A stretch of 64,000 nucleotides of DNA from IMG/VR virus record IMGVR_UViG_3300021960_000018; one strand, given 5' to 3'. Source of the stretch: a virus. The position numbers and the translations under genes were made by a program. Shown piece after piece: positions 1 to 64,000 of the stretch; position 1 is the stretch's first letter, and each line of letters begins with the position of its first letter. Under the pieces are notes generated by a model. That model ran no database searches. It was not told the DNA's origin and saw nothing but the letters and a program-made list of their open reading frames with translations.

Positions 1-505
1 TAGATCTTAGTAAAGAGGCCGTCCAGTAAGCTGATAGATGCCATGTCTCATCCAATTTAATCGCAGCATCTACCGTAGTACCACCAATATAAGTCTTACC
101 GGCATGCTTTTTAAGAACGGAGGGGGTAAAGTATTCTACTGGTTTATTTAAGGGTTCACCCATCACCGCTGCACAATATAGACACTGAAGACTTTCGGCA
201 AGAGCTGTCTGAAGTGTTCCGCCGCCTTTGCCTGCTCCCCCGCCACCAAAGATCGCAGTTTTACCAATTTTAGAAGAACTTATTTTAGTTCCGGCTTTTA
301 GAGTAAGATCGAATGGTTTCCCGGTAATCTTAAACATTTCTACAGACTGCAGATTTTGTTTATCGTTCTTGATCACGACCTCTTTATTATCAACTGTAAC
401 CAATTTCGTGCCATTCTTAATAGCCTCAACGAGAATGTCAATCCTAGGTTTCCCGGTTTGGGAATTAGGCTTCTTCCATTCCTGAGGAGTCATTGCTACT
501 GGCAT
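1..505 (-). CDS. Hypothetical phage protein, 3' end outside window
   Basis: Open frame read manually from ATG at 505 (MPVAMTPQEWKKPN...FGGGGAGKGGG...) to the window edge; not in the ORF track. Confidence 0.7.
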   Translation of the reverse strand, partial: MPVAMTPQEWKKPNSQTGKPRIDILVEAIKNGTKLVTVDNKEVVIKNDKQNLQSVEMFKITGKPFDLTLKAGTKISSSKIGKTAIFGGGGAGKGGGTLQTALAESLQCLYCAAVMGEPLNKPVEYFTPSVLKKHAGKTYIGGTTVDAAIKLDETWHLSAYWTASLLRS

Positions 506-550
506 CTTTGTACTCTGTTATCATTGTTTAGTTATATTTATGATATTTTT

Positions 551-588
551 AGAATACAAAAAACCCGAGAGTTCGTAAACCCCCGGGT
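551..588 (-). promoter_or_regulatory. Early-type promoter (TTTACG-N17-TATTCT) overlapping an intrinsic terminator hairpin
   Basis: Minus strand CCCGGGGG-TTTACGAA-CTCTCGGG-TTTTTT; exact 17-nt spacer. Confidence 0.65.
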
Positions 589-595
589 TAAAATT

Positions 596-847
596 TTATC
601 GATTGTAGATGTAAACGTCTGCAGTTGTCGCGTATTTCAGCGGTAGAGATTGATTATAGCGCCGTACGCCTTGACGGTGACCACGACCTTGAAGTTTGAC
701 ATACATCTGACGTTTACCGGATTCACGGAGCTTGGCATTTGCTTCCTTAACCAGTTTACGAGCAATAGCCACCATGTTCATGTCGGCAGCGTCCGAAAGG
801 TCCACAGTGCCCATATAGGAATCAGTACGGTTTTCGTTGATGATCAT
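596..847 (-). CDS. Small early hypothetical protein
   Basis: ORF with AAGGAG SD directly below an early promoter. Confidence 0.75.
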   Translation of the reverse strand: MIINENRTDSYMGTVDLSDAADMNMVAIARKLVKEANAKLRESGKRQMYVKLQGRGHRQGVRRYNQSLPLKYATTADVYIYNR

Positions 848-873
848 ATCAGTATCTCCTTGTTGATAGTACT

Positions 874-907
874 AATATAAGGATTTACTTTTCATTTGTA
901 AACCCCC
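874..907 (-). promoter_or_regulatory. T4-like early promoter GGGGTTTACA-N17-TATATT
   Basis: Near-identical motif at 2514-2547 and 3601-3634; matches the T4 early GTTTAC -35 element. Confidence 0.85.
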
Positions 908-931
908 TATTTACATTTTTTTCGAAAAAAA

Positions 932-1153
932 TTAAAGACCCAAGATTCGAGCTGCTTCACGCTTGTTGTCATGGGGCAAAGGATTTCCTGCCATGATATG
1001 TTCTACGATCTGATGGAAGTAAAATGCAGCGTCTTCTTGACCTTCGGCATCGAGTACTTCTGCGCAGTCACGAAAGAACATCTTAAGTTTCATGTCCTGC
1101 ATGCCATCACCAAGAGCTGCCTTGTGGGTCTTACCGGCTCGTTGATTGCTCAT
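932..1153 (-). CDS. Small hypothetical protein
   Basis: Start reassigned to MSNQRAGK (GGAGG SD); member of an overlapping early gene run. Confidence 0.65.
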   Translation of the reverse strand: MSNQRAGKTHKAALGDGMQDMKLKMFFRDCAEVLDAEGQEDAAFYFHQIVEHIMAGNPLPHDNKREAARILGL

Positions 1154-1325
1154 ACCATCCTCCTTTTTTGAGCATCTGTTTAAAGTTGACAAGGTCATTG
1201 GGACTAAGACGAATCTCAGACGCAGGAACACCGTCATCTTTACTATACTGCTTTAGCGTAGTTCCGTAAATCCCCTCGTTGAGGTAATATACGTGTCTAT
1301 GATTATCGTGTACGTACTTAGTCAT
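1131..1325 (-). CDS. Small hypothetical protein
   Basis: ORF overlapping both neighbours. Confidence 0.6.
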   Translation of the reverse strand: MTKYVHDNHRHVYYLNEGIYGTTLKQYSKDDGVPASEIRLSPNDLVNFKQMLKKGGWYEQSTSR

Positions 1326-1512
1326 AATAGTCCGGATGAGTTAGGATCCAAAGACATTCTGACTGACCTTCATAGTCAGGATCAGGATACATCATTTCAC
1401 ACTTTTCATGTGGAAAGTTATATAGTCCGGATTTGGGAAAAAAATGATAATCGATTACAACGCCCCAGCCAGAGATGGCTAGGGCCCATGCAACTACAGT
1501 GGATCGTGACAT
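1318..1512 (-). CDS. Small hypothetical protein with hydrophobic N-terminus
   Basis: Start reassigned to MSRSTVVAW, after a GAGG SD. Confidence 0.55.
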   Translation of the reverse strand: MSRSTVVAWALAISGWGVVIDYHFFPKSGLYNFPHEKCEMMYPDPDYEGQSECLWILTHPDYYD

Positions 1513-1522
1513 TATATTCCTC

Positions 1523-2479
1523 TTAGGCGGCAGTGGCAAAAGCCACTGCCTGCTCTGCTGCAACAACCTTACGTGCTGCGTTCTGACCAAACCACTGAGA
1601 GTGGAGACGGTTATCTGCGTTACGACCTTGAATGTGATCAGTAACGAAAGTCACCGAGTTGAAAGCCTGCCACCAAGTACCGGCAGCATATTCTGCACCA
1701 GGCTGAACTTCCAGAGCATCGTAGCAAAGCTTAGCGTTGCGGGAAAGATCTTCGTAAACCGTAACCTCTTTCGGAGTTTCAGTGCGCGAAGTATTCGGGA
1801 ACACAGTGTTGTAGTACTGAATAAGCGATTCAGCGGTAACCTTACGCGAACCAAGGAACTGTGCCATTTCTTTGTACTTGGCAAATTTCTCATGAGCAAT
1901 ACCAAGTGTTTCTTTTACCATATCAGGATTGAACTCAGTGCGGTGAGAAAGACGAACACTGTTTTTAGACTCTTGATTCAGAGACATAGTAAGAGTGTTG
2001 TTGCAAACCACGCGAATGGGCGTGAAACGAACGTCGATGGATTTACCGTATTTGTGGGGGTTGCTAAAGAGAAGGTACGAATCGATCTTATCTTCACCGA
2101 AAACGTCAAACGATTCTTTTACTTTAGCAAGTGCCCAAACGTACTCGCCATCGCGAAGAGAACCAGCGGTGTGCATTTCCATGTCACCTGCGAGAACGAA
2201 CTCCGAGAAGAATTCGAAAGCGGTTTCGTTTTGAACCGGATTCCAGTTTTCACCGATATTGGTAAGGATGCGCCCGTCAGTGGAACGAACCAGCGATTTC
2301 TGACCGGTGGCCTTACGTTCACCGTTAAACTCGATGAAGGATTCAACAGCGTGAACTTCCCAATCGACGCCAGCTTTCTGCATCATCTGAGCGGGGGTAA
2401 GATCGTTGCTAACCTCTTCACCCAGTCCATGCCAGGGCAGCTCGCCAGCGTAAGCCATCGTTTCAACCATATGTGCCAT
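1523..2479 (-). CDS. DUF932 family phage/plasmid protein
   Basis: MAH..ETMAY....PWHGLG start; TPIRVVCNNTL; GTWWQAFNSVT. Confidence 0.9.
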   Translation of the reverse strand: MAHMVETMAYAGELPWHGLGEEVSNDLTPAQMMQKAGVDWEVHAVESFIEFNGERKATGQKSLVRSTDGRILTNIGENWNPVQNETAFEFFSEFVLAGDMEMHTAGSLRDGEYVWALAKVKESFDVFGEDKIDSYLLFSNPHKYGKSIDVRFTPIRVVCNNTLTMSLNQESKNSVRLSHRTEFNPDMVKETLGIAHEKFAKYKEMAQFLGSRKVTAESLIQYYNTVFPNTSRTETPKEVTVYEDLSRNAKLCYDALEVQPGAEYAAGTWWQAFNSVTFVTDHIQGRNADNRLHSQWFGQNAARKVVAAEQAVAFATAA

Positions 2480-2513
2480 AATATATCTCCAAGTGTGTGT
2501 GTTTGATAGTAGT

Positions 2514-2547
2514 AATATAAGGTATTACGAATCGTTTGTAAACCCCC
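2514..2547 (-). promoter_or_regulatory. Early promoter TTTACA-N17-TATATT
   Basis: Repeat of the 874-907 motif. Confidence 0.85.
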
Positions 2548-2900
2548 TAATTCAAATAATTACGACATTTTTTCAGTTTTTTCGAAATAAATTCTGGATC
2601 ATTGATCTGTCGGTTTAGTGGGGAAGGGTGAGGAAGCACGAAATGTTCTACATTAAGCTGAGAAAGGAATTTAGAAACCAGTCCACCTAAGGCTATTACT
2701 TTCTCGTGCCCGCGTACGCACGAGAGCACGTACTCGCGGTCGATCGCGCGCTTGTCCCAGTAAGGGTCATGGGATAGATTAGTAAATGCTACAATACCCA
2801 CCCCGAGGTCATCGATCCAGTCTTGTAAACGATACCAAGCACATCCCTTTCGGTACTGTGCCTTGGTAGGATTTAATCCGACAATTAAGGTCATCCCCAA
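2547..2900 (-). CDS. Uracil-DNA glycosylase-like fold protein
   Basis: IVGLNP motif, KVIALG, LPHPSPLN. Confidence 0.7.
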   Translation of the reverse strand: MGMTLIVGLNPTKAQYRKGCAWYRLQDWIDDLGVGIVAFTNLSHDPYWDKRAIDREYVLSCVRGHEKVIALGGLVSKFLSQLNVEHFVLPHPSPLNRQINDPEFISKKLKKCRNYLN

Positions 2901-3169
2901 TCCTTACGATCTTCCTCGTGGTTCCAACCGTATGCATATTGGAAGATTTCATCCGAAGTCATTTCATCCATTTCGATTCGACGGCCAAAGCCGGTGCCTT
3001 CGGGATACCAATGGGGGCTGAACTTTCGACCATAGTAACGATCCGCACTTCCACGATCTTGCGGGGATCCGTGAACTGGAAGTTTATTAGAATCTTTGGG
3101 AATGATCCCTCTACGAATATTTTCCGGATAAACGGTAATAAAACCGTCGTCTTCGATTTCACTGTCCAT
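2891..3169 (-). CDS. Hypothetical phage protein
   Basis: HGSPQDRGSADRYYGR segment; start reassigned to MDSEIE. Confidence 0.7.
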   Translation of the reverse strand: MDSEIEDDGFITVYPENIRRGIIPKDSNKLPVHGSPQDRGSADRYYGRKFSPHWYPEGTGFGRRIEMDEMTSDEIFQYAYGWNHEEDRKDWG

Positions 3170-3170
3170 A

Positions 3171-3575
3171 TTATGCAGCCTCCCATTCTTCAAACTTAAC
3201 AATGCCCATCAACTCTTTGACGAGTTCTTTCCCATAGTCGGTGAACAGAATTCCTTGTTTCCAGACCCAATGCTCAACATCCTGCTGGTGATAGAACTTT
3301 TCACCTTCAGTCATCCAGCGGAGAACATCTTCACGCGCAGGACGGCCATCAGCATACTCGTAGCACTTTTCGATCCAAGCTTCAAAGTTGGCAATAGCTT
3401 CCGCTTTCGCTTTCTCCTCACGCACCATTTCCTGGAGGAAATCTTGCTCCATATTGTCCCAGATATCCTGCTTACGCTCAGGAGTGGCATCGTAGAATTC
3501 ATCATTTCCACCAGGACGGAATCCGTAGGTGTCCTTGTGGAAGTCCGAGAAGAGCTCTTCAGAGTAAGTAAACAT
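3171..3575 (-). CDS. Early hypothetical phage protein
   Basis: SDFHKDTYGFRP N-terminus; SD and early promoter upstream. Confidence 0.8.
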   Translation of the reverse strand: MFTYSEELFSDFHKDTYGFRPGGNDEFYDATPERKQDIWDNMEQDFLQEMVREEKAKAEAIANFEAWIEKCYEYADGRPAREDVLRWMTEGEKFYHQQDVEHWVWKQGILFTDYGKELVKELMGIVKFEEWEAA

Positions 3576-3600
3576 GAGGTATCTCCTTGTTGATACTACT

Positions 3601-3634
3601 AATATAAGCCTTTTCGAATCGTTTGTAAACCCCC
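3601..3634 (-). promoter_or_regulatory. Early promoter TTTACA-N17-TATATT
   Basis: Third copy of the motif. Confidence 0.85.
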
Positions 3635-3648
3635 TTTTTACATTTTTT

Positions 3649-4209
3649 TCACTTTTTTAGTTGTTCGAATCCCCAGTTTTTCTCTCTGCATTGCCAACAC
3701 TCCCCACACTCTTCACCAGATGTTTTTCTGATGCAACTTCTCGTCTGTGATAGATCTATAGATAGTTGGTTAGCAAGATCGATAATGTGGTACTTGTATA
3801 GGTGTAAGAACGGGGTCTGCAATCTGGGAGTAGCAATGTTCCAGGGTCGACCTGGCTTGTCAGATGTGGCAAACTCTGGGAAGTATTCAAGGGGAGGAGT
3901 ATGGTTGATACCATAATATAGATTATCAATATCATAGTTTTTAAGAATATAATCTATAGCCGTGGGCACTCTTGCCCAATGTTCAGTAGTAAGTTCTGCG
4001 ATTTCGATTACGGGTTTGTTGGTAATAGCCTTTACTCTAGCGCTACTATCAAACCCGTCAGCTCTTGCAATATTAAAGATTATGGGATTATCAAGTAAAT
4101 GATACATGACAAAACTATCAATCCCGCCAGACATAATAATACCGGGCTTTTTATCGGTTGGGATATTGACTACCCTTTGATCCCATTCAGGTCCGCATAT
4201 ATATTGCAT
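3649..4209 (-). CDS. QueC-like PP-loop ATPase (short, divergent)
   Basis: SGGIDS PP-loop; SC-x8-CGECWQC Zn motif; start at MQYIC after GGAGG. Confidence 0.75.
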   Translation of the reverse strand: MQYICGPEWDQRVVNIPTDKKPGIIMSGGIDSFVMYHLLDNPIIFNIARADGFDSSARVKAITNKPVIEIAELTTEHWARVPTAIDYILKNYDIDNLYYGINHTPPLEYFPEFATSDKPGRPWNIATPRLQTPFLHLYKYHIIDLANQLSIDLSQTRSCIRKTSGEECGECWQCREKNWGFEQLKK

Positions 4210-4240
4210 AACAATCCTCCAAATCATAAGGTATATATCT

Positions 4241-5017
4241 ATGTATGACACTGTTGTTTCAGGATGTAGTTTTACTGCAGCTAATTTCAAGAGTCACGCA
4301 GCGCCTGATGTTGATACTAGCTGGCCAAAATGGCCTGAGTTATTAGGCAATGAAATGGGTTGGAGTGTATTAAATGTTGCCAAAAGCGGATACTCAAACG
4401 AAAGGATATGCGAAGAGGCCATAGAGGCTATAAAGGAAAATAGTAATATAAAAAGATGTATCATTGCTGCATCTGGATGGACTAGGTTTTCTCTTTTCGG
4501 ATATAATTTTATGTGGGATTTTATAATGCAAAAGGAAACCGGACTAGAGGTAATGAAATTGTGGGGTGATGAAGATCCAGAAACGAATCCTATCTATTTA
4601 AAACAAACTCGAGATTTAAAAGAAATAGTACGATTGGTGGAAGTTAAAGAAGAAAAAGCATATCGCCACAGTCTTAAAAAACAACTATACGCATTGGATT
4701 ATTTAAGATTAGTTTGTAAGCAGCGCAATATAGAATTATATTTCTTCCAGATGTTACCAATAGTTAATCATCTTTTTATTGATAGATATAATATAAAACA
4801 GCAGGTCCTGAATAGTTATGAATATAAAACTATGAAAAGGGAATGTAAATTTATTAAACGATACGATTCATTATATGAAAATAATATTATATTAATGAGT
4901 TTTTCAGATAAGAAATTATCTGATAAAGATTTAAGAGTTTCTGAATACGATCAGCATCCTAATAAATTATGTCATGAACTCATTGCACTATGGTTAAAGG
5001 AAGAAATAAATGGTTAA
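4241..5017 (+). CDS. SGNH/GDSL-like hydrolase or acyltransferase
   Basis: GCSFT block I, N-A-SG-SN block II, DQHPN..H block V. Confidence 0.7.
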   Translation: MYDTVVSGCSFTAANFKSHAAPDVDTSWPKWPELLGNEMGWSVLNVAKSGYSNERICEEAIEAIKENSNIKRCIIAASGWTRFSLFGYNFMWDFIMQKETGLEVMKLWGDEDPETNPIYLKQTRDLKEIVRLVEVKEEKAYRHSLKKQLYALDYLRLVCKQRNIELYFFQMLPIVNHLFIDRYNIKQQVLNSYEYKTMKRECKFIKRYDSLYENNIILMSFSDKKLSDKDLRVSEYDQHPNKLCHELIALWLKEEING

Positions 5018-5885
5018 TCATGAGATAGTTGTTATATCATATTTTGGTGAGTTAGAACTGTGTAAACTTCAATTGAAATCATTTGAGGCACATGTAGAAT
5101 CCACAACAATTAATATTATTGTAAACGAACCAGATGTGCAAAGATTTATCAATGGCGTTAAACCGGTTGTTGATAGAATGGTCAATCACAAGGTAGTTTT
5201 CTGGCCAGCAACAGATATAGCAACCTTTCCTCCAATTGAGCAGACAAGATATCTTCCTCGTAATGATCCATTTATGTCATGGGATAGTGCTGTAGAATGC
5301 ATAGACACACTTCATGCTGGATATGGCTGGGTCTTACAACAAGCTTTGAAATTACTGTTTGCGCTCAAGCACAATAAAGATTACGTTGTTTGTGATACTA
5401 AAGACATTTTTATGTATCCTTGTAGTGCTTATGAACTTGACACAAAACAATATGATGATTTTGGAACAGGGTGGGAAAAGAAAAGTTTATGGACTCATCC
5501 TTTTCAAAAAGACTATTATGAAGATGTTGCCAAAAGGTTTGGCGGAGATGTAGATAGAGATACAATCAACGATTATTTAACACCACAAGTCATTCGACAC
5601 GAAGCTGTTTATAAAATTATTGAGCACTTTGGATCAAAAGAAAAATTTATTGAATGGTTTATGTCGTACAAATTTATGTCAGAATTTATTATTCATGACT
5701 ATTGTGTAAAGATATTAGGTCTTCCTGAGAAGCGTAGACAGCCAAGCAATTTTATCACTTATGATCCTAAGGTTCCGTCTGATCATAAAGTTATCAAGTT
5801 TCATAGATCAATATATGAAAGACCGGGAACCAGACACCACTGGGATAATATAGAAAACTATATCAACGGATGTTTAAAATGGTAG
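5010..5885 (+). CDS. DUF6492-like putative glycosyltransferase
   Basis: GWxxQQxLKL, DxKxxF and SEFxxx motifs; paralogous to 6468-7289. Confidence 0.55.
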   Translation: MVNHEIVVISYFGELELCKLQLKSFEAHVESTTINIIVNEPDVQRFINGVKPVVDRMVNHKVVFWPATDIATFPPIEQTRYLPRNDPFMSWDSAVECIDTLHAGYGWVLQQALKLLFALKHNKDYVVCDTKDIFMYPCSAYELDTKQYDDFGTGWEKKSLWTHPFQKDYYEDVAKRFGGDVDRDTINDYLTPQVIRHEAVYKIIEHFGSKEKFIEWFMSYKFMSEFIIHDYCVKILGLPEKRRQPSNFITYDPKVPSDHKVIKFHRSIYERPGTRHHWDNIENYINGCLKW

Positions 5886-6508
5886 AGTATACTACTGATC
5901 AAGAGATAGACCAAAGTTATAGATTTCTTGATGTAGCTTATCCTAAGGAAGATCTATTAAAAGATCTCAATTGGCATTTGACTAATAGTTACGCAGGAAC
6001 CTACACGCTATGTCCTGCACAAAGTTTTGTGCCGTGGAAAGAAAATGTTAAGTCAGAATTCTTCTTTGATTTGTATAGAAAGATAGAGAGTGTTTGGCCA
6101 CATGTAGATGAGCGATCAACTGGATACTATTATTACAAAGATGAGGGGATAGGTTTACAGCCGCACACTGATAAGCACGGAGATCATCCTGGTAAATATT
6201 ATACTTTACTGTTCCCCTTAGAAGGTCTTGGTATTCTTAGATTCTATAAAGAGAAAGAACACCTATTAAAGACTTCATATGTCGATCCGTTTTATAACAT
6301 ATATGATGATAATCCAGTTCAAGAGATAGGGTCTGTATTAATTGATAAACCCATGATATTTAATCCTACTGAAATTGTTCATGCGTTAGACATTGTTGAA
6401 CGAGAACGAAAGATCTTAATGATTAGATATCATAGTGCTCCTGATATAGATCAGTTTAAGATAATTTTTGAAGAGAGATGGAATGAAACTTTTAACGGTA
6501 ACGTGTGA
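5870..6508 (+). CDS. 2OG-Fe(II)/cupin-fold oxygenase-like protein
   Basis: PHTD...H...R arrangement. Confidence 0.55.
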   Translation: MFKMVEYTTDQEIDQSYRFLDVAYPKEDLLKDLNWHLTNSYAGTYTLCPAQSFVPWKENVKSEFFFDLYRKIESVWPHVDERSTGYYYYKDEGIGLQPHTDKHGDHPGKYYTLLFPLEGLGILRFYKEKEHLLKTSYVDPFYNIYDDNPVQEIGSVLIDKPMIFNPTEIVHALDIVERERKILMIRYHSAPDIDQFKIIFEERWNETFNGNV

Positions 6509-7289
6509 AAGGGACTTAACTTGGTTTCTTATACAATGTGAAAGTATTCAAAAATATCTAGAACCATGCACACACTATGTTATCATAAATGAAAAACAAT
6601 ATGATTTGAATTTATGGAAACAAAGAATAGAAAAATATTATACAAACCACACTTTAGTTTTTCTTAATTATGATATTAGTAATTTAGAGATTGGTTGGAA
6701 ACATCCAGAATACAATCATCAATTTTTAGATTATGAAGGGTGGGTAACGCAAATGGCTTTAAAGTATTTGGCCTTTAAAGACATTCAAGATGATTATCTT
6801 ATTTTAGATTCTAAAAATTTTTTTATTAATCATACGTCATTAAACCATTTTAAAGATCAAATCGGATCTGGTCGGACCTGTACTCTTTTACCTTGGTGGG
6901 ATGAAACAGTAAAATGTTATTCAGATTATTTTGGAAAGACTCCTAAAAAGATTCATCTATCAATAGATACTCCGTTTGTATTTCATAAAGCAATTCTTGA
7001 TCGAATATCCGATTATGATAAATTTATTGAATGGTTTATTTCTCAATCGGTTATGCCTAGCGAATTTATATTATATAATTATCTAACATCCTTTTCGGAA
7101 GAAGATATATCAAGATACAAAACCTTTTGGGATCATGATCAATTGGAACAGTATAATTTATCCGATTTGAATAATTATCTTGTGGTAGGATTTCACAGAC
7201 AGGTTATTGGTAGAATAAGTAAATACAAGATTGATGAAATCAATCAATTCTTAAAATTAAAAGGTATACATGACACCGTTTTCGTATAG
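6468..7289 (+). CDS. DUF6492-like putative glycosyltransferase
   Basis: GWVTQMALK, LDSKNFFI, TPFVFH, SEFILY. Confidence 0.6.
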   Translation: MKRDGMKLLTVTCERDLTWFLIQCESIQKYLEPCTHYVIINEKQYDLNLWKQRIEKYYTNHTLVFLNYDISNLEIGWKHPEYNHQFLDYEGWVTQMALKYLAFKDIQDDYLILDSKNFFINHTSLNHFKDQIGSGRTCTLLPWWDETVKCYSDYFGKTPKKIHLSIDTPFVFHKAILDRISDYDKFIEWFISQSVMPSEFILYNYLTSFSEEDISRYKTFWDHDQLEQYNLSDLNNYLVVGFHRQVIGRISKYKIDEINQFLKLKGIHDTVFV

Positions 7290-7818
7290 GATACATAAGA
7301 ATCCATATGATGTAAATAAAATGTATGATGAAGCCATGGAAAGAAGGCTTAATCCAACTTACAACTTGAAGTTGGTAAAAGAGAGTTTATGGAATCATAA
7401 TTTTTGGTATGTAGAAGATAGAGAGAAATGGGAAACATTTAATAAGATTGCTCCGCTTACGAAGGCCATTGGATGGGATGGTCACGAATGGGATTATCAT
7501 GTTTGCTATTGGGAGTGGAACCCCGCAGATACGTTAGAGACTCATATTGATGATCCGGCTATAGGCAGAGGCAATCTTTTAGTTCCCATCATAGGTGAAA
7601 CCACCACTTACTTCTACGATATAGTTGATGAAAAAGATGTGGCAAAGCCTGGGGAATCAAGACCGTATAAAGAAATTGAAACCGATCCACGACAAAGTAC
7701 TTTTTCAATTACATATGGTCCAGGGGAAGTCCTAGAAATTGAAAACAGCATGTGGTATCACAGTGTACACCCTAAACAAGAATATAGATTACATATGCAA
7801 TTGAGGTTAGCATGGTAG
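7270..7818 (+). CDS. 2OG-Fe(II)/cupin-fold oxygenase-like protein
   Basis: HID...WYHSV...R. Confidence 0.55.
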   Translation: MTPFSYRIHKNPYDVNKMYDEAMERRLNPTYNLKLVKESLWNHNFWYVEDREKWETFNKIAPLTKAIGWDGHEWDYHVCYWEWNPADTLETHIDDPAIGRGNLLVPIIGETTTYFYDIVDEKDVAKPGESRPYKEIETDPRQSTFSITYGPGEVLEIENSMWYHSVHPKQEYRLHMQLRLAW

Positions 7819-8246
7819 ATATTGAGAGAATCTTAGAAGAGCTAATAATTGTTCCTTCCGGTCTTCAGGTATGCCTGCAGGGGGTAGAAGGAATTGATGA
7901 TCCATTCTATGGCACTGGTAAACTTCAAAACGTAAATCATACAGAAGATATGTTTACAGTTCCATTGTTCGATATACCCTATACCAACTCAATTATTAAA
8001 CAGTTAGGTATGACTAGAACCCGAGTAATGAGAATGGCGCCGATCAGTTGTTATTCTTATCATCAAGATCCAACTCCTAGAATGCACATTCCATTAGTCA
8101 CTAATGATAATTGCTTTATGGTATTAGACGATAAAGTAGAACGATATCCAGCAGATGGAAACTACTATTTGGTAGACACTACTAAAAAACACACTTTTGT
8201 AAATGCATCATGGGAAGAGAGAATCCATCTTGTTGGATGTGTTTGA
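7812..8246 (+). CDS. Aspartyl/asparaginyl beta-hydroxylase family protein
   Basis: YSYHQD..RMHIPLVTN...DTTKKHTFVN....RIHLV. Confidence 0.75.
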   Translation: MVDIERILEELIIVPSGLQVCLQGVEGIDDPFYGTGKLQNVNHTEDMFTVPLFDIPYTNSIIKQLGMTRTRVMRMAPISCYSYHQDPTPRMHIPLVTNDNCFMVLDDKVERYPADGNYYLVDTTKKHTFVNASWEERIHLVGCV

Positions 8247-8792
8247 ATATCTTACCTCATCAATGTAACTAATATCACCAGTGTAAAATATGTTCTGATA
8301 ACTATCTTTGTAGATCAATTCTACAGGATCTTTATACAATTCCCAGTCTGCAAATATATCTGGTCTGCCACGTTTTAATCTTTCAAAGAATTTACCAGAA
8401 CGATCTCTGCTCCATATAATTAGTGGATATTCTTTTCTTAGTATTTCCAAACTATATTTCAATTCTTTGAAGTCGTCTACCTTCTCTAAAGGTTTAGTAC
8501 CATCTGTTCGATAGTTAGGATAAGAATAATAACGACTAAACACTCTAACAACATTGTCAGATAATTTTTCACTACCACTGGCTAATATTGGCTGTTCACC
8601 GTCAAAGCATATATTGTATAGATGCATGCGATGCAGGTTCAATCTTTCTCTCGAGTAATTGACACCCAGCCTATCGTTTGCAGCAAATGTGGTTAAATCA
8701 TCAATAGCATTTTCACATCTAAACAAATCGTGATTTGTTAGATCGGGATTGATCTGTCCTTTATAGAAAAAAGTTAATAGCTCTATGTTCAT
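8208..8792 (-). CDS. Hypothetical protein, possible GNAT-like fold
   Basis: RVFSRYYSYPNYR resembles GNAT motif A; 4-nt overlap with upstream gene. Confidence 0.5.
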   Translation of the reverse strand: MNIELLTFFYKGQINPDLTNHDLFRCENAIDDLTTFAANDRLGVNYSRERLNLHRMHLYNICFDGEQPILASGSEKLSDNVVRVFSRYYSYPNYRTDGTKPLEKVDDFKELKYSLEILRKEYPLIIWSRDRSGKFFERLKRGRPDIFADWELYKDPVELIYKDSYQNIFYTGDISYIDEVRYSNTSNKMDSLFP

Positions 8793-9334
8793 TTGTAAAT
8801 GGCCTTAGACTGTATCTTTTGAAAAAATGCTTGGCCGTGTTCTATTTGAAACAATTTACACAATTGAGAACATGATGCAAAACTGTTGATGCCAAGCATC
8901 GGCCATTTTTTGGAATCATCATCTAACTCGAAAAAATAATCGTCAACGACTAGAATGCCATCTATCTTCAATAGCCTTTCCAATAAAAACAAAGCTCCTG
9001 CATTATCTGCAGCTGACTTTGCTGCATCCAAATATATGAAGTCGTATTGCTCTTCGTGGGGTAATTTGCCAATGGTTTCTAAAGCATCTCCTTTATAGTA
9101 TGTAATCTTATCTTCCCACTGCTTTACGTTGTGGTATAAGTTGTCTACATAGCTATGATGCAATTCATCAACAATGTCTAGTTTACCTTGATCGCCGACA
9201 AGATTCTCCAGAATCCATATAGTAGATCTGCCTTCATAACATCCAACTTCTAAACAATTTAAGTTAGTAGGAAGCTGAAGAGAAGACCAAACCTTTCCTC
9301 TATCATTGAAAAAATCATGAGTGAATTTGTACAT
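8789..9334 (-). CDS. Class I SAM-dependent methyltransferase (Methyltransf_24-like)
   Basis: LEVGCYEGRS, YDFIYLDA, LKIDGILVVDDY. Confidence 0.85.
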   Translation of the reverse strand: MYKFTHDFFNDRGKVWSSLQLPTNLNCLEVGCYEGRSTIWILENLVGDQGKLDIVDELHHSYVDNLYHNVKQWEDKITYYKGDALETIGKLPHEEQYDFIYLDAAKSAADNAGALFLLERLLKIDGILVVDDYFFELDDDSKKWPMLGINSFASCSQLCKLFQIEHGQAFFQKIQSKAIYK

Positions 9335-9956
9335 CCAGAATTTCTCTCTTACCAGCAAATATTTCTAAATCTAAAAAGATAGATCGTACATCATATGCTT
9401 TTTTATAAACATCAAACTCTTGCTGGATTGTATTCATTACTAGTCTTTTATCCCAGTGTCTTTGTTCTACACAGGGTTCTTGAATAAGAGCATTGGGGGA
9501 TTTATAGTATTCTGTAACAACCTTTGTAAAAAATTCAAAGTGATCATTAGGTCTATACAAGAGTACAGCACTGAACAATACCATGTCCACTGGAAAGTCA
9601 ACGATAAAAGATGCCTTATCATTCCAGCTTTCGTTTCTGAATTCGATGTTATTATAATCTTTCCATTTGTCTATAGCTAACGCAATTGGTTCAATAGAGG
9701 TGTCAAAGCCCATATATTGAAATTCAGTATATCCTCTTTCATAAAGAACATCTAAGACATTGCCTAATCTACAACCCACATCGACAATACCTTTACATTG
9801 TCTTTCGATAATAATATCGGCTTGTGCCTCAAATATGGGTCTGGCTTGCGGTGTATCCAAATAAGCCATAGAAGCAACATAGTAGTTTTCTTTTAGAGGA
9901 ACTTGGTGTCCATCTTGTATGTTTTCTAAATTGGGAAAAGGTACTACCAAAACCAA
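9315..9956 (-). CDS. Class I SAM-dependent methyltransferase
   Basis: IVDVGCRLG motif I, YMGFDTS, SAVLLY. Confidence 0.8.
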   Translation of the reverse strand: MVLVVPFPNLENIQDGHQVPLKENYYVASMAYLDTPQARPIFEAQADIIIERQCKGIVDVGCRLGNVLDVLYERGYTEFQYMGFDTSIEPIALAIDKWKDYNNIEFRNESWNDKASFIVDFPVDMVLFSAVLLYRPNDHFEFFTKVVTEYYKSPNALIQEPCVEQRHWDKRLVMNTIQQEFDVYKKAYDVRSIFLDLEIFAGKREILDVQIHS

Positions 9957-10474
9957 ACTCCCATGCTATATCTAACGCCATCTGATACTGGAGTTACCTT
10001 GTGTGGATATAAAAACATTGATGGGAAAATTATAGTATCTCCAATTTCCATATCGATTTTTTGTTCAAGAATATAAAATTCTCCGCCTTCAAAGTCTTTA
10101 TTTAATAACGTAACAGCACTTAAAACTGGTCTACAAATGTGATTTTTACAAAACGGAATGAATATATGATCTGCATGATTTTCAATTCCATGCCCTACGA
10201 CATATTTAACGAATATTGGTTTAGTGTTGCCAGAAATATTCGGGGAAATAACTGATAATGATTCAATGTATCGAGTATATTTCTCTTTTAATCCTTCCCA
10301 TTTTGTTTGAAGTTCTGTTATAAGATCTTTATCTTCTGTATGTCCATTAAGGGGATATATTGAACCATTATCTCTCAAGATCCCTTCAGATTCTATTTTT
10401 TTAATAATATTATTACATTCGTCTACGGTAAAATAGTTTTTAACCACATAAGAATAATCAATTAAGTTTTGCAT
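9944..10474 (-). CDS. Prolyl-4-hydroxylase-like 2OG-Fe(II) oxygenase
   Basis: HAD, LNKDFEGGEF, FPS..YPHKVTPV..GVRYS. Confidence 0.9.
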   Translation of the reverse strand: MQNLIDYSYVVKNYFTVDECNNIIKKIESEGILRDNGSIYPLNGHTEDKDLITELQTKWEGLKEKYTRYIESLSVISPNISGNTKPIFVKYVVGHGIENHADHIFIPFCKNHICRPVLSAVTLLNKDFEGGEFYILEQKIDMEIGDTIIFPSMFLYPHKVTPVSDGVRYSMGVWFW

Positions 10475-11265
10475 ATCACACCGTAATCACTTGCAATTCG
10501 CCATTGAAGTCTTGGACCCATTACAGGTGTGCGTCTATGCAAAGTCATAAATTGATCCATTAAAAAAAGATCACCCTCAGCAAATACGTGATGCACTTGG
10601 TATTTGCTTTTGAAAATTTTAGGTTTTAATTTTGAGATCATTTCTTCATGATCAATTTTCTTTTTACCTTCCCATGCCCCAATAATAAAGTGATAAGGGA
10701 AATAAAAATAATCAACACCCGTATGAGGATGCTGACCAACTAATGGTCTAATACTACCTTTGTTCTTACTCATAAACTCAAGCTCTGGATCATCTTCATC
10801 TAGATGATACATTGTATCGTTTTGAAATTTTAATCTGATAGTAATTGATTTCCAATACTCTTGTTCGTCAGCACTCATATCGTAAAACGGCCGACTGGTA
10901 TTGCAAATGCTCAGCGTTGTATTAACATCCCCTTTGATACAATACAATCCAATAAGGATCTTATCAATGAGATGCCTACTGTTACCGTTGCTGTGCCATC
11001 CAAGCTCTCCATCACCAAACATACCAATCTTTTTGCCTTCTGAGTCTCTTTCTCCGGTGACAAAAAAGATTTCTGGGTAGTCTTTGTGATTCATGAATAA
11101 GCCAGGTGCTTCACATTCCCCAATACGTTTAAAGGTTGAAACATACTGCTGTTCATTTAATTCTTGGTCGTATAGTAATGCACAACCCTCGGTCATAACA
11201 TTATTAATTAATTCTTTTAATTCTTGATCATTGTAATTGTAAATCTGTGAGGTCATCGGTTCCAT
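10462..11265 (-). CDS. TauD/TfdA family dioxygenase
   Basis: LGWHSN, PLV..HP.TG, GDL..MDQ..TLHRR. Confidence 0.8.
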   Translation of the reverse strand: MEPMTSQIYNYNDQELKELINNVMTEGCALLYDQELNEQQYVSTFKRIGECEAPGLFMNHKDYPEIFFVTGERDSEGKKIGMFGDGELGWHSNGNSRHLIDKILIGLYCIKGDVNTTLSICNTSRPFYDMSADEQEYWKSITIRLKFQNDTMYHLDEDDPELEFMSKNKGSIRPLVGQHPHTGVDYFYFPYHFIIGAWEGKKKIDHEEMISKLKPKIFKSKYQVHHVFAEGDLFLMDQFMTLHRRTPVMGPRLQWRIASDYGVICKT

Positions 11266-11848
11266 CCAAACTAAACATTAATGCAATTCTTGGTTTATCA
11301 CTCATATTCACTACAGCATGTGGATAACCAATATTTAAAAAGTAAGCGTTTCCGTCTTCTAAATTATATGCCTCTAATTTTCCATCACGTTTAAATAAGT
11401 TAACAACATTATTACCACCGTAGATTGGACAAATACATCTAACGGCATAATCGACATCATAGTCAACATGAAATGGAATTGTTTTGCCCGGAGCAAGTTT
11501 GGTAATACGAATTCTGCTAGCTTTAGCTTTCAATTGTGTGACAATCTTTTCAAAATAACTACCAGTATATTCTGGTGTAGGAACATTGTATAGATGTTCC
11601 TCTCTACGTCTAAGTCGTTCTTTAATACTGGCAGTGTAAGGCATTAGCTCACTGGGTTCAGTGAGATTAATCTGTTCAAAGTTATCATAAACGTTTTTTA
11701 CTAATTCCATGTGATTATCACACAGCATTGGGTTGGCAGATCTTACATCAGTATACTTGGATGCAAGTTGATCTGCAGCCTCTCTTAACAATTCTAGATC
11801 AATCTCTAGACCTAAGTTAGCATAAGTCGGTAAGTTATGTTTTTTCAT
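11228..11848 (-). CDS. Aspartyl/asparaginyl beta-hydroxylase family protein
   Basis: RITKLAPG..IPFHVD, NIGYPHAVVN...RIAL. Confidence 0.8.
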   Translation of the reverse strand: MKKHNLPTYANLGLEIDLELLREAADQLASKYTDVRSANPMLCDNHMELVKNVYDNFEQINLTEPSELMPYTASIKERLRRREEHLYNVPTPEYTGSYFEKIVTQLKAKASRIRITKLAPGKTIPFHVDYDVDYAVRCICPIYGGNNVVNLFKRDGKLEAYNLEDGNAYFLNIGYPHAVVNMSDKPRIALMFSLDGTDDLTDLQLQ

Positions 11849-12666
11849 TACTCAATTCCTGTTATACACAATCTTGCAATATCTCGATACCTACGACGTG
11901 TTTGATAATAATCATCAGTACTGGTACCTATAAAATAAGTATCGCTAGGATTTAAATCATATTTCCAACAAACTTGTTTTTGGGTTTCTTTATATCTATG
12001 ATACATTTCATCAACTGTGAATTTGTTCATTATAGCTTTCATAATAATAGCAGCAGAATAATTAAAACACTCAACCTTTTTTAGTGGATGTAAAGTAGGA
12101 TGAGGTTTTTTGGTATACACTAGTCCACATCTTTGACCGATCAATCCAAACCCCTTACTAAAGCTAAACATTACTTGTTCAGTATTCACAGGTGCAACTA
12201 TTCTTTTAATAGGGGTTGAAGAAATATAAGCGCAATCTAAAATGATAGGCACATCGATGTTATCAAATTCAAATATGTTTCCATCGTAGCATCTTGGATT
12301 ACTAATGTACAACACGTGATCTGGTAAAAGTTCTTCTACTTGCACGCCATTGCCAGATATCATTTGTGGCCACTGATACTCGCCTTCAAAATACTGCCAT
12401 GGTCTTCTATCACTCATTCTCCAATGATTAATAGCTTCTGTAGCTCCAGATGTAACATAGGCATAAGAAAAATCTGAAAGATCTATAATACTACTTACCC
12501 ATTTTCTGTGTAGATTAATAGTATCTTCTAGATCATAACTAGCAGCCCCAGTTCCTCTTTGATAATAGCTATCCGATATTCTTATGGAATTTAGAAGATC
12601 ATATACATCGGGCCAAATTGGAGATTGAACCCATTGACTATTTTTTAACAAAGAGCTTTTCTGCAA
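11848..12666 (-). CDS. PLP-dependent fold-type-I (aminotransferase-like) enzyme
   Basis: SGATEA, SNP...G, ILDCAY, SFSKGFGLIGQRCG (PLP lysine). Confidence 0.8.
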   Translation of the reverse strand: MQKSSLLKNSQWVQSPIWPDVYDLLNSIRISDSYYQRGTGAASYDLEDTINLHRKWVSSIIDLSDFSYAYVTSGATEAINHWRMSDRRPWQYFEGEYQWPQMISGNGVQVEELLPDHVLYISNPRCYDGNIFEFDNIDVPIILDCAYISSTPIKRIVAPVNTEQVMFSFSKGFGLIGQRCGLVYTKKPHPTLHPLKKVECFNYSAAIIMKAIMNKFTVDEMYHRYKETQKQVCWKYDLNPSDTYFIGTSTDDYYQTRRRYRDIARLCITGIE

Positions 12667-13273
12667 GCCACCCTCCGGTATCCCATTTATGAAGTCTTAC
12701 ACGTCTCCAGTTGTCGTGATGATTTCTGTGAAAGCCTTCACCTGCTACAAAGAAGTTTAACCACCATTTATTAGATCCACCTTCATCGGAATGTCCATAA
12801 GTATTTAAAAGGCCAAAGCCCACCTTTGCAAATACAAATGGAATGGCCGCATACGCTAACCAAAAATATGGGCTGATCAAAAAACTAATAACATTGTGAG
12901 CCAGTAATAATTTTTTATGGTGGTTATGAAAGAAAACTAAACGTGGATTGCTATACAGATCCCTTGCATATTTCATGGGTATCTTGGGAACGTCCCAGGT
13001 TGTAGTCAATACCTTCCATCTACCAATGTATTGCCAAGCGTGGGGATCTTTTTCTGTATCACTATGCTGATGATGCATTCTGTGACTGGCTATCCACCCA
13101 ATAGGGGATCTAATATAAGCGACAGATAACATGAATAGGCCCATAACCTCAAACCACACAGGCACTTTAAACTGTCGGTGACAGTAATGACGATGTAATA
13201 AAATTGACGCTCCAAAATGAGATATAATCTGACTCCAGATTAATCCAATAATAATGATAAAAACTAATGTCAT
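12638..13273 (-). CDS. Membrane fatty-acid desaturase family protein
   Basis: His boxes HRHYCH, HRMHH, GEGFHRNHH; TM segments. Confidence 0.9.
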   Translation of the reverse strand: MTLVFIIIIGLIWSQIISHFGASILLHRHYCHRQFKVPVWFEVMGLFMLSVAYIRSPIGWIASHRMHHQHSDTEKDPHAWQYIGRWKVLTTTWDVPKIPMKYARDLYSNPRLVFFHNHHKKLLLAHNVISFLISPYFWLAYAAIPFVFAKVGFGLLNTYGHSDEGGSNKWWLNFFVAGEGFHRNHHDNWRRVRLHKWDTGGWLAEKLFVKK

Positions 13274-13926
13274 CTGCCTGCTAGTGGGTTATCCAATGCC
13301 TCTTGTAATCTCATTTCAAGATCAGTTCTAAGGGTTCTCATATTAGTATCTATACGCTCCTCTGTATCCCGCATTGTATCACGTACGTCCTTTTCTGATT
13401 CGCGGATAGTCCCTTCGACTTCCCGAATAGAAGCAGTTACATCTTTTTCCTGCTGGTTCATGTCCGCGCGCACGCCCTCGAGAGTCGCTTCAATTGAGAC
13501 CTGTGTTGCTTTAATCCTTGCCTCTGCATCTTCTAAAGATTGACCTACGCGGATTTCTAGTTCTCGCATATCTCTTTCAACTCTATCGGTCGTCTGTTCA
13601 ATGCGTAGAATATCGTCTCTTAGGCCGTTTTTAATATCGCGCGTGTACGCGATCGCTTCTTCTAGTTTAATCTCTATTTCATTATTACGAGCTTCAATAG
13701 CATCAGTATCAATATTGGCAATGATTTCTTTCATCCCCATATAGTCATTATAGACTTGGAATGCACCATAAAGTCCGCCAATAATAGAACTGATAATAGC
13801 AAAGGCTGCACCAATTGTAGTCGGCGTTACAGTAATACCAAATACTTTCATTTTGGTATTTTTAAGATTTTCTATTTCTTCTTCGAACGCTTCTGTTAGT
13901 TCGCCTAAGTCTTTATCTTCTGCCAT
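13270..13926 (-). CDS. Membrane-anchored coiled-coil protein
   Basis: One TM (IGAAFAIISSIIGGLYGAF) followed by a long heptad-rich region. Confidence 0.7.
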   Translation of the reverse strand: MAEDKDLGELTEAFEEEIENLKNTKMKVFGITVTPTTIGAAFAIISSIIGGLYGAFQVYNDYMGMKEIIANIDTDAIEARNNEIEIKLEEAIAYTRDIKNGLRDDILRIEQTTDRVERDMRELEIRVGQSLEDAEARIKATQVSIEATLEGVRADMNQQEKDVTASIREVEGTIRESEKDVRDTMRDTEERIDTNMRTLRTDLEMRLQEALDNPLAGR

Positions 13927-13928
13927 TC

Positions 13929-14378
13929 TTACTCCTCGAACTGTAAAGCCCTGAGTGCTGAGATTTCTTCTTGCAGTTTTAAAATCTCCATTTGTCTTGC
14001 TTGTAGTTCTAATTCGAATAGTCTATTACAATCGATTCTTTCTTTAGGTTTAGCACCAAGCGGAATAACGATACGAGCAAATACACCAATATCAGCGAAA
14101 GGATCTAGATATTGATCATTGTAATACCAATCACCGTTATTAATAACGCCCATTACTCCGAACTCTAGATTAGTAGCCGAACCAATAGCATTAGCACATT
14201 CTAAGTCACCGGCTCTAATCCTATCTTGCATATTATTAGTAGAGGCTTGCGGCATGCTTAAGTTAATCGCACCGCTTTGATTCGGTAATAGATTTTGTGC
14301 TATAGCCGGATCAGGGAGATTACCTGATACGCAACCTGCAATAAACATTGGTAGGATTAAACCCAAATATTTCATCAC
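13929..14378 (-). CDS. Putative lipoprotein with beta-hairpin and C-terminal coiled coil
   Basis: Lipobox IAGC; LEFGVMG...DIGVFARIVIPLG; two further Cys. Confidence 0.7.
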   Translation of the reverse strand: MMKYLGLILPMFIAGCVSGNLPDPAIAQNLLPNQSGAINLSMPQASTNNMQDRIRAGDLECANAIGSATNLEFGVMGVINNGDWYYNDQYLDPFADIGVFARIVIPLGAKPKERIDCNRLFELELQARQMEILKLQEEISALRALQFEE

Positions 14379-14746
14379 TTTTCTCCATCAATCTTAGAAC
14401 AAATAAGAGAAGCTACATTAGTAATATTATCTGCCATAGATCTGGAACAAATATATGTAATTCGATTAATGTCAGATTTTCTAAAATATAGTTTTGCTTC
14501 TATCCCTTGCCCATATTCAAGCTTTACATATCGATCAAACGATGCAAATTCAATTGGTACCCAATCTTCAGTATAAACTTCGAATTGATATCTATCAGCA
14601 TCTTCCCTACGATTAAATAGTTCTACTGTACTCATATAAATGTTATTATATGGGGTAGGAATAATCTTAAAATAGGTAGGTGTCATTTCATGAGCTGCAG
14701 CACCAGTAGAAAACATTAGTGCTGCAGCTAATAATAATTTTTTCAT
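14375..14746 (-). CDS. Exported protein, possible PapD-like pilus chaperone domain
   Basis: Sec signal ending AAA; xxPTY start, beta-rich, C-terminal Cys pair. Confidence 0.5.
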   Translation of the reverse strand: MKKLLLAAALMFSTGAAAHEMTPTYFKIIPTPYNNIYMSTVELFNRREDADRYQFEVYTEDWVPIEFASFDRYVKLEYGQGIEAKLYFRKSDINRITYICSRSMADNITNVASLICSKIDGEK

Positions 14747-14759
14747 CTTATAAGTTCCC

Positions 14760-15263
14760 TTACTGGGCGATGCACTCCGCCGTTACAATGGCCACATAGT
14801 TACCAGCAGGAAATGCTTTATCATAACCATAATTGGCTGTTGATGTTACTTTAAACCAAACCGTTCCAGCTTCAGTTAGATCGAATTCAGTCGTATTATT
14901 ATATTCAATTTTATTTGTATCGTAAGCCGACATAGCAGCATCTGTTACTTCGGCAACCTCGACTTCGCCAGTCCAAGTTACTGTATCAGATAGAGATGGC
15001 GAGCTTTGGAATTCATTTGGCCAAGAAATTTTGGCGACATATGAATCTGCCAAAGCAACATCATATCTGATCTTTGGCATTACACCACCATCTGTAGTAA
15101 CAGTAGTTAGTTCGTCTGGTGTTGGCTGTGCGTAAACACCATTGATATCTGTATGGATTGTACATTTAGATTGTACAGTTCCATAAATTGGGCTGTTATT
15201 AGCTGAAGCGGTGAGTGTTGACCCAGCCAAAACAGCAGTAACAGCAAAAACTTTTTTGAACAT
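14760..15263 (-). CDS. Exported pilin/fimbrial-subunit-like protein
   Basis: Sec signal; GTVQSKC N-terminal strand; C-terminal PAGNYVAIVTAEC (G-x-Y followed by an alternating strand). Confidence 0.55.
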   Translation of the reverse strand: MFKKVFAVTAVLAGSTLTASANNSPIYGTVQSKCTIHTDINGVYAQPTPDELTTVTTDGGVMPKIRYDVALADSYVAKISWPNEFQSSPSLSDTVTWTGEVEVAEVTDAAMSAYDTNKIEYNNTTEFDLTEAGTVWFKVTSTANYGYDKAFPAGNYVAIVTAECIAQ

Positions 15264-16153
15264 TAGTTCTCTCCGTTATTGTTTTCGTATTGTGAACGTA
15301 CCATCGCCCGGTGGTTAGCATCATTCGCTAGGCTTCTAAGTACACTCCCATTATCTGGCAATTGTGAATCCACTAATACTAAAACATCCTGATAAGTACC
15401 ACCAGGAATACTCGTAGCATAATACTGTTCAAAAGCTGGGACTGAGCCCATTTGTAATATTACTTCGGCCTGATTAATAGTTCCAGCTAATTCAGCAATA
15501 CTAGTTTTTGCATCTAGTTGCTGTTCTAACTCGGACTCTTCATCGGCATTTTCTTCCATAACAACTTGTTCTTCTTCAACATCGACTTCTTGTTCTAATT
15601 GTCTTTGAACCCATTCATTGTAATATGGATCATTGAAATCAGGATTATTTAAAAGTCCATTCTCAAGTAAGTAATCATATAAAGCCTGTTCAAATCCTGG
15701 GCATCTTGGATCATCAAGAGGTACCATACAGGTGTCATATCTGTATCTATATCTTACTGTGGCGTCAGTTACTTCACCTTCGCCTTCAGTGACTATTTCG
15801 CCATCTCCAAATCTAGTTCCTAATATACCGCCTAGCGGATCATAACCAACTATTGTATTACCAGGCAACCCACTCCAATCATCAGTGTGGGTGTAGATAT
15901 ATCCTACTGCATCATTATCCTTGTTTCTAATTGTTACCAGTAAGTCAGCATCCGGATCTTTTACTGTGGTATAACGAAATAATACACCGTCAATAACTAA
16001 CCCCGATTGTGGGGGTAGAAGATCTGGCATATACCAATAATATCCATTGACCGCGGCATTCCCAGTAACGCCAGGGATTATTTCAGAGCGCAAGGAGGAG
16101 GAGTAACAAACCACCAACAGTGGCAAGACCACCCGCAGTAGATTTAGTCTCAT
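15263..16153 (-). CDS. Exported acidic protein
   Basis: Signal-like N-terminus, beta-rich domain, C-x7-C pair; TAATG coupling to the next gene. Confidence 0.65.
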   Translation of the reverse strand: MRLNLLRVVLPLLVVCYSSSLRSEIIPGVTGNAAVNGYYWYMPDLLPPQSGLVIDGVLFRYTTVKDPDADLLVTIRNKDNDAVGYIYTHTDDWSGLPGNTIVGYDPLGGILGTRFGDGEIVTEGEGEVTDATVRYRYRYDTCMVPLDDPRCPGFEQALYDYLLENGLLNNPDFNDPYYNEWVQRQLEQEVDVEEEQVVMEENADEESELEQQLDAKTSIAELAGTINQAEVILQMGSVPAFEQYYATSIPGGTYQDVLVLVDSQLPDNGSVLRSLANDANHRAMVRSQYENNNGEN

Positions 16154-16661
16154 CGCTCATTCCTTTTAATACGCCTTCTCCCTCAGCCGGTTGATCACCA
16201 CTATTTGCCGCCCAAGCTGCTTTCGCTTCATCGCCAATTAATCCATCAAATGGACAAGGAGTTCCAGCATTCATCATAGCAGAAAATACATCTGGATCTT
16301 GACACATTACAGATACTGCAGCAACCTTCATGCCCATATCATATAGTACTTTAGCATTTTTCAATCTTAAACAGTTTTCTTCGGTAAACACCGTACCAGC
16401 GGAAATACCCAAGATCTGCGTTTGAACTGCTCCTGCCACCCCAATAGTACATAAATCCGAATTAGCAGAATTTATGGATGGGGATATAGCCGAAGGAGGT
16501 GGTGAAATAACCGTTGTAGTAGAAGTAGAGTCTACTGTGCTAGTACCGTCTGTACGAGTACAAATATAACCTTCCGGACAAGTTACCTCTTGTGCAAGAG
16601 ATGCAGATGCATACACTATACCAAATAATAGCAACGTAATCCTTAAAACATATTTAACCAT
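16083..16661 (-). CDS. Exported Cys-rich protein with C-terminal membrane anchor
   Basis: Sec signal, six Cys, GGLLLLLLAL tail. Confidence 0.7.
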   Translation of the reverse strand: MVKYVLRITLLLFGIVYASASLAQEVTCPEGYICTRTDGTSTVDSTSTTTVISPPPSAISPSINSANSDLCTIGVAGAVQTQILGISAGTVFTEENCLRLKNAKVLYDMGMKVAAVSVMCQDPDVFSAMMNAGTPCPFDGLIGDEAKAAWAANSGDQPAEGEGVLKGMSDETKSTAGGLATVGGLLLLLLAL

Positions 16662-16696
16662 TTTATTTTCCTAGAGGATTATTATTCATTCATGGC

Positions 16697-16704
16697 TATT
16701 TATA
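16697..16704 (-). promoter_or_regulatory. T4 late promoter TATAAATA
   Basis: Exact consensus just upstream of the 16661 start. Confidence 0.8.
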
Positions 16705-16723
16705 TAAAAAAAATTCTATTCAT

Positions 16724-16756
16724 AAAAAAAAGGGGCAGCTTTCGCCACCCCTTTTT
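16724..16756 (-). terminator. Intrinsic terminator
   Basis: AGGGGTGGC-GAAA-GCTGCCCCT followed by a T run. Confidence 0.85.
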
Positions 16757-16775
16757 ATTTCTAATATCTTATATA

Positions 16776-17150
16776 TTAGAACGAGAAAGCAACACCGAGT
16801 GTAATTTCGCCCATATCCATGGCATCAAGATCCCATGAAGATTTAACGTAGGCAGTGGCCATATCATTTAGACCATAGGAGGCTGAAAGATCAATGACTG
16901 GAAGCGAACCAAAAGCGTCCATAAGAACGAGTTCGTTGTCATAGACTACAACATCAGTTGAAGCAGCGAAAATAAAGCCCCAGTTGGTGTAACCAATTTC
17001 AGGGGTTACGACAACGGACATGTCACCAGCGTTGACAGTGTATTCAGCAACAGCATTAGTATTTAGCAATAGACCGGTATTACCGATTTCAGCAGCCGAA
17101 GCAGCAGAAGCGGCAAGAAGAGCAGCAGTGGTAAAAGCAGCTAGTTTCAT
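16776..17150 (-). CDS. Small outer-membrane beta-barrel (porin-like) protein
   Basis: Sec signal; amphipathic strands; C-terminal TLGVAFSF beta-signal. Confidence 0.7.
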   Translation of the reverse strand: MKLAAFTTAALLAASAASAAEIGNTGLLLNTNAVAEYTVNAGDMSVVVTPEIGYTNWGFIFAASTDVVVYDNELVLMDAFGSLPVIDLSASYGLNDMATAYVKSSWDLDAMDMGEITLGVAFSF

Positions 17151-17170
17151 TTTAGATTTCCTTAATTTAC

Positions 17171-17392
17171 TTATTTACGAGACCAGATTTCATATAGAAC
17201 CCAAACAGCGATCAGACCAACAAGGCCTTGAGAACCGAGAGCAGCAACAATAGCAGAAACGTTGCCAATGACGCTGACACCAGCGATAGATGGCATCCCA
17301 AGAACTTCCAGAACGATACCAAGAGCCAAGAGACTGACACCTAGCTCAGCAACTTGACCAATAACAGATTTAACTTTGTTTAGAACTTCCAT
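17171..17392 (-). CDS. Small membrane protein
   Basis: Two hydrophobic segments; AGGA SD. Confidence 0.7.
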   Translation of the reverse strand: MEVLNKVKSVIGQVAELGVSLLALGIVLEVLGMPSIAGVSVIGNVSAIVAALGSQGLVGLIAVWVLYEIWSRK

Positions 17393-17414
17393 ATTAGACT
17401 TCCTTTATGTTTGA

Positions 17415-17737
17415 GAAATTGGGCCCGTTCTGTTTCTAGGTGGAACCCATACCCACTTAGCAAAAAGCAGTTCTTAGGCTGCTAAAGCCAGAGGAGCAAA
17501 GTTATCGTTTGCATTTAGTTTAATTGATCTATACGCGATCATCCGGTAAACTCCACTCAATCTTCACACCTGTCGATCCTATTTCGACCCCATCATAAGC
17601 ACACCGGCAGTTAAACATGCATTCTTTTAACTAATCCGCCCTAAACTAATAATTGATTAGTACCGATGTGCTTATGGTGGAGTCGCTGGGTACCGCCCCC
17701 AGGTCCAGAATGTGTCCACGTTGCTTCAACGTTTACA
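17415..17737 (-). ncRNA. ssrA: Circularly permuted (two-piece) tmRNA
   Basis: Acceptor piece ...CTGGGGGCGGTACCCAGCGACTCCACCA ends at 17675; coding piece starts GGGGTCGAAATAGGATCGAC at 17591; tag ANDNFAPLALAA* at 17512-17474; outer ends approximate. Confidence 0.93.
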
Positions 17738-17749
17738 AACATACTTATA

Positions 17750-18328
17750 TCATATGTTGTCTAGGTTGATGATCCCCATTGGTGCAAATTCTTGATGATG
17801 TGACATTTCGGTAACCTTAGGTGCATTCTTACCTAATAGATTATCGAACAACTGTTTAACACCAAGAGTAAGATCATCTACTGAACCGTTATTATCGATA
17901 ATAAAATCAGCCATCCACGGTTCAATACTGTTGCTTTCTTTGCTTTCTTCTTTAACATGCTCTGAGCGATCGACCCAGATAGCAATGTCGAATACACCAG
18001 CATTCTTCATAAAGGTGAATTCACGCTTGTTACGAAGACCACAGTAAATATCAGACTCTTTAAAGATTTCGCGGCCAAGTCGCGTTGGGTCTTCGGCACA
18101 ATAATTTGCTATGAGAGTATACCATCTTTTACGGTGCTTATGTCTATCTTTAAAGCATTCTTCTACAGTCTTATAACCAAATTCATGCTTAAGGACCGGG
18201 AAGACGACATGTTCAGCACAGAATTCACTGGACGAACGGAAAGACATACCGTAGAACATAGCTAAAAGCTCTGCTACGGTGTCTTTACCGTGACGACCAT
18301 GACCAACCAATACAATTTTAGGATTCAT
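17750..18328 (-). CDS. Deoxynucleoside monophosphate kinase-like P-loop protein
   Basis: GHGRHGKDT P-loop; GLRNKRE; DFIIDNNGS. Confidence 0.7.
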   Translation of the reverse strand: MNPKIVLVGHGRHGKDTVAELLAMFYGMSFRSSSEFCAEHVVFPVLKHEFGYKTVEECFKDRHKHRKRWYTLIANYCAEDPTRLGREIFKESDIYCGLRNKREFTFMKNAGVFDIAIWVDRSEHVKEESKESNSIEPWMADFIIDNNGSVDDLTLGVKQLFDNLLGKNAPKVTEMSHHQEFAPMGIINLDNI

Positions 18329-18334
18329 ACTAAT

Positions 18335-18364
18335 ATTATACCTTATTATTCAGAGGGTGTAAAC
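18335..18364 (-). promoter_or_regulatory. Early promoter TTTACA-N17-TATAAT
   Basis: Exact spacing; -10 ends 6 nt before the ATG. Confidence 0.75.
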
Positions 18365-18366
18365 CT

Positions 18367-18843
18367 TTAATTCCAACTTCCATCCCAGACATAAAAGATG
18401 TGATTGCCAATCCTACGAGAAGGCTCCATATGCGAAGCCCATTGCGGCTTTCGGATATAGTCAGCGTGGTAGAATTCAGCCCCATTTGTAATGTCGGGGT
18501 ATTTTTGATAGTATACTAGAGATGCAATTGCCTGAGCCATTTCCCAAGCTTCTGCATTGCGTGGAACATCAGATTTACCATCATGAGTCCAACTAAACTG
18601 ATTATCTTGCCAAACTACATCGCATATTGTATCTGGAAAATAAGCATTCTTAACACGATTCATAGTTACATGGGCTACTGCAATTTGACCTACTAGATTC
18701 TGGTCTCTTGCTTCGAAATAGACATTCAATGCAAGACATTCTTTATCTTGTTGAGTTTGCGCTGCCATAGCAGAAGATACGGCTGCGAATGCCATGGATG
18801 CCACAATGGAAGCATTCAGGGCAAAGGAGATTACGTTCTTCAT
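18367..18843 (-). CDS. SleB-family cell wall hydrolase (Hydrolase_2)
   Basis: CLALNVYFEAR, VAHVTMNRV, QFSW, YHA, IGNHIFY; N-terminal signal. Confidence 0.92.
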   Translation of the reverse strand: MKNVISFALNASIVASMAFAAVSSAMAAQTQQDKECLALNVYFEARDQNLVGQIAVAHVTMNRVKNAYFPDTICDVVWQDNQFSWTHDGKSDVPRNAEAWEMAQAIASLVYYQKYPDITNGAEFYHADYIRKPQWASHMEPSRRIGNHIFYVWDGSWN

Positions 18844-18869
18844 GTTTCCTGCCTCGGATTTTTATGTAA

Positions 18870-18907
18870 TATTTATATATCACAACCGATTTAGGATGTA
18901 AACCCCC
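18870..18907 (-). promoter_or_regulatory. Overlapping early (GGGGTTTACA) and late (TATAAATA, 18870-18877) promoters
   Basis: Both motifs are present upstream of the hydrolase. Confidence 0.65.
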
Positions 18908-18917
18908 TATTTACAAA

Positions 18918-19127
18918 TTATGCTAATTTTTTTATGCCCAGACACCAATTTTCAGCAGCATCTTCTACATATCGCATAGACTTACCGGGGAACTCCTCAG
19001 TGAAGAACCTACGTCCCTCATTGTCAAAATATTTGATATAAAACATTTCTTCTTTATAATTTACATGGATCTCACAATGTCCTAGAGATGTGTTGTTATT
19101 ATAGAAAGTCGAAATCTTTTTACCCAT
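18918..19127 (-). CDS. Hypothetical phage protein
   Basis: ORF overlapping the end of thyX; YVEDAAENW segment. Confidence 0.7.
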   Translation of the reverse strand: MGKKISTFYNNNTSLGHCEIHVNYKEEMFYIKYFDNEGRRFFTEEFPGKSMRYVEDAAENWCLGIKKLA

Positions 19128-19782
19128 TTTGAATAAACTCCTCTATCATTGGGAAGCATCGCGCGATCGCGTACGCGCACTCTCTCGCGAGCTCGATGTG
19201 CTCTTTTTGTGTACCATTTCCAGACCTAAGTTCAATGTAATGTACCCAAGAGCGAAGGGTACCATTAACATAGAGACGGCTAACTGTGTTCCCCTCTGGT
19301 AGCACAGCGCGCGCCTGTTCCTTGGCAATCCCGGCCTGAATTGCCCATTTGTATGCCATTCGTGCTTCATGAATTATCTGTTCCTGTTTAATAATCCAAG
19401 CTTTTTTGATTTGTTCATCATCAGTTTCTATAGAATTCTGACGATTCTTTTCATCTTGCAGTCGTGCTTCTCTGACAACAAATTGTAGATCTTCGGTGGG
19501 GTCTGCATATCGCTGTGAGAATTCTTGGAAAGAAAAAGACCTATGCCGCAAAAACTGTCTAGCAATATCACGAGTGGTTTCAACCTCAAGTGTGGCAGAA
19601 GCCATTTCTAGTGGTGACCAATGTTTATGTTTGATCAGATAACGAATAAGCTTTTCGCCAGTTTCTGTATTTAGCTGATTCGAGGGATTTGATACACGAG
19701 CACAATAGGCAATAAGATCTTTTGCATTATCAATGCCGATCATATTAACCGGTTGGGTATAACCAATTAGTCTAGCCTTCAC
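19120..19782 (-). CDS. thyX: Flavin-dependent thymidylate synthase
   Basis: HWSPLE, RHRSFSFQEFSQRY, ARAVLP, TQKEH. Confidence 0.97.
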   Translation of the reverse strand: MKARLIGYTQPVNMIGIDNAKDLIAYCARVSNPSNQLNTETGEKLIRYLIKHKHWSPLEMASATLEVETTRDIARQFLRHRSFSFQEFSQRYADPTEDLQFVVREARLQDEKNRQNSIETDDEQIKKAWIIKQEQIIHEARMAYKWAIQAGIAKEQARAVLPEGNTVSRLYVNGTLRSWVHYIELRSGNGTQKEHIELARECAYAIARCFPMIEEFIQNG

Positions 19783-20075
19783 TCTTCATTCTCCCAAGCG
19801 AATCGAGACTTCTTTTCTTTCTTTTGCGGTAGTTCTTTCGGTTTAAACCAATACTTACCTTCTACCCGAATAAAACGTTTATTGGTTTCCTCTTTATTCG
19901 GATTTTCGATAGTAACCATAGTACGCTTACCCTTATCAAAGGCTTTGCGTTGGTTAATAACTCTATCAGCAGAAGCCATATAGTCAGCCCTCACAGCACG
20001 ACGTGTAGCCGTCGATACGTTGCTGTGAATTCCCTGACTGATAAATCCTTTACTTTTACCGCCTTTTTTACCCAT
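19779..20075 (-). CDS. Basic hypothetical protein
   Basis: NPNKEETNKRFIRV segment; ATGA coupling to thyX. Confidence 0.7.
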   Translation of the reverse strand: MGKKGGKSKGFISQGIHSNVSTATRRAVRADYMASADRVINQRKAFDKGKRTMVTIENPNKEETNKRFIRVEGKYWFKPKELPQKKEKKSRFAWENEE

Positions 20076-20086
20076 TCTATATTCTC

Positions 20087-21463
20087 CTAATTCAGTTTAA
20101 AATCTTTGAAGCGATCGTTCATTTCGCTTTTATCAAATGCAGGTGTATCTTCTACCAATGTTTGTTCATCAGGATTTACATCAAATAGCCTCATCTTACT
20201 CCTATCTATGCCTAATACGAATCGTTTATATGTAGTTGGATCATTATAACGATTCTTCAATTGCTTTACGGCAATTTGTCCTTGTTTTTCGAGCTCTTCG
20301 GTTGAGACGATTGCGAACATGAGGTCTGCTGTTGCGGGTAGTCCAAAAGACTCGGAGGTGTCTTCAAGCCCAACATCTGAGTTACCATAACCTGAGCGAG
20401 TCGTTTGCGTTGCAGATACGAGCGGTACGTTGAACTCGACCGCAAGTCCACGGAGCTCTTCGGCAATAGCCTTGATATATGTGTAAGAATTGATAGATCC
20501 TCCCATAGCTTTCATCCGTGACGATGCACAGATATTTAAATAATCTACAAATATAATGTCTGGCTTAAAAGTCTTTTTAAGCTTTAGTTCATTCAATAGT
20601 GCACGGAAGTGTGAGCTATTGGCTTGACCAGTAGGATATTCTTTTACAATTAGTTTACCAGTAGTTTGCTTAGCAATACGAGCAACCTTCTGTGAGAACA
20701 TATCCTTAGGTACATTATCTAGCTGATCGATTGGTACATCCATAAGATTGGCGTCGATACGTTCAGCAATGCGTTCTTCCGCCATCTCCATAGTAATATA
20801 GAGAACATTATAACCATCGGCAAGCGCGGCTGCAGCAAAGTGACACATAGCCAATGATTTACCAACACCAGTACCAGCAAGGATAATATTGAGGGTTTTA
20901 TTTGGAAGACCGCCTTTGGTAATCTTGTTTAGCATTTCAAGATCAAAGGGGATCCGTTCTTCTTTGGTATGATAAAAGTCAAACCGTTGCTGCCAGTTCT
21001 CAATATAGTCGTGACCGACATTCGCATCAAAGGATACGCCCAATGCCTTTGTAAGAATATCAGGCAATGCATTTTTAGTAAGCGACTGGTGCTTGCCATC
21101 AATAATCGTAATGGATTCCATGATAGCATTATAGACTGCACGGTCTTGACACCACTTTTCAGTGGTGTTTACTAACCATTCGTCGTCAACCTTTTCTGTA
21201 CCAAATAGATTAGGCAAGACCTCTACAGCGTGACGATACTGTTCGTCACCCATGCTTGCCTCATCAATTTGGATCTTAAACGATTCGAGGGTTGGAAGTT
21301 TATTATACTTAGCTACAAACTTACCAACCTCTTGGAATAATGTTCGATAAGTTCCTTCAAAGTACTCCGGTCTAATGTAAGGAAGAACCTTACGTGTATA
21401 TTTCTCGTTTACTAGCAGATTGCGGAGAATAGTCTGCTCGAGATTAATATTCATCAAATTCAT
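20087..21463 (-). CDS. 41: Replicative DnaB-like helicase (gp41)
   Basis: AGTGVGKS Walker A; ITMEMAEE; VDYLN; SATQTTR; KQLKNRY. Confidence 0.96.
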   Translation of the reverse strand: MNLMNINLEQTILRNLLVNEKYTRKVLPYIRPEYFEGTYRTLFQEVGKFVAKYNKLPTLESFKIQIDEASMGDEQYRHAVEVLPNLFGTEKVDDEWLVNTTEKWCQDRAVYNAIMESITIIDGKHQSLTKNALPDILTKALGVSFDANVGHDYIENWQQRFDFYHTKEERIPFDLEMLNKITKGGLPNKTLNIILAGTGVGKSLAMCHFAAAALADGYNVLYITMEMAEERIAERIDANLMDVPIDQLDNVPKDMFSQKVARIAKQTTGKLIVKEYPTGQANSSHFRALLNELKLKKTFKPDIIFVDYLNICASSRMKAMGGSINSYTYIKAIAEELRGLAVEFNVPLVSATQTTRSGYGNSDVGLEDTSESFGLPATADLMFAIVSTEELEKQGQIAVKQLKNRYNDPTTYKRFVLGIDRSKMRLFDVNPDEQTLVEDTPAFDKSEMNDRFKDFKLN

Positions 21464-21647
21464 TTACCTCGGAATTAAATTTATCAACGATACTATGACA
21501 ATGATCACACAGGTATATTATACCGATTGAGACTATACCAGGCTCATCAGAGTCTTCTCGTCTATACCTAAACTCTTTATATTCGTCGAACCCACGAAAA
21601 AGTTCATCTTTGCACAAAGCACAGTATTTCTGGCTTTCTGCATTCAT
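21444..21647 (-). CDS. Small Zn-finger-like protein
   Basis: CxxC...CxxC. Confidence 0.55.
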   Translation of the reverse strand: MNAESQKYCALCKDELFRGFDEYKEFRYRREDSDEPGIVSIGIIYLCDHCHSIVDKFNSEVNEFDEY

Positions 21648-21889
21648 GCTGAAGCATCTTCTAATAGTGAGAATAGTATATCTTTTGCCACGGACTGTAA
21701 ATCCCCATTTTCTTTATCCAGATCGGCAACCGGGGAACTTATAAGATCAAAATTAAATTTAAGATGATCATCAACTACCTTAAGGGTTGTATATTGGATA
21801 ACAGTCTCTACAAAGTCACCTGACAAAATGCGAATCTGCCAGAACTCATTCTCAGTTGGGACTAGTTCATAGTCAACGTTTTCATGCAT
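21644..21889 (-). CDS. Hypothetical protein (at the position of T4 gp40)
   Basis: Lies between uvsX and 41; function positional only. Confidence 0.6.
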   Translation of the reverse strand: MHENVDYELVPTENEFWQIRILSGDFVETVIQYTTLKVVDDHLKFNFDLISSPVADLDKENGDLQSVAKDILFSLLEDASA

Positions 21890-22934
21890 CTTCATCATCA
21901 ATGATATCATCCATATTTACTGGTGCTGCATAACCAATCTTATATTGTTTTTCGATAAAAGATTTAAAGTCGGTATTAGCAAAGATAGGATCCCAGAACT
22001 CTTTTTCTAGAGTTTGATCGAGCCGTACTTTGCCGCCAACTTCACCAGTTTCCATATCAACCGTTGCATACCATCCATTCGAAGGTTTAGTAGCGTACCC
22101 ACCTGCAAGAGCCACGTCAAGAAGGCCAGAATAACGCTGAACACCACCGTCCCAGGAAACAGTAATAGGAATCTTAGACTTTTCCTTAACAAATCGAGAC
22201 TTTTCAACATTAATGACGAAGTTATACCCAACAATCTCTGTACCTTTCTTTTCCTGCTGACGACCGATGATCCAGATGTTATCGGCTGAATAATAAATGC
22301 CTGTACCACCAGACACAATCGCTTTCGGGAATAATCCCATCTCTTGATATGTATGGTTGACTGCAATCATAGGAATGTTCTTCATTGTCAGATAAGGTGT
22401 TGCCATGCGGAACAGGCCCTTAAGTGCTTTTGCTCTAGACATATCAGCAACTGATTTCTCGTTAATTGCATCCTCGAGTTCTTTCTTAGATGCAAGGTTA
22501 CCAATCGAGTCAATAACAATTACTACTTTATCACCACGCTCAATTCCTTCTAGTTGGTTAACTAGGTCAAACTTGAGTTGTTCTACGTCTGTGATAGGCG
22601 TATGCAATACCCGATCGGTATCGATACCAAACTGTTCGAAATAAGACTGTGGAGAACCGAACTCCGAATCATAGAAAAGAATAACCGAATCTTTATGCTG
22701 TTTCAGATATGCAGCCGCCATAAGCAGTGCGAACGACGTCTTGAAGTGTTTAGACGGACCAGCAAGAACTGTAAGACCCGAACTTAAACCGCCATCTACA
22801 GATCCAGACAGCGCAACGTTAATCATTGGAACATCGGTAGTAACCATATCCCTTTCATTAAAAAATTTAGATTCAGATAGAATAGATGTTGATTTAATCT
22901 TACTATTTTTCTGAAGTTTATCCATAATACTCAT
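21882..22934 (-). CDS. uvsX: UvsX RecA-like recombinase
   Basis: AGPSKHFKT, YDSEFG, IDSIGNLAS, SGGTG. Confidence 0.96.
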   Translation of the reverse strand: MSIMDKLQKNSKIKSTSILSESKFFNERDMVTTDVPMINVALSGSVDGGLSSGLTVLAGPSKHFKTSFALLMAAAYLKQHKDSVILFYDSEFGSPQSYFEQFGIDTDRVLHTPITDVEQLKFDLVNQLEGIERGDKVVIVIDSIGNLASKKELEDAINEKSVADMSRAKALKGLFRMATPYLTMKNIPMIAVNHTYQEMGLFPKAIVSGGTGIYYSADNIWIIGRQQEKKGTEIVGYNFVINVEKSRFVKEKSKIPITVSWDGGVQRYSGLLDVALAGGYATKPSNGWYATVDMETGEVGGKVRLDQTLEKEFWDPIFANTDFKSFIEKQYKIGYAAPVNMDDIIDDEDA

Positions 22935-23096
22935 CTAGTATCATTCTCCTTGTTATAAATTTCTTCGGCAAGAGTTTCAATACTTTTACCTTCCACATAA
23001 TTATATTTTACCAAATATTTGGCTTTTCGTAAATAATCATTTTGTTTTTCTTGGGGTAAATCTTCAAATTTTTTCATATCCAAAACCCTTTTTTAT

Positions 23097-23104
23097 TATA
23101 AATA
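23097..23104 (+). promoter_or_regulatory. Late promoter TATAAATA
   Basis: Exact consensus upstream of the endonuclease. Confidence 0.75.
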
Positions 23105-23165
23105 GAAGTGTAGATCGCGGTGCGGGAACACCCATCTACTCTAGAAACACAAGGAGATCTCCAGC

Positions 23166-23624
23166 ATGTACTATCTATATCTTAAGACCCATAATGTAAC
23201 CGGATTAAAGTATCTCGGTAAAACCAATTCAAATCCTTTTAAATATAAAGGTTCGGGTATTGTTTGGTCTCGACATTTACAAAAACATGGTAATGATGTT
23301 ACTACTACTGTTTTAAAAGAATGTCAAACCAATGAAGAAATACGTAGATGGGGCATTTATTATTCTGATAAATGGAATATCGTAGAATCTTCTGAATATG
23401 CAAATCTATGTCGGGAAGAAGGCCAGGGTGGTCATACTTATGATAAAAGAGGAAAATCCCGACCAAATGGATGTAAATTCCACAGAAGAGGTAGAAAACC
23501 TATTATAATAGACGATAAAGAATATATTAGTTCCCATTATGCCAGTAGCATATTAGACATACCCCAGTCAACCATCTCTTACAGAGTTAAGTCTGACTAT
23601 TGGCCAAATTACTCATTTGCGTAA
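23166..23624 (+). mobile_element. Free-standing GIY-YIG (Seg-like) homing endonuclease
   Basis: YLYLKTHNVTGLKYLGKT, YKGSG..W, C-terminal HTH-like segment; opposite strand to flanking genes. Confidence 0.85.
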
Positions 23625-24454
23625 GTGACATTTTGTTGTCTTTCCCTTTCATCTAAATCATATTGGGCTCTATACTCATTATTAATTCTAACACATTCTT
23701 CGACTAATGTAAACCTATCACTGTAATTAATTAGCGCATTTGTATCCTTTGGAAAACATGCTCCGCCATATCCTTGCTTACCGTCGAAGCCGGGAACTTT
23801 AGTATGTGAAGAACCAATACGAGGATCTGATGCAATGGCTTTCATAATGGTAGAATAATTGGCTCCAATATCTTGTGCAGCATCATATAGTTGATTAAAA
23901 AATGTAATCTTAGTAGCAAGGAATGCGTTAATCCCATATTTAACTAAAGAAGCTTCTGCCATACTCATAAAATGAAATGGTGCTGGATCGCATAGACTAT
24001 AATTTTCATATAGATCTTTTAATGCCCAGCATTCATCTACATCACCACCAATAATATGGAATTTAGGACGAACGAAATCTGCCTTGGCAAATCCCTCTGT
24101 AAGAAACTCAGGATTATATACAACCCCGCCAACGTCCCAATGTCGGATAATATCAGGAGTTACAGTTGATTTGATTACAATAATAGTGTTTATCAGCATA
24201 CTCTTAGTAAGGCGTTTCATTACCTTATTAAAGATAGTTGCGTCGATAGTGCCATCTTCCCCAAATGGTGTTGGTACACATACAAAAATAAAATGGCAGC
24301 TGCCGAGGATGCCAAGATTATTTTCTACTGTAGTATTATAGATTGGATCGATGATAACCTTTTCAACACGGTCATTGGTAAAGCCATAGTCAACAGCTTT
24401 ACCGACAAATCCGTGCCCAATAATAGCAATTCTTTTCAATTGATAAACTCCCAA
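23609..24454 (-). CDS. UDP-glucose/GDP-mannose dehydrogenase family protein (lacks C-terminal domain)
   Basis: GHGFVG, CVPTP, KSTV, NPEFL, GYGGACFPKD. Confidence 0.92.
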   Translation of the reverse strand: MGVYQLKRIAIIGHGFVGKAVDYGFTNDRVEKVIIDPIYNTTVENNLGILGSCHFIFVCVPTPFGEDGTIDATIFNKVMKRLTKSMLINTIIVIKSTVTPDIIRHWDVGGVVYNPEFLTEGFAKADFVRPKFHIIGGDVDECWALKDLYENYSLCDPAPFHFMSMAEASLVKYGINAFLATKITFFNQLYDAAQDIGANYSTIMKAIASDPRIGSSHTKVPGFDGKQGYGGACFPKDTNALINYSDRFTLVEECVRINNEYRAQYDLDERERQQNVTYANE

Positions 24455-24873
24455 TCAATCTGGGCTTCTTTGAACATTTCTAGAGTCTGTTCGACAGATT
24501 CCCGCCAACGTTCGTTGAAAGGATCCCCGTGCATAACAACACGATCAATACCTACTTGGATAATAGCCTTAGCGCATTCGCTGCAGCAGGGTAAGCCGTA
24601 GACGTACATGGTAGAACCTTTTAGGGATACACCATTGTAAGTAGCATTATAGATGCAGTTTGCTTCAGCGTGAACGATATATTTATACTTAATCTGACGA
24701 TCTGCATAACGTTCATTCATATCCAAAATGTGTCGTGGGAAGCCGTTATATCCTGTAGATAGTACTTCACCCTTCCCGCCTACCGCAATTGCACCGATTT
24801 TGCTGGAAGGATCTTTCGACCAAGTAGAAACTTCCTTGGCCAGGTTAATATAGCGGACGTCCCATTTATCCAT
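24436..24873 (-). CDS. dCMP deaminase
   Basis: SKDPS, TGYNG, HAEAN, PCCSEC; start reassigned to MDKWD. Confidence 0.92.
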   Translation of the reverse strand: MDKWDVRYINLAKEVSTWSKDPSSKIGAIAVGGKGEVLSTGYNGFPRHILDMNERYADRQIKYKYIVHAEANCIYNATYNGVSLKGSTMYVYGLPCCSECAKAIIQVGIDRVVMHGDPFNERWRESVEQTLEMFKEAQIDWEFIN

Positions 24874-26161
24874 AAAGTTCACTCCAGATTTTTTCATTGG
24901 TTTGGCGTTGTTGCATAGGATCTGTGCGGATTGCATCAGTCTTAAGAGGATGTTTGTCCCGCGAAAGAATCTTTTGTGGGACAAGATCTTTGAAAGCTTC
25001 TTTAAGAACTTTCTTTTCGCCATTACGTTGCTCGTACGGCGTGCGTAGCGCGTGCGTGACGACCTTAGGCGACAGGAATGGAGCACGAAGTTCAATAGTG
25101 CTATGCATCATCGTACGGTCCAATTTAGGTAGATGATAATAAGGCAATTCACACCAAATATCCGAAGCTTGGCTATCATACTCTTTTGCACGACGATATC
25201 CACCGAATAGTTCGTCAGCACCATCCCCGGTTAGGACTGCATGGAAACCGAGGTCATGTAGTTTTCCTGCCATAGCAATTTGTGGTTTGGTAGAACCAAG
25301 ATCAACTGGAGACTGATGTATAGCAACGCTATCCATGTCACTAACGCCGTGAAGTTGTACTTCGACCATATCTTTTGCAACCAATTTAGCATAGTCTTCT
25401 TCTCCATTATCGACGTGAATGGCTGTAACATCACGACCGAGGATATCAGTAATAATCTTATAAATGATGGTAGAATCTAGGCCGCCAGATAGTAGAATAG
25501 ACAGTTCACGCTGACCGCCAAGGCGTCGTTCGACTGATTCGATTAGGTCAGTGCGCAGGTCAGTGCACGAGGTCATTTTCCAATTCCAGTACTTGTGCAC
25601 TTGCCCTTTATGAATAAGGCATCCTGGAGGAAGTTGTTTAATTTCATTCCAGGGAGTACCACCAGTTGGATCATAGCCCCATTTCATAGTATTTGAATGG
25701 AACAGTTCGTTACGGGTGACAGGACCAAATTCTTTTAGTACATCTGGTTCAGAAGCCATAGCATCTACGTCAGTACGGTAATACAAAGGCTTAATACTAA
25801 GATGATCGGTAACACCAAACAGTGCGCCGTCCATAACAGTTACGTATGTCCAGAAGCCATCGAATCGATTAAACTCACGAATACCTTTGATCCAAAAGGT
25901 TTGCCATGCACAATCGATATCATTATCGAAGCCAAAATCTTCGTAGTTAAAGATTTCACCGACAAATAGTGAGTTACTACCAGGACGAGGCTGAATAGCG
26001 ACTTCAGGATCTAGATTAACAAATGGTAGACTTACGTGGCCGAGCTGAATAGGACCATTACGTTCATAGCCTTTATAACCCGGTAGTCCTCGATAAGCAA
26101 TTTTATCCAGTAATGATTCTACATCAACATCTGTATTGATTGCTGCAATGAAACCACACAT
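24866..26161 (-). CDS. Asparagine synthetase B-like glutamine amidotransferase
   Basis: N-terminal MCG (Ntn Cys), GEIFNY, SGGLDS, GDGADELFGGY, ELRAPFL. Confidence 0.92.
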   Translation of the reverse strand: MCGFIAAINTDVDVESLLDKIAYRGLPGYKGYERNGPIQLGHVSLPFVNLDPEVAIQPRPGSNSLFVGEIFNYEDFGFDNDIDCAWQTFWIKGIREFNRFDGFWTYVTVMDGALFGVTDHLSIKPLYYRTDVDAMASEPDVLKEFGPVTRNELFHSNTMKWGYDPTGGTPWNEIKQLPPGCLIHKGQVHKYWNWKMTSCTDLRTDLIESVERRLGGQRELSILLSGGLDSTIIYKIITDILGRDVTAIHVDNGEEDYAKLVAKDMVEVQLHGVSDMDSVAIHQSPVDLGSTKPQIAMAGKLHDLGFHAVLTGDGADELFGGYRRAKEYDSQASDIWCELPYYHLPKLDRTMMHSTIELRAPFLSPKVVTHALRTPYEQRNGEKKVLKEAFKDLVPQKILSRDKHPLKTDAIRTDPMQQRQTNEKIWSELYG

Positions 26162-26940
26162 TACACTGCTGCTCCTTCGAAGTTATCCCAATTGTATTCT
26201 TGAATGCCGGCAAGCTGTCTTAGTGCATATCGATCATTCTCGAAACAATGTAAACTAGTTGAGCTAAAATGTAAATACCCTGGTTTGGCATTTATACCAC
26301 TTTTTTCAATCATCCACATAGTTAGACGATTAGCAAAGTATAGGTCGTTGTGTAGGTGACGCACCACGTCGCAAGAGCGCATGTGATATGAACAGTGTAG
26401 TTCACCGCCGCGTTCCATAAAGTGCCAACCGAATGAACAGGGTACACGCTCACCCTGATTAGCAGCTACGATATCCTCGGGAAACCACATAGGAACATAA
26501 CACTGACGGGTAGTACTGTCCTTTTTAAGCAATTCAACGGCATCGCCAAGGTTGCCAGTCTTGAAGCGAATACCGTCCATGCTTGGTGCCCACATACGTT
26601 CGGGATACGAATGAGAGAACGCTTGTTGGCCCTCAGACATATATTTGTCTGTATCCTTGAGCCACATAGTGTGGGATGGGGGAGGATTAAGTGGTACACC
26701 GCCGGTACGTTCGTCAAAGTGTACGTCGGCCCAGGGTTGTGTAGCGCTTAGACCGTCTGATGCTTCTTTGGCATCAGTATACATTGGTGCTACTAGGTCA
26801 GCGTGAAGAATCTCCAGGAAGGTAGGCGGAGAGGTCGTACCCTGCCAGCTTCCCGTCTGAATCGTATACCCCTGTTTGTACAACAAAGTCCTTAAGTTTT
26901 TCAAGCCCTCGCTCAGATTTCTCCCGCTTACTCTGTTCAC
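26161..26940 (-). CDS. Thymidylate synthase homolog, dCMP hydroxymethylase-like
   Basis: VPC catalytic Cys; MRSCDVVRHLHND; SLH. Confidence 0.8.
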   Translation of the reverse strand: MNRVSGRNLSEGLKNLRTLLYKQGYTIQTGSWQGTTSPPTFLEILHADLVAPMYTDAKEASDGLSATQPWADVHFDERTGGVPLNPPPSHTMWLKDTDKYMSEGQQAFSHSYPERMWAPSMDGIRFKTGNLGDAVELLKKDSTTRQCYVPMWFPEDIVAANQGERVPCSFGWHFMERGGELHCSYHMRSCDVVRHLHNDLYFANRLTMWMIEKSGINAKPGYLHFSSTSLHCFENDRYALRQLAGIQEYNWDNFEGAAV

Positions 26941-27361
26941 TTTCGTATACCCTTTCTCTCAGGTTTGAAGAAGAGAACCTGTGGTCTCTCTTGTTATAAT
27001 AAATGTCAATACCAAGTGCGCGGCATTCTTCTTTACCGGTAAAGTCACGGGATCGATATTCATCACCAATAATACGGATATCAATAGGATACATCTCTAA
27101 GATATCCATAACGTCAGACTCTGTCTGATATGGGATAATTTCATCTACGTAACTAACAGCGGCAAGTTGGGAATGCCGCTCCACTAGGGTTTGTACTGGT
27201 GGATTCTTGTACATTCTATCATAACTTGGGTCCACTTGTAAACCACAAATTAGATGGTCGCACACACTTTTTGCTTCACGGAGCATGGCTATATGCCCCG
27301 CGTGAAGTAAATCAAAAGTGCTAAAGGTAATACCTACGATAGGCTTTTTAGGATGCTCCAT
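26798..27361 (-). CDS. Glycerol-3-phosphate cytidylyltransferase-like (TagD-like) nucleotidyltransferase
   Basis: FDLLHAGH, YVDEIIPY, RDHRFSSS. Confidence 0.88.
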   Translation of the reverse strand: MEHPKKPIVGITFSTFDLLHAGHIAMLREAKSVCDHLICGLQVDPSYDRMYKNPPVQTLVERHSQLAAVSYVDEIIPYQTESDVMDILEMYPIDIRIIGDEYRSRDFTGKEECRALGIDIYYNKRDHRFSSSNLRERVYESEQSKREKSERGLEKLKDFVVQTGVYDSDGKLAGYDLSAYLPGDSSR

Positions 27362-28065
27362 GTTTCTTCCCAACTCTTTACATGATGTGCATGGCTGCCA
27401 GAATTTGCAACTTCTAGCATGAGCGTATAATCATTTCCCCCTGGCTCCATTTTGTCTCCAAAGAAATGAATGTTATCATATGGGGAAAATTTATGAATGA
27501 TTTGGGATTTATCATATCCCTTTTCGACAATATCTATACCGGTTTCTCCTGCGACTTGGCAATCATAGGCAGGAAAATACGTATTCAAATAATCAGCAAT
27601 TGCTTGTCTTTCGTAATGAACGGCATCCCATTCTTTATATTCTTCCCGTTCATCGATAGTACATCCACGACCGATAATAGAAAAATTAACTAGGCCCGGT
27701 CTTACATCTACATGATTCCCGGTTTTAACTGGGAACTGACTTATCTGGAGGAAGTCGTCAAATGCGTCAAACATTTCCATAGGAAGTTCCATTTTACGAA
27801 CTTCAAGTCTTCTGTCTTTGTGCCAAATATCATTACCTGCGCACTGGAAACAGATCTGCATTGAATTATATAATCCGGAGCCGATTTGTTCTAAGGTTTT
27901 CGGACGGTCAGATCCTGTTACAATACAACAAAAATGATTGTTAGCAAAATCAATCATCCAGTCTCTAAACTTAGGATCAATTGTATGTCTACTATATGTG
28001 AGAGTTCCGTCTACGTCGAAAACGAACTTATTAAGGTCTGGTTTTGATTTTACATCAAGCTGCAT
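27334..28065 (-). CDS. HAD-type (eukaryotic-like) phosphomannomutase
   Basis: FDVDGTLT, VTGSD, NFSIIGR, FFGDKMEPGGNDY. Confidence 0.9.
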   Translation of the reverse strand: MQLDVKSKPDLNKFVFDVDGTLTYSRHTIDPKFRDWMIDFANNHFCCIVTGSDRPKTLEQIGSGLYNSMQICFQCAGNDIWHKDRRLEVRKMELPMEMFDAFDDFLQISQFPVKTGNHVDVRPGLVNFSIIGRGCTIDEREEYKEWDAVHYERQAIADYLNTYFPAYDCQVAGETGIDIVEKGYDKSQIIHKFSPYDNIHFFGDKMEPGGNDYTLMLEVANSGSHAHHVKSWEETWSILKSLS

Positions 28066-28414
28066 TCTCTGCTACTTTATCCATATCAAAATTAACACTC
28101 ACGCCGCAGCCACAAGAAGATTGCGCATTCGGATTTGAAATCTCAAATGTTGATCCAATAATGGATTTTGTATAATCAATAGTGGAACCAAGTAGAAACA
28201 TTAAACTTGTTGATCCTACTACAAAATTACCATTTTCACAGGGGATCAGAATATCGTTCTTTTCTATTTCAGATTCGGTCATTGTACCCCATTCATATTC
28301 GAACCCGGCACATCCTCCGCCCTTGATATTCAAACTAATCGCATGACAGTTATTTTCTTGACAAAGCTTGCCGATTTGGCTATTAGCGGATGGGGTTAAA
28401 AATACTAGAGACAT
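28055..28414 (-). CDS. iscA: HesB/IscA Fe-S cluster carrier
   Basis: GGGCAGFEY, NPNAQSSCGCGVS. Confidence 0.93.
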   Translation of the reverse strand: MSLVFLTPSANSQIGKLCQENNCHAISLNIKGGGCAGFEYEWGTMTESEIEKNDILIPCENGNFVVGSTSLMFLLGSTIDYTKSIIGSTFEISNPNAQSSCGCGVSVNFDMDKVAENAA

Positions 28415-28591
28415 TTAAGTTCCTTTATAGTCTTCTACGTCTTGAACGCAGACCATACCTTCCCAGGTTTTATTGATTGCAATTTCAGCCTCGTGCATAT
28501 CGTATAAACATTCTTCAAATGTTTCATATTCACCTAAATCTGTTACGATAACAGTCCCTTGAATTAACTGAATCCAAAGCAACATCCACAT
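28415..28591 (-). CDS. Small hypothetical protein
   Basis: 58-aa ORF read manually (MWMLWIQL...) filling the gap; TAATG coupling. Confidence 0.55.
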   Translation of the reverse strand: MWMLLWIQLIQGTVIVTDLGEYETFEECLYDMHEAEIAINKTWEGMVCVQDVEDYKGT

Positions 28592-28932
28592 TATTTATGT
28601 CCTACAGTTTCTCTTTTAATATCGTTATGGTTAAACTCGGCCCAATAAAGTTCAAATGCTACACCATCTTCAATACACTCAAACTGGTGATAGACACCAG
28701 GCTTGACTTTTGTATAGTCACCAGGGCCTAGTACAGTCTCATCCACCAGATCATAATCTTTTTGCCATACACGAATAAGCATACGACCTGATTCTACATA
28801 GAAGCCATTCCACTTATACTCATGAAGGTGTTTAGAACACACACCACCAGCTTCCATCTCAATTCGATGAAACTCGAGCACACCATTAGCTTCAATTAGT
28901 TCAGTCGTACCCCACACTTTTCCTGCGATCAT
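28591..28932 (-). CDS. Cupin protein (mannose-6-phosphate isomerase-like)
   Basis: KVWG, CSKHLH, PGVYHQF. Confidence 0.8.
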   Translation of the reverse strand: MIAGKVWGTTELIEANGVLEFHRIEMEAGGVCSKHLHEYKWNGFYVESGRMLIRVWQKDYDLVDETVLGPGDYTKVKPGVYHQFECIEDGVAFELYWAEFNHNDIKRETVGHK

Positions 28933-29264
28933 TTCCCATCACCTTTCAAACATTTGCGAACATGCTCGATCTTATAATCACGATCCCAACCCTTTAAATA
29001 GTCGTTGTCACGATCAAAGAATGTCAGCATTTCATCTTCAGTGCATTCGTAGTGATCTACGATCTGTTCACCAAGCCATTCCTGTGAAAACTCTTCACAC
29101 TCTTGCATAGTTACTGTATCTAGTGCCCAATCAACTAGATCTTTTTCGGTTGGGGTAACATCTGTATTCAACTTACTCAAATCATCTTTGTGCATTACAT
29201 AACGCATACGATGTGTTGAAATAGTTGTTACTACAATATAATCATTGTTCGCCATAGATATCAA
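28929..29264 (-). CDS. Hypothetical protein
   Basis: EFSQEWLGEQI and FDRDNDYL segments; coupled to neighbours. Confidence 0.7.
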   Translation of the reverse strand: MISMANNDYIVVTTISTHRMRYVMHKDDLSKLNTDVTPTEKDLVDWALDTVTMQECEEFSQEWLGEQIVDHYECTEDEMLTFFDRDNDYLKGWDRDYKIEHVRKCLKGDGK

Positions 29265-29481
29265 TCACCCTGTTCAATGCATGAATATCTTGGACCAGGC
29301 ATTCCCAGTCTTCTTCTTCGTGTAGCAAAAGCTCACGATTAGCTTTAATATTATCAAGTCGTTCACGTTCCATTGTATACATGTCGCGAGACTCTTTCAA
29401 ACGGTGTACAACCATAGCATCCATAAGATCCCAAACCGCTTCGTGCTCAAGTGCTTTTGCCAATAAATCAATTACTTTCAT
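29242..29481 (-). CDS. Hypothetical protein
   Basis: ORF within a coupled run. Confidence 0.6.
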   Translation of the reverse strand: MKVIDLLAKALEHEAVWDLMDAMVVHRLKESRDMYTMERERLDNIKANRELLLHEEEDWECLVQDIHALNRVIDIYGEQ

Positions 29482-29642
29482 TCATCCATATCCACTATAT
29501 CAAGAACTTTGTTATATTCAATCATATATCCACAAGCACGAAGGAAGTTCTGAAACTGTTCAAGCACTTCATCAAGTGTGCTATCATCATGGACTTCTAC
29601 CTCAATCTTAATCCCGTGTTCATTCCATCTACTAAATCTCAT
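29478..29642 (-). CDS. Small hypothetical protein
   Basis: 54-aa ORF read manually (…LDEVLEQFQNFLRACGY…); ATGA overlaps on both sides. Confidence 0.6.
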   Translation of the reverse strand: MRFSRWNEHGIKIEVEVHDDSTLDEVLEQFQNFLRACGYMIEYNKVLDIVDMDE

Positions 29643-29821
29643 TCATCTACCTCCCAATAACGACAGTAGAAGTGTTTAGGCATTTTATCAATCTCGAATT
29701 GTGGATAGCCTTCGCTCAACAGCCAAGGGATAATACTTTCCCCCTCTGGATAATCTGCAGGCAACGGTTTAGGAAATCCATACTTCCATCCACTAGGTGG
29801 ATCTACCATTGTTCTTTTCAT
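29639..29821 (-). CDS. Small hypothetical protein
   Basis: DPPSGWKYGFPK segment; start MKRTMV. Confidence 0.65.
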   Translation of the reverse strand: MKRTMVDPPSGWKYGFPKPLPADYPEGESIIPWLLSEGYPQFEIDKMPKHFYCRYWEVDE

Positions 29822-30485
29822 TCCACTTCCTCGCATCCTCTGGTGTATTAATCTCAATACCATTAAAGGTTACTGGTAAGACACCAATATCATGTCCATT
29901 TTTTAGCCAACGTAGTTGTTCTAATTTTTCGACGCGTTCTTCTTTTGTACCAGTCATGTACGGATACAATTGTAACACATCTTTGTGGTATCCGTAAACC
30001 CCCAAATGCCAATCTCCGTATCCAGTCATTCCTCTGCCGAACCACAAACATTTATCCCCAGCTCTAACCAGTTTAACCGAATTAGGATTATTTTGTTCTT
30101 CTTCCGGCATCAATGCACAAACCGTAGAGACTTTATAATAATTTAACATCTTTTCGGTTTTTTGGATCATCTCTAAAGTAACATCCGGCATATCACCTTG
30201 TACGTTAATAAATCGATCATAATGAGATAATAATGCAGATTTATTAACAGCGCCGGCACACCGCTCAGTCCCATTTTCATATGGATCTGTATCTACAATT
30301 AATTTATTATCTGGGAATAAATCTATAATTAAAGGATGGTCAGTCAACACATAGGTATCAAGACCGGCCTCTTTACATGCATTATATACTCTGACGATCA
30401 TATGGTGATCACCAAGCATAGTTAGAGGTTTACCTGGAAATCGAGTTGATCCGTATCTAGCCGGAATGAGGATAGCGGTCGCCAT
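29793..30485 (-). CDS. kdsB: CMP-Kdo synthetase
   Basis: IPARYGSTRFPGKPL, NGTER, NVQGD, HLGVYGY, EKLEQLRWL. Confidence 0.93.
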   Translation of the reverse strand: MATAILIPARYGSTRFPGKPLTMLGDHHMIVRVYNACKEAGLDTYVLTDHPLIIDLFPDNKLIVDTDPYENGTERCAGAVNKSALLSHYDRFINVQGDMPDVTLEMIQKTEKMLNYYKVSTVCALMPEEEQNNPNSVKLVRAGDKCLWFGRGMTGYGDWHLGVYGYHKDVLQLYPYMTGTKEERVEKLEQLRWLKNGHDIGVLPVTFNGIEINTPEDARKWNEKNNGRST

Positions 30486-31301
30486 TTACCAATTCCTATA
30501 ATTTCTATCAATAGGTGCTGTTTCTTTTGGTGTATAATGGCATCTATCGATACCATCAATCACCTTTTGAAAATCCATAAGTTTAACCATATTAGGTCCG
30601 TCGGATGGAGCATTTTCAGGATCAGGATGTACTTCTAAAAAGAAGTTTTTAATACCCAAAGCAGAGCCTGCACGACATAGCCCAGGAACATAATCTCGAT
30701 TGCCGCCACTAGAACTGCCTTGCCCACCTGGTTTTTGAACGGAGTGCGTGGCGTCCAAAACAATAGGACAATCAAAGTTATTAAGCATATAGTCAAGGCC
30801 GGTGAAATCAACCACCAAATTATTATATCCAAAACTAGTACCCCTTTCAGTAATCCAAATTTCTTTTGCGCCTTCAGTTTTTGACAAAATGCCTGCAACA
30901 TCCCATGGTGCTAGGAACTGTCCCTTTTTAATATTAACGATCTTATTGCTTTCTACAGCTGCACGAATTAAATCAGTTTGCCGGCATAGAAAGGCTGGGA
31001 TCTGAATAACATCAACACTATCTCTAAAATGATTTCGAATGAACATAACATCTTCGACACTATGCACATCTGTAAGAATCTTAAGATCCGGAATGTTCTT
31101 TTTCATCTCCCTGAAATCAAACATTGTTTGGGGTAAACCTTTACCCCGTTTTCCATTCATAGAGGTGCGATTAGCTTTGTCATAGCTGGCTTTAAAAACA
31201 TATTCAAATCCAAACTGTTCGCAATCCCATTTGCAAGCTTTTGCGATCTCTAAAGATTGTTCTAATGATTCGTGCTGACAGGGACCGGCAATAATACGCA
31301 T
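30486..31301 (-). CDS. kdsA: Kdo-8-phosphate synthase
   Basis: IAGPC, KASYDKANRTS, QIPAFLCRQT, KKGQF, DATHSVQ, SDGPN. Confidence 0.96.
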   Translation of the reverse strand: MRIIAGPCQHESLEQSLEIAKACKWDCEQFGFEYVFKASYDKANRTSMNGKRGKGLPQTMFDFREMKKNIPDLKILTDVHSVEDVMFIRNHFRDSVDVIQIPAFLCRQTDLIRAAVESNKIVNIKKGQFLAPWDVAGILSKTEGAKEIWITERGTSFGYNNLVVDFTGLDYMLNNFDCPIVLDATHSVQKPGGQGSSSGGNRDYVPGLCRAGSALGIKNFFLEVHPDPENAPSDGPNMVKLMDFQKVIDGIDRCHYTPKETAPIDRNYRNW

Positions 31302-31537
31302 TAATAATGTTTCACCACTCTATAATCAAAGGGTTTATGAGTTCTAAATTCTACTTTTGCACCTTCAAGCGTAACACCCTTGAAATAGGTTGAAGTAATT
31401 TTTTTTAATTCCTTTAACTCGTAGGACATAACACCAGTCGTACCGTCATCCTCTTGTGTATAGAGAGTAACGGTATAATGATCACTAAAAATTCTTTTTA
31501 ATAGTCCAGGTTTATTTTTAGACGACTTCATCCTCAT
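31301..31537 (-). CDS. Hypothetical protein
   Basis: TAATG coupling to kdsA. Confidence 0.6.
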   Translation of the reverse strand: MRMKSSKNKPGLLKRIFSDHYTVTLYTQEDDGTTGVMSYELKELKKITSTYFKGVTLEGAKVEFRTHKPFDYRVVKHY

Positions 31538-31685
31538 CCGCCTTTCTTACTGTCCAAGCACCATCGTCTTGTTCTTCCCAGACTAATACAGTGCCAATTT
31601 CCCAACCCATAGAGGTCATCAGTTCATCAGGAAATTCAATAAGCAATTCCCCATTGCCATCATCTTTTAGTTCAAGTGTGTACAT
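31518..31685 (-). CDS. AbrB/MazE-like small protein
   Basis: Manual ORF MYTLELKDDGNGELLIEFPDELMTSMGWEIG...; AGGAG SD. Confidence 0.6.
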   Translation of the reverse strand: MYTLELKDDGNGELLIEFPDELMTSMGWEIGTVLVWEEQDDGAWTVRKADEDEVV

Positions 31686-31696
31686 ATTATATACTC

Positions 31697-32623
31697 CTAT
31701 ACGTTTTTGTAAGCATATTCAAGTGCGCGATCCGCCTCAACCTCTAGCGGACGATTTTCATACCAATTACCATTCTCACGATCAAACTCTTGGCATAGAT
31801 TCGCGATCTGAGATGCAGTAATTGGGTATTCCTTAGTAATTGCTTTAGCAGCCGTAGCTACCATAATCTGGTACATCTTATGATACCAACCAGTTTCAGT
31901 AATTGCTCTGTATTCGTCTGCAAGTTTACGTGGCCAGAATGGACAGTCATTATAACCAGACCAAACATAGTTGGTGTTTTCCATTTTCGATCTACGATGT
32001 TCGATTACAGACCGCTGAATAGCTTCAGGTAGTCTATCCATAAAGTTATTGCTATGCTGTTTTTCTACATACGGGAATCTAGAAAGAAGAGCATCAACGT
32101 CAAGGGTATCGCTGCCACCAGAGAAAATAAAATTGAAAGCGCTATCGTACGTCGCAGGTACGTAGTACATTCGACTAAGGTCCTTAGTTTGACGATCTCC
32201 GGCACTGTCAAGGTAATTGTTGAGTGCCCACCAGAAGTGTTTAATCTGTCCGGACTCAATATATCGCGAGAGTCTGAAGACAATTCGAAACTTTGGTTTA
32301 TCAATTTTACTGCTGGCTGTACTATAGCAAATATAGGAATAAGAACCGCACATATTATCAACAACATCTTTTACGTCCCCATGAATCTCAATGTCGTCAA
32401 CATCAACAGCAGCCCAACCTGCCCAAGTAAGTACGTTTTTGTTGGCTCTAGTTGTATTAGGAACATAGACAGCCGGGGAAATAAGTTCAGCATCTTTTTT
32501 ACCTCCTAAAGGTCGATTAGATAATGCGAATAAGAACCTCTCGAAGTGCGCCCAATCCGAGAAGTCCATCTGCTTTGGTACATTGTCATATTGACTCTTA
32601 AAAGACGTCAGGGAGATTGCCAT
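31697..32623 (-). CDS. AEP/PrimPol-type primase-like protein
   Basis: AVDVDD, YSTASS...KFRIVF, D.QTKD.SRMYY.P; start reassigned to MAISLT. Confidence 0.7.
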   Translation of the reverse strand: MAISLTSFKSQYDNVPKQMDFSDWAHFERFLFALSNRPLGGKKDAELISPAVYVPNTTRANKNVLTWAGWAAVDVDDIEIHGDVKDVVDNMCGSYSYICYSTASSKIDKPKFRIVFRLSRYIESGQIKHFWWALNNYLDSAGDRQTKDLSRMYYVPATYDSAFNFIFSGGSDTLDVDALLSRFPYVEKQHSNNFMDRLPEAIQRSVIEHRRSKMENTNYVWSGYNDCPFWPRKLADEYRAITETGWYHKMYQIMVATAAKAITKEYPITASQIANLCQEFDRENGNWYENRPLEVEADRALEYAYKNV

Positions 32624-33023
32624 GGTTATCCTCGTGGCTAGGAGCTTTCCAACCTTCTGGTTTAAGTAGATCTGGAAGACCGAATGGATTAGGACGGCCC
32701 GGTTTAACACCCGGTTCTTTTGTCATATTTGCCCTATAGACTTTATTCCATGCTTGATTTGCATCTACCCCAAATACGTCTAGTGTACCGATAGCAAATA
32801 CACAAAGGTCGATTAGACCATCGACAATCTCTTCAGGATCTTTATTGTCTACGGCAGTAAGGGTTTCATCCAACTCTTCTTTACACATAGACAACCTAAA
32901 GGCAAGATACTTTGCCATAAGATCCTTATCGTGTTTATTCTCTTCAAACCACTGCCTTACACCAAACTTATGGTGCATAGCAGCAATATCATCGGGCCAA
33001 TTAGACATTATATTCTCCATCAA
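32598..33023 (-). CDS. MazG-like NTP pyrophosphohydrolase
   Basis: EELDE...EEIVDGLID, ANMTK, KPEGW..P. Confidence 0.85.
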   Translation of the reverse strand: MMENIMSNWPDDIAAMHHKFGVRQWFEENKHDKDLMAKYLAFRLSMCKEELDETLTAVDNKDPEEIVDGLIDLCVFAIGTLDVFGVDANQAWNKVYRANMTKEPGVKPGRPNPFGLPDLLKPEGWKAPSHEDNHGNLPDVF

Positions 33024-33046
33024 TATTCATATTATACCACACATTT

Positions 33047-35512
33047 TTATCCAAAGAAATCCTCTAATGTTGCTTTGGGTTCACTTTTCCAACCAATAGA
33101 ATCTAAGATAGATTGGACCGGATCCAAGAATGCTTTGTCGAACTGTAGATCGTAGTCTATATATTTATCCAGACCGAGTTCGGGAGGTAGGTAATCCATA
33201 AACGAGATAACATTCTCTTTTAGAGGATTCGGTAGACGTAAGTATGTATACTTCATCTTATTTCCGTTTTGAATAAGTTCATATTTCTTATCTAGTCGTT
33301 TTTCCGCCAATGCTTTGTTATAGAGGATTGACCCGCGAACGTGAATTGGACAACCTTTTTTATATCCATCAGATGTTACCCATTTATCGATGTCGGTAAC
33401 ACCACGTGGTGCAGCAACCTGATCTGGGCGTAGCTTACGGAACTTTTCCTTACATTTACGAATATATGCCTGGGTTTCGGCTTCGGTGCCTGACATAAGA
33501 ACAGGGAACAGTTCGCGCATCCATCCGCGCGCGACCTCGGGCGTGGAAGACTTGATAGCTTCAATACCCATGATCTTAAGCTTAGGCTTTTCGTATTGAA
33601 CACCTTCAGAGTTGTGTACGTTAAGGATATATCGCTTCTTAGCTTGCCAGATGCCACGGTCAGCAATAACCTCACGTTCCATAACCATACGGTTTTCGAA
33701 GCAATTCATATCATCAAACAGATCTTTCATAGACCGTTCGAACATGGGGTTAAAATGATTCTCGCATGCTTCATCTAGGAACTTAACCGGATCAACCGGG
33801 TTAAACTTTTTAACGAATGGTGCAAAGTTAACATAAACCGAATCAGTATCAATAGCAATAACATAATCGTCGTCAGTGCCTAAGATCTTGTTCAGTTCGG
33901 AGTTAATAGCTCGTTCACACCACTTAATAACATGCTGACCTGTAAGGGTAATGCCCTCGGCAACACGAAGGTCAAAGTATCGGTACCACTTATTACCAAT
34001 AGCACCAAACAAAGAGTTCATAAGGATCTTAATTGCCATTTGTTTGTTTTGGGCCGTGGCAATCTCACGTTCCAGTTCTTTACTTGTACCGTCTTTCTGT
34101 TGCTTACGCATTGCTGCGAGCATTTCTTTCTTGACCTCTTTACGTTCAGCATAATAAGCTTTAACAATTCGAGGAAACGTACCTTCGAACGAATTATCAT
34201 ACTTAGAATCGTTAGCCGCACGAGATACGTTATCTGGCACCCGGGTAGTTTGTATAAGAGTCTCGGGCGACATGTTCCATTGAGCAATGATGTTAGGGTA
34301 TAGAGAGTTAAGGTCAAAGCTAACTACCCATTCATACATGGCAGGCTTAACCTCTTTCACGTACCCGCCCGCGAATCCAACCGACATATTAGCCAGTCGT
34401 TCACGATCTTTCATGGGGGGAACAGCAATATTCTTAAGGGTTAGGTCCCGATAGACAATAGAATCCCAGATGGAAGTAGTACCGAATACGTCAGTAAAGT
34501 TTACACCAGCCTTATAGGCCAGTGTGCATGCTAGACCGATAAGATCCATCTTCTCGTCCATACGTTCTACTAGTTCTACGTCCTTAATGTTATAGTCGAT
34601 ATAGAGCTGATGATTCTCATTATAAAGATTGCGGAGGCTACCATATTCATCGTAGGATAGTTTATTCTCACCAAGAACCACATGGGCAATGTGGTCCAGT
34701 TTATATGATTCTTGTGGACCGTAGCTATAACCAAACTTTTGGAATAGGTCATAGTAGTCCATTTGGCTGATCCCAGTCAACTGATAAGAGTCCATGTTCT
34801 TGTTCTTGAACTGAACCTGCTTTTGACGTACAGATCCCCACGGGGAAAGAGACTCTGCTGCTTTCTCAGAGCCAAGTCGGGTGATACGATTAACGATGTA
34901 CGGAATATCGAAGAATCGAATATTCCATCCGGTAATAATATCGGGATAATCTTTCTTCCACCAGACTAGGAACTTATAGAGCAACTCTACTTCGTCTTTG
35001 CAGTAGTGATACTGGATTAAAAGATGTTTATGCGGGGATTTTTCTACATCATACTCTTTCGTGCCCCAAACGTGGTACACGGAGGAACGAGACGACTTGC
35101 AGGTAATAGCCGTAATAGGGTGTCGGGCTTCTTCTGGGGTAGGAAAGCCATCATCTGAGTAGACCTCGATATCAATGTTAACTACATTGATGTGGCCACG
35201 ATTAAAGGGGATTTCACCGGGAAACTTTTCTTGAATAAACTGCATGACAGGACGATCACAGCCATAGTACTTAAAGCCTTCCAGTCCTTCTTTGTCTTTA
35301 ATCCAATCCCGCATAGCGCTAGGAGACGGCAACGTAATAGGTTCTACGTTATAGCCTTCAAGGGTGCGCCAGCCGGTTTCATTTTTAGATGGAAGAAAGA
35401 GTGTAGGTTCGAATTCATATCGATGTGACACTGGAGTGCCGTTGTCAGTATAGCCACGGTAAACTACACGATTACCGAGAACGTCGACTGATGTATAAAA
35501 TGACAAATGCAA
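33047..35512 (-). CDS. 43: Family B DNA polymerase (gp43)
   Basis: DIE exonuclease motif, DLNSLYP, KILMNSLFG, DTDS, KKRY; TTG start (35506 or 35512). Confidence 0.97.
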   Translation of the reverse strand: MHLSFYTSVDVLGNRVVYRGYTDNGTPVSHRYEFEPTLFLPSKNETGWRTLEGYNVEPITLPSPSAMRDWIKDKEGLEGFKYYGCDRPVMQFIQEKFPGEIPFNRGHINVVNIDIEVYSDDGFPTPEEARHPITAITCKSSRSSVYHVWGTKEYDVEKSPHKHLLIQYHYCKDEVELLYKFLVWWKKDYPDIITGWNIRFFDIPYIVNRITRLGSEKAAESLSPWGSVRQKQVQFKNKNMDSYQLTGISQMDYYDLFQKFGYSYGPQESYKLDHIAHVVLGENKLSYDEYGSLRNLYNENHQLYIDYNIKDVELVERMDEKMDLIGLACTLAYKAGVNFTDVFGTTSIWDSIVYRDLTLKNIAVPPMKDRERLANMSVGFAGGYVKEVKPAMYEWVVSFDLNSLYPNIIAQWNMSPETLIQTTRVPDNVSRAANDSKYDNSFEGTFPRIVKAYYAERKEVKKEMLAAMRKQQKDGTSKELEREIATAQNKQMAIKILMNSLFGAIGNKWYRYFDLRVAEGITLTGQHVIKWCERAINSELNKILGTDDDYVIAIDTDSVYVNFAPFVKKFNPVDPVKFLDEACENHFNPMFERSMKDLFDDMNCFENRMVMEREVIADRGIWQAKKRYILNVHNSEGVQYEKPKLKIMGIEAIKSSTPEVARGWMRELFPVLMSGTEAETQAYIRKCKEKFRKLRPDQVAAPRGVTDIDKWVTSDGYKKGCPIHVRGSILYNKALAEKRLDKKYELIQNGNKMKYTYLRLPNPLKENVISFMDYLPPELGLDKYIDYDLQFDKAFLDPVQSILDSIGWKSEPKATLEDFFG

Positions 35513-35532
35513 TACCTCCTATAGATGGAGTC

Positions 35533-35570
35533 ATTATATAAAATAAAGGGGGATTCGTAAACCCCCCCTT
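35533..35570 (-). promoter_or_regulatory. gp43 promoter (TTTACG-N17-TATAAT) overlapping a terminator hairpin
   Basis: GGGGG-TTTACGAAT-CCCCC-TTTATTTT followed by TATAAT. Confidence 0.75.
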
Positions 35571-35585
35571 TTTGTTTTATTAAGA

Positions 35586-35804
35586 TCAATCTCTATGAGA
35601 AACGAAGGTATACATCTCTTTGGCCTTTGCCATAAGATCTTCCATGGAATACATATGCATGGCATCTTGATATTCGTCAAACTGAATTTTACCCTGCTCA
35701 AACATATTACGAGCAAAATCAACATTCATGTGATACTGGTTGTCCATATAGTCTTTGGCAAGAGCTAGCATCTCGGCACGGATTTCAAATGGATTCTTGT
35801 TCAT
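35586..35804 (-). CDS. Hypothetical phage protein
   Basis: KNPFEIRAEMLALAKDY; ATGA coupling. Confidence 0.75.
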   Translation of the reverse strand: MNKNPFEIRAEMLALAKDYMDNQYHMNVDFARNMFEQGKIQFDEYQDAMHMYSMEDLMAKAKEMYTFVSHRD

Positions 35805-36007
35805 TTCATCACCTTTGCCATAGCTGCACCAGCGGCATTCGCAAATGCGTTGGTATGTTTCATAGCATCTTTAGTGAATTCGGTTTGAACTTTGATGAAG
35901 TCGTTAAGAGGCTTGCTCATCGATTCATCTTTAATCCAGGTATCAACCCAGGATTTCTTAGCGTTCTGGATCGTATCGATCCACATATTTGTCATATACT
36001 CATTCAT
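35801..36007 (-). CDS. Small helical protein (possibly phasin-like)
   Basis: Strong SD; amphipathic helix pattern; function speculative. Confidence 0.6.
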   Translation of the reverse strand: MNEYMTNMWIDTIQNAKKSWVDTWIKDESMSKPLNDFIKVQTEFTKDAMKHTNAFANAAGAAMAKVMK

Positions 36008-36091
36008 GACATTCTCCTTTGTGTTTGTGTTTGTGTAGATGGGGAGCTAACCGTAGCTCCCCGCGGGTTTATTAGGTAACCACCCCATCTC

Positions 36092-36406
36092 TTAGACCCA
36101 ATTACGAAGATTGGGGTTCTCTTCAACTTGTTTTTTAGTGAAGGCTTCCATTGCAACCCAATGAATGTCTCCACGGCAAATACCAATGTCTTGCAACTCT
36201 CTGTCCGATAGTTTTGACAGTCCGTTGAAAGTTTCTCTGTAAACTCTTTGAGCCCACATATACTCTTTTACTAAAGCAATTGCTTTTCGTGTTTGAGCTA
36301 TTGAAATAGCCTCATTGATTTTTGCAAAGAATTTAACAAATCCACTAGTAAGATTAGTTAGTGGATTCAGTAAGTAGTTGTTTAGTGTTAGAATGTGTTG
36401 TGTCAT
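36092..36406 (-). CDS. DUF1127 domain protein
   Basis: YRET..LSKLSDRELQDIGICRGDI. Confidence 0.85.
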   Translation of the reverse strand: MTQHILTLNNYLLNPLTNLTSGFVKFFAKINEAISIAQTRKAIALVKEYMWAQRVYRETFNGLSKLSDRELQDIGICRGDIHWVAMEAFTKKQVEENPNLRNWV

Positions 36407-36830
36407 TTGTTAATCCCTCGTAATGACCGATTTCGATTTTACGAGGACGCATTTCTTCTGGGACTTCATACTTCAATACAATTGACAGTACTCCGTCGAT
36501 CAGGTCTGCTCCATTTACTTTTACGTGTTCGGACAGCCTAAAGGTGCGTTTGAACTTCTTAGTGGAAATACCACGGTGAATGTACTCGCGACCTTTACTC
36601 GCATGTTCTCCAAGGATAGTTAGGGTGCGATCCTTAACTTCGATGGTGAGTTCATCTTTGCTAAATCCCGCCACAGCTAATTCGATTAGATATTCGGTTT
36701 CACCGGTTCTAAGAATATTGTGGGGAGGATAGTTATCCTGTGCATGTTTTGTTACATAGTCTAGTTCATTAAGCAAATGATCAAAGCCAACAAAAGATGA
36801 ACGTGGAAATAGTGATTGTACGCCTGTCAT
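36354..36830 (-). CDS. Small heat-shock protein (Hsp20/IbpA-like)
   Basis: YPPHNI, IELAVAGF, YIHRGIS...F.RTF.L, ADL.DGVL; start MTGVQ after AAGGAG. Confidence 0.95.
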   Translation of the reverse strand: MTGVQSLFPRSSFVGFDHLLNELDYVTKHAQDNYPPHNILRTGETEYLIELAVAGFSKDELTIEVKDRTLTILGEHASKGREYIHRGISTKKFKRTFRLSEHVKVNGADLIDGVLSIVLKYEVPEEMRPRKIEIGHYEGLTNDTTHSNTKQLLTESTN

Positions 36831-36900
36831 GGTTTTCTCCTTTTTACAAGCAAGAACATTACGCCGACCGGTTAATTCCGCATCAGCAAGTGTATTTATA
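36831..36900 (-). promoter_or_regulatory. Late promoter (36893-36900) and ROSE-like RNA thermometer 5'UTR of hsp20
   Basis: UUCUUGCUU pairs with AAGGAGAA (SD) with a bulged G; a second hairpin lies upstream. Confidence 0.7.
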
Positions 36901-36934
36901 CCCATATACTTATCCTCTAGAAGAATACCTGGTA

Positions 36935-37342
36935 TTACTTATTACCAATGTTGTATTTTGGGCACAGTTCCCATTCGTTTTTTTCTTTAAACGAAAGGAT
37001 CTTAATCTGGCGTAATGGTGCACATTGAAGACCGGCTTTAGCATTTACTGTTACTAAACCCCAGTCACTTAACAATGTAGCGATAGTATTACGACGCAGA
37101 ATATCATTCTCTTCAAGATTCGACTTCTTGCCATCCAGGAGAAATAGCTCCTTAAAATGCACAATAAAGTAGCGACCTTGTTTATGTAGAATATGACATG
37201 ATTGGTATAGTTTGCGATCTTTTCTAGAAGCGACACCAATACGGGTCAGCGTTTCTTTTACCTTTAAAAAATCGTCTGGCTCGGCGAGGGTTACCTCAAG
37301 CATTTTGCTTGGGTCCCATTCGTATAAATTATTTTCTTCCAC
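36935..37342 (-). CDS. regA: RegA translational repressor
   Basis: DDFLKVKETLTRIG, LYQSCHILHKQGRY.IVHFKE. Confidence 0.96.
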   Translation of the reverse strand: MEENNLYEWDPSKMLEVTLAEPDDFLKVKETLTRIGVASRKDRKLYQSCHILHKQGRYFIVHFKELFLLDGKKSNLEENDILRRNTIATLLSDWGLVTVNAKAGLQCAPLRQIKILSFKEKNEWELCPKYNIGNK

Positions 37343-37706
37343 CTTTATAAACCTTCTGTTTCAATAAATTTAATTGTTCTTCACTTAGAAGGGTCAAGGC
37401 TTGTTTGGCTTTTTCATTACTATAGCCATAATATTCCTTGACAACTTCCAAATCACTTTCTTTGACAGGCTTAGCCCATTTTGAGAAGCGCTTCCGCTTT
37501 CTAATAGTATTTATAAAAAAATGAAATTGAAGTTTTTTATCAAGGTGATGGTATTGGTTCATCTCATTAGCGAAAAGAACCGTATCAGGAAAATAACTTA
37601 GCGATCTATTGATCATGAACGGGATATATGATTTCTCAGTGATATCATCTACCATGATATCCTTTTTGGTCATATTAATAGAATTTAGGTAATCATAAGG
37701 ATTCAT
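37329..37706 (-). CDS. 62: Clamp loader small subunit (gp62)
   Basis: PFMINRSLS, NEMN, KRKRFSKW, YYGYSNEKA. Confidence 0.92.
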   Translation of the reverse strand: MNPYDYLNSINMTKKDIMVDDITEKSYIPFMINRSLSYFPDTVLFANEMNQYHHLDKKLQFHFFINTIRKRKRFSKWAKPVKESDLEVVKEYYGYSNEKAKQALTLLSEEQLNLLKQKVYKGGRK

Positions 37707-37912
37707 TTAGCCGTCCATAATCTATCTAGCACAAAAAACCATACCGCGTTTAGTAATGGTTCTACTATAGCATCCGTCAAAGCAATATAAAACGGTGCGC
37801 CAGTGAAATACATAACACAAGCTGCAGCAATTAAAAAGTGTCCAATAGTATATATGCCGGTCCGCAGTAAAGTGCCTTTTAAAGTATTATAAGATTTTGT
37901 AAATTCACTCAT
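37703..37912 (-). CDS. DUF2061-like small membrane protein
   Basis: Two TM segments; EP..N.VWFF..DR.W. Confidence 0.6.
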   Translation of the reverse strand: MSEFTKSYNTLKGTLLRTGIYTIGHFLIAAACVMYFTGAPFYIALTDAIVEPLLNAVWFFVLDRLWTAK

Positions 37913-38511
37913 TAGAATGGGATTTCATCAATTAGAAGTCGTGACACATATTGAATACGCATTACATCCATAACTACATCATGTCTAGGATCATGGGCAA
38001 TAAATTTGGATTCAAGCCCATCAGGAATAAACTTATCACTAATATCTTGCCCCCAAGTCATTCCATTCAATAGACTTTTAGTATCACGAATAACCCACCA
38101 CTTATGTGGCATAGGATCTCCAAACTGGGAACAAATATACTGAACAAATACCGGATCAAACGTATTGTTACGAGTAAAAGCCATATCTACATCAGATGAA
38201 GTATTGGATACAAACCAACTATATAGTTCCGAGATATCAACATCATCGGGCGTTGGTGTTAGCTGCTTTTGGGCTTCTGGACCTTGATTCTTCCACCAAT
38301 TCAAAGTGTCAGTACAGATAGTTCGACCATATTTCTTTACCTGTGATTCTACATCAAACTTGAGGAATTGTACATCCCCAATTAGTTCATCCCACTCATA
38401 TGCTTTACCATGCATAAGACGGTTCATATCAAAGTTAAGAAGTGCAATTGATACTATCACACCTCGATGCTGATCTTGGCTCAGCGTTTCAATATCATAA
38501 ATGATAGCCAT
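37912..38511 (-). CDS. DexA-like DEDD 3'-5' exonuclease
   Basis: YDIETL, TLNWW, RNNTFD, HDPRHD. Confidence 0.8.
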   Translation of the reverse strand: MAIIYDIETLSQDQHRGVIVSIALLNFDMNRLMHGKAYEWDELIGDVQFLKFDVESQVKKYGRTICTDTLNWWKNQGPEAQKQLTPTPDDVDISELYSWFVSNTSSDVDMAFTRNNTFDPVFVQYICSQFGDPMPHKWWVIRDTKSLLNGMTWGQDISDKFIPDGLESKFIAHDPRHDVVMDVMRIQYVSRLLIDEIPF

Positions 38512-39449
38512 TATGTAAACTCCACGTTGGACATAATCTCTGTCATGCAAGCTACGATGTTTAGTTCGTGGTCTGCGACAAAGGCGTTTTTATATTGGTA
38601 ATCTGCAAGTATGAGTACAAGTGCAGGAATAGATTGCGGCTTGACCTTATCGTTCATACGGTCATAGATCGCACGGAAGATAGCAGAAGCATCTGTGTCG
38701 ATGTTATCTACCACCCACTTACGCATATTCTTAAAGTCTTTATCCTTTAGGTAAGTGAACAAAGATTCGTATGAAGTATCGCTCACGCTCGCGAGCACGC
38801 CCGAATCAATCTTACCCGAAATACTATAGCGCTGACATTCGTTAATAACACGACGCCAATCAGGGGCATGCTTGATAATTAGATCTGCAACTGCTTTGGT
38901 ATCATACTGAATCTTTTCAGATTCGAGGATGTGTTTCATACGCTCGAAGAATACAGCCGCAAGACCAGCCATCTCCTTACGGGTAGTATTAAATTCGTAT
39001 ACCGAACACCGTGAGTGCAGGGGTTCGATAATACGGTTCTTAAAGTTAGCTGTAAGGATAAACCGACAGTTATTAGCAAACTCTTCGATAAATCCACGAA
39101 GAGCTGGTTGAGTAGACTGTGGGTTAAGATAATCAGCCTCATCAAGGATAACTACTTTGTAGCCGCCTTGTAGTGAAATAGTAGAGGCAAACTGACGGAT
39201 CTTACCACGAAGGGTTTCGATATTACCTTCTTCGGATCCGTTAACATATAGGTAATCAAGACCAAGCTCGTTACACAATGCACGAGCTACAGTGGTCTTA
39301 CCGAGACCCGCCGTACCTGTAAACAGCATATTAGGGAGTTGGCCAGTTGAAGCCAACTCCACAAAAGTCTTTTTCAGACTAGGTGGGAGAACAGTATCTT
39401 CGATCTTACGAGGACGATACTTTTCTACCCACAAAAAGTCATTCGACAT
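38511..39449 (-). CDS. 44: Clamp loader large subunit (gp44)
   Basis: WVEKYRP, GLGKTT, DEAD, SRC. Confidence 0.96.
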   Translation of the reverse strand: MSNDFLWVEKYRPRKIEDTVLPPSLKKTFVELASTGQLPNMLFTGTAGLGKTTVARALCNELGLDYLYVNGSEEGNIETLRGKIRQFASTISLQGGYKVVILDEADYLNPQSTQPALRGFIEEFANNCRFILTANFKNRIIEPLHSRCSVYEFNTTRKEMAGLAAVFFERMKHILESEKIQYDTKAVADLIIKHAPDWRRVINECQRYSISGKIDSGVLASVSDTSYESLFTYLKDKDFKNMRKWVVDNIDTDASAIFRAIYDRMNDKVKPQSIPALVLILADYQYKNAFVADHELNIVACMTEIMSNVEFT

Positions 39450-39482
39450 ATATTCACCTTTTCATAATATAATAGAGTAAGA

Positions 39483-39665
39483 TTACTCAGATTCAGTTGC
39501 ACTCAGTGCTGCTTCGGCCAGTTGGATCAGATTGGTGCATTGATCACGGAGACGGCCAATAGTAGATAGCTCTTCCCCTTTAAAGGCACCACGAGCAGTG
39601 ATAGTATCAATAACCGCGATGGTGCTGCGAGCAACCTGGTTGGCGTTATTTGCAAGGTCAGACAT
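39483..39665 (-). CDS. Small hypothetical protein
   Basis: ID....RGAFKGEEL..IG.LR. Confidence 0.7.
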   Translation of the reverse strand: MSDLANNANQVARSTIAVIDTITARGAFKGEELSTIGRLRDQCTNLIQLAEAALSATESE

Positions 39666-39670
39666 AATGA

Positions 39671-40357
39671 TTAATCTCCATATTTAGATGTTTTTTCTAG
39701 CGCTACGAAATATTCAATCGGAAGGTCTGAATCCTCCGATGTGAAATGGGAAATAAGTTTGGAAGAAATCGCTACGTTGTAGTTAGTAGGGATAAGCTTC
39801 TTTAGGTTGTTGATATTGAACACCAGCGAGAAGTTGGTGCCTGCTTCATATTTACCGGGGATATCAATAGAAAATGTGTTACTAGTAGCATTTTCTTTGT
39901 CAAAGATTGTCATCGTAATCACTCCGTTCGATGGAGTAATTGCGACCTCACTATGACCGAGAGCAGATGCAGCAGACTTAATCCTGGAAAGGGTTTCAGT
40001 ATCAAGGCGGAACTCTACATCAACTGGTGGCATAATTACGTTACGAGTAGGTGATGTGAGCATTTCCGGGTCAGAGAAATAGTACTTAATCTTAGACCTA
40101 CCGCTACCATCACTAATGGTAGCAAAGCCCGCATCGGGCTTAAAGGTCGGACTGTCGACAAGATTTAGTACACCTAGAAACTCGTTAAGATCATAGATGC
40201 CAAATCGAGAAGGAAATGTGTCCTTTAGGGTAGCAGTTGCAAAGACGTTCTTTGCCTCTGAAACGGTCTTAATCGTATTGCCTTGGTCGATCACAATGTT
40301 AGAATTGATCTGAGCAAAGTTCTTAAGAACCTGAATGGTGGTGTCATTTAGTTGCAT
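39671..40357 (-). CDS. 45: Sliding clamp (gp45)
   Basis: LKNFAQIN, FGIYDLNEFL, YFVALE. Confidence 0.94.
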   Translation of the reverse strand: MQLNDTTIQVLKNFAQINSNIVIDQGNTIKTVSEAKNVFATATLKDTFPSRFGIYDLNEFLGVLNLVDSPTFKPDAGFATISDGSGRSKIKYYFSDPEMLTSPTRNVIMPPVDVEFRLDTETLSRIKSAASALGHSEVAITPSNGVITMTIFDKENATSNTFSIDIPGKYEAGTNFSLVFNINNLKKLIPTNYNVAISSKLISHFTSEDSDLPIEYFVALEKTSKYGD

Positions 40358-40383
40358 TATAAACTCCGTATGATGTGTGTTCC

Positions 40384-40413
40384 ATTATACTATATAACGT
40401 ACGATGTGTAAAC
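40384..40413 (-). promoter_or_regulatory. Early promoter TTTACA-N17-TATAAT
   Basis: Exact spacing upstream of gp45. Confidence 0.8.
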
Positions 40414-40415
40414 CG

Positions 40416-42134
40416 TTAAGCTGCCAATTTAGAGAAATTTTTCTCTTTTACAAATTCAAGCTTACGTTGGAACTTATTGTCTAGTATTTCACCCTTATGG
40501 CTGATTACAAAGGTATTGGTCTCATCATCAAGGGTGTATAGAATCTTCATTAGGTTATCCACCCCATCATGATCCAATGAAGAGTCAAAGGTCTCATCAA
40601 GGATTAATAGGTTGGTAGAAATACTGTTTTTCATCTTGGCAATCATTCTCCAAGTAAACAGCAATGATAGGTCGATCCTCTGCTTTTCACCTTCAGAAAA
40701 CGAATCATACGTAAACGTGTCACGGTGGCGGGATCGAATAGTCTCGCTAAATTCTTCGTTGAGGTTAAAGTGTACAAAGAAGTCCAATGTTTGTAGGTAC
40801 TGATTAACCAGTTTATTGATCACAGGAAGATATTGCTTAATGATCTTGGTCTTAATACCGGTATCCTTTAGCATCTCTGCAATAACAGAATTATAACTAT
40901 AGGTCTCATTCTGCTTAAATTTTTCTTCGCGTAGGTTATCTCGCTCGGTCTTCATCGTTTCCAGATCCGACTTAGCAGTACCAAGATCGCCCTCGCGCGC
41001 GGTCAGGCGCTCGATATCTTTATTTAATGCATCAATAGTCTTTTGTAGTCTACCGATCTCTTGATTGTTAGCATTGATCTTAGACTGTGTATTACGAATC
41101 TCTTCAGCTTTAAGTGTAAACTCGTCTATAGTTTTCGTAATTTTTGCTGCTTCTTCGTCTGCTTTTTCAAGGGCCGATTTGAGCGTCGATGCGCTGCTTC
41201 TAGCTTCCGCAAGCTTTGTCTCAACGAGGGACTCGGTAATTTCTTGCTTACAAGTCGGGCATGAGGTGTTCGACTCGTAGAACTTTGCATCCTTGACAAG
41301 GGCTTCCATTCGTAGATTAAAAGTGGACCGATATTGTAAGAGGGCTTGCTTTTGGTCGTGACCTTTTTTAAGCGCTTCATTAACGGTTTCCTGATGTTGT
41401 AAAATGTAATCAGAGTGCGTCGAGTTTTCTGCTTGGAGCCGCTTAATCTCGTCCCGAGTCTGTTGGATAGTAGATTGTTTTTCATTAATCTCTTCCTCGT
41501 TCATGGCATTAATGTCACGAATATACTTGTTCTGAGTATCTATACGATTCTGGTTTAGATCGAGCTGATATGTTAAATCCTTTAGAGATTCTTTAATCAA
41601 CGCCTGCTTTTCTTTTATCAATACATTCATTTTAGAGAATACATTGATATCTAAAAGATCCTCGATAACATCTCTACGATGTTGTGCGGAGAGTTGCATA
41701 AAGGGGATAAACGAAGAGCTACCAAGGACTACGATCTGATGGAATGACTTATGTGTCATTTTTAGGATGTTTTGTTCTAGTACCTTTTGATATTCGCGCG
41801 AATGAGCTTCTTGGTTGACCAGATCCGATCCTTTCCAGATCTCAAACACTTGCGGCTTTAGTCCACGAACAATCTTAAAGGTGGAAGATCCTACTGTGAA
41901 AACTACTTCAACCTTACAGTCTTTGTTGTTAATTGTATTAACTAACTGAGGTTTGTTGATGTTACGATGGGGTTTACCGAACAAGGCAAAAGACAATGCA
42001 TCTAGCATTGTTGATTTACCAGCACCATTCTGACCAACAATAAGCGTGGACTTAGTGGCCGTTAGATCCATCTCAGTCCAGTTATTGCCAGTGCTTAGGA
42101 AATTCTTCCATCGCAAAGTCTTAAATTTTATCAT
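40416..42134 (-). CDS. 46: Rad50-like recombination ATPase (gp46)
   Basis: GQNGAGKS, CPTC hook, FSEGE, LDE. Confidence 0.96.
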   Translation of the reverse strand: MIKFKTLRWKNFLSTGNNWTEMDLTATKSTLIVGQNGAGKSTMLDALSFALFGKPHRNINKPQLVNTINNKDCKVEVVFTVGSSTFKIVRGLKPQVFEIWKGSDLVNQEAHSREYQKVLEQNILKMTHKSFHQIVVLGSSSFIPFMQLSAQHRRDVIEDLLDINVFSKMNVLIKEKQALIKESLKDLTYQLDLNQNRIDTQNKYIRDINAMNEEEINEKQSTIQQTRDEIKRLQAENSTHSDYILQHQETVNEALKKGHDQKQALLQYRSTFNLRMEALVKDAKFYESNTSCPTCKQEITESLVETKLAEARSSASTLKSALEKADEEAAKITKTIDEFTLKAEEIRNTQSKINANNQEIGRLQKTIDALNKDIERLTAREGDLGTAKSDLETMKTERDNLREEKFKQNETYSYNSVIAEMLKDTGIKTKIIKQYLPVINKLVNQYLQTLDFFVHFNLNEEFSETIRSRHRDTFTYDSFSEGEKQRIDLSLLFTWRMIAKMKNSISTNLLILDETFDSSLDHDGVDNLMKILYTLDDETNTFVISHKGEILDNKFQRKLEFVKEKNFSKLAA

Positions 42135-43192
42135 GCAATCTCAAGCGCCTGTGCTTCTGTCAATAGGTTTCTCATACTCAATTTAATACGATCTTTATCA
42201 AGATCAGTATCTACACCGTCTACATAGGAATCTAGAAGCGTTTCGGTTTCTTCCAACTGAATGCCTTCATCATCTACATTTTCACCGATAAACTCATTAA
42301 AGTTCTCGGCGATCTGCAGACCGTGAATCTTACGTGCTTGTATTGTATCAACAAATCTATCAAATGTAAATAGGTCTGACTTGTTAATTACCACAATTTT
42401 TACAAATTTATTCTCTACTGACCCGAAGTCAAAATCCATCGGATCCCCTGCAGTATCATCGTAGCGGATACGCTGAAAAAGAGTATGGGGATTACGAACT
42501 CTCTCAAGGCCACGCGTAGCCGTGTCCAAAATGTGGAAGTGTTTGGGGTCGTGTGCGTCGTTCCAGTAGAACTCCATTTGGGTCCCAAGATATTTGACAT
42601 TGCCCTTCTCCGATGCCGTGTGGAAGTGGCCTGATAAGACTTGTTCAAATCGGTTAAATAAATCTGCCTCCATTCCTCCATGGTGCTGGACGCCTTTCAT
42701 AACCTCGAATCCATTTAATTCTAAGTGTCCTCCAAGCCAATCCGCTTTACAGGTTTTAATGAATTGTATAGATCGATCATAGTTATCTGCACAGATCCAT
42801 GGTAGCAAAGCAATTCGCATCCCATCATATTCTACTACCGTAGGATCCATATGAATAGTTACCTCGCCCATATAGTGGCCGAGTAATTCCTTTAATGCAT
42901 TTAGATCATTGGTATTCTTATAATACGTATCATGGTTGCCAGGAATAACGTCCATGTGCATACCATATTCTCTTAGCCTACTAAGAAAGTTCTTACGGTA
43001 ATTGTTAAGAGCACGGAAGTTGATAAACTTCCTGTTATCAAAAACATCGCCAAGGTGAATGATCCGACGAATACCATGTTCCAAAAGATAAGGAAAAAAT
43101 ACATCAGAATAAAATTTCTCTGCATTATCGAGAAATACGTCAGAGCTATTGCGAATGCCACAATGAGTATCATTGATAATTGCTACCTTCAT
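42131..43192 (-). CDS. 47: Mre11-like nuclease (gp47)
   Basis: DTH, GD.FD, GNHD, GHFH. Confidence 0.96.
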   Translation of the reverse strand: MKVAIINDTHCGIRNSSDVFLDNAEKFYSDVFFPYLLEHGIRRIIHLGDVFDNRKFINFRALNNYRKNFLSRLREYGMHMDVIPGNHDTYYKNTNDLNALKELLGHYMGEVTIHMDPTVVEYDGMRIALLPWICADNYDRSIQFIKTCKADWLGGHLELNGFEVMKGVQHHGGMEADLFNRFEQVLSGHFHTASEKGNVKYLGTQMEFYWNDAHDPKHFHILDTATRGLERVRNPHTLFQRIRYDDTAGDPMDFDFGSVENKFVKIVVINKSDLFTFDRFVDTIQARKIHGLQIAENFNEFIGENVDDEGIQLEETETLLDSYVDGVDTDLDKDRIKLSMRNLLTEAQALEIA

Positions 43193-43764
43193 ATAAAGAA
43201 CTCCGATAGATCAGAATCAACCTTAACTGAGCGTTTACGTCTTTCCCTCTTCTTATAATCCTTGACCTTTTGGTCATAGTCTTTAACCTTATCAATACGA
43301 TCTTTAAGTTGATCCACGAAGGAATTCATAATAGGATTGTTTAGATCTTCATCGTCAATAAAGTTTTCTACACCCGATTCTGCGATGTATCGTAGTTTAA
43401 CGTCTTGCTGCTTTTTTTCCTTCTCGATCCGGCGAAGGAAAGCATACCAGGAAATCTGTGTAAAGTATGCAAATGCATTTGGATTACCTGTACGTGTGGC
43501 AGCTTCAATATTGTAGTTTTCAATGGCTTTTAGACAATTCTCAACGGCATCCATAACCATCTCTTCACGATAGGTATAACGGATGAAATTCGATTTATGT
43601 GAAAGTCCTTCTGCGATTCTTAGAAAACAGACTGCAATATAATCTGGTACGATTGGTATCTCTTGCTTGAGTTTCTTTGCATCGGTGATTTGTTCAACAT
43701 ACTTTACAACAGCCCTAGAAAAGTCAGCATTGTTAACATAATGAATGCTTTGTTTTTTGGCCAT
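43189..43764 (-). CDS. 55: Late-transcription sigma factor (gp55)
   Basis: HYVNN, NF..YTY.EEM..D, NAFAYFTQI. Confidence 0.95.
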   Translation of the reverse strand: MAKKQSIHYVNNADFSRAVVKYVEQITDAKKLKQEIPIVPDYIAVCFLRIAEGLSHKSNFIRYTYREEMVMDAVENCLKAIENYNIEAATRTGNPNAFAYFTQISWYAFLRRIEKEKKQQDVKLRYIAESGVENFIDDEDLNNPIMNSFVDQLKDRIDKVKDYDQKVKDYKKRERRKRSVKVDSDLSEFFI

Positions 43765-43792
43765 TGAATGTTACTCCTCTCATAACTATATA

Positions 43793-43865
43793 ATTCTACC
43801 ACAGGAGAAAAAAATCGTAAATCCCCAAAATAGGGGGTTTACAAAATAAATTTAGTCGGTATAAT
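43793..43865. promoter_or_regulatory. Back-to-back early-type promoters
   Basis: Minus: TTTACG-N17-TAGAAT with TGTGG, toward gp55. Plus: GGGGTTTACA-N16-TATAAT. Confidence 0.65.
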
Positions 43866-44454
43866 ATAAAAGACTTTTTTGGGCAGGATAGAATACTGTC
43901 CCCACGTATTCCTTGATTTTCTGAGCTAAGGGGCCACTATCCTGCGAAACCTCCCCTTCAATAAACACTTTAAAATTAGAAAGTTGACTTTCAACCTTTT
44001 GATTAATCCAATAATCCTCGGGAATAGATTCTAGCATAGTTTTTATAATATCGAAAAAATAATCACTGTTGGGATGATTGTTATATCTATTGTAAAAATA
44101 TTGAATGCCAGGAACAGTAGGATTTTGTTTTAATGTGTTTTCTAAAGTTAATATTTCTTTAAATGAAAGTCTAATAATAATATCATGCCAAGATAGAAAA
44201 TTTTTAATCATAGCAGAATGAAAAGTTCTACTACCATCTAAGGAAAATACATATTCCTTTAGTTCTTCAAATTCATCTAAAAACTGTCCGGCGTATCTAA
44301 GTTTATTGTTCATTTTATAATGATGATCTGAATTTGGAAATTTTTCCATTCTATCAACATTATTCTCAAGATAAGATTCAGCCGCCGAATAACTAGTGTT
44401 AACGGCCACTGCATATCCCGCCATAGGTCCAATACCAACTGCTTCACTTTCCAT
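43852..44454 (-). CDS. Hypothetical protein
   Basis: 200-aa ORF, TAATG coupled to the upstream gene. Confidence 0.65.
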   Translation of the reverse strand: MESEAVGIGPMAGYAVAVNTSYSAAESYLENNVDRMEKFPNSDHHYKMNNKLRYAGQFLDEFEELKEYVFSLDGSRTFHSAMIKNFLSWHDIIIRLSFKEILTLENTLKQNPTVPGIQYFYNRYNNHPNSDYFFDIIKTMLESIPEDYWINQKVESQLSNFKVFIEGEVSQDSGPLAQKIKEYVGTVFYPAQKSLLYYTD

Positions 44455-44855
44455 TAATGTATAGTCTTTCTTCCGTGTAGTAATTCAAATATTTCTTTAG
44501 GATCCATTTCTTCTTCGAATATTTCTTTAGGATCTACTATAACAGGATCTTCTTCAGGTTCTTCATCTTTTTTTAAAAGATCTTTCATAACCCTATCATA
44601 CTGCTTTGTTACGATTTTATTCGGATTCCCTTCAGCAATAATAGTACCAGCATTTAGAATCATTAAATTATCTTCAGCAAACTGATATACCATAAAAGGC
44701 TTAAGCTGGTGGTAAAAATTTCCGTCAGGTCCTAACATAGAATGAACCTTTAAAGGGTTGCGGATAACAATATCTAAACTATCTTCATCTGGCCATTCTA
44801 CGACCAGCGCAATGATTTCTTCACCACTACTAAGTTTAAATTGTTTAAGGTCCAT
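44454..44855 (-). CDS. Conserved uvsW-adjacent protein (possible Sm-like fold)
   Basis: KLSSGEEII N-terminus; position after uvsW. Confidence 0.7.
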   Translation of the reverse strand: MDLKQFKLSSGEEIIALVVEWPDEDSLDIVIRNPLKVHSMLGPDGNFYHQLKPFMVYQFAEDNLMILNAGTIIAEGNPNKIVTKQYDRVMKDLLKKDEEPEEDPVIVDPKEIFEEEMDPKEIFELLHGRKTIH

Positions 44856-44858
44856 GTA

Positions 44859-46355
44859 TTATTCCCCTAGGTTTATTTTATATATGGTATATCTAAACTC
44901 CTGATCCTCATACATTTTTAATCTTTCTGCCCCATGCAAGAAAGCAAAGTTTTTCATTTTTCCTCTGGATATATCGTCGACCAGATCGTACAATCTTGTG
45001 TTAACTCCGGAATCAGACTGTCGAAGACCTCTTCCAATAGACTGCAATACCCTAATTTGTGACTTACTTGGGCTTGCAAATATAATATTATGGAGATTGC
45101 GAATGTTAATACCAGTAGAGAAGGTGCCAAATGACGCAACAATGATAGAATCCTTTTGCTTTTCGACTATTCCGCGGATCGCCTCACGATCTTCAGTATC
45201 AATATCACCACTTACAAAATAAACCTTTCGGTCTTCAGCTGCATTATCTTTTATCATATCAAACAGCGGTCGACCATGTTTATCAACGAATTGGAATAGT
45301 ACGAGGGTGTTTCCCTTTTGATCCAATGCCAAATTTCGAATGAACCGGTTTCTTGCTTCGTTCCTAACTATATAATCTATTTCATCTTGGTATGTCCTTT
45401 TACCCCACGTCGCGCGCACGGGCTCGGGATGATTAAGGACTAACATAGAAATGTCTAGATCTGCTAGGGTGTTATCATCCTGTAGCTTTTTAGTAGTTGT
45501 TACATCAAACACAGGACCGAATAATCCCTCTAGAACCAGTTTATGTGTCTGTGTACCATCTAGCGTTCCGGTAGTACCATATCGATAGGCAGCATATCTG
45601 CACTTATTCATAATAGAGGTCAGGGACTTTGATTTAAACCCGTGACACTCATCTCCAAATACTGCACCGAATTGTTCGAACCATTTGCCAGGTAACTTGT
45701 AGATAGACTGCCAAGTAGAAATAATAACCTTCTTACGTGTATCTTTATCTTTACCTGAATAGATTCGATGTGCATTCGTTTCTACATCATAACCATAATC
45801 TTTAAAATCATCATACATCTGTTCCACTAGAGATGTGGTAGGAACAATGACCAATACTTTTTCTTCACTAAGATGCTCGGTGAAATATCTCATCATGGTA
45901 TAGATGATTAAAGACTTACCCGATCCAGTAGGTGATAAAAGGATCGCTCGCTTATTCGTAAGGCCCCTAAAAACAGCGCTATACTGATAGTCTCTAATTT
46001 CTATGGGGTTACCCTTAGACCTAAGTTCTAGATTACGAATATACTCAGAAAGATTCTTAGGATCTATAGTATTTTTATCAGTAGGATATCCAGCCGTACC
46101 TTCTTCTAGATCAATTTCATAACCACGATCTTTAGAAAATTTAACTAGGTAATTATATAACCCAACGGGTAGCTCGTAAGTGTTACGGTTAAAAAGTCTA
46201 ACCTTACCGTCCCATACCTTATTCTTGTACGCGGGCATAAATTTATAGCCAGGAACAAAGAACGAAAAGAATTCGTTAAGTTCCATGGCAATACCACTAT
46301 TACAACTTAGCTGTAAGTTTACGTGGCTATTCTTCTGTACAAGAATTTTTTCCAT
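44859..46355 (-). CDS. uvsW: UvsW SF2 helicase
   Basis: RDYQ, SPTGSGKS, DECH, QSIGRGLR. Confidence 0.96.
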   Translation of the reverse strand: MEKILVQKNSHVNLQLSCNSGIAMELNEFFSFFVPGYKFMPAYKNKVWDGKVRLFNRNTYELPVGLYNYLVKFSKDRGYEIDLEEGTAGYPTDKNTIDPKNLSEYIRNLELRSKGNPIEIRDYQYSAVFRGLTNKRAILLSPTGSGKSLIIYTMMRYFTEHLSEEKVLVIVPTTSLVEQMYDDFKDYGYDVETNAHRIYSGKDKDTRKKVIISTWQSIYKLPGKWFEQFGAVFGDECHGFKSKSLTSIMNKCRYAAYRYGTTGTLDGTQTHKLVLEGLFGPVFDVTTTKKLQDDNTLADLDISMLVLNHPEPVRATWGKRTYQDEIDYIVRNEARNRFIRNLALDQKGNTLVLFQFVDKHGRPLFDMIKDNAAEDRKVYFVSGDIDTEDREAIRGIVEKQKDSIIVASFGTFSTGINIRNLHNIIFASPSKSQIRVLQSIGRGLRQSDSGVNTRLYDLVDDISRGKMKNFAFLHGAERLKMYEDQEFRYTIYKINLGE

Positions 46356-46801
46356 TACGATCCTGCTTGGAATTTACGCCATTCAATCATGTTACGGATT
46401 GTCTGGTGTCTCCATTTGACACTATCTAAAATTTCTTTTAGTGTGTCAACGGTAGTCTTCCAATATTCAATCTTTTCTTCTGATTTCTGAATGTCAGGAT
46501 CCGCATCATAAAAGCGGTCCATATCTGTTTTAAGTACTTTTAGACCATCGAATGGATCATACTTCCATCCCTTGTCGTCAATAGTAGCGGCATCCATTTT
46601 GCCACCATAATATAACCATTTGTCTTTCAGTATAGTCTTTTGCTCCATCTCGGCTTTTTTTAGCTGTAGCTTTGATAGGGCATGGAGCTGGATATACTTG
46701 GCATGTAACGAAGCTGCCCGGCGGGATTCTTCGTCTAGGTTCATATCATCAATGACAGAGTCTTTCTGCCAATCATTTAGCACATTCTGTAGATCAATCA
46801 A
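46355..46801 (-). CDS. uvsY: UvsY recombination mediator
   Basis: LHAKY, W.YY.GK, IRNMIEWRKF.AG. Confidence 0.92.
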   Translation of the reverse strand: MIDLQNVLNDWQKDSVIDDMNLDEESRRAASLHAKYIQLHALSKLQLKKAEMEQKTILKDKWLYYGGKMDAATIDDKGWKYDPFDGLKVLKTDMDRFYDADPDIQKSEEKIEYWKTTVDTLKEILDSVKWRHQTIRNMIEWRKFQAGS

Positions 46802-46812
46802 ATTTCAATCCT

Positions 46813-47301
46813 TTATGAGACTAGTTCAAAGTATGTATATTTCAAAGTAAGGGGGAAAGTTACGATAGTAGTTGCATCAGCATTTGCTTCCATCTGGATA
46901 TTACCTAAGTTAGTCGGGAAGCAGTCAACGTATCGAATTTCTTGATTTGTATTATTCTTACTGGTTAGGATGCTTAGAGTAACATCCGAGTATGTAGAGT
47001 TAGCGTCTTCTTTTGGCTTTTCTTCATTGTCCATGTTATACTTCATCCAGTTATATAGATCTTTGTAAGACTGAAGATCCTCGTCTGCAATCACATTAAC
47101 CTCAAGTGTACCGTATTCCCATACATCACCAGCGAATGGAACCCCTCTGTAACCTCTGAAGTTTGTAATGGCTTCATTGACAGATACATTTGGGTGTGCT
47201 ACAGACTGGGCAAAGAATGCAAAATTGGCAAAGCGACGTCTATCCACCACAAGCTTGAATCCAGTAGGCTGTAGGTAGTTGATGTTGTTCGTAAGGGCCA
47301 T
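46813..47301 (-). CDS. 3: Tail tube terminator (gp3)
   Basis: NYLQPTGF, DEDL..Y..LYNW, FPTNL; late promoter at 47327-47334. Confidence 0.85.
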   Translation of the reverse strand: MALTNNINYLQPTGFKLVVDRRRFANFAFFAQSVAHPNVSVNEAITNFRGYRGVPFAGDVWEYGTLEVNVIADEDLQSYKDLYNWMKYNMDNEEKPKEDANSTYSDVTLSILTSKNNTNQEIRYVDCFPTNLGNIQMEANADATTIVTFPLTLKYTYFELVS

Positions 47302-47373
47302 AGTTAAACCTCATGTTGCTTACATGTATTTATATGAAAAAAAGTTGGAAAAAAATCGAAAAAAATGCAAAAA

Positions 47374-47408
47374 GGGGGTTTACAAATCAAACGAAAGACC
47401 TTATATCT
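47374..47408 (+). promoter_or_regulatory. Early promoter GGGGTTTACA-N17-TATATC
   Basis: Same flanks (CCTTATAT...ATCAACAA) as the 874/2514/3601 promoters. Confidence 0.75.
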
Positions 47409-47433
47409 ACTATATCAACAAAAGGAACACATC

Positions 47434-47703
47434 ATGACCAAGTTCGATAAAGCACTGATCAACAAAGACGGCGAATACGTTTCCTATGGTGTTGGCGCCA
47501 AGCGCAGGTTTATTGCTCGCTTCAAGCACCGCGGTCCGTTCACCAAGGCGATTTTCCTTAAAGAACTGATCACTAACCACACTGTTGAAAGCTACTTCGC
47601 TGAGATGGAAACCGGTAAAGCTCCTCTCGCTATCCTTCGTGATGCTAATGAGGATTGGTACTACGGTATCCTCGAAAAATTTTCTGGTAAGTCGTTTCGC
47701 TAA
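47434..47703 (+). CDS. Early hypothetical protein
   Basis: Start reassigned to MTKFDK after AAGGA. Confidence 0.75.
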   Translation: MTKFDKALINKDGEYVSYGVGAKRRFIARFKHRGPFTKAIFLKELITNHTVESYFAEMETGKAPLAILRDANEDWYYGILEKFSGKSFR

Positions 47704-47715
47704 GGAGATTATATA

Positions 47716-47812
47716 AAGACTATTTTCTGCTGCATCCGATCCAACTGAAGGCCAAGGGGGGATCCGAATGTGTTAGAAGCTCGGTTCTAGGGGTGCGGTA
47801 GAAAGTAGTCTT
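47716..47812 (+). ncRNA. Putative structured RNA element (22-bp closing stem, two inner hairpins)
   Basis: AAGACTATTTTCTGCTGCATCC pairs with GGGTGCGGTAGAAAGTAGTCTT using G-U pairs. Confidence 0.55.
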
Positions 47813-47823
47813 AGGAGTGTATA

Positions 47824-48033
47824 ATGGTTAGAACTGTACACTATGTTGGAATGGATCAGGATACCTACCAACGGGCTCGGAGAGTCTGGGGTGGTCCTGC
47901 ATACTACCACAAATGGATGGATGATCGTGTTTGGACCGAAGTTGGCGACGACGATGTTGTGGTCGTTGGCGATCCAACGTATAATCCATATGTTTGGGAC
48001 GCTTCGGCTGTTCCGAACAAATACACTGATTAG
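47824..48033 (+). CDS. Small hypothetical protein
   Basis: AGGAG SD. Confidence 0.65.
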   Translation: MVRTVHYVGMDQDTYQRARRVWGGPAYYHKWMDDRVWTEVGDDDVVVVGDPTYNPYVWDASAVPNKYTD

Positions 48034-48076
48034 CAAAAGTATAAATAGCAGTGTTTACTAACAGAGGAACATTACT

Positions 48077-48943
48077 ATGGCTGAATTAAAAAAAGAGCAT
48101 CTTGCTCAATTAATCCCCGGAAACAAAGAAGTAGATGCTTGGCATGCAGCACTTGTAAAGGTTCTGCCCAAGTATGGTATCGACACTGAACGGCGTATTG
48201 CTCATTTCATTTCTCAGTGTGCGCACGAATCAAACAACTTTAGAAACCTTGAGGAAAATCTTAACTATTCTGCGAAGGCTCTAAATTCTGTTTTTGGTCG
48301 TTATTTCGGACCAGGTAAACGTGATGCAGCTGAGTACGAGCGTAAGCCCGAAAAGATTGCGAACTATGTGTATCAAGACGAGTTCCGTAGCTCTAAGATG
48401 GGTAACGTTAATCCAGGTGACGGCTGGTTATTCCGCGGTCGTGGTCTGAAGCAACTTACTGGTCGTGACAACTATACTCGCTTTGGTAAGTCAGTTGGTA
48501 TGACAGCTGAGGAAGCTGCTGAATATGTTGCTACCCCCGCTGGTGCCGTAGAATCTGCTTGCTGGTTTTGGGATACGAACAAGCTGAACACTATTGCTGA
48601 TACTGATGATGTAGCAAAAATGACCAAAAAAATCAATGGTGGAAACATCGGTCTTGAAGATCGTCAAAAGCGTTATCTTCATGCTATGGAAGTACTTGGT
48701 GGTAAGGTTAGTGCTGCTCCTGCAGCTGCTCCGGCTGCTGAAAGCGCTGCTACAGCTATCCTTAAAAAAGGTAGCAAGGGCGAACTCGTTAAAAAGATGC
48801 AAAAGGTTCTGGGCATCACTCCAGCTGATGGCGACTTCGGTCCTGGCACTAGAGCAAAAGTTGTTGCATGGCAATCAGCTAATGGTCTAACTGCTGATGG
48901 TGTAGTTGGTCCTAAGACTCTAGCTAAGATGGGTATTAAGTAA
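48077..48943 (+). CDS. GH19 endolysin with C-terminal peptidoglycan-binding domain
   Basis: FISQCAHES, EENLNYS, DGWLFRGRGLKQLTG, INGG; ADG..GP.T repeats; late promoter at 48040-48047. Confidence 0.93.
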   Translation: MAELKKEHLAQLIPGNKEVDAWHAALVKVLPKYGIDTERRIAHFISQCAHESNNFRNLEENLNYSAKALNSVFGRYFGPGKRDAAEYERKPEKIANYVYQDEFRSSKMGNVNPGDGWLFRGRGLKQLTGRDNYTRFGKSVGMTAEEAAEYVATPAGAVESACWFWDTNKLNTIADTDDVAKMTKKINGGNIGLEDRQKRYLHAMEVLGGKVSAAPAAAPAAESAATAILKKGSKGELVKKMQKVLGITPADGDFGPGTRAKVVAWQSANGLTADGVVGPKTLAKMGIK

Positions 48944-48945
48944 AT

Positions 48946-49015
48946 AAAAAGGGCGGCTTTCGCCGCCCAGTTTATAGGAGATAGATTGGGAGGGGTTAAT
49001 TCCCCTCCCTTTTTT
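48946..49015. terminator. Pair of convergent intrinsic terminators
   Basis: Minus: GGGCGGC-GAAA-GCCGCCC-T5 (gp23). Plus: GGGAGGGG-loop-CCCCTCCC-T6 (lysin). Confidence 0.85.
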
Positions 49016-49019
49016 ATTC

Positions 49020-50357
49020 TTACTGAAGAATACCGTCGACGCGGAAGATTCTGTAGTAAGTGTTGCTACGAGCAGCGGCAAGACCGCTAGCAGGAGTAGC
49101 ACCAACGAATGGGTTCGAGACCATGCCGTAGCGGGTCTTGAAGCCAATTTTTGGCTGGAAGGTTTCTTCACCAACGGCACGAACCATGGTCAATGGAACG
49201 TATGGGCAGTAGAAGACGCCGGCGTCGTAAGCCGAAGTACCTTTGTAACCAACGTTGATGTAGTCGTTAGTAGCATATGGGTCGATATAGACCTTTGTGC
49301 GACCGTTTAGTGTACCAGCGTAGGTGTTGCCTGTGTCATCAACAGCAAGTGAAGTGTTGAGGGCAGGGGCGTAGTCTAGCATGCCGGTAGCCGAAAGAGC
49401 CGAAGCCACGTCCGAAGAAGTGATGATGAAGTTACCACGACCTCTACGAGTGTCTTTAGCAATCTGGTTGGCTTCACGCTCGAGCTGAACGATAAGACCT
49501 TTAAACTTCTCAACTGACCAACGGCCATCGGCGTCTGTCTCTAGGTCGAAGATACCGTTAACAGCAGTGTTAGCTGTCGAAGCACCAAGCTGAGCTTGCG
49601 AGTTAACAGTACGGATAACTTCGCGGTTGATTTCCGCAAGGATTTCCGTTGTTAGGATGTTAGCAAGCTCTGTCTCGGCGTCAAGACCATGAATAGCACG
49701 AAGGTCCTGAGCAAGTTCCATCGAGTATTCAGCTTTGAGCGCACGTGACTTGGCAGTAACGGTGGCTTTTTCGATGCTGAAACCCATTTCGCCGAACGAC
49801 TGACCGCCAGCACCGCCGAGGCCTTCAGCAGCAGCGGTCGAAAGGGTAGCAATGTTGGCCATTGGATCGGAGATCGAGTCAGAGATCGTGCCGTCGCCGT
49901 CGCCGTCAAGAGCAGTACCAAGACCCGATGGATCCGAACCCTGAGCAGTAACGCCTGAGTCGCCGCTGAAACCAGCAGCAGCTTCCGAGAAGAGAGCTTC
50001 CGCACCCGAAGAGACGCCAGCGCGTGTCGACTTGTAGCGTGACTTAAGAGCGAAGATAAGGCCGGTAGGACCAGTCATTGGCTGAACGCCAGCAATGTCG
50101 TAGGCGATCATGTTTGGCATCGCGCGACGAACGAGCGAGATAAGAACTGGGTTCCAGTTAGCAATGCCCGAACCAGTGTTCATGGTTGGGGTTTCCGCTA
50201 GGAAGTTCATAGCATTGCCTTCTTCACGGAAAGCAATTTCTTGGTTTTCAAGAAGCTGGGCTGTGACAGCTTTCTTATAACGGTCGGAGATCGAACCGGC
50301 GGTCTCTTCGTTGAGAACCGGAGCCCATTTCTCCATTAGTTTATCGTATGACTGCAT
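49020..50357 (-). CDS. 23: Major capsid protein (gp23)
   Basis: GVQPMTGPTGLIFA, KSRALKAEYS.ELAQDL, FYCPYVPL, GFKTRYG. Confidence 0.98.
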   Translation of the reverse strand: MQSYDKLMEKWAPVLNEETAGSISDRYKKAVTAQLLENQEIAFREEGNAMNFLAETPTMNTGSGIANWNPVLISLVRRAMPNMIAYDIAGVQPMTGPTGLIFALKSRYKSTRAGVSSGAEALFSEAAAGFSGDSGVTAQGSDPSGLGTALDGDGDGTISDSISDPMANIATLSTAAAEGLGGAGGQSFGEMGFSIEKATVTAKSRALKAEYSMELAQDLRAIHGLDAETELANILTTEILAEINREVIRTVNSQAQLGASTANTAVNGIFDLETDADGRWSVEKFKGLIVQLEREANQIAKDTRRGRGNFIITSSDVASALSATGMLDYAPALNTSLAVDDTGNTYAGTLNGRTKVYIDPYATNDYINVGYKGTSAYDAGVFYCPYVPLTMVRAVGEETFQPKIGFKTRYGMVSNPFVGATPASGLAAARSNTYYRIFRVDGILQ

Positions 50358-50379
50358 TTGTCATTACTCCTTAATTAAA

Positions 50380-51414
50380 TTATTTTTGTGTTTTTCTAAG
50401 AGCAGAAACGTAGGCTTCCATGATTGATGGGATAGCAACTTCCTCGGTATCACCCTCGTCAGCAGCTTCTTCAATCGCTTTAGCTTCGGTCTTGGTTTCA
50501 TTGAAGAATGACTCTTTAACAGTAGCAACTTTCTTAGCGAAAGAAACTTCGTCTTCGAATTCGATTTTCTCGCAAAGACCAGCAAGCTTTTCAGCTTGTG
50601 TATCAGCAAGACCTTTAGCGGCTTCGGCGATCACGCGCTCTCTTTTGAGAACTTCGATTTCTTCCGAAAGACCGATAGCGTCTTTGGTTGTCTTATTGAG
50701 TTTTTCTTCTAGTTCTTCAACTTGACCAGCTAGGTCATCAACTAGGTCAACTTTGCCTTCTGGAACTTCGATGTAAGATTCAGTGAATAGATTCTTAAGG
50801 CTATTCATGAAACCTTCAGCGATTTCTGTACGAAGACCGTTCTGAATGGCGACTTTGTTTTCTTCCATCCAGTTTTCGACCACGTAGTTTAGGTAGCTGT
50901 CGATTTTCTCAACCATTGATTCTTTCATGGTCTTGACTTCTTCAGCTAGTTCTTCCTTGTACTGTTCATCGAGACGCTCAACTTCTTCAGCGATCTTGGC
51001 GTTAACAGCGGTTTCAAATAGAACCGCGGTCTTTTCCTTGAACTCTTCAGAAAGTGTAGCCTCGTTGTCGACAAGATGCTTGAGTTCTGAATTAACGTCA
51101 ATCTGAGCTTCCGAAACAACAGCTGTTTCTTCTTCTTCAAATTCCACGTCTTCGTGCATACCCTTGTACATTGCCTGAAGCGACTGCTTGTTCATTCCAG
51201 ACATTTTTGTATACATGGCGTTAATCATTCCAGCCTTTGTTTTTGGCATTGGCTCGGAATTTCTTTTATCGCCAGTACGGGTAGCAGCTTGGCCTGGGCC
51301 GGTGGCTGCAGCTTTATCTACTGAGGCAACCGACTGAGCTTCAGCGTTTTTAGGATCGTGAGCTTCCTCGATATCATCAAGCTCAACATCCTGTTCCTGA
51401 ATTTGATCAGTCAT
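50380..51414 (-). CDS. 22: Prohead core scaffold (gp22)
   Basis: LSEEFK.K...FE.A, YLNYVVENW. Confidence 0.93.
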   Translation of the reverse strand: MTDQIQEQDVELDDIEEAHDPKNAEAQSVASVDKAAATGPGQAATRTGDKRNSEPMPKTKAGMINAMYTKMSGMNKQSLQAMYKGMHEDVEFEEEETAVVSEAQIDVNSELKHLVDNEATLSEEFKEKTAVLFETAVNAKIAEEVERLDEQYKEELAEEVKTMKESMVEKIDSYLNYVVENWMEENKVAIQNGLRTEIAEGFMNSLKNLFTESYIEVPEGKVDLVDDLAGQVEELEEKLNKTTKDAIGLSEEIEVLKRERVIAEAAKGLADTQAEKLAGLCEKIEFEDEVSFAKKVATVKESFFNETKTEAKAIEEAADEGDTEEVAIPSIMEAYVSALRKTQK

Positions 51415-51424
51415 GTTTAACTCC

Positions 51425-52081
51425 TTATTTATTTTTGATCAACGAGAGGAAATTCTTGTATTCACGAACCTGTGCTTCGTAAAGCCCTGCGCGTGACGTT
51501 TTCTTAATTTCAGTCTCAATTCTTTCAATCTCTCGTGCCTCAATGATGCCATTATTCCAAACCCATTCAACACCCTCCATAATCCCATTAACGAATGCTT
51601 GGGGTGCAGATGGATCCTGAACAATGTCTACGGTAGCAAGGTGGAAATCCTCCTTGACATACATAACACCATTTCGTTGCTCGAGACTTCCCATACCACG
51701 AGTCGACACACCTAGTTGTACTCCGCCCTCAAGTAAACCTTTTACAATTTTACCCATAGGAGTATCTAGTACTTGTGCCTTACCCATAACATTATTTCCC
51801 TCAAATCTGAGTTCAGTAATCTTATGAGATACTTTATCCAAGTTAATGGTAGGACCGTCTGGGTGATTTAACTCCCCAACGGCACGACCCTTGGAAACCT
51901 GTTCTGTAACGTATTTGTTCACCGCCGATTCCATAATGGGGCGTGGATAAATTCTTCCGTTACGATTCTTCTGATCAGCCTGAGCAAAAATACCTTCAAT
52001 GACGAAATTCTTTTCGCCATTCTCTTTTGCTTCTACGATACATTGAATATCGTTTTCTACATATTCGCTGATCAGCTTCAT
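51425..52081 (-). CDS. 21: Prohead protease (gp21)
   Basis: NRNGRIY, GELNHP, GVSTRG.GS, DPSAP. Confidence 0.96.
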   Translation of the reverse strand: MKLISEYVENDIQCIVEAKENGEKNFVIEGIFAQADQKNRNGRIYPRPIMESAVNKYVTEQVSKGRAVGELNHPDGPTINLDKVSHKITELRFEGNNVMGKAQVLDTPMGKIVKGLLEGGVQLGVSTRGMGSLEQRNGVMYVKEDFHLATVDIVQDPSAPQAFVNGIMEGVEWVWNNGIIEAREIERIETEIKKTSRAGLYEAQVREYKNFLSLIKNK

Positions 52082-52085
52082 TTAA

Positions 52086-52373
52086 TTAATCCTCGTCTTC
52101 AATATCGTCAAAATCGATATTTTCTAGATCTTCATCTGTAATTTCAAAGTCTTCATCGTCTTCCTCGCCGGAGACTACAATTTCGTCGCCTTCTAGTTCT
52201 TCCTCTTCGGGTTGAACTACGCGACCACCATTAAAAATGTCTGCAGCTAAACCAATTTTTTCTTGCTCTAGTGCATCCGATACTTTATCGTCAATAGCAT
52301 TTTTAAAAATGTCATTGGCTTTATTAAAGTTATCGTCCATGACAAATTGAATCATATCCTCAATTTCACTCAT
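52086..52373 (-). CDS. Acidic prohead core protein (gp67-like)
   Basis: Position between 20 and 21; acidic; late promoter at 52392-52399. Confidence 0.65.
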   Translation of the reverse strand: MSEIEDMIQFVMDDNFNKANDIFKNAIDDKVSDALEQEKIGLAADIFNGGRVVQPEEEELEGDEIVVSGEEDDEDFEITDEDLENIDFDDIEDED

Positions 52374-52411
52374 TTTATACTCCTTGTATATTATTTATAC
52401 ATTTTAAAATT

Positions 52412-54064
52412 TTAACGTTTATTTTGAACTAATTTAGCAATATTTGAGGCATTACCTCTGATTGTCACATGATTAGGATCCTCTTTATTCTTAGCCTGCT
52501 CTTTTTCTCTTTGAGCTTGAGCTAAAGCCATTTGATTGTCCTGATCTTGTTGCGCTGCAGCAGCTTGATTCCGTTCTTCTTCATCATTTGCTGCAGCAGT
52601 TTCAGCAGACACTTTCTCTAGTTCTTTAATATCGTCGTCGTCATATCTTAATACGTTTTTCAGTACCCATTCTTTAGTAAAGTATTCACCAACATACTGG
52701 TTAACCATATCCAGTGTCTGTACCTTTTCACGCAAGATATCGTTTTCTTTTAATTCGGCAAAGTGATTGTCGCGGATGTAATCAACCACGATATCATTCT
52801 TCCATTGTTGCCAATCTTCCTCTGTAATTATACCTTTCATAACAAGCTGTTTCTTTAATAGCTCTAGGAACAATTTAGAGAATTTTTTACGTAGTTTATC
52901 GATAAACTTTTGGAACTTAACCTCATCACGAGTAATCTCTGATGATCTACCAAGTGAGAACTGTGACTCTTGCTCAAGTCTATTTAGAGGAACGTTAAGC
53001 GATCTATATAGACGCTTCTGGAAGTAGATAACGTCATCGATCTGACCAAGGTTTTCACCACCAGGAAGACTAGTAATCTCTGTGCTTCTACCACCTTCAC
53101 GGCGTGGGAGCCAGTAATCTTCAAGCATTGACATGTGTTTCCGTTCATCACGAATAACACCAGTCTCAGAATCGTAAACAAGCTTGTTACGATACTTAGT
53201 CATAATACCTTTTAGATATTCTTCAGCTTTATTCTTTGGCAAGTTACCAACATCGATGTAAAAAATACGACGCTCAGGCGCACGTGCGAGACGATAGATA
53301 ACTAGCGAATCTTCCATCATGCGGAGCTGGTTAACTGGCTTAAGAGCTTTATGAAGATATGAAACTACTTTTTTACGTGTCTCATCCAATAAACCTGAAG
53401 AAACATAGCTGACAGAATCAAGCGTCATCTTGACAGCATTGTTTGTATTTGATCCAGGTTTTTCCTGATAGATGTAATATTCTTCGACTCCGTTTACAAG
53501 TTGTGCACCTGTAGATTCATCTTTTTTGTATTTAACTTCACGAACTTTACGAATCTTAGTAGCATCAATAAATCTGAGTTCCTTGATACCAGCCTTCAAA
53601 TTAGATGGATCTACGATGATATGGTGAACTAGGCGTCCATCCACATACCATCTGCGGAACATATCGTGACCATTATCGTTAAAATTTAACATTGAAACGA
53701 TATCGTCAAATTCTTCTTTCATCGAATTCTTAATCTTGTCAGAAGCTTCCACTTTATCTAATACAAGATCAACAGACGATTCAAGTTCTGAAACCGAAAT
53801 AGATTCATTAACAATTTCTTCAATCGCCATATCTACTTCAGGATGCATCGAAATGCCTCTATATTTTAGGATCAGCTGATGGTTATCTTTTGCATGATCA
53901 CCATCAATATCTACATAATGTCCATAGATCCCAGAAGCTGACGCTGTAACATAGCCTGCACCATCCTCATCGGTAGGTGGCACAACTGATACTACTTTTT
54001 CGCTCTGAGGAGCTTTGGCTCTTTTAATCTCAAAGCCAAATAAGCGAATACTATTTTCTGCCAT
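52412..54064 (-). CDS. 20: Portal protein (gp20)
   Basis: WYVDGR, RAPERRIFYIDVGNLP, EDYWLPRREGG; late promoter at 54117-54124. Confidence 0.97.
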   Translation of the reverse strand: MAENSIRLFGFEIKRAKAPQSEKVVSVVPPTDEDGAGYVTASASGIYGHYVDIDGDHAKDNHQLILKYRGISMHPEVDMAIEEIVNESISVSELESSVDLVLDKVEASDKIKNSMKEEFDDIVSMLNFNDNGHDMFRRWYVDGRLVHHIIVDPSNLKAGIKELRFIDATKIRKVREVKYKKDESTGAQLVNGVEEYYIYQEKPGSNTNNAVKMTLDSVSYVSSGLLDETRKKVVSYLHKALKPVNQLRMMEDSLVIYRLARAPERRIFYIDVGNLPKNKAEEYLKGIMTKYRNKLVYDSETGVIRDERKHMSMLEDYWLPRREGGRSTEITSLPGGENLGQIDDVIYFQKRLYRSLNVPLNRLEQESQFSLGRSSEITRDEVKFQKFIDKLRKKFSKLFLELLKKQLVMKGIITEEDWQQWKNDIVVDYIRDNHFAELKENDILREKVQTLDMVNQYVGEYFTKEWVLKNVLRYDDDDIKELEKVSAETAAANDEEERNQAAAAQQDQDNQMALAQAQREKEQAKNKEDPNHVTIRGNASNIAKLVQNKR

Positions 54065-54131
54065 TTCTGTTTCCTTAATCACACGGGTTAGGAAGGGCGT
54101 TTCCGCCCTTCCAAATTATTTATAAGACCAA

Positions 54132-54659
54132 TTAACCTTTGATTAGATCAGGAGTAGTCCAGTACTGATACTGGAACGTAATCTGATATTCTTCCAATTG
54201 GTTTTCGTTATCGTACGACACTGAGATCGGGCCTAGATCTGAAGGCCAAGCTTCCACAAACTCATAGCTTCTAGTATCTGAACCATCGCGATTCAGTTGA
54301 TGAACTTTGAGCGTACCGAAATAGCCATCATTTAGACCTTGGTTATCTTCATGATTGTTAATTAAGCTCATCCAACGCTCTACGAACTTACGGATGGTAA
54401 AATTAGCATCATTGATAACTGTAACAGTCCATGGATCAAACGTTCTATCACCAGAAACCTTAAGCTGACGCCCGCGGAATGGAATAATGATAGGAGTAAT
54501 CGTTGAACCTGGCATTTCTGCAGTTTTGATAAGGAAGCTGGATTCTTCAGAAATCGCACCTAGTGGCGAGTTCGTAATCTCAGCGCGGAAGAGGTTGGCG
54601 CGAGCGCCACCCCCGATTAGTTTCTTTTTGAAATCTAAGACGTTGGTAACTTGAGCCAT
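54132..54659 (-). CDS. 19: Tail tube protein (gp19)
   Basis: GGARANLF, FRGR..KVSGDRTF.PW. Confidence 0.95.
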   Translation of the reverse strand: MAQVTNVLDFKKKLIGGGARANLFRAEITNSPLGAISEESSFLIKTAEMPGSTITPIIIPFRGRQLKVSGDRTFDPWTVTVINDANFTIRKFVERWMSLINNHEDNQGLNDGYFGTLKVHQLNRDGSDTRSYEFVEAWPSDLGPISVSYDNENQLEEYQITFQYQYWTTPDLIKG

Positions 54660-54674
54660 TTTCGGTATCTCCTA

Positions 54675-56498
54675 TTATACTCTGCCAACAACTTCTTCGA
54701 ACGAAACGCCAGAGCGAACCGAGATGAAGTTGAGGGTAATGAAGTTGATAGACCGAGAAGGCTTAATGAACACAGACGCAATAAATTCGTTGTTGTCAAC
54801 GACTGCAGCAGTGTTGTTCGTCTCGTCACATACGACGCGGAAGTCTTGAATACCTCTACGAGCTTGAATATCTCTTAGATATGCTTCAACTACCGAAGTA
54901 AACTCTGAACGAGTAAATTCATCGTTGAATTCAAACATAACTGTTTTAGCATATGCTACGATATCTTTTTCAATCTTGAGGAACAGTCTACGTACGTTAA
55001 TACGGTCGAATGCACTTGGTCTATTTAGTTTTGTTTTATCACCGTATAGAAGTGTACCTTGACCGACAAGAGTAGCAATAGGGTTAACCCCGGCTTTATA
55101 GAGAGTATCTCTTTCAGTTTTATTGGGGTTCCAAGCCAATCCTGTAACACCTAGGTATTGGCCGCGGCTTTGACCGGCAGGTGACCACCAAGGTCCAGCA
55201 TTTGCATCAGTAGCTGCCATTAAGCCGGCAGTGGAAGAAGCGGCTGGGATCCAGATGTATTGATCGTTATACTTATCGTAAATTTTAAAGAAGTTACCAT
55301 CCACAGCAAGATATGAAGAGTTAGTAAACGAATTAGCGCAGAGCGCGATATTAGTAGAAATACCCGCTTTTGCTGTGTTAATTATACCGGCTCTATTAGT
55401 AGATGATACTACAATGCAATCTTTACGAGAAGCGGCAATAGCTACTAAATCATTAGTGGCAGACACTTGATCGTTAAAGGTACCCATTGGAGGTGCAATT
55501 AAAATATCTACTGAAAGAGTTTCAGGATCCTCAAATCTATCTTGAGCTCTTAACTGATCTGCAAGAGCTAGAGTGCCGCTATTTACACCATTGCCTAAAG
55601 TATAAGTTCTAACTGGCAAATTGTTCGTATAAGTTTTAGCCGAACCGGCTGTAGTAGCAGTACCTAGATTTGATGAAAGACCCCATTCGTCGCTGTCGAA
55701 AGATAGAGAAGAACCGAACGAGGAAAAATAGATATAATTAGATCTTTCGTTAATGATATCTCGAATATAATTACCATCACCATCATGATCTTTTGCATCT
55801 GATGCAGTAGAAACATATGGATATTTTTCTAAAATAGTTCCGGCTGTACCACTAATAGTTCCGTTTTTATCAATGACTACTACGTGGACTTCGTCCCAAG
55901 CGCCATCTCTAGCACTTACGTAATCAGATGTACCTGGAGCCCCATCAAATTCATTTTTATAAGCCCATGCATTAAACACTGCGTTAGCATCTGAATCACC
56001 TGGGCAAATCTGAACTTCTAGGCTATTGCCTAAAGTGCCGGGATAGCGAGCGATAAGTGTATGACCGCGAACTGCATTGCCATCGCTATCGCCAGAATAA
56101 TCATCAAGATTAACGTCTTGAATATCGAAATCAGATTTATTCTTTACTAGTGGGGAAGTTGTAGCGGCATCGCCTGCCGAAGAAACTGGGGCGTAAGCGT
56201 TTCTGGCGCTAGCATCGCTTGCCGAATCGCCATCAATTTCTCTAACTACATATAGTGCATTAGCATACTTTAGGAAGTATGATGCGCTATGAAAATCAAT
56301 TGTATTTGCTGTGGTTGGCGCACCGAAAACCGATACAAGACCAGCTTCATTTGAAACTAGGATTGGCTCAGCAACGGGACCCCAACTAAAATTGCCTGCA
56401 ATACCGCCGGTTGATCCGACTTGGTTAGGAACTGATCCGGTTAGATCAATCTCCCTAAAGTTTACTGCAGGAGAAGCGGAAGGAATTCCTAATGCCAT
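54675..56498 (-). CDS. 18: Tail sheath protein (gp18)
   Basis: F.WGP, W.SPAG, GDKT, FDRINVRRLF, KP.RSINFI; late promoter at 56555-56562. Confidence 0.97.
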   Translation of the reverse strand: MALGIPSASPAVNFREIDLTGSVPNQVGSTGGIAGNFSWGPVAEPILVSNEAGLVSVFGAPTTANTIDFHSASYFLKYANALYVVREIDGDSASDASARNAYAPVSSAGDAATTSPLVKNKSDFDIQDVNLDDYSGDSDGNAVRGHTLIARYPGTLGNSLEVQICPGDSDANAVFNAWAYKNEFDGAPGTSDYVSARDGAWDEVHVVVIDKNGTISGTAGTILEKYPYVSTASDAKDHDGDGNYIRDIINERSNYIYFSSFGSSLSFDSDEWGLSSNLGTATTAGSAKTYTNNLPVRTYTLGNGVNSGTLALADQLRAQDRFEDPETLSVDILIAPPMGTFNDQVSATNDLVAIAASRKDCIVVSSTNRAGIINTAKAGISTNIALCANSFTNSSYLAVDGNFFKIYDKYNDQYIWIPAASSTAGLMAATDANAGPWWSPAGQSRGQYLGVTGLAWNPNKTERDTLYKAGVNPIATLVGQGTLLYGDKTKLNRPSAFDRINVRRLFLKIEKDIVAYAKTVMFEFNDEFTRSEFTSVVEAYLRDIQARRGIQDFRVVCDETNNTAAVVDNNEFIASVFIKPSRSINFITLNFISVRSGVSFEEVVGRV

Positions 56499-56566
56499 TG
56501 GATGTTCTCCTTAAAAATTATACGTATAATCATCATAAGAATGTTCATTACTATTATTTATAATAT

Positions 56567-58165
56567 TTAAAAATTTCGATGTGTTGGATCAATTGCCCAC
56601 TCCCAATCATCGTTTTTACGAGCTTGTTCGATTGCCGCAATTTCATCTTCGTTGTCATTAATGAATCCGAATGGTAATACATCATCCTCGATGGCTTTCA
56701 TATTTTGTTCAAATAGCATTTGTTTAATATTAATATCAGTAATATCCGCAAAGTAACTAGTGCTAATAAAATAACCAAATAAAACTAGATTCATTACTAG
56801 GTCGTCGTGGTTACCATCACTAGCTTCATAGGATTGACCTTTGGCTACAAACGTACTAATTTCTAGAATTGTATTTTGATCTACGATTTCTAATTTTTTA
56901 TTCTCGAGTACATCTTTAAATCCCGAACATCCGATACGTTTTACTTTTCTATTCATATTAATGCCGAGTGAATTCGCTTTAATCGCAGACTCAACAAACA
57001 TATTTTCATATTCTAGGTCCATATAAAGACCATTACATACCAATTGTCCAGCATCATTATTCTCAATAATTACTAAAGCTTCGTTGTAAGAAGTTGCGTA
57101 CTTATAAATAATATTGGGGAAGAGGATAGGAGAGATAGTATTATTTCGATAAACCGCGACCTGTTTCCAAGGTCTACATGTTACATCGATCACATTAAAA
57201 GTAGAATAATCCAGACCTCTTCCCTTCGCAACATCCACTAACATAATATACTCGTGGTTTTTAATTGCCTCTTCATAAATGAAAACATCATCTGCGGTTC
57301 TCATTTTATAAGGCATAGATCTAAGCGACATAAGAGTATCCGCAGAGATCAACGTATCCCCAGTACCAAAGAATGTATTACCAAATTCCTGGTCGAACTG
57401 AAGCTGTGAAGTATTTGCAATAGTCTTCCGCTTCCATTCTTCATCTCTTCCTGGTACCATCCACCAATCAACTCGGAATGGTTTATATTCGCTTACACCT
57501 TGTACTGCGCTTTCCCATATTTTATGGAACATATTACCAATACCATTTGCGGTAGAGGTAATAATAATGCGAGTGTCTTTACCAGATGAAATAACAGGAT
57601 ATGTTGAAGTATAGAATTCAGTAGCACGTTCTACGAATGCAAATTCGTCTAGATAAAGTAGGTTAACGGACATACCGCGAATCGAGCTACCAGAAGTCGC
57701 TCGTGCTATGATACGAGAATTATTACTAAATTCTAATGAACCCTTATTTAAAACCTTTGTACCAGGCTGTAAAAAGAATGGGAGATTTTCTAGCATAAGG
57801 GTCACGCGGGCGAGCATCTCCCGCGCGGTATCACCTTTGTTGGCTAGAATAGCAACTGTCTTATCTGGATGAAAGATAGCATACCAGAGAAGATAAGCTA
57901 CAGATGAAATAGACTTACCAGACTGACGACATGCTAGAACAACGGAAAATCGATTCGAATTAAAATGGTCAAACATTTCCGTTTGATATGGATAAAGATC
58001 AAACGGCACAAGACCTTTATCCAGAGAAATTACTTTACAGTATGCTCTGGCGAAATAACTGGCATCCTGAGAACATTTAACATATTCTTGGATTTCTCTT
58101 TGCGTGAAATTATGGATAACGCCATCTGCTTTAATGCTGGCATTACCATTATATGAATCATTCAT
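56567..58165 (-). CDS. 17: Terminase large subunit (gp17)
   Basis: RQSGKS, LDEFAF, STANG, DVAKG, HDDLVM. Confidence 0.97.
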   Translation of the reverse strand: MNDSYNGNASIKADGVIHNFTQREIQEYVKCSQDASYFARAYCKVISLDKGLVPFDLYPYQTEMFDHFNSNRFSVVLACRQSGKSISSVAYLLWYAIFHPDKTVAILANKGDTAREMLARVTLMLENLPFFLQPGTKVLNKGSLEFSNNSRIIARATSGSSIRGMSVNLLYLDEFAFVERATEFYTSTYPVISSGKDTRIIITSTANGIGNMFHKIWESAVQGVSEYKPFRVDWWMVPGRDEEWKRKTIANTSQLQFDQEFGNTFFGTGDTLISADTLMSLRSMPYKMRTADDVFIYEEAIKNHEYIMLVDVAKGRGLDYSTFNVIDVTCRPWKQVAVYRNNTISPILFPNIIYKYATSYNEALVIIENNDAGQLVCNGLYMDLEYENMFVESAIKANSLGINMNRKVKRIGCSGFKDVLENKKLEIVDQNTILEISTFVAKGQSYEASDGNHDDLVMNLVLFGYFISTSYFADITDINIKQMLFEQNMKAIEDDVLPFGFINDNEDEIAAIEQARKNDDWEWAIDPTHRNF

Positions 58166-58520
58166 CTTTCTTATAGTCGTTTATATCAATTACATTATCA
58201 TTTTGTTGTCTACTACTTAATAACATTTTTTGAAGTTCTGCCGTAGAACCCACAAATAAATTATTTGTAGTTTGTGGTAATGCAGGAATATCTTTTTTCT
58301 GCATATCCTTTTTCTTTTTATGTACGTCCATAAGTCTATCGTTCACATCACTGATGTGTTTAATTAGTCCACCTAAAACTTCAAAAGATCTTGGGTGCTG
58401 GGTTTGATCTGCTACGTCTAGCATACCTTGCAATGCTTCTTGACCCGTAGCGATTAGATCTAAGTAAACTTTGCGGGAATATTCAAAATCATCTTGTACT
58501 TGTTTATCAGAATCTTCCAT
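58158..58520 (-). CDS. 16: Terminase small subunit (gp16)
   Basis: HPRSFEV, NNLFVGSTAEL. Confidence 0.92.
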   Translation of the reverse strand: MEDSDKQVQDDFEYSRKVYLDLIATGQEALQGMLDVADQTQHPRSFEVLGGLIKHISDVNDRLMDVHKKKKDMQKKDIPALPQTTNNLFVGSTAELQKMLLSSRQQNDNVIDINDYKKDE

Positions 58521-58528
58521 ATCATTTC

Positions 58529-59290
58529 CTATGGCACATCATTAATTGTAGTTATAGTAAATCCATAATCCGAATCTGGATCAACATCTGATGGATTCGG
58601 TACTATAGTATACTTACTTACTCTACCATCAGAATCGCCCATTAAATAAAAATTAGTTTGGATTTCGCGAATAATTTTACTATCACCGATAGGACCATAA
58701 AACATAGTTTTCATCTCAAAATCTAATGTATATGTTATAGTTCTACGGCTTTCTACAGCACCTTCGAAGTCATCAGAGAAGGTAGATCCTACAATAGTAA
58801 TTGGAACATCTTCTTTAATATTAGGATAACTTGCAAAAGGTTTAAGCGATAGAGAATATTGAGGACTAAAATATGGAATGATTTGTTCCACAATTTGTAA
58901 AGCATCATCTTGCGTATCAGCATAAATGTTTAAGCTAAAAAATACGTTATAAGGAACGCCAGCATAAAATACTTTTTTATTCGTATCTGTATCATATGCA
59001 GAAAACTTATTGGTCTTTGCAACCATACGAGTCGAATCATATTGAAGAGATGTAATCTCAAATGACATTCTGGGAAGTTTAAGAGCAATTGATTGATCAG
59101 TGTCTAGATTTTGTTGAGCGCGAATTCTTTCTAGATATTTTTCTCTTGGTGCATATGCAAGAGGAACTTTTACTTGACTGATTACATTACCAGAAGAATT
59201 CTGACGGATCACGTATAGATTATTAAATAGCGACCCAAAGGCTGCTACTGATTTACGTAAACGCTGATGATAAAAGTGTGTCCCGAACAT
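58529..59290 (-). CDS. 15: Tail sheath stabilizer (gp15)
   Basis: FYH, FGSLFN, LPRMSFE, QIVEQIIPYF. Confidence 0.94.
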   Translation of the reverse strand: MFGTHFYHQRLRKSVAAFGSLFNNLYVIRQNSSGNVISQVKVPLAYAPREKYLERIRAQQNLDTDQSIALKLPRMSFEITSLQYDSTRMVAKTNKFSAYDTDTNKKVFYAGVPYNVFFSLNIYADTQDDALQIVEQIIPYFSPQYSLSLKPFASYPNIKEDVPITIVGSTFSDDFEGAVESRRTITYTLDFEMKTMFYGPIGDSKIIREIQTNFYLMGDSDGRVSKYTIVPNPSDVDPDSDYGFTITTINDVP

Positions 59291-60183
59291 TATTGTGGAT
59301 CTCCAAATGGATTGCTTTCTGAGAAGTCTAGGAAGCCAACCAATGTATCAAAGTACTCGTTTTGCTCGGTGACTGTTGATGAAGCTTTAATCAATCCTTC
59401 TTCCTCTACTAGTGTAACAGTACCAGTCGCCGAAGAACTGACGCCTGTAATAGTACGACCAGTAGCAAATTCAGAATATCCACCGCTATCTGCTCCAACG
59501 TGAATAAGTCCAAGTTTATTATCAGAATCACTCCATCTTGAAACCTCTCCCGACATTGTAATACCGGAAGAAAGAACCATATTAGCAATTTCGCCTAGTT
59601 CAAATGTACCAACCTGACCGCTGTCATTTAATGTAAGCATGTACGTGTACGCGTACTCGCGCTCGATTGCATCAATAGCTTCAACGCCAGTATCAAAGTC
59701 TTGATCATTGTATTGGAAGAGTTCACAACGTAATTGATAAGTTGGAAGATTTCTTAATTGGTAAAATGGCTGTTCATGCTCGACGTGCATGATCTGGAAG
59801 ATCTTTCTCGAGAAAGGAATATAAAGTAAATCTCCTTCAGCTGGGCGAGGAGCATTAATATCATTATCATAACGTTGAATAGTTTGTTGCCAACGTTTTC
59901 TAGCAACAATAAACGTAGCAGCATCCCGGATTTCAATACCGAATCGAGTGAATAGATCACCTTCTCCGTCGAATCCAGCAACGTTATCTACATACATTTC
60001 AATCTTATAAGAAGAATTAAATCTAGAAGGAACGTCGTGTCCTAGGATCTTATCTTCATTTACAATATCGCGAGGAAGATAGTAGACGTCTTGTCCATAC
60101 ATTTTTAGACTCTCTATGACTATATCTTCATAGAGATTCTGTTCGGATCTAACATCGTATTTAAAGTATGGATTAGTTGCCAT
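59290..60183 (-). CDS. 14: Neck protein (gp14)
   Basis: EQNLYED, YYLPR, P.EGDL, PFYQL, FSESNPFG. Confidence 0.93.
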   Translation of the reverse strand: MATNPYFKYDVRSEQNLYEDIVIESLKMYGQDVYYLPRDIVNEDKILGHDVPSRFNSSYKIEMYVDNVAGFDGEGDLFTRFGIEIRDAATFIVARKRWQQTIQRYDNDINAPRPAEGDLLYIPFSRKIFQIMHVEHEQPFYQLRNLPTYQLRCELFQYNDQDFDTGVEAIDAIEREYAYTYMLTLNDSGQVGTFELGEIANMVLSSGITMSGEVSRWSDSDNKLGLIHVGADSGGYSEFATGRTITGVSSSATGTVTLVEEEGLIKASSTVTEQNEYFDTLVGFLDFSESNPFGDPQ

Positions 60184-60188
60184 TCGTT

Positions 60189-60932
60189 TTATCCCACGAA
60201 AAAGTCTATGGGTAATTCAAATGTAAGTCTAAGCTCTTCTTCTAGCTTTTCAATTTCTTGAATGGCATCTTCGAAAATAATTCGACCATTTAAAGTAACA
60301 CCACCTGGAAGTTGAACCCCGTCGAATTTCATAAGGTTCGTTCCCCACTGTCTTTTAATTAAAGCAGTAGTATACTTCTTAAGCCACATATCATCCCAAA
60401 TACCAGTATCTGTAATGATTGTATAAGCTTCTACTACGATCCAGCTTCCTACGGCCAAATCAGTACCAAGGTCATCGCCAAAGATATAAATCTTATTCTG
60501 TCTTCTAGCAAATTCAATTAGCGGCATACCATTAAGGGTAGTATCCAATAATGAAAGATACTGCTGCATTTGTTCGTAATATGCAAGATCACCGGCATAA
60601 GTGGACATAAAGGCCATATCATTTAACATCATCTGATATTTGATGTCAAACATACCTCTACCAGATGCGAAAGATTCTGATACAGAAAAGATCTGTTTTA
60701 CCGCAGTAATATTAGATGAGACCGAAATATAACCATTATCGATATCATCCTGAGTTACCTGATGTTTCAGAAAATATCTTCGAGTTGCATCCATATGGAA
60801 CTCACGATATTTATCAAGAGCTTCATCGATGCGATCTTCGATCTGATCGGGGTCTACGTTAATATCAATGACAGGATCGCCAAGTTTCCTTAGTGCGTAG
60901 TCTGATAATTGACCTCTGGTTGTAACTGCCAT
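60189..60932 (-). CDS. 13: Neck protein (gp13)
   Basis: LRKLG.PVI.INV, QWG.NL.KF.GVQLPGG; late promoter at 60960-60967. Confidence 0.94.
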   Translation of the reverse strand: MAVTTRGQLSDYALRKLGDPVIDINVDPDQIEDRIDEALDKYREFHMDATRRYFLKHQVTQDDIDNGYISVSSNITAVKQIFSVSESFASGRGMFDIKYQMMLNDMAFMSTYAGDLAYYEQMQQYLSLLDTTLNGMPLIEFARRQNKIYIFGDDLGTDLAVGSWIVVEAYTIITDTGIWDDMWLKKYTTALIKRQWGTNLMKFDGVQLPGGVTLNGRIIFEDAIQEIEKLEEELRLTFELPIDFFVG

Positions 60933-60976
60933 AGTAGAAATCCTATTACGTTTTAGTACTATTTATATAATTTTTA

Positions 60977-61522
60977 TTATCTAAAACAGGGGCCTTCTAT
61001 CCATGCGACAAGAGATTTTCTTACTCCTTTTGTTACTGGAGTAACCCTATGACGAATAAATGAAGGAAATACTAGAACAGTTCCTTTCATTTTAAGATGT
61101 TCAGGATCCGGTTGTTCATACTGAGGATCAAGTTCAAAGCATCCGCCTTCGTATTCGCTAGGATCTGACAATTGAACTGTTACTGAAAGCTTTCTGTCAT
61201 AATTAGAATTGCTATCCCAAAAAGTATCAATGTGCCAATCATAATGACCTTGTTTTTCTTCGGTATATGTTGTAAATTGAATATCGGCTAGATAAGAAAT
61301 ATCAAATCCAAAGGCGGCTCTATTCGCTTGGTGTGCATATTCTAAAAGTCTATTTTTAATCCCCTGATCGCCTACCCACCGAATATCACTTCTTCTATAA
61401 TCCGCTTTAACTCCTTTTTCAGAAATACCAGCTTCGACCAATGGATATTGTTCACAGATACCTACAATTTCATCGACAATAGCGGCATCGCCGCCTGGCC
61501 ACATTCTCCAAATTTGATTCAT
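60977..61522 (-). CDS. 2OG-Fe(II) oxygenase (P4H/PKHD-like)
   Basis: YDWHID, RKLS, YEGG, FPS...HRVTPVTKG.R.S. Confidence 0.92.
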   Translation of the reverse strand: MNQIWRMWPGGDAAIVDEIVGICEQYPLVEAGISEKGVKADYRRSDIRWVGDQGIKNRLLEYAHQANRAAFGFDISYLADIQFTTYTEEKQGHYDWHIDTFWDSNSNYDRKLSVTVQLSDPSEYEGGCFELDPQYEQPDPEHLKMKGTVLVFPSFIRHRVTPVTKGVRKSLVAWIEGPCFR

Positions 61523-61914
61523 GATTTATCTTTCTGCCTTTGCAATTTTGCTTGTCTAGTTTTAACTGGATTACGTTTAATCCAATTAGCATTATCTTCT
61601 AGTTCCGGGTTATGAATACCATCACCAGTAGCTCTTCTATGTTGCGGCTCAGTTAATTCGGACTTACCACCTGCGGGGGTAGGATCTGGGGTTTCAAGAT
61701 CCGGTGTATTCGGGGTAGGTTGATTCATAGCAATCCATTCTTCTTCAGTATAGGGGTTAACCTGTTCAGAATAATGGAATCCATAATACATTCTTTCATA
61801 CGCACTATCAGCCATAAGGTGCCGATGTTCATCGACCACCCTTTTTCTTTTTTCTTCATCTATATCTTTAAGTATGTCAGAAAATATTCTAACAGCTTCC
61901 AGCGTGACTTCCAT
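61519..61914 (-). CDS. Hypothetical protein
   Basis: ORF in a coupled run. Confidence 0.6.
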   Translation of the reverse strand: MEVTLEAVRIFSDILKDIDEEKRKRVVDEHRHLMADSAYERMYYGFHYSEQVNPYTEEEWIAMNQPTPNTPDLETPDPTPAGGKSELTEPQHRRATGDGIHNPELEDNANWIKRNPVKTRQAKLQRQKDKS

Positions 61915-61915
61915 T

Positions 61916-62386
61916 TTAGATTCCTAGCAGTTTATCCAAATCTTTTACTGCATCGACAAATTCCCCACCAGTACCTTCAAGAAATTCTTTATATTTTAAA
62001 GCTTCTTCGTTCAATAATCCCTGTTGATTTACATGAGGATGTGGGGGATCGTTACAAATAGTTTGGTTAGGATTACGACCATCTGTCATCATCCCCTGAG
62101 ATTGCCAATTTTGCATTTGCTGATGTGCATCTGCTGGATTATTAATAGTTAAAAAATCTACACCAGCTTTCGGAACTTGTGCAACTGGTCCAAAATGTCT
62201 CATCAAATCAACCGCAGATTCAATATGTTTAAGAATCATAAAGCCGGCGATAGCTGCTTTGTTATTCTGGTGTCTACTCAATTCTCCAAATTTTTGAATA
62301 GTATCACTAATTAGTTCTACTACTTCAAGCGGAAGAACTTGATTTTCAAAATCTTCATCTTCCAAATTTTCATTTTCTTCAGCCAT
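61916..62386 (-). CDS. Hypothetical protein
   Basis: ORF in a coupled run. Confidence 0.6.
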   Translation of the reverse strand: MAEENENLEDEDFENQVLPLEVVELISDTIQKFGELSRHQNNKAAIAGFMILKHIESAVDLMRHFGPVAQVPKAGVDFLTINNPADAHQQMQNWQSQGMMTDGRNPNQTICNDPPHPHVNQQGLLNEEALKYKEFLEGTGGEFVDAVKDLDKLLGI

Positions 62387-63275
62387 TCAAGACTTCCCCT
62401 TCTTTAATAAAATGGTCAAATGGTAACATATTTTCATCATTTCCCAATGTAGCAAAAGTTTCAGCAGCGTAATAAGTTTTTCTAGAATGATTACCCGTAC
62501 AACCATCACAAGTATCACAGAAAAATGAACATATAGGATGTTCTAATTTACCGGTATTCCACAGTTCTCTTAATTTATCTGCTTGTGCCTTTACTACTTC
62601 TTTTTGTTCTTCATCTAAATATTCTACGATTGATGTAATAACCCTTTTTGGATTAAACGCCTTTTGAATACGTAAAATATCTGGAGCAAAATAATGATAA
62701 TTATGCTGCTGAATAGTATAACGAATTCTAAAGTTAATAGGTAAACCTGCTAATAATTTACAAGCTTCAATCACATCAGTAGAAGATTCTTTTCCACTTC
62801 TATATATTCTATCTTTATTACCTACGCCGTCGTATGAAATATCCCAAGAGGATCTTTGATTAATCTCTGGATGGGCGGCAATATAATTTTTAAATTCCTC
62901 GAAAAATTTAGGTTTGGTCCAACGAATTCCATTTGACACTACATTAAAATGAACATTAGATTTCTTTCTAGTAGCATATTCCATAGACCAGCATAAATTT
63001 TCCCATTCAAGAGTTACTTCACCACCAAACATAACAAATAAAGTTTGGGATTCCATTGGTTCATTATCAATAGCTTTATCAATAGCAGCCTTTAGTTTGG
63101 CCCGGGTCATAATCTGTTTAGGCTGACCTTCTAATACCTCATAACAATATGTGCATGCAAGATTACATTGATTCGTAAAATATAAAACGTTTACTGCAGT
63201 ATCAGGAACTTCTTTATCATTTTTATGTTTATTATCGTAATAAATTTCATCCTGAATTTTCGGGGCGTTTGACAC
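62379..63275 (-). CDS. Radical SAM protein
   Basis: CNLACTYC; FGGE; SNG; ISYDG; C-terminal CxxxCxxCxxC. Confidence 0.92.
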   Translation of the reverse strand: MSNAPKIQDEIYYDNKHKNDKEVPDTAVNVLYFTNQCNLACTYCYEVLEGQPKQIMTRAKLKAAIDKAIDNEPMESQTLFVMFGGEVTLEWENLCWSMEYATRKKSNVHFNVVSNGIRWTKPKFFEEFKNYIAAHPEINQRSSWDISYDGVGNKDRIYRSGKESSTDVIEACKLLAGLPINFRIRYTIQQHNYHYFAPDILRIQKAFNPKRVITSIVEYLDEEQKEVVKAQADKLRELWNTGKLEHPICSFFCDTCDGCTGNHSRKTYYAAETFATLGNDENMLPFDHFIKEGEVLNG

Positions 63276-63552
63276 CTTTTAAAGCCTCCGACATATTTGT
63301 TACAAATTCAGTGAAATCAATTTGATAATCATATAGATGGTTTTGAATTACTTCTTCATCTTTAATATACGTAATATCGACTCGAGCTAATTTTTTGGAT
63401 GCCACTCGATTTTGTAAATCTTGAGCCAGTTTTTCAGCAGACATAATCTTACTAGCATCATCCTCTGATATGCTATTTATCAGCTGCTTTGTACTCTGTA
63501 CAAGATCGATAACTTCTTTCTTAAGAATTGGTACAGGTAGATCAGGTCTCAT
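63247..63552 (-). CDS. Hypothetical protein
   Basis: Lies between two radical SAM genes, overlapping both. Confidence 0.6.
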   Translation of the reverse strand: MRPDLPVPILKKEVIDLVQSTKQLINSISEDDASKIMSAEKLAQDLQNRVASKKLARVDITYIKDEEVIQNHLYDYQIDFTEFVTNMSEALKGVKRPENSG

Positions 63553-64000
63553 CCCATGCTCCTCATTAGATTTCTAACATAACCCTGGAATGCAGGTTCA
63601 TATTTACATTCTCTTAATAATCTCATTGCTTGTTCATTAATCATATGAAATAACTCGCATACAGAATCGACTGGCGCATTGTTATTATTAATCTGTGAAT
63701 AGGTACAACCCATATTACAAACTTGACGAAGGCGACATGTATCGCACTTTTTATGGTTTAAGTTTGATAATGCATTTTGCCAATATTCATAATCGTACGT
63801 AGCACCATCCATTGGCATAAGCTTTTTAGATGCGAAGCGAGCACATGGATAAAATTTTCCCTCTGGTACTAGAACCGCACCGGAATAACCTGCAAAGCAA
63901 CCGAATGGTCTTTTACCTTTTGCAAGACCGATAGTCATATCCTGTAATGCAAGAGATAAGAATCCAACCGAAACGTTTCTTCCATCTTTAAAATATTGGA
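63549..64000 (-). CDS. Radical SAM/SPASM protein, C-terminal part (5' end outside window)
   Basis: C.AG....PEG..YPC and CDTC....VC.MGC SPASM motifs; frame stays open to 64000. Confidence 0.88.
   Translation of the reverse strand, partial: QYFKDGRNVSVGFLSLALQDMTIGLAKGKRPFGCFAGYSGAVLVPEGKFYPCARFASKKLMPMDGATYDYEYWQNALSNLNHKKCDTCRLRQVCNMGCTYSQINNNNAPVDSVCELFHMINEQAMRLLRECKYEPAFQGYVRNLMRSMG

Follow-up and report, generated by a model that had tools for sequence, protein, structure and literature searches.

A thymidylate synthase-like gene paired with an AsnB-like amidotransferase gene in marine phages, a putative route to a modified cytosine

The stretch of 64,000 nucleotides analysed here (IMG/VR record IMGVR_UViG_3300021960_000018), hereafter called the window, originates from an uncultured marine T4-like phage. 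The cassette genes are co-directional on the minus strand and include six overlapping ORFs, the domains of which were assigned with Pfam, NCBIfam and PHROGs. An earlier note had described this run as encoding a PMM, a cytidylyltransferase, a thymidylate synthase (TS) homologue, an AsnB-like enzyme, a dCMP deaminase and an NDP-sugar dehydrogenase; all six were found in these positions with matching domains, as were the ThyX, the dNMP kinase and the MazG-like pyrophosphatase which it had also listed. The features are as follows:

27334-28065, minus strand, PMM / HAD-IIB (Pfam E 1e-28)
26798-27373, minus strand, CTP_transf_like (Pfam E 2e-12)
26161-26940, minus strand, Thymidylat_synt, TS-like (E 1e-7; PHROG TS 3e-31)
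24866-26161, minus strand, Asn_synthase, AsnB-like (E 1e-30)
24436-25095, minus strand, ORF of the dCMP deaminase, dCMP_cyt_deam_1 (E 5e-19)
23609-24454, minus strand, UDPG_MGDP_dh, N-terminal and central domains (E 2e-14 and 9e-20)
19120-19782, minus strand, ThyX (PF02511, E 7e-44)
17750-18328, minus strand, T4-gp1-type dNMP kinase-like (weak Pfam DNMK match; PHROG 139 at 4e-13)
32598-33023, minus strand, PRA-PH/MazG-like nucleotide pyrophosphohydrolase
30486-31301, KdsA-like, upstream of the six-gene run
29793-30485, KdsB-like, upstream of the six-gene run
23166-23624, homing endonuclease gene, on the strand opposite to the six-gene run

The TS-like gene corresponds to 259 amino acids with a GTG start, and its translation contains VPC (residues 166-168) and RSCDVVRHLHND. 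In ThyA numbering Cys168 is C146, Arg165 is L143, Asp191 is D169, His195 is G173 and Asp199 is N177. The retained Pro-Cys, the Asp at the N177 position and the His in place of the usual Gly had been pointed out before, and gap-free alignments with the TS of L. casei/E. faecalis, MilA and the HY126 enzyme place Asp199 and His195 in these same columns. All family members compared, 25 diverse ones and 68 more, have Asp at N177, down to 33 % identity, and the TS-like proteins of phages Muddy, Zuko and Yersinia P744 have it too. Asp191 (in RSCD) and Arg165 are likewise invariant across the family, the latter being aligned to an Asp of MilA. A PDB profile search gave MilA (E 1.5e-9) and the 9iqc/9iqu enzyme as top matches, and Foldseek with the AlphaFold model (pLDDT 91.5) gave the HY126 dCMP hydroxylase and MilA, with probability 1.00 to many TS entries. 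Because Asp199 is invariant and MilA and the HY126 enzyme are nearest both by profile and by fold, the protein is judged to be of the cytosine type, in agreement with the earlier note, and is predicted to be a cytosine-nucleotide C5 one-carbon transferase.

Three characterised classes were compared with the TS-like protein. The TS fold and Pro-Cys of ThyA are present, with Asp199 in place of Asn177 and scores below the NCBIfam cut-offs (21.6 bits to NF002497, ThyA, equivalog cut-off 327; 30.4 bits to TIGR03283, cut-off 174.55). T4-type dCMP hydroxymethylases are recognised by an acidic residue (Asp/Glu) at L143 together with N177D (PMC13326640); the TS-like protein has N177D and Asp169 but Arg at L143. 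D169N has been proposed as diagnostic of the flavin-dependent 5-hydroxy-dCMP synthases (PMC13326640) and is absent here, 9iqu/9iqc reading RSQN at the same columns. By its residues at L143 (Arg), D169 (kept) and N177 (Asp), the TS-like protein lies outside all three classes.

An ordinary second thymidylate synthase, fed with dUMP by the deaminase, was assumed in the pelagimyophage literature, in which group C is credited with two thymidylate synthases and a dCMP deaminase (PMC7029224), and a TS beside a dCMP deaminase is the classical dTMP route. This is nevertheless most improbable for the present gene, given the invariant Asp at N177, the score of 21.6 against a cut-off of 327 bits for ThyA, the cytosine-specific nearest relatives by profile and fold, and the ThyX already encoded, a source of dTMP that does not depend on the TS-like gene.

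The AsnB-like protein has 431 amino acids, compared with 553-554 in E. coli-type AsnB, and its start codon overlaps the stop codon of the TS-like gene as TAATG, which suggests translational coupling. It begins with MCGF, providing the Met-Cys-Gly nucleophile, and has the PP-loop SGGLDS within LLSGGLDST. Cys2 and SGGLDS are invariant in 23 relatives, as are the residues aligned to D351, E352 and K449 of AsnB. The top Foldseek match of its model (pLDDT 88.6) was E. coli AsnB (TM 0.77), with 20 % sequence identity, and the scores were 155.7 to TIGR01536 (equivalog cut-off 267.1) and 100.8 to NF006949 (AsnB; cut-off 499). In a pairwise alignment, which is remote, AsnB D384 corresponds to His343 and R387 to Lys346; these two, with K449, D351 and E352, are presumed to be synthetase-site (aspartate-binding) residues of AsnB. 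The oxyanion-hole Asn74 of AsnB aligns with Val67, so that the protein may hydrolyse glutamine only weakly, a point against the favoured reading. Among 185,579 species genomes searched, the closest cellular relative was at most 30 % identical, which points to a virus-only clade rather than a host-derived asparagine synthetase.

The AsnB-like gene lies directly downstream of the TS-like gene in 76 of 83 loci, and when the search was started from AsnB, the TS-like gene was present in 63/63 of the AsnB loci whose upstream DNA could be read, with AsnB identities as low as 41 %; most T4-like loci share descent, however, and do not count independently. Co-occurrence across phages, named in the earlier note as a check, was thus observed, and no account of a TS–AsnB pair was found in searchable papers. 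TS-like gene, AsnB-like gene and dCMP deaminase gene form a conserved core: the trio is retained in a T4-like genome (L001) despite different flanks, and the core gene set is found again in hundreds of viral contigs as well as in small phages that are unrelated. The stretch is read as a nucleotide-modification core, conserved and specific to viruses, to which accessory sugar genes are joined. The interval between the deaminase gene and UvsX is an insertion hot-spot in relatives (ribosomal protein S21, AhpC, a UDG-like gene), and since it adjoins the trio, adjacency alone is weaker evidence than it appears. Some marine relatives without AsnB still have the TS-like gene, and the active-site columns are the same with and without AsnB, so that AsnB would be optional to the TS-like reaction. 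In AsnB-less relatives (L003) a C5 cytosine DNA methyltransferase gene follows the deaminase gene; such an enzyme would find nothing to methylate were all C5 positions already substituted, which counts against full replacement.

The pair is also found in unrelated phages with a family-A polymerase. One complete 42-kb genome of this kind has an overlapping run of TS, Tmk-like kinase, AsnB, PRA-PH (MazG-like) and dCMP deaminase genes, and the same five-gene run is present in a second locus (L094), AsnB in these PolA-phage cassettes being placed between the nucleotide kinase and the MazG-like gene. The T4-like and PolA-phage lineages carrying the pair are independent. These results bear on the possibility that the AsnB-like protein is an unlinked auxiliary enzyme supplying the infected cell with asparagine or some other small amide, with the TS-like enzyme modifying dCMP alone and the adjacency arising from shared descent and permissive insertion. 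It has the AsnB fold and catalytic motifs, the adjoining intergenic sites take unrelated auxiliary genes, and the TS-like enzyme works without AsnB in cultured phages and some marine relatives. This explanation is considered unlikely, however, as AsnB never occurs without the TS-like gene in the 63 readable loci, lies among nucleotide-pool genes in an unrelated lineage, has no cellular relative above 30 % identity, falls under the equivalog cut-offs, is about 120 residues shorter, and has His and Lys at the columns of D384 and R387.

The product of 27334..28065 is a PMM-like HAD-IIB phosphomutase or phosphatase with a DVDGT motif, and that of 26798..27373 is a cytidylyltransferase-like sugar-phosphate nucleotidyltransferase, RfaE domain II/TagD-like, with a HAGH motif. 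The dehydrogenase (281 aa) belongs to the NAD-dependent UDP-glucose/GDP-mannose dehydrogenase family and keeps GxGxxG (IIGHGFVG) and the catalytic Cys (GGACFPKD), both of which align to PDB 4a7p. Its profile match spans positions 75-298 of 413, the score to TIGR03026 was 151.3 (cut-off 189.8), and the C-terminal UDP-binding domain gave no match in the window protein and is absent in all relatives, which are mostly 271-290 aa (one ORF of 320), with UvsX directly after. The sugar genes are limited to the subclade in which the TS is at least 78 % identical to that of the window, plus L058/59; the nucleotidyltransferase was present in 30, the dehydrogenase in 23 and the PMM in 16 of the 83 loci, compared with 76 for AsnB. 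Most AsnB-bearing loci had no dehydrogenase, nucleotidyltransferase or PMM within the fetched flanks, and none of the three was found beside the PolA-phage cassettes. They are accessory genes in a variable island.

The earlier note had offered an amidated uronic sugar as one product of the cluster. In a fuller form of this reading, the PMM-like protein, the nucleotidyltransferase and the dehydrogenase would provide an NDP-uronic acid which a WbpS-type AsnB-like amidotransferase converts to the uronamide; this would end up on hydroxymethyl- or hydroxy-cytosine of the DNA, or else on a glycan of the host or virion. The overlap of all these genes in the window phage, the KdsA-like and KdsB-like genes just upstream, the alcohol-acid-amide logic of a dehydrogenase with AsnB, and the sugar-nucleotide genes around the TS homologue of RB69 and DLP3 (PMC13326640) are in keeping with this. 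As a general explanation it was not supported and is quite improbable, considering the restricted distribution of the sugar genes and the missing UDP-binding domain. Furthermore, the complete genome had no match to PF00534, PF00535 or PF11440 (GT1, GT2 and T4 alpha-GT; known families only), although the search with T4 beta-GT (PF09198), also negative, was uninformative because the control was silent too. Two sub-threshold GT8-like ORFs lie more than 19 kb beyond the window's end, far from the cluster. In pelagimyophages, rfaE and UGDH are treated as LPS-related auxiliary genes (PMC7029224).

The deaminase ORF is open to 25095; the start is most likely the Met at 24873, giving about 145 aa (24436..24873), which matches the length of relatives (137-186 aa, mostly 143-159). 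The zinc motifs HAE and PCxxC are present, and the protein is homologous to the deaminases of the PolA-phage cassettes. The PRA-PH/MazG-like gene belongs to the conserved backbone, beside the DNA polymerase gene in 51 loci; the window protein is homologous to the PRA-PH inside the PolA-phage cassettes and is a candidate dCTPase of the pathway. The T4-gp1-type kinase-like protein, which shares no homology with the Tmk-like kinase found in the cassettes, is a candidate kinase for modified dCMP. Co-occurrence of TS, PRA-PH and dCMP deaminase marks modified-cytosine contigs, in which another tailoring enzyme lies beside TS (PMC8670742), and the TS homologues of RB69 and DLP3 form a modified dCMP product for which a phage dNMP kinase is required (PMC13326640).

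Domains, motifs, synteny, co-occurrence, the independence of the two lineages and the virus-only AsnB clade are observed, and from the sequences we infer substrates, step order, product and incorporation into DNA as follows. The MazG-like PRA-PH pyrophosphatase would convert dCTP to dCMP. Cys168 of the TS-like enzyme would attack C6 of dCMP and a one-carbon unit would be added at C5, Asp199 selecting cytosine and Asp191 keeping its folate-binding role; since Arg165 replaces the hydrophobic Leu143 of reductive methylation, a hydroxymethyl-type rather than a methyl product is expected. The AsnB-like enzyme may then use its PP-loop and ATP to activate the C5 substituent, and ammonia released by the N-terminal Cys domain would give a nitrogen-bearing group; an activated hydroxymethyl would lead to 5-aminomethyl-dCMP and a carboxylate to a 5-carboxamide, both being candidate products. 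The dNMP kinase and host NDP kinase would form the triphosphate for incorporation by the phage polymerase, while the dCMP deaminase would drain residual dCMP to dUMP and ThyX would make dTMP. Only in the window's subclade is the deaminase followed by a short four-electron dehydrogenase that lacks a UDP-binding domain; its role may be to convert CH2OH to COOH for the amidotransferase, or it may act with the adjoining sugar genes. AsnB-family enzymes amidate carboxylates, whereas the folate-dependent TS-type reaction yields none; therefore either the TS-like or the AsnB-like step would need chemistry unprecedented in its family.

The AsnB-like enzyme could also belong to the modification system but act on DNA once it has been replicated, or on another acceptor (e.g. 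a cofactor), instead of a free deoxynucleotide. The thymidine hypermodifications known so far are mostly completed on the DNA itself, by machinery with which glutamine amidotransferases co-occur (PMC8989533, PMC13229309), and N6/N4 DNA methylases often adjoin the module. Against this, only nucleotide-pool enzymes flank AsnB in the compact cassettes, Pfam gave no DNA-binding domain, and no 5-HMUDK or amino-acid:DNA transferase was present among the genes scanned, which makes it very doubtful. Because AsnB-like is tied to TS-like in two lineages, among nucleotide-pool genes, the other product suggested earlier, a C5-modified cytosine which is then aminated or amidated, is favoured by comparative genomics. 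A nucleotide-pool pathway in which dC gives way to a C5-substituted cytosine, itself tailored by an amination or amidation that depends on ATP and glutamine, is held to be somewhat probable. As the same gene set recurs in hundreds of contigs and in unrelated phages, the core probably makes a hitherto undescribed nitrogen-bearing cytosine for phage DNA.

Among cultured phages, a module of TS-like, Tmk-like kinase, dUTPase/MazG and dCMP deaminase genes is found in Muddy (Mycobacterium, gp46-49), Zuko (Streptomyces, gp73-77) and P744 (Yersinia, ORF025-030). Their TS-like proteins are of the same family, with identical active-site columns (38-42 % identity for Muddy and Zuko, 31 % for P744), and their kinase is homologous to that of the marine cassettes. 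These modules lack AsnB, the TS-like gene is preceded by that of a different protein of about 300 aa, which is uncharacterised, and no report of DNA modification in the three phages was found in the literature.

E. coli AsnB and its relatives (beta-lactam synthetase, TsnB9 and the uronamide-forming WbpS-type enzymes) share the two-domain fold, the Ntn Cys, SGGLDS and the D351/E352/K449 equivalents with the AsnB-like protein, which differs from E. coli AsnB in length (431 against 553 residues), at the Asn74, Asp384 and Arg387 columns and by an identity of 20 %, and whose clade is virus-only and beside a TS-like gene in 63/63 readable loci. MilA, the CMP hydroxymethylase of the mildiomycin pathway and top PDB profile match, also carries Asp at N177, and its residue at L143 is likewise charged (Asp, compared with Arg in the window), but it is a longer protein of about 12 % identity whose substrate is a ribonucleotide of an antibiotic pathway.

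The T4 pathway from dC to hmC (gp56 dCTPase, gp42 dCMP hydroxymethylase, gp1 dNMP kinase, cd deaminase) reprograms the nucleotide pool by the same logic, also in a T4-like phage. Both systems have a dCMP deaminase, a dNMP kinase, a pyrophosphatase and a TS-fold enzyme in which N177 is Asp and Asp169 is retained. To the T4 enzyme the window TS-like protein shows only a distant relationship (profile E 1e-5 to 1b5d), with Arg instead of Asp/Glu at L143 and His at G173; an AsnB-type gene is inserted between the TS-like and deaminase genes, and an alpha-glucosyltransferase match is absent, the beta-glucosyltransferase search being uninformative. The flavin-dependent 5-hydroxy-dCMP synthases (RB69 gp48, DLP3 gp80, HY126 AfhB; PMC13326640; PDB 9iqc/9iqu) are the top structural neighbour (TM 0.73-0.80) and share a short TS-fold enzyme, dCMP as substrate (predicted for the window) and T4-like phages, but have the diagnostic D169N where the window protein keeps the invariant Asp191. 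Their arabinosylation clusters also have sugar-nucleotide genes beside the TS homologue, namely arabinose-5-P isomerase and kinase-uridylyltransferase, whereas the window has PMM-like, RfaE-II-like and KdsA/KdsB genes, no adjoining GT-B transferase, and an AsnB-like amidotransferase which those clusters lack. The MetaGPA module for 5-carbamoyloxymethylcytosine (TS, carbamoyltransferase, PRA-PH and dCMP deaminase; PMC8670742) has the same skeleton of Asp177 TS, PRA-PH and deaminase, and in both systems one dedicated tailoring enzyme adjoins the TS gene, an O-carbamoyltransferase in the MetaGPA module and an AsnB-type ATP/glutamine amidotransferase in the window.

The six open reading frames highlighted in the earlier note are real: all are on the minus strand, co-directional and mutually overlapping, and the domains assigned to them were found.

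23609-24454, minus strand, short dehydrogenase (UDPG_MGDP_dh family)
24436-24873, minus strand, dCMP deaminase (start probably at 24873)
24866-26161, minus strand, AsnB-like amidotransferase, 431 amino acids
26161-26940, minus strand, TS-family enzyme (TS-like), 259 amino acids
26798-27373, minus strand, nucleotidyltransferase
27334-28065, minus strand, PMM-like protein

The stop codon of the TS-like gene overlaps the start codon of the AsnB-like gene (TAATG). The AsnB-like protein begins with Met-Cys-Gly and contains the PP-loop SGGLDS, the zinc motifs of the dCMP deaminase are present, and DVDGT and HAGH are kept in the PMM-like protein and the nucleotidyltransferase, respectively. VPC and RSCDVVRHLHND were read in the translation of TS-like, as had been claimed.

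TS-like represents a large and distinct family, with 214 clusters in a 90 % identity database and >1,000 representatives at E ≤ 0.001, and is carried by 252 cultured-phage records (≤42 % identity), which include those of Muddy, Zuko, Yersinia P744 and many Gordonia phages. Its structure model is confident (pLDDT 91.5), and the nearest structural neighbours are the HY126 dCMP hydroxylase and MilA, both cytosine-specific. Gap-free alignments to bacterial TS, MilA and the HY126 enzyme placed Asp199 in the N177 column and His195 in the G173 column, in agreement with the earlier note, and Asp191 in the D169 column. The active-site columns were invariant in all members examined, with or without AsnB, and a search for an active-site difference between the TS-like enzymes of AsnB-plus and AsnB-minus phages gave none.

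Residues of TS-like and the corresponding residues of E. coli ThyA
Glu43: E58
Trp70: W80
Tyr112: Y94
Arg165: L143
Cys168: C146
Arg188-Ser189-Cys190-Asp191: R166-D169
Arg194: L172
His195: G173
Asp199: N177
His231: H207
Phe233: Y209

Judged by the criteria collected in PMC13326640, TS-like is, on its predicted sequence, of the cytosine type (N177D). Retention of D169 rules out the flavin 5-hydroxy-dCMP synthase type, and the T4 type does not apply since L143 is replaced by Arg and not by Asp or Glu; a polar residue at this position also argues against a plain methylase. Three cationic residues are introduced in TS-like, Arg165, Arg194 and His195. Arg165 and His195 replace L143 and G173, both listed as being within 6 Å of C5 in ThyA (PMC13326640), and Arg194, in the L172 column, is a sequence neighbour of the replaced pair. 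Arg at L143 combined with Asp at 169, His at 173 and Asp at 177 was not found in any characterised TS homologue.

The AsnB-like enzyme has the fold of E. coli AsnB (TM 0.77) at 20 % identity, is approximately 120 residues shorter and scores under both AsnB equivalog cut-offs. In a remote pairwise alignment the catalytic residues D351, E352 and K449 have conserved equivalents, His stands opposite D384 and Lys opposite R387, and the residue that we take to be Asn74 of AsnB aligns with Val. No relative with >30 % identity was found among 185,579 prokaryotic species (one genome each), whereas the phage members share >41 % identity, indicating that AsnB-like forms a virus-only clade and is not a recent host-derived auxiliary gene. 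In a tblastn search of cultured phages, AsnB-like gave seven weak matches (22-27 % identity), none with an evident adjoining TS gene. The predicted complex of TS-like and AsnB-like had a score of 0.02, which speaks neither for nor against an interaction.

The pairing of the two genes is strongly conserved. In 83 loci anchored on TS-like, AsnB-like was the next gene downstream in 76 and the deaminase followed in 75, within a backbone of Pol, PRA-PH (a MazG-like pyrophosphohydrolase, 32598-33023 in the window), a 310-amino-acid protein, a variable island, TS, AsnB, deaminase, a variable slot, UvsX, gp41 and ThyX. The reverse test, anchored on AsnB, used the best 80 of 410 IMG/VR AsnB-like stretches, and TS-like was present in all 63 that had readable upstream DNA, usually ≤32 bp away. 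The stretches had been collected with an alignment; a single-sequence query, the AsnB of locus L001, gave one match. L001 retains TS-like, AsnB-like and deaminase in a T4-like genome despite different flanks. In a complete 42,082-bp phage with a family-A polymerase, TS, a Tmk-like kinase, AsnB, PRA-PH and deaminase are five consecutive overlapping genes, flanked by PolA/VRR-NUC genes and an SNF2 helicase; locus L094 has the same gene order, and in L107 an N6/N4 methylase is followed by TS, AsnB and deaminase. The PRA-PH and deaminase of the window have homologues in the PRA-PH and deaminase of these PolA-phage cassettes, and the kinase of the cassettes shares homology with the 'thymidylate kinase' adjoining TS-like in Muddy, Zuko and P744. 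The linkage in both T4-like loci and PolA-phage cassettes thus places AsnB-like within a nucleotide-pool module. As read from these gene neighbourhoods, the dependence is one-way, of AsnB-like on TS-like and not the reverse. The best-supported reading would be a T4-style replacement of dC via the nucleotide pool, with one extra ATP- and glutamine-dependent tailoring step; the common ancestry of the T4-like loci counts against it.

The genes themselves are small and soluble-looking, and others recur near the pair. In L022 and L023 (approximately 2600-4300) TS-like and AsnB-like are separated by inserted genes for an S-adenosylhomocysteine hydrolase and an N6/N4 DNA methylase, and in 21 loci a member of the same methylase family lies upstream of TS-like, one or two genes away. 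A 118-amino-acid protein is encoded directly upstream of TS-like in 43 loci (L053, 3448-3801, and 42 others) and is not present in the genome of the window phage; its identification as Nmad1/DUF1599 (nucleotide modification associated domain 1) was rejected, the match being weak (E 0.009) and below the cut-off. The next position after PRA-PH in the backbone is always taken by a conserved protein of 310-337 amino acids (31697-32710, minus strand; 53 loci), which has no Pfam match and a partial match to the PHROG 'DNA primase'.

TS-like also occurs without AsnB, in cultured phages at the following positions.

Muddy (L087), 4030-6238, TS-like module
Zuko (L088), 2379-6303, TS-like module
Yersinia P744 (L086), 3984-7705, TS-like module

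The gene order in these is kinase, dUTPase/MazG, an uncharacterised protein of approximately 300 amino acids, TS-like, dCMP deaminase and PolA, and the TS-like motifs are RSCDxxRHxxxD and R-V/K-PC. The approximately 300-amino-acid proteins of Muddy, a therapeutic phage, and Zuko are homologues. Muddy, Zuko and P744 may also have modified cytosine. Three marine T4-like loci without AsnB (L003, 10001-12886; L075; L077) contain TS-like, a Tmk-like kinase and dCMP deaminase, with a C5 cytosine DNA methyltransferase in place of AsnB. This methyltransferase speaks against dC replacement, as complete substitution at C5 would be difficult to square with its presence.

The variable island holds the PMM-like, nucleotidyltransferase, KdsA-like, KdsB-like and cupin genes, and the short dehydrogenase occupies the variable slot that follows the deaminase. 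The dehydrogenase keeps the NAD motif and catalytic Cys; the UDP-binding domain is missing from it in all relatives. The earlier suggestion of an amidated uronic sugar is possible for the window phage, but it does not explain the conserved TS–AsnB pairing, since the island sugar genes and the dehydrogenase are limited to the subclade nearest the window. No match to GT1, GT2 or T4 alpha-glucosyltransferase was found in the whole genome, and the only glycosyltransferase candidates were two weak GT8-like ORFs elsewhere; a beta-glucosyltransferase search also gave no match, but neither did its control. In the same region, the KdsA-like (DAHP_synth_1 family, 271 amino acids) and KdsB-like (CTP_transf_3, 230 amino acids) genes (29793-31301, minus strand) are shared with only a few close relatives, and the window phage appears, from these annotations, to encode CMP-Kdo synthesis. 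Between them and the PMM-like gene are an IscA-like Fe-S assembly protein (119 amino acids) and a cupin (113 amino acids; PHROG 'cysteine dioxygenase') at 28055-28932 (minus strand). For a 79-amino-acid ORF (29242-29481, minus strand) the score of the CsgG (curli) match, 20.8 bits, is equal to the Pfam cut-off; genes of the curli type are described in pelagimyophages (PMC7029224).

In different relatives, the slot between deaminase and uvsX is occupied by a gene for ribosomal protein S21, for an AhpC-type peroxiredoxin or for a short protein of the UDG superfamily, and is an insertion hot-spot for auxiliary genes; such a neighbourhood weighs against the dC-replacement reading.

23166-23624, plus strand, homing-endonuclease-like ORF of the window (I-TevI DNA-binding domain, PHROG 314), between dehydrogenase and uvsX
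L064, 3852-4109, slot example in a relative
L079, 8538-9047, slot example in a relative
L037, 5335-5688, slot example in a relative

In an independent 2025 sequencing run (X5), a contig joins 22928 to 23626 and the endonuclease gene is absent; alleles with and without it therefore both circulate, and it is a separate insertion. Truncation of the dehydrogenase by this insertion was ruled out, since endonuclease-free relatives have an equally short gene followed directly by UvsX.

AsnB-family enzymes amidate carboxylates, which leaves two options for the tailoring step of the dC-replacement reading: TS-like could deliver a carboxylate-bearing substituent, or a hydroxymethyl group could be activated by the PP-loop domain and displaced by ammonia. 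Either would need chemistry novel for its enzyme family. In the window subclade the short dehydrogenase could be the source of the carboxylate, and a route from hydroxymethyl via carboxylate to carboxamide is possible there; as a general route it was rejected, the dehydrogenase being missing from the PolA-phage cassettes and from the majority of AsnB loci. We propose tentatively, with slightly less than even confidence, that a virus-only AsnB-type enzyme turns a C5 substituent, set on dCMP by a new TS-fold class, into an amine or amide, and that the resulting, previously undescribed nitrogen-bearing cytosine, for which 5-aminomethyl- and 5-carboxamido-cytosine would be candidates, replaces C in the DNA of widespread marine T4-like phages and unrelated phages with family-A polymerase.

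The viral record containing the window is complete (157,283 bp, direct terminal repeats), and its T4-like genes include UvsX (21882-22934, Pfam and PHROG matches), a gp41-type helicase, a family-B DNA polymerase and ThyX. Pelagimyophage hosts are among the most abundant marine bacteria. S21, found in the corresponding region of relatives, together with rfaE-like and UGDH-like genes, recalls the pelagimyophages of PMC7029224, where one group is described with 'two thymidylate synthases and a dCMP deaminase', without further analysis. Marine and estuarine metagenomes of several studies (2016-2025) contained DNA near-identical to the window, and a DNA search of the cultured-phage collection gave only short weak matches and no close relative. 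Short contigs of metatranscriptome run X20 map to AsnB, a TS relative, the nucleotidyltransferase and UvsX; they were not taken as a sign of expression because DNA carry-over is possible.

IMG/VR alone contains 555 TS-like and 410 AsnB-like stretches of these families. A modified cytosine in such phages would affect restriction and defence evasion and would bias virome sequencing and quantification, and as TS-like is also found in cultured phages without AsnB, such as Muddy, the question of its product reaches beyond marine viruses. Pre-replicative hypermodification of pyrimidines via TS homologues is known for hmC, 5-hydroxyC and 5-carbamoyloxymethylC. No link of TS to AsnB, an amidotransferase or a PP-loop enzyme in TS-based modification was found in the literature searched, and glutamine amidotransferases were encountered there only with thymidine hypermodification machinery (PMC8989533, PMC13229309). 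The tailoring step proposed here would, if true, bring a PP-loop amidotransferase into DNA base hypermodification for the first time.
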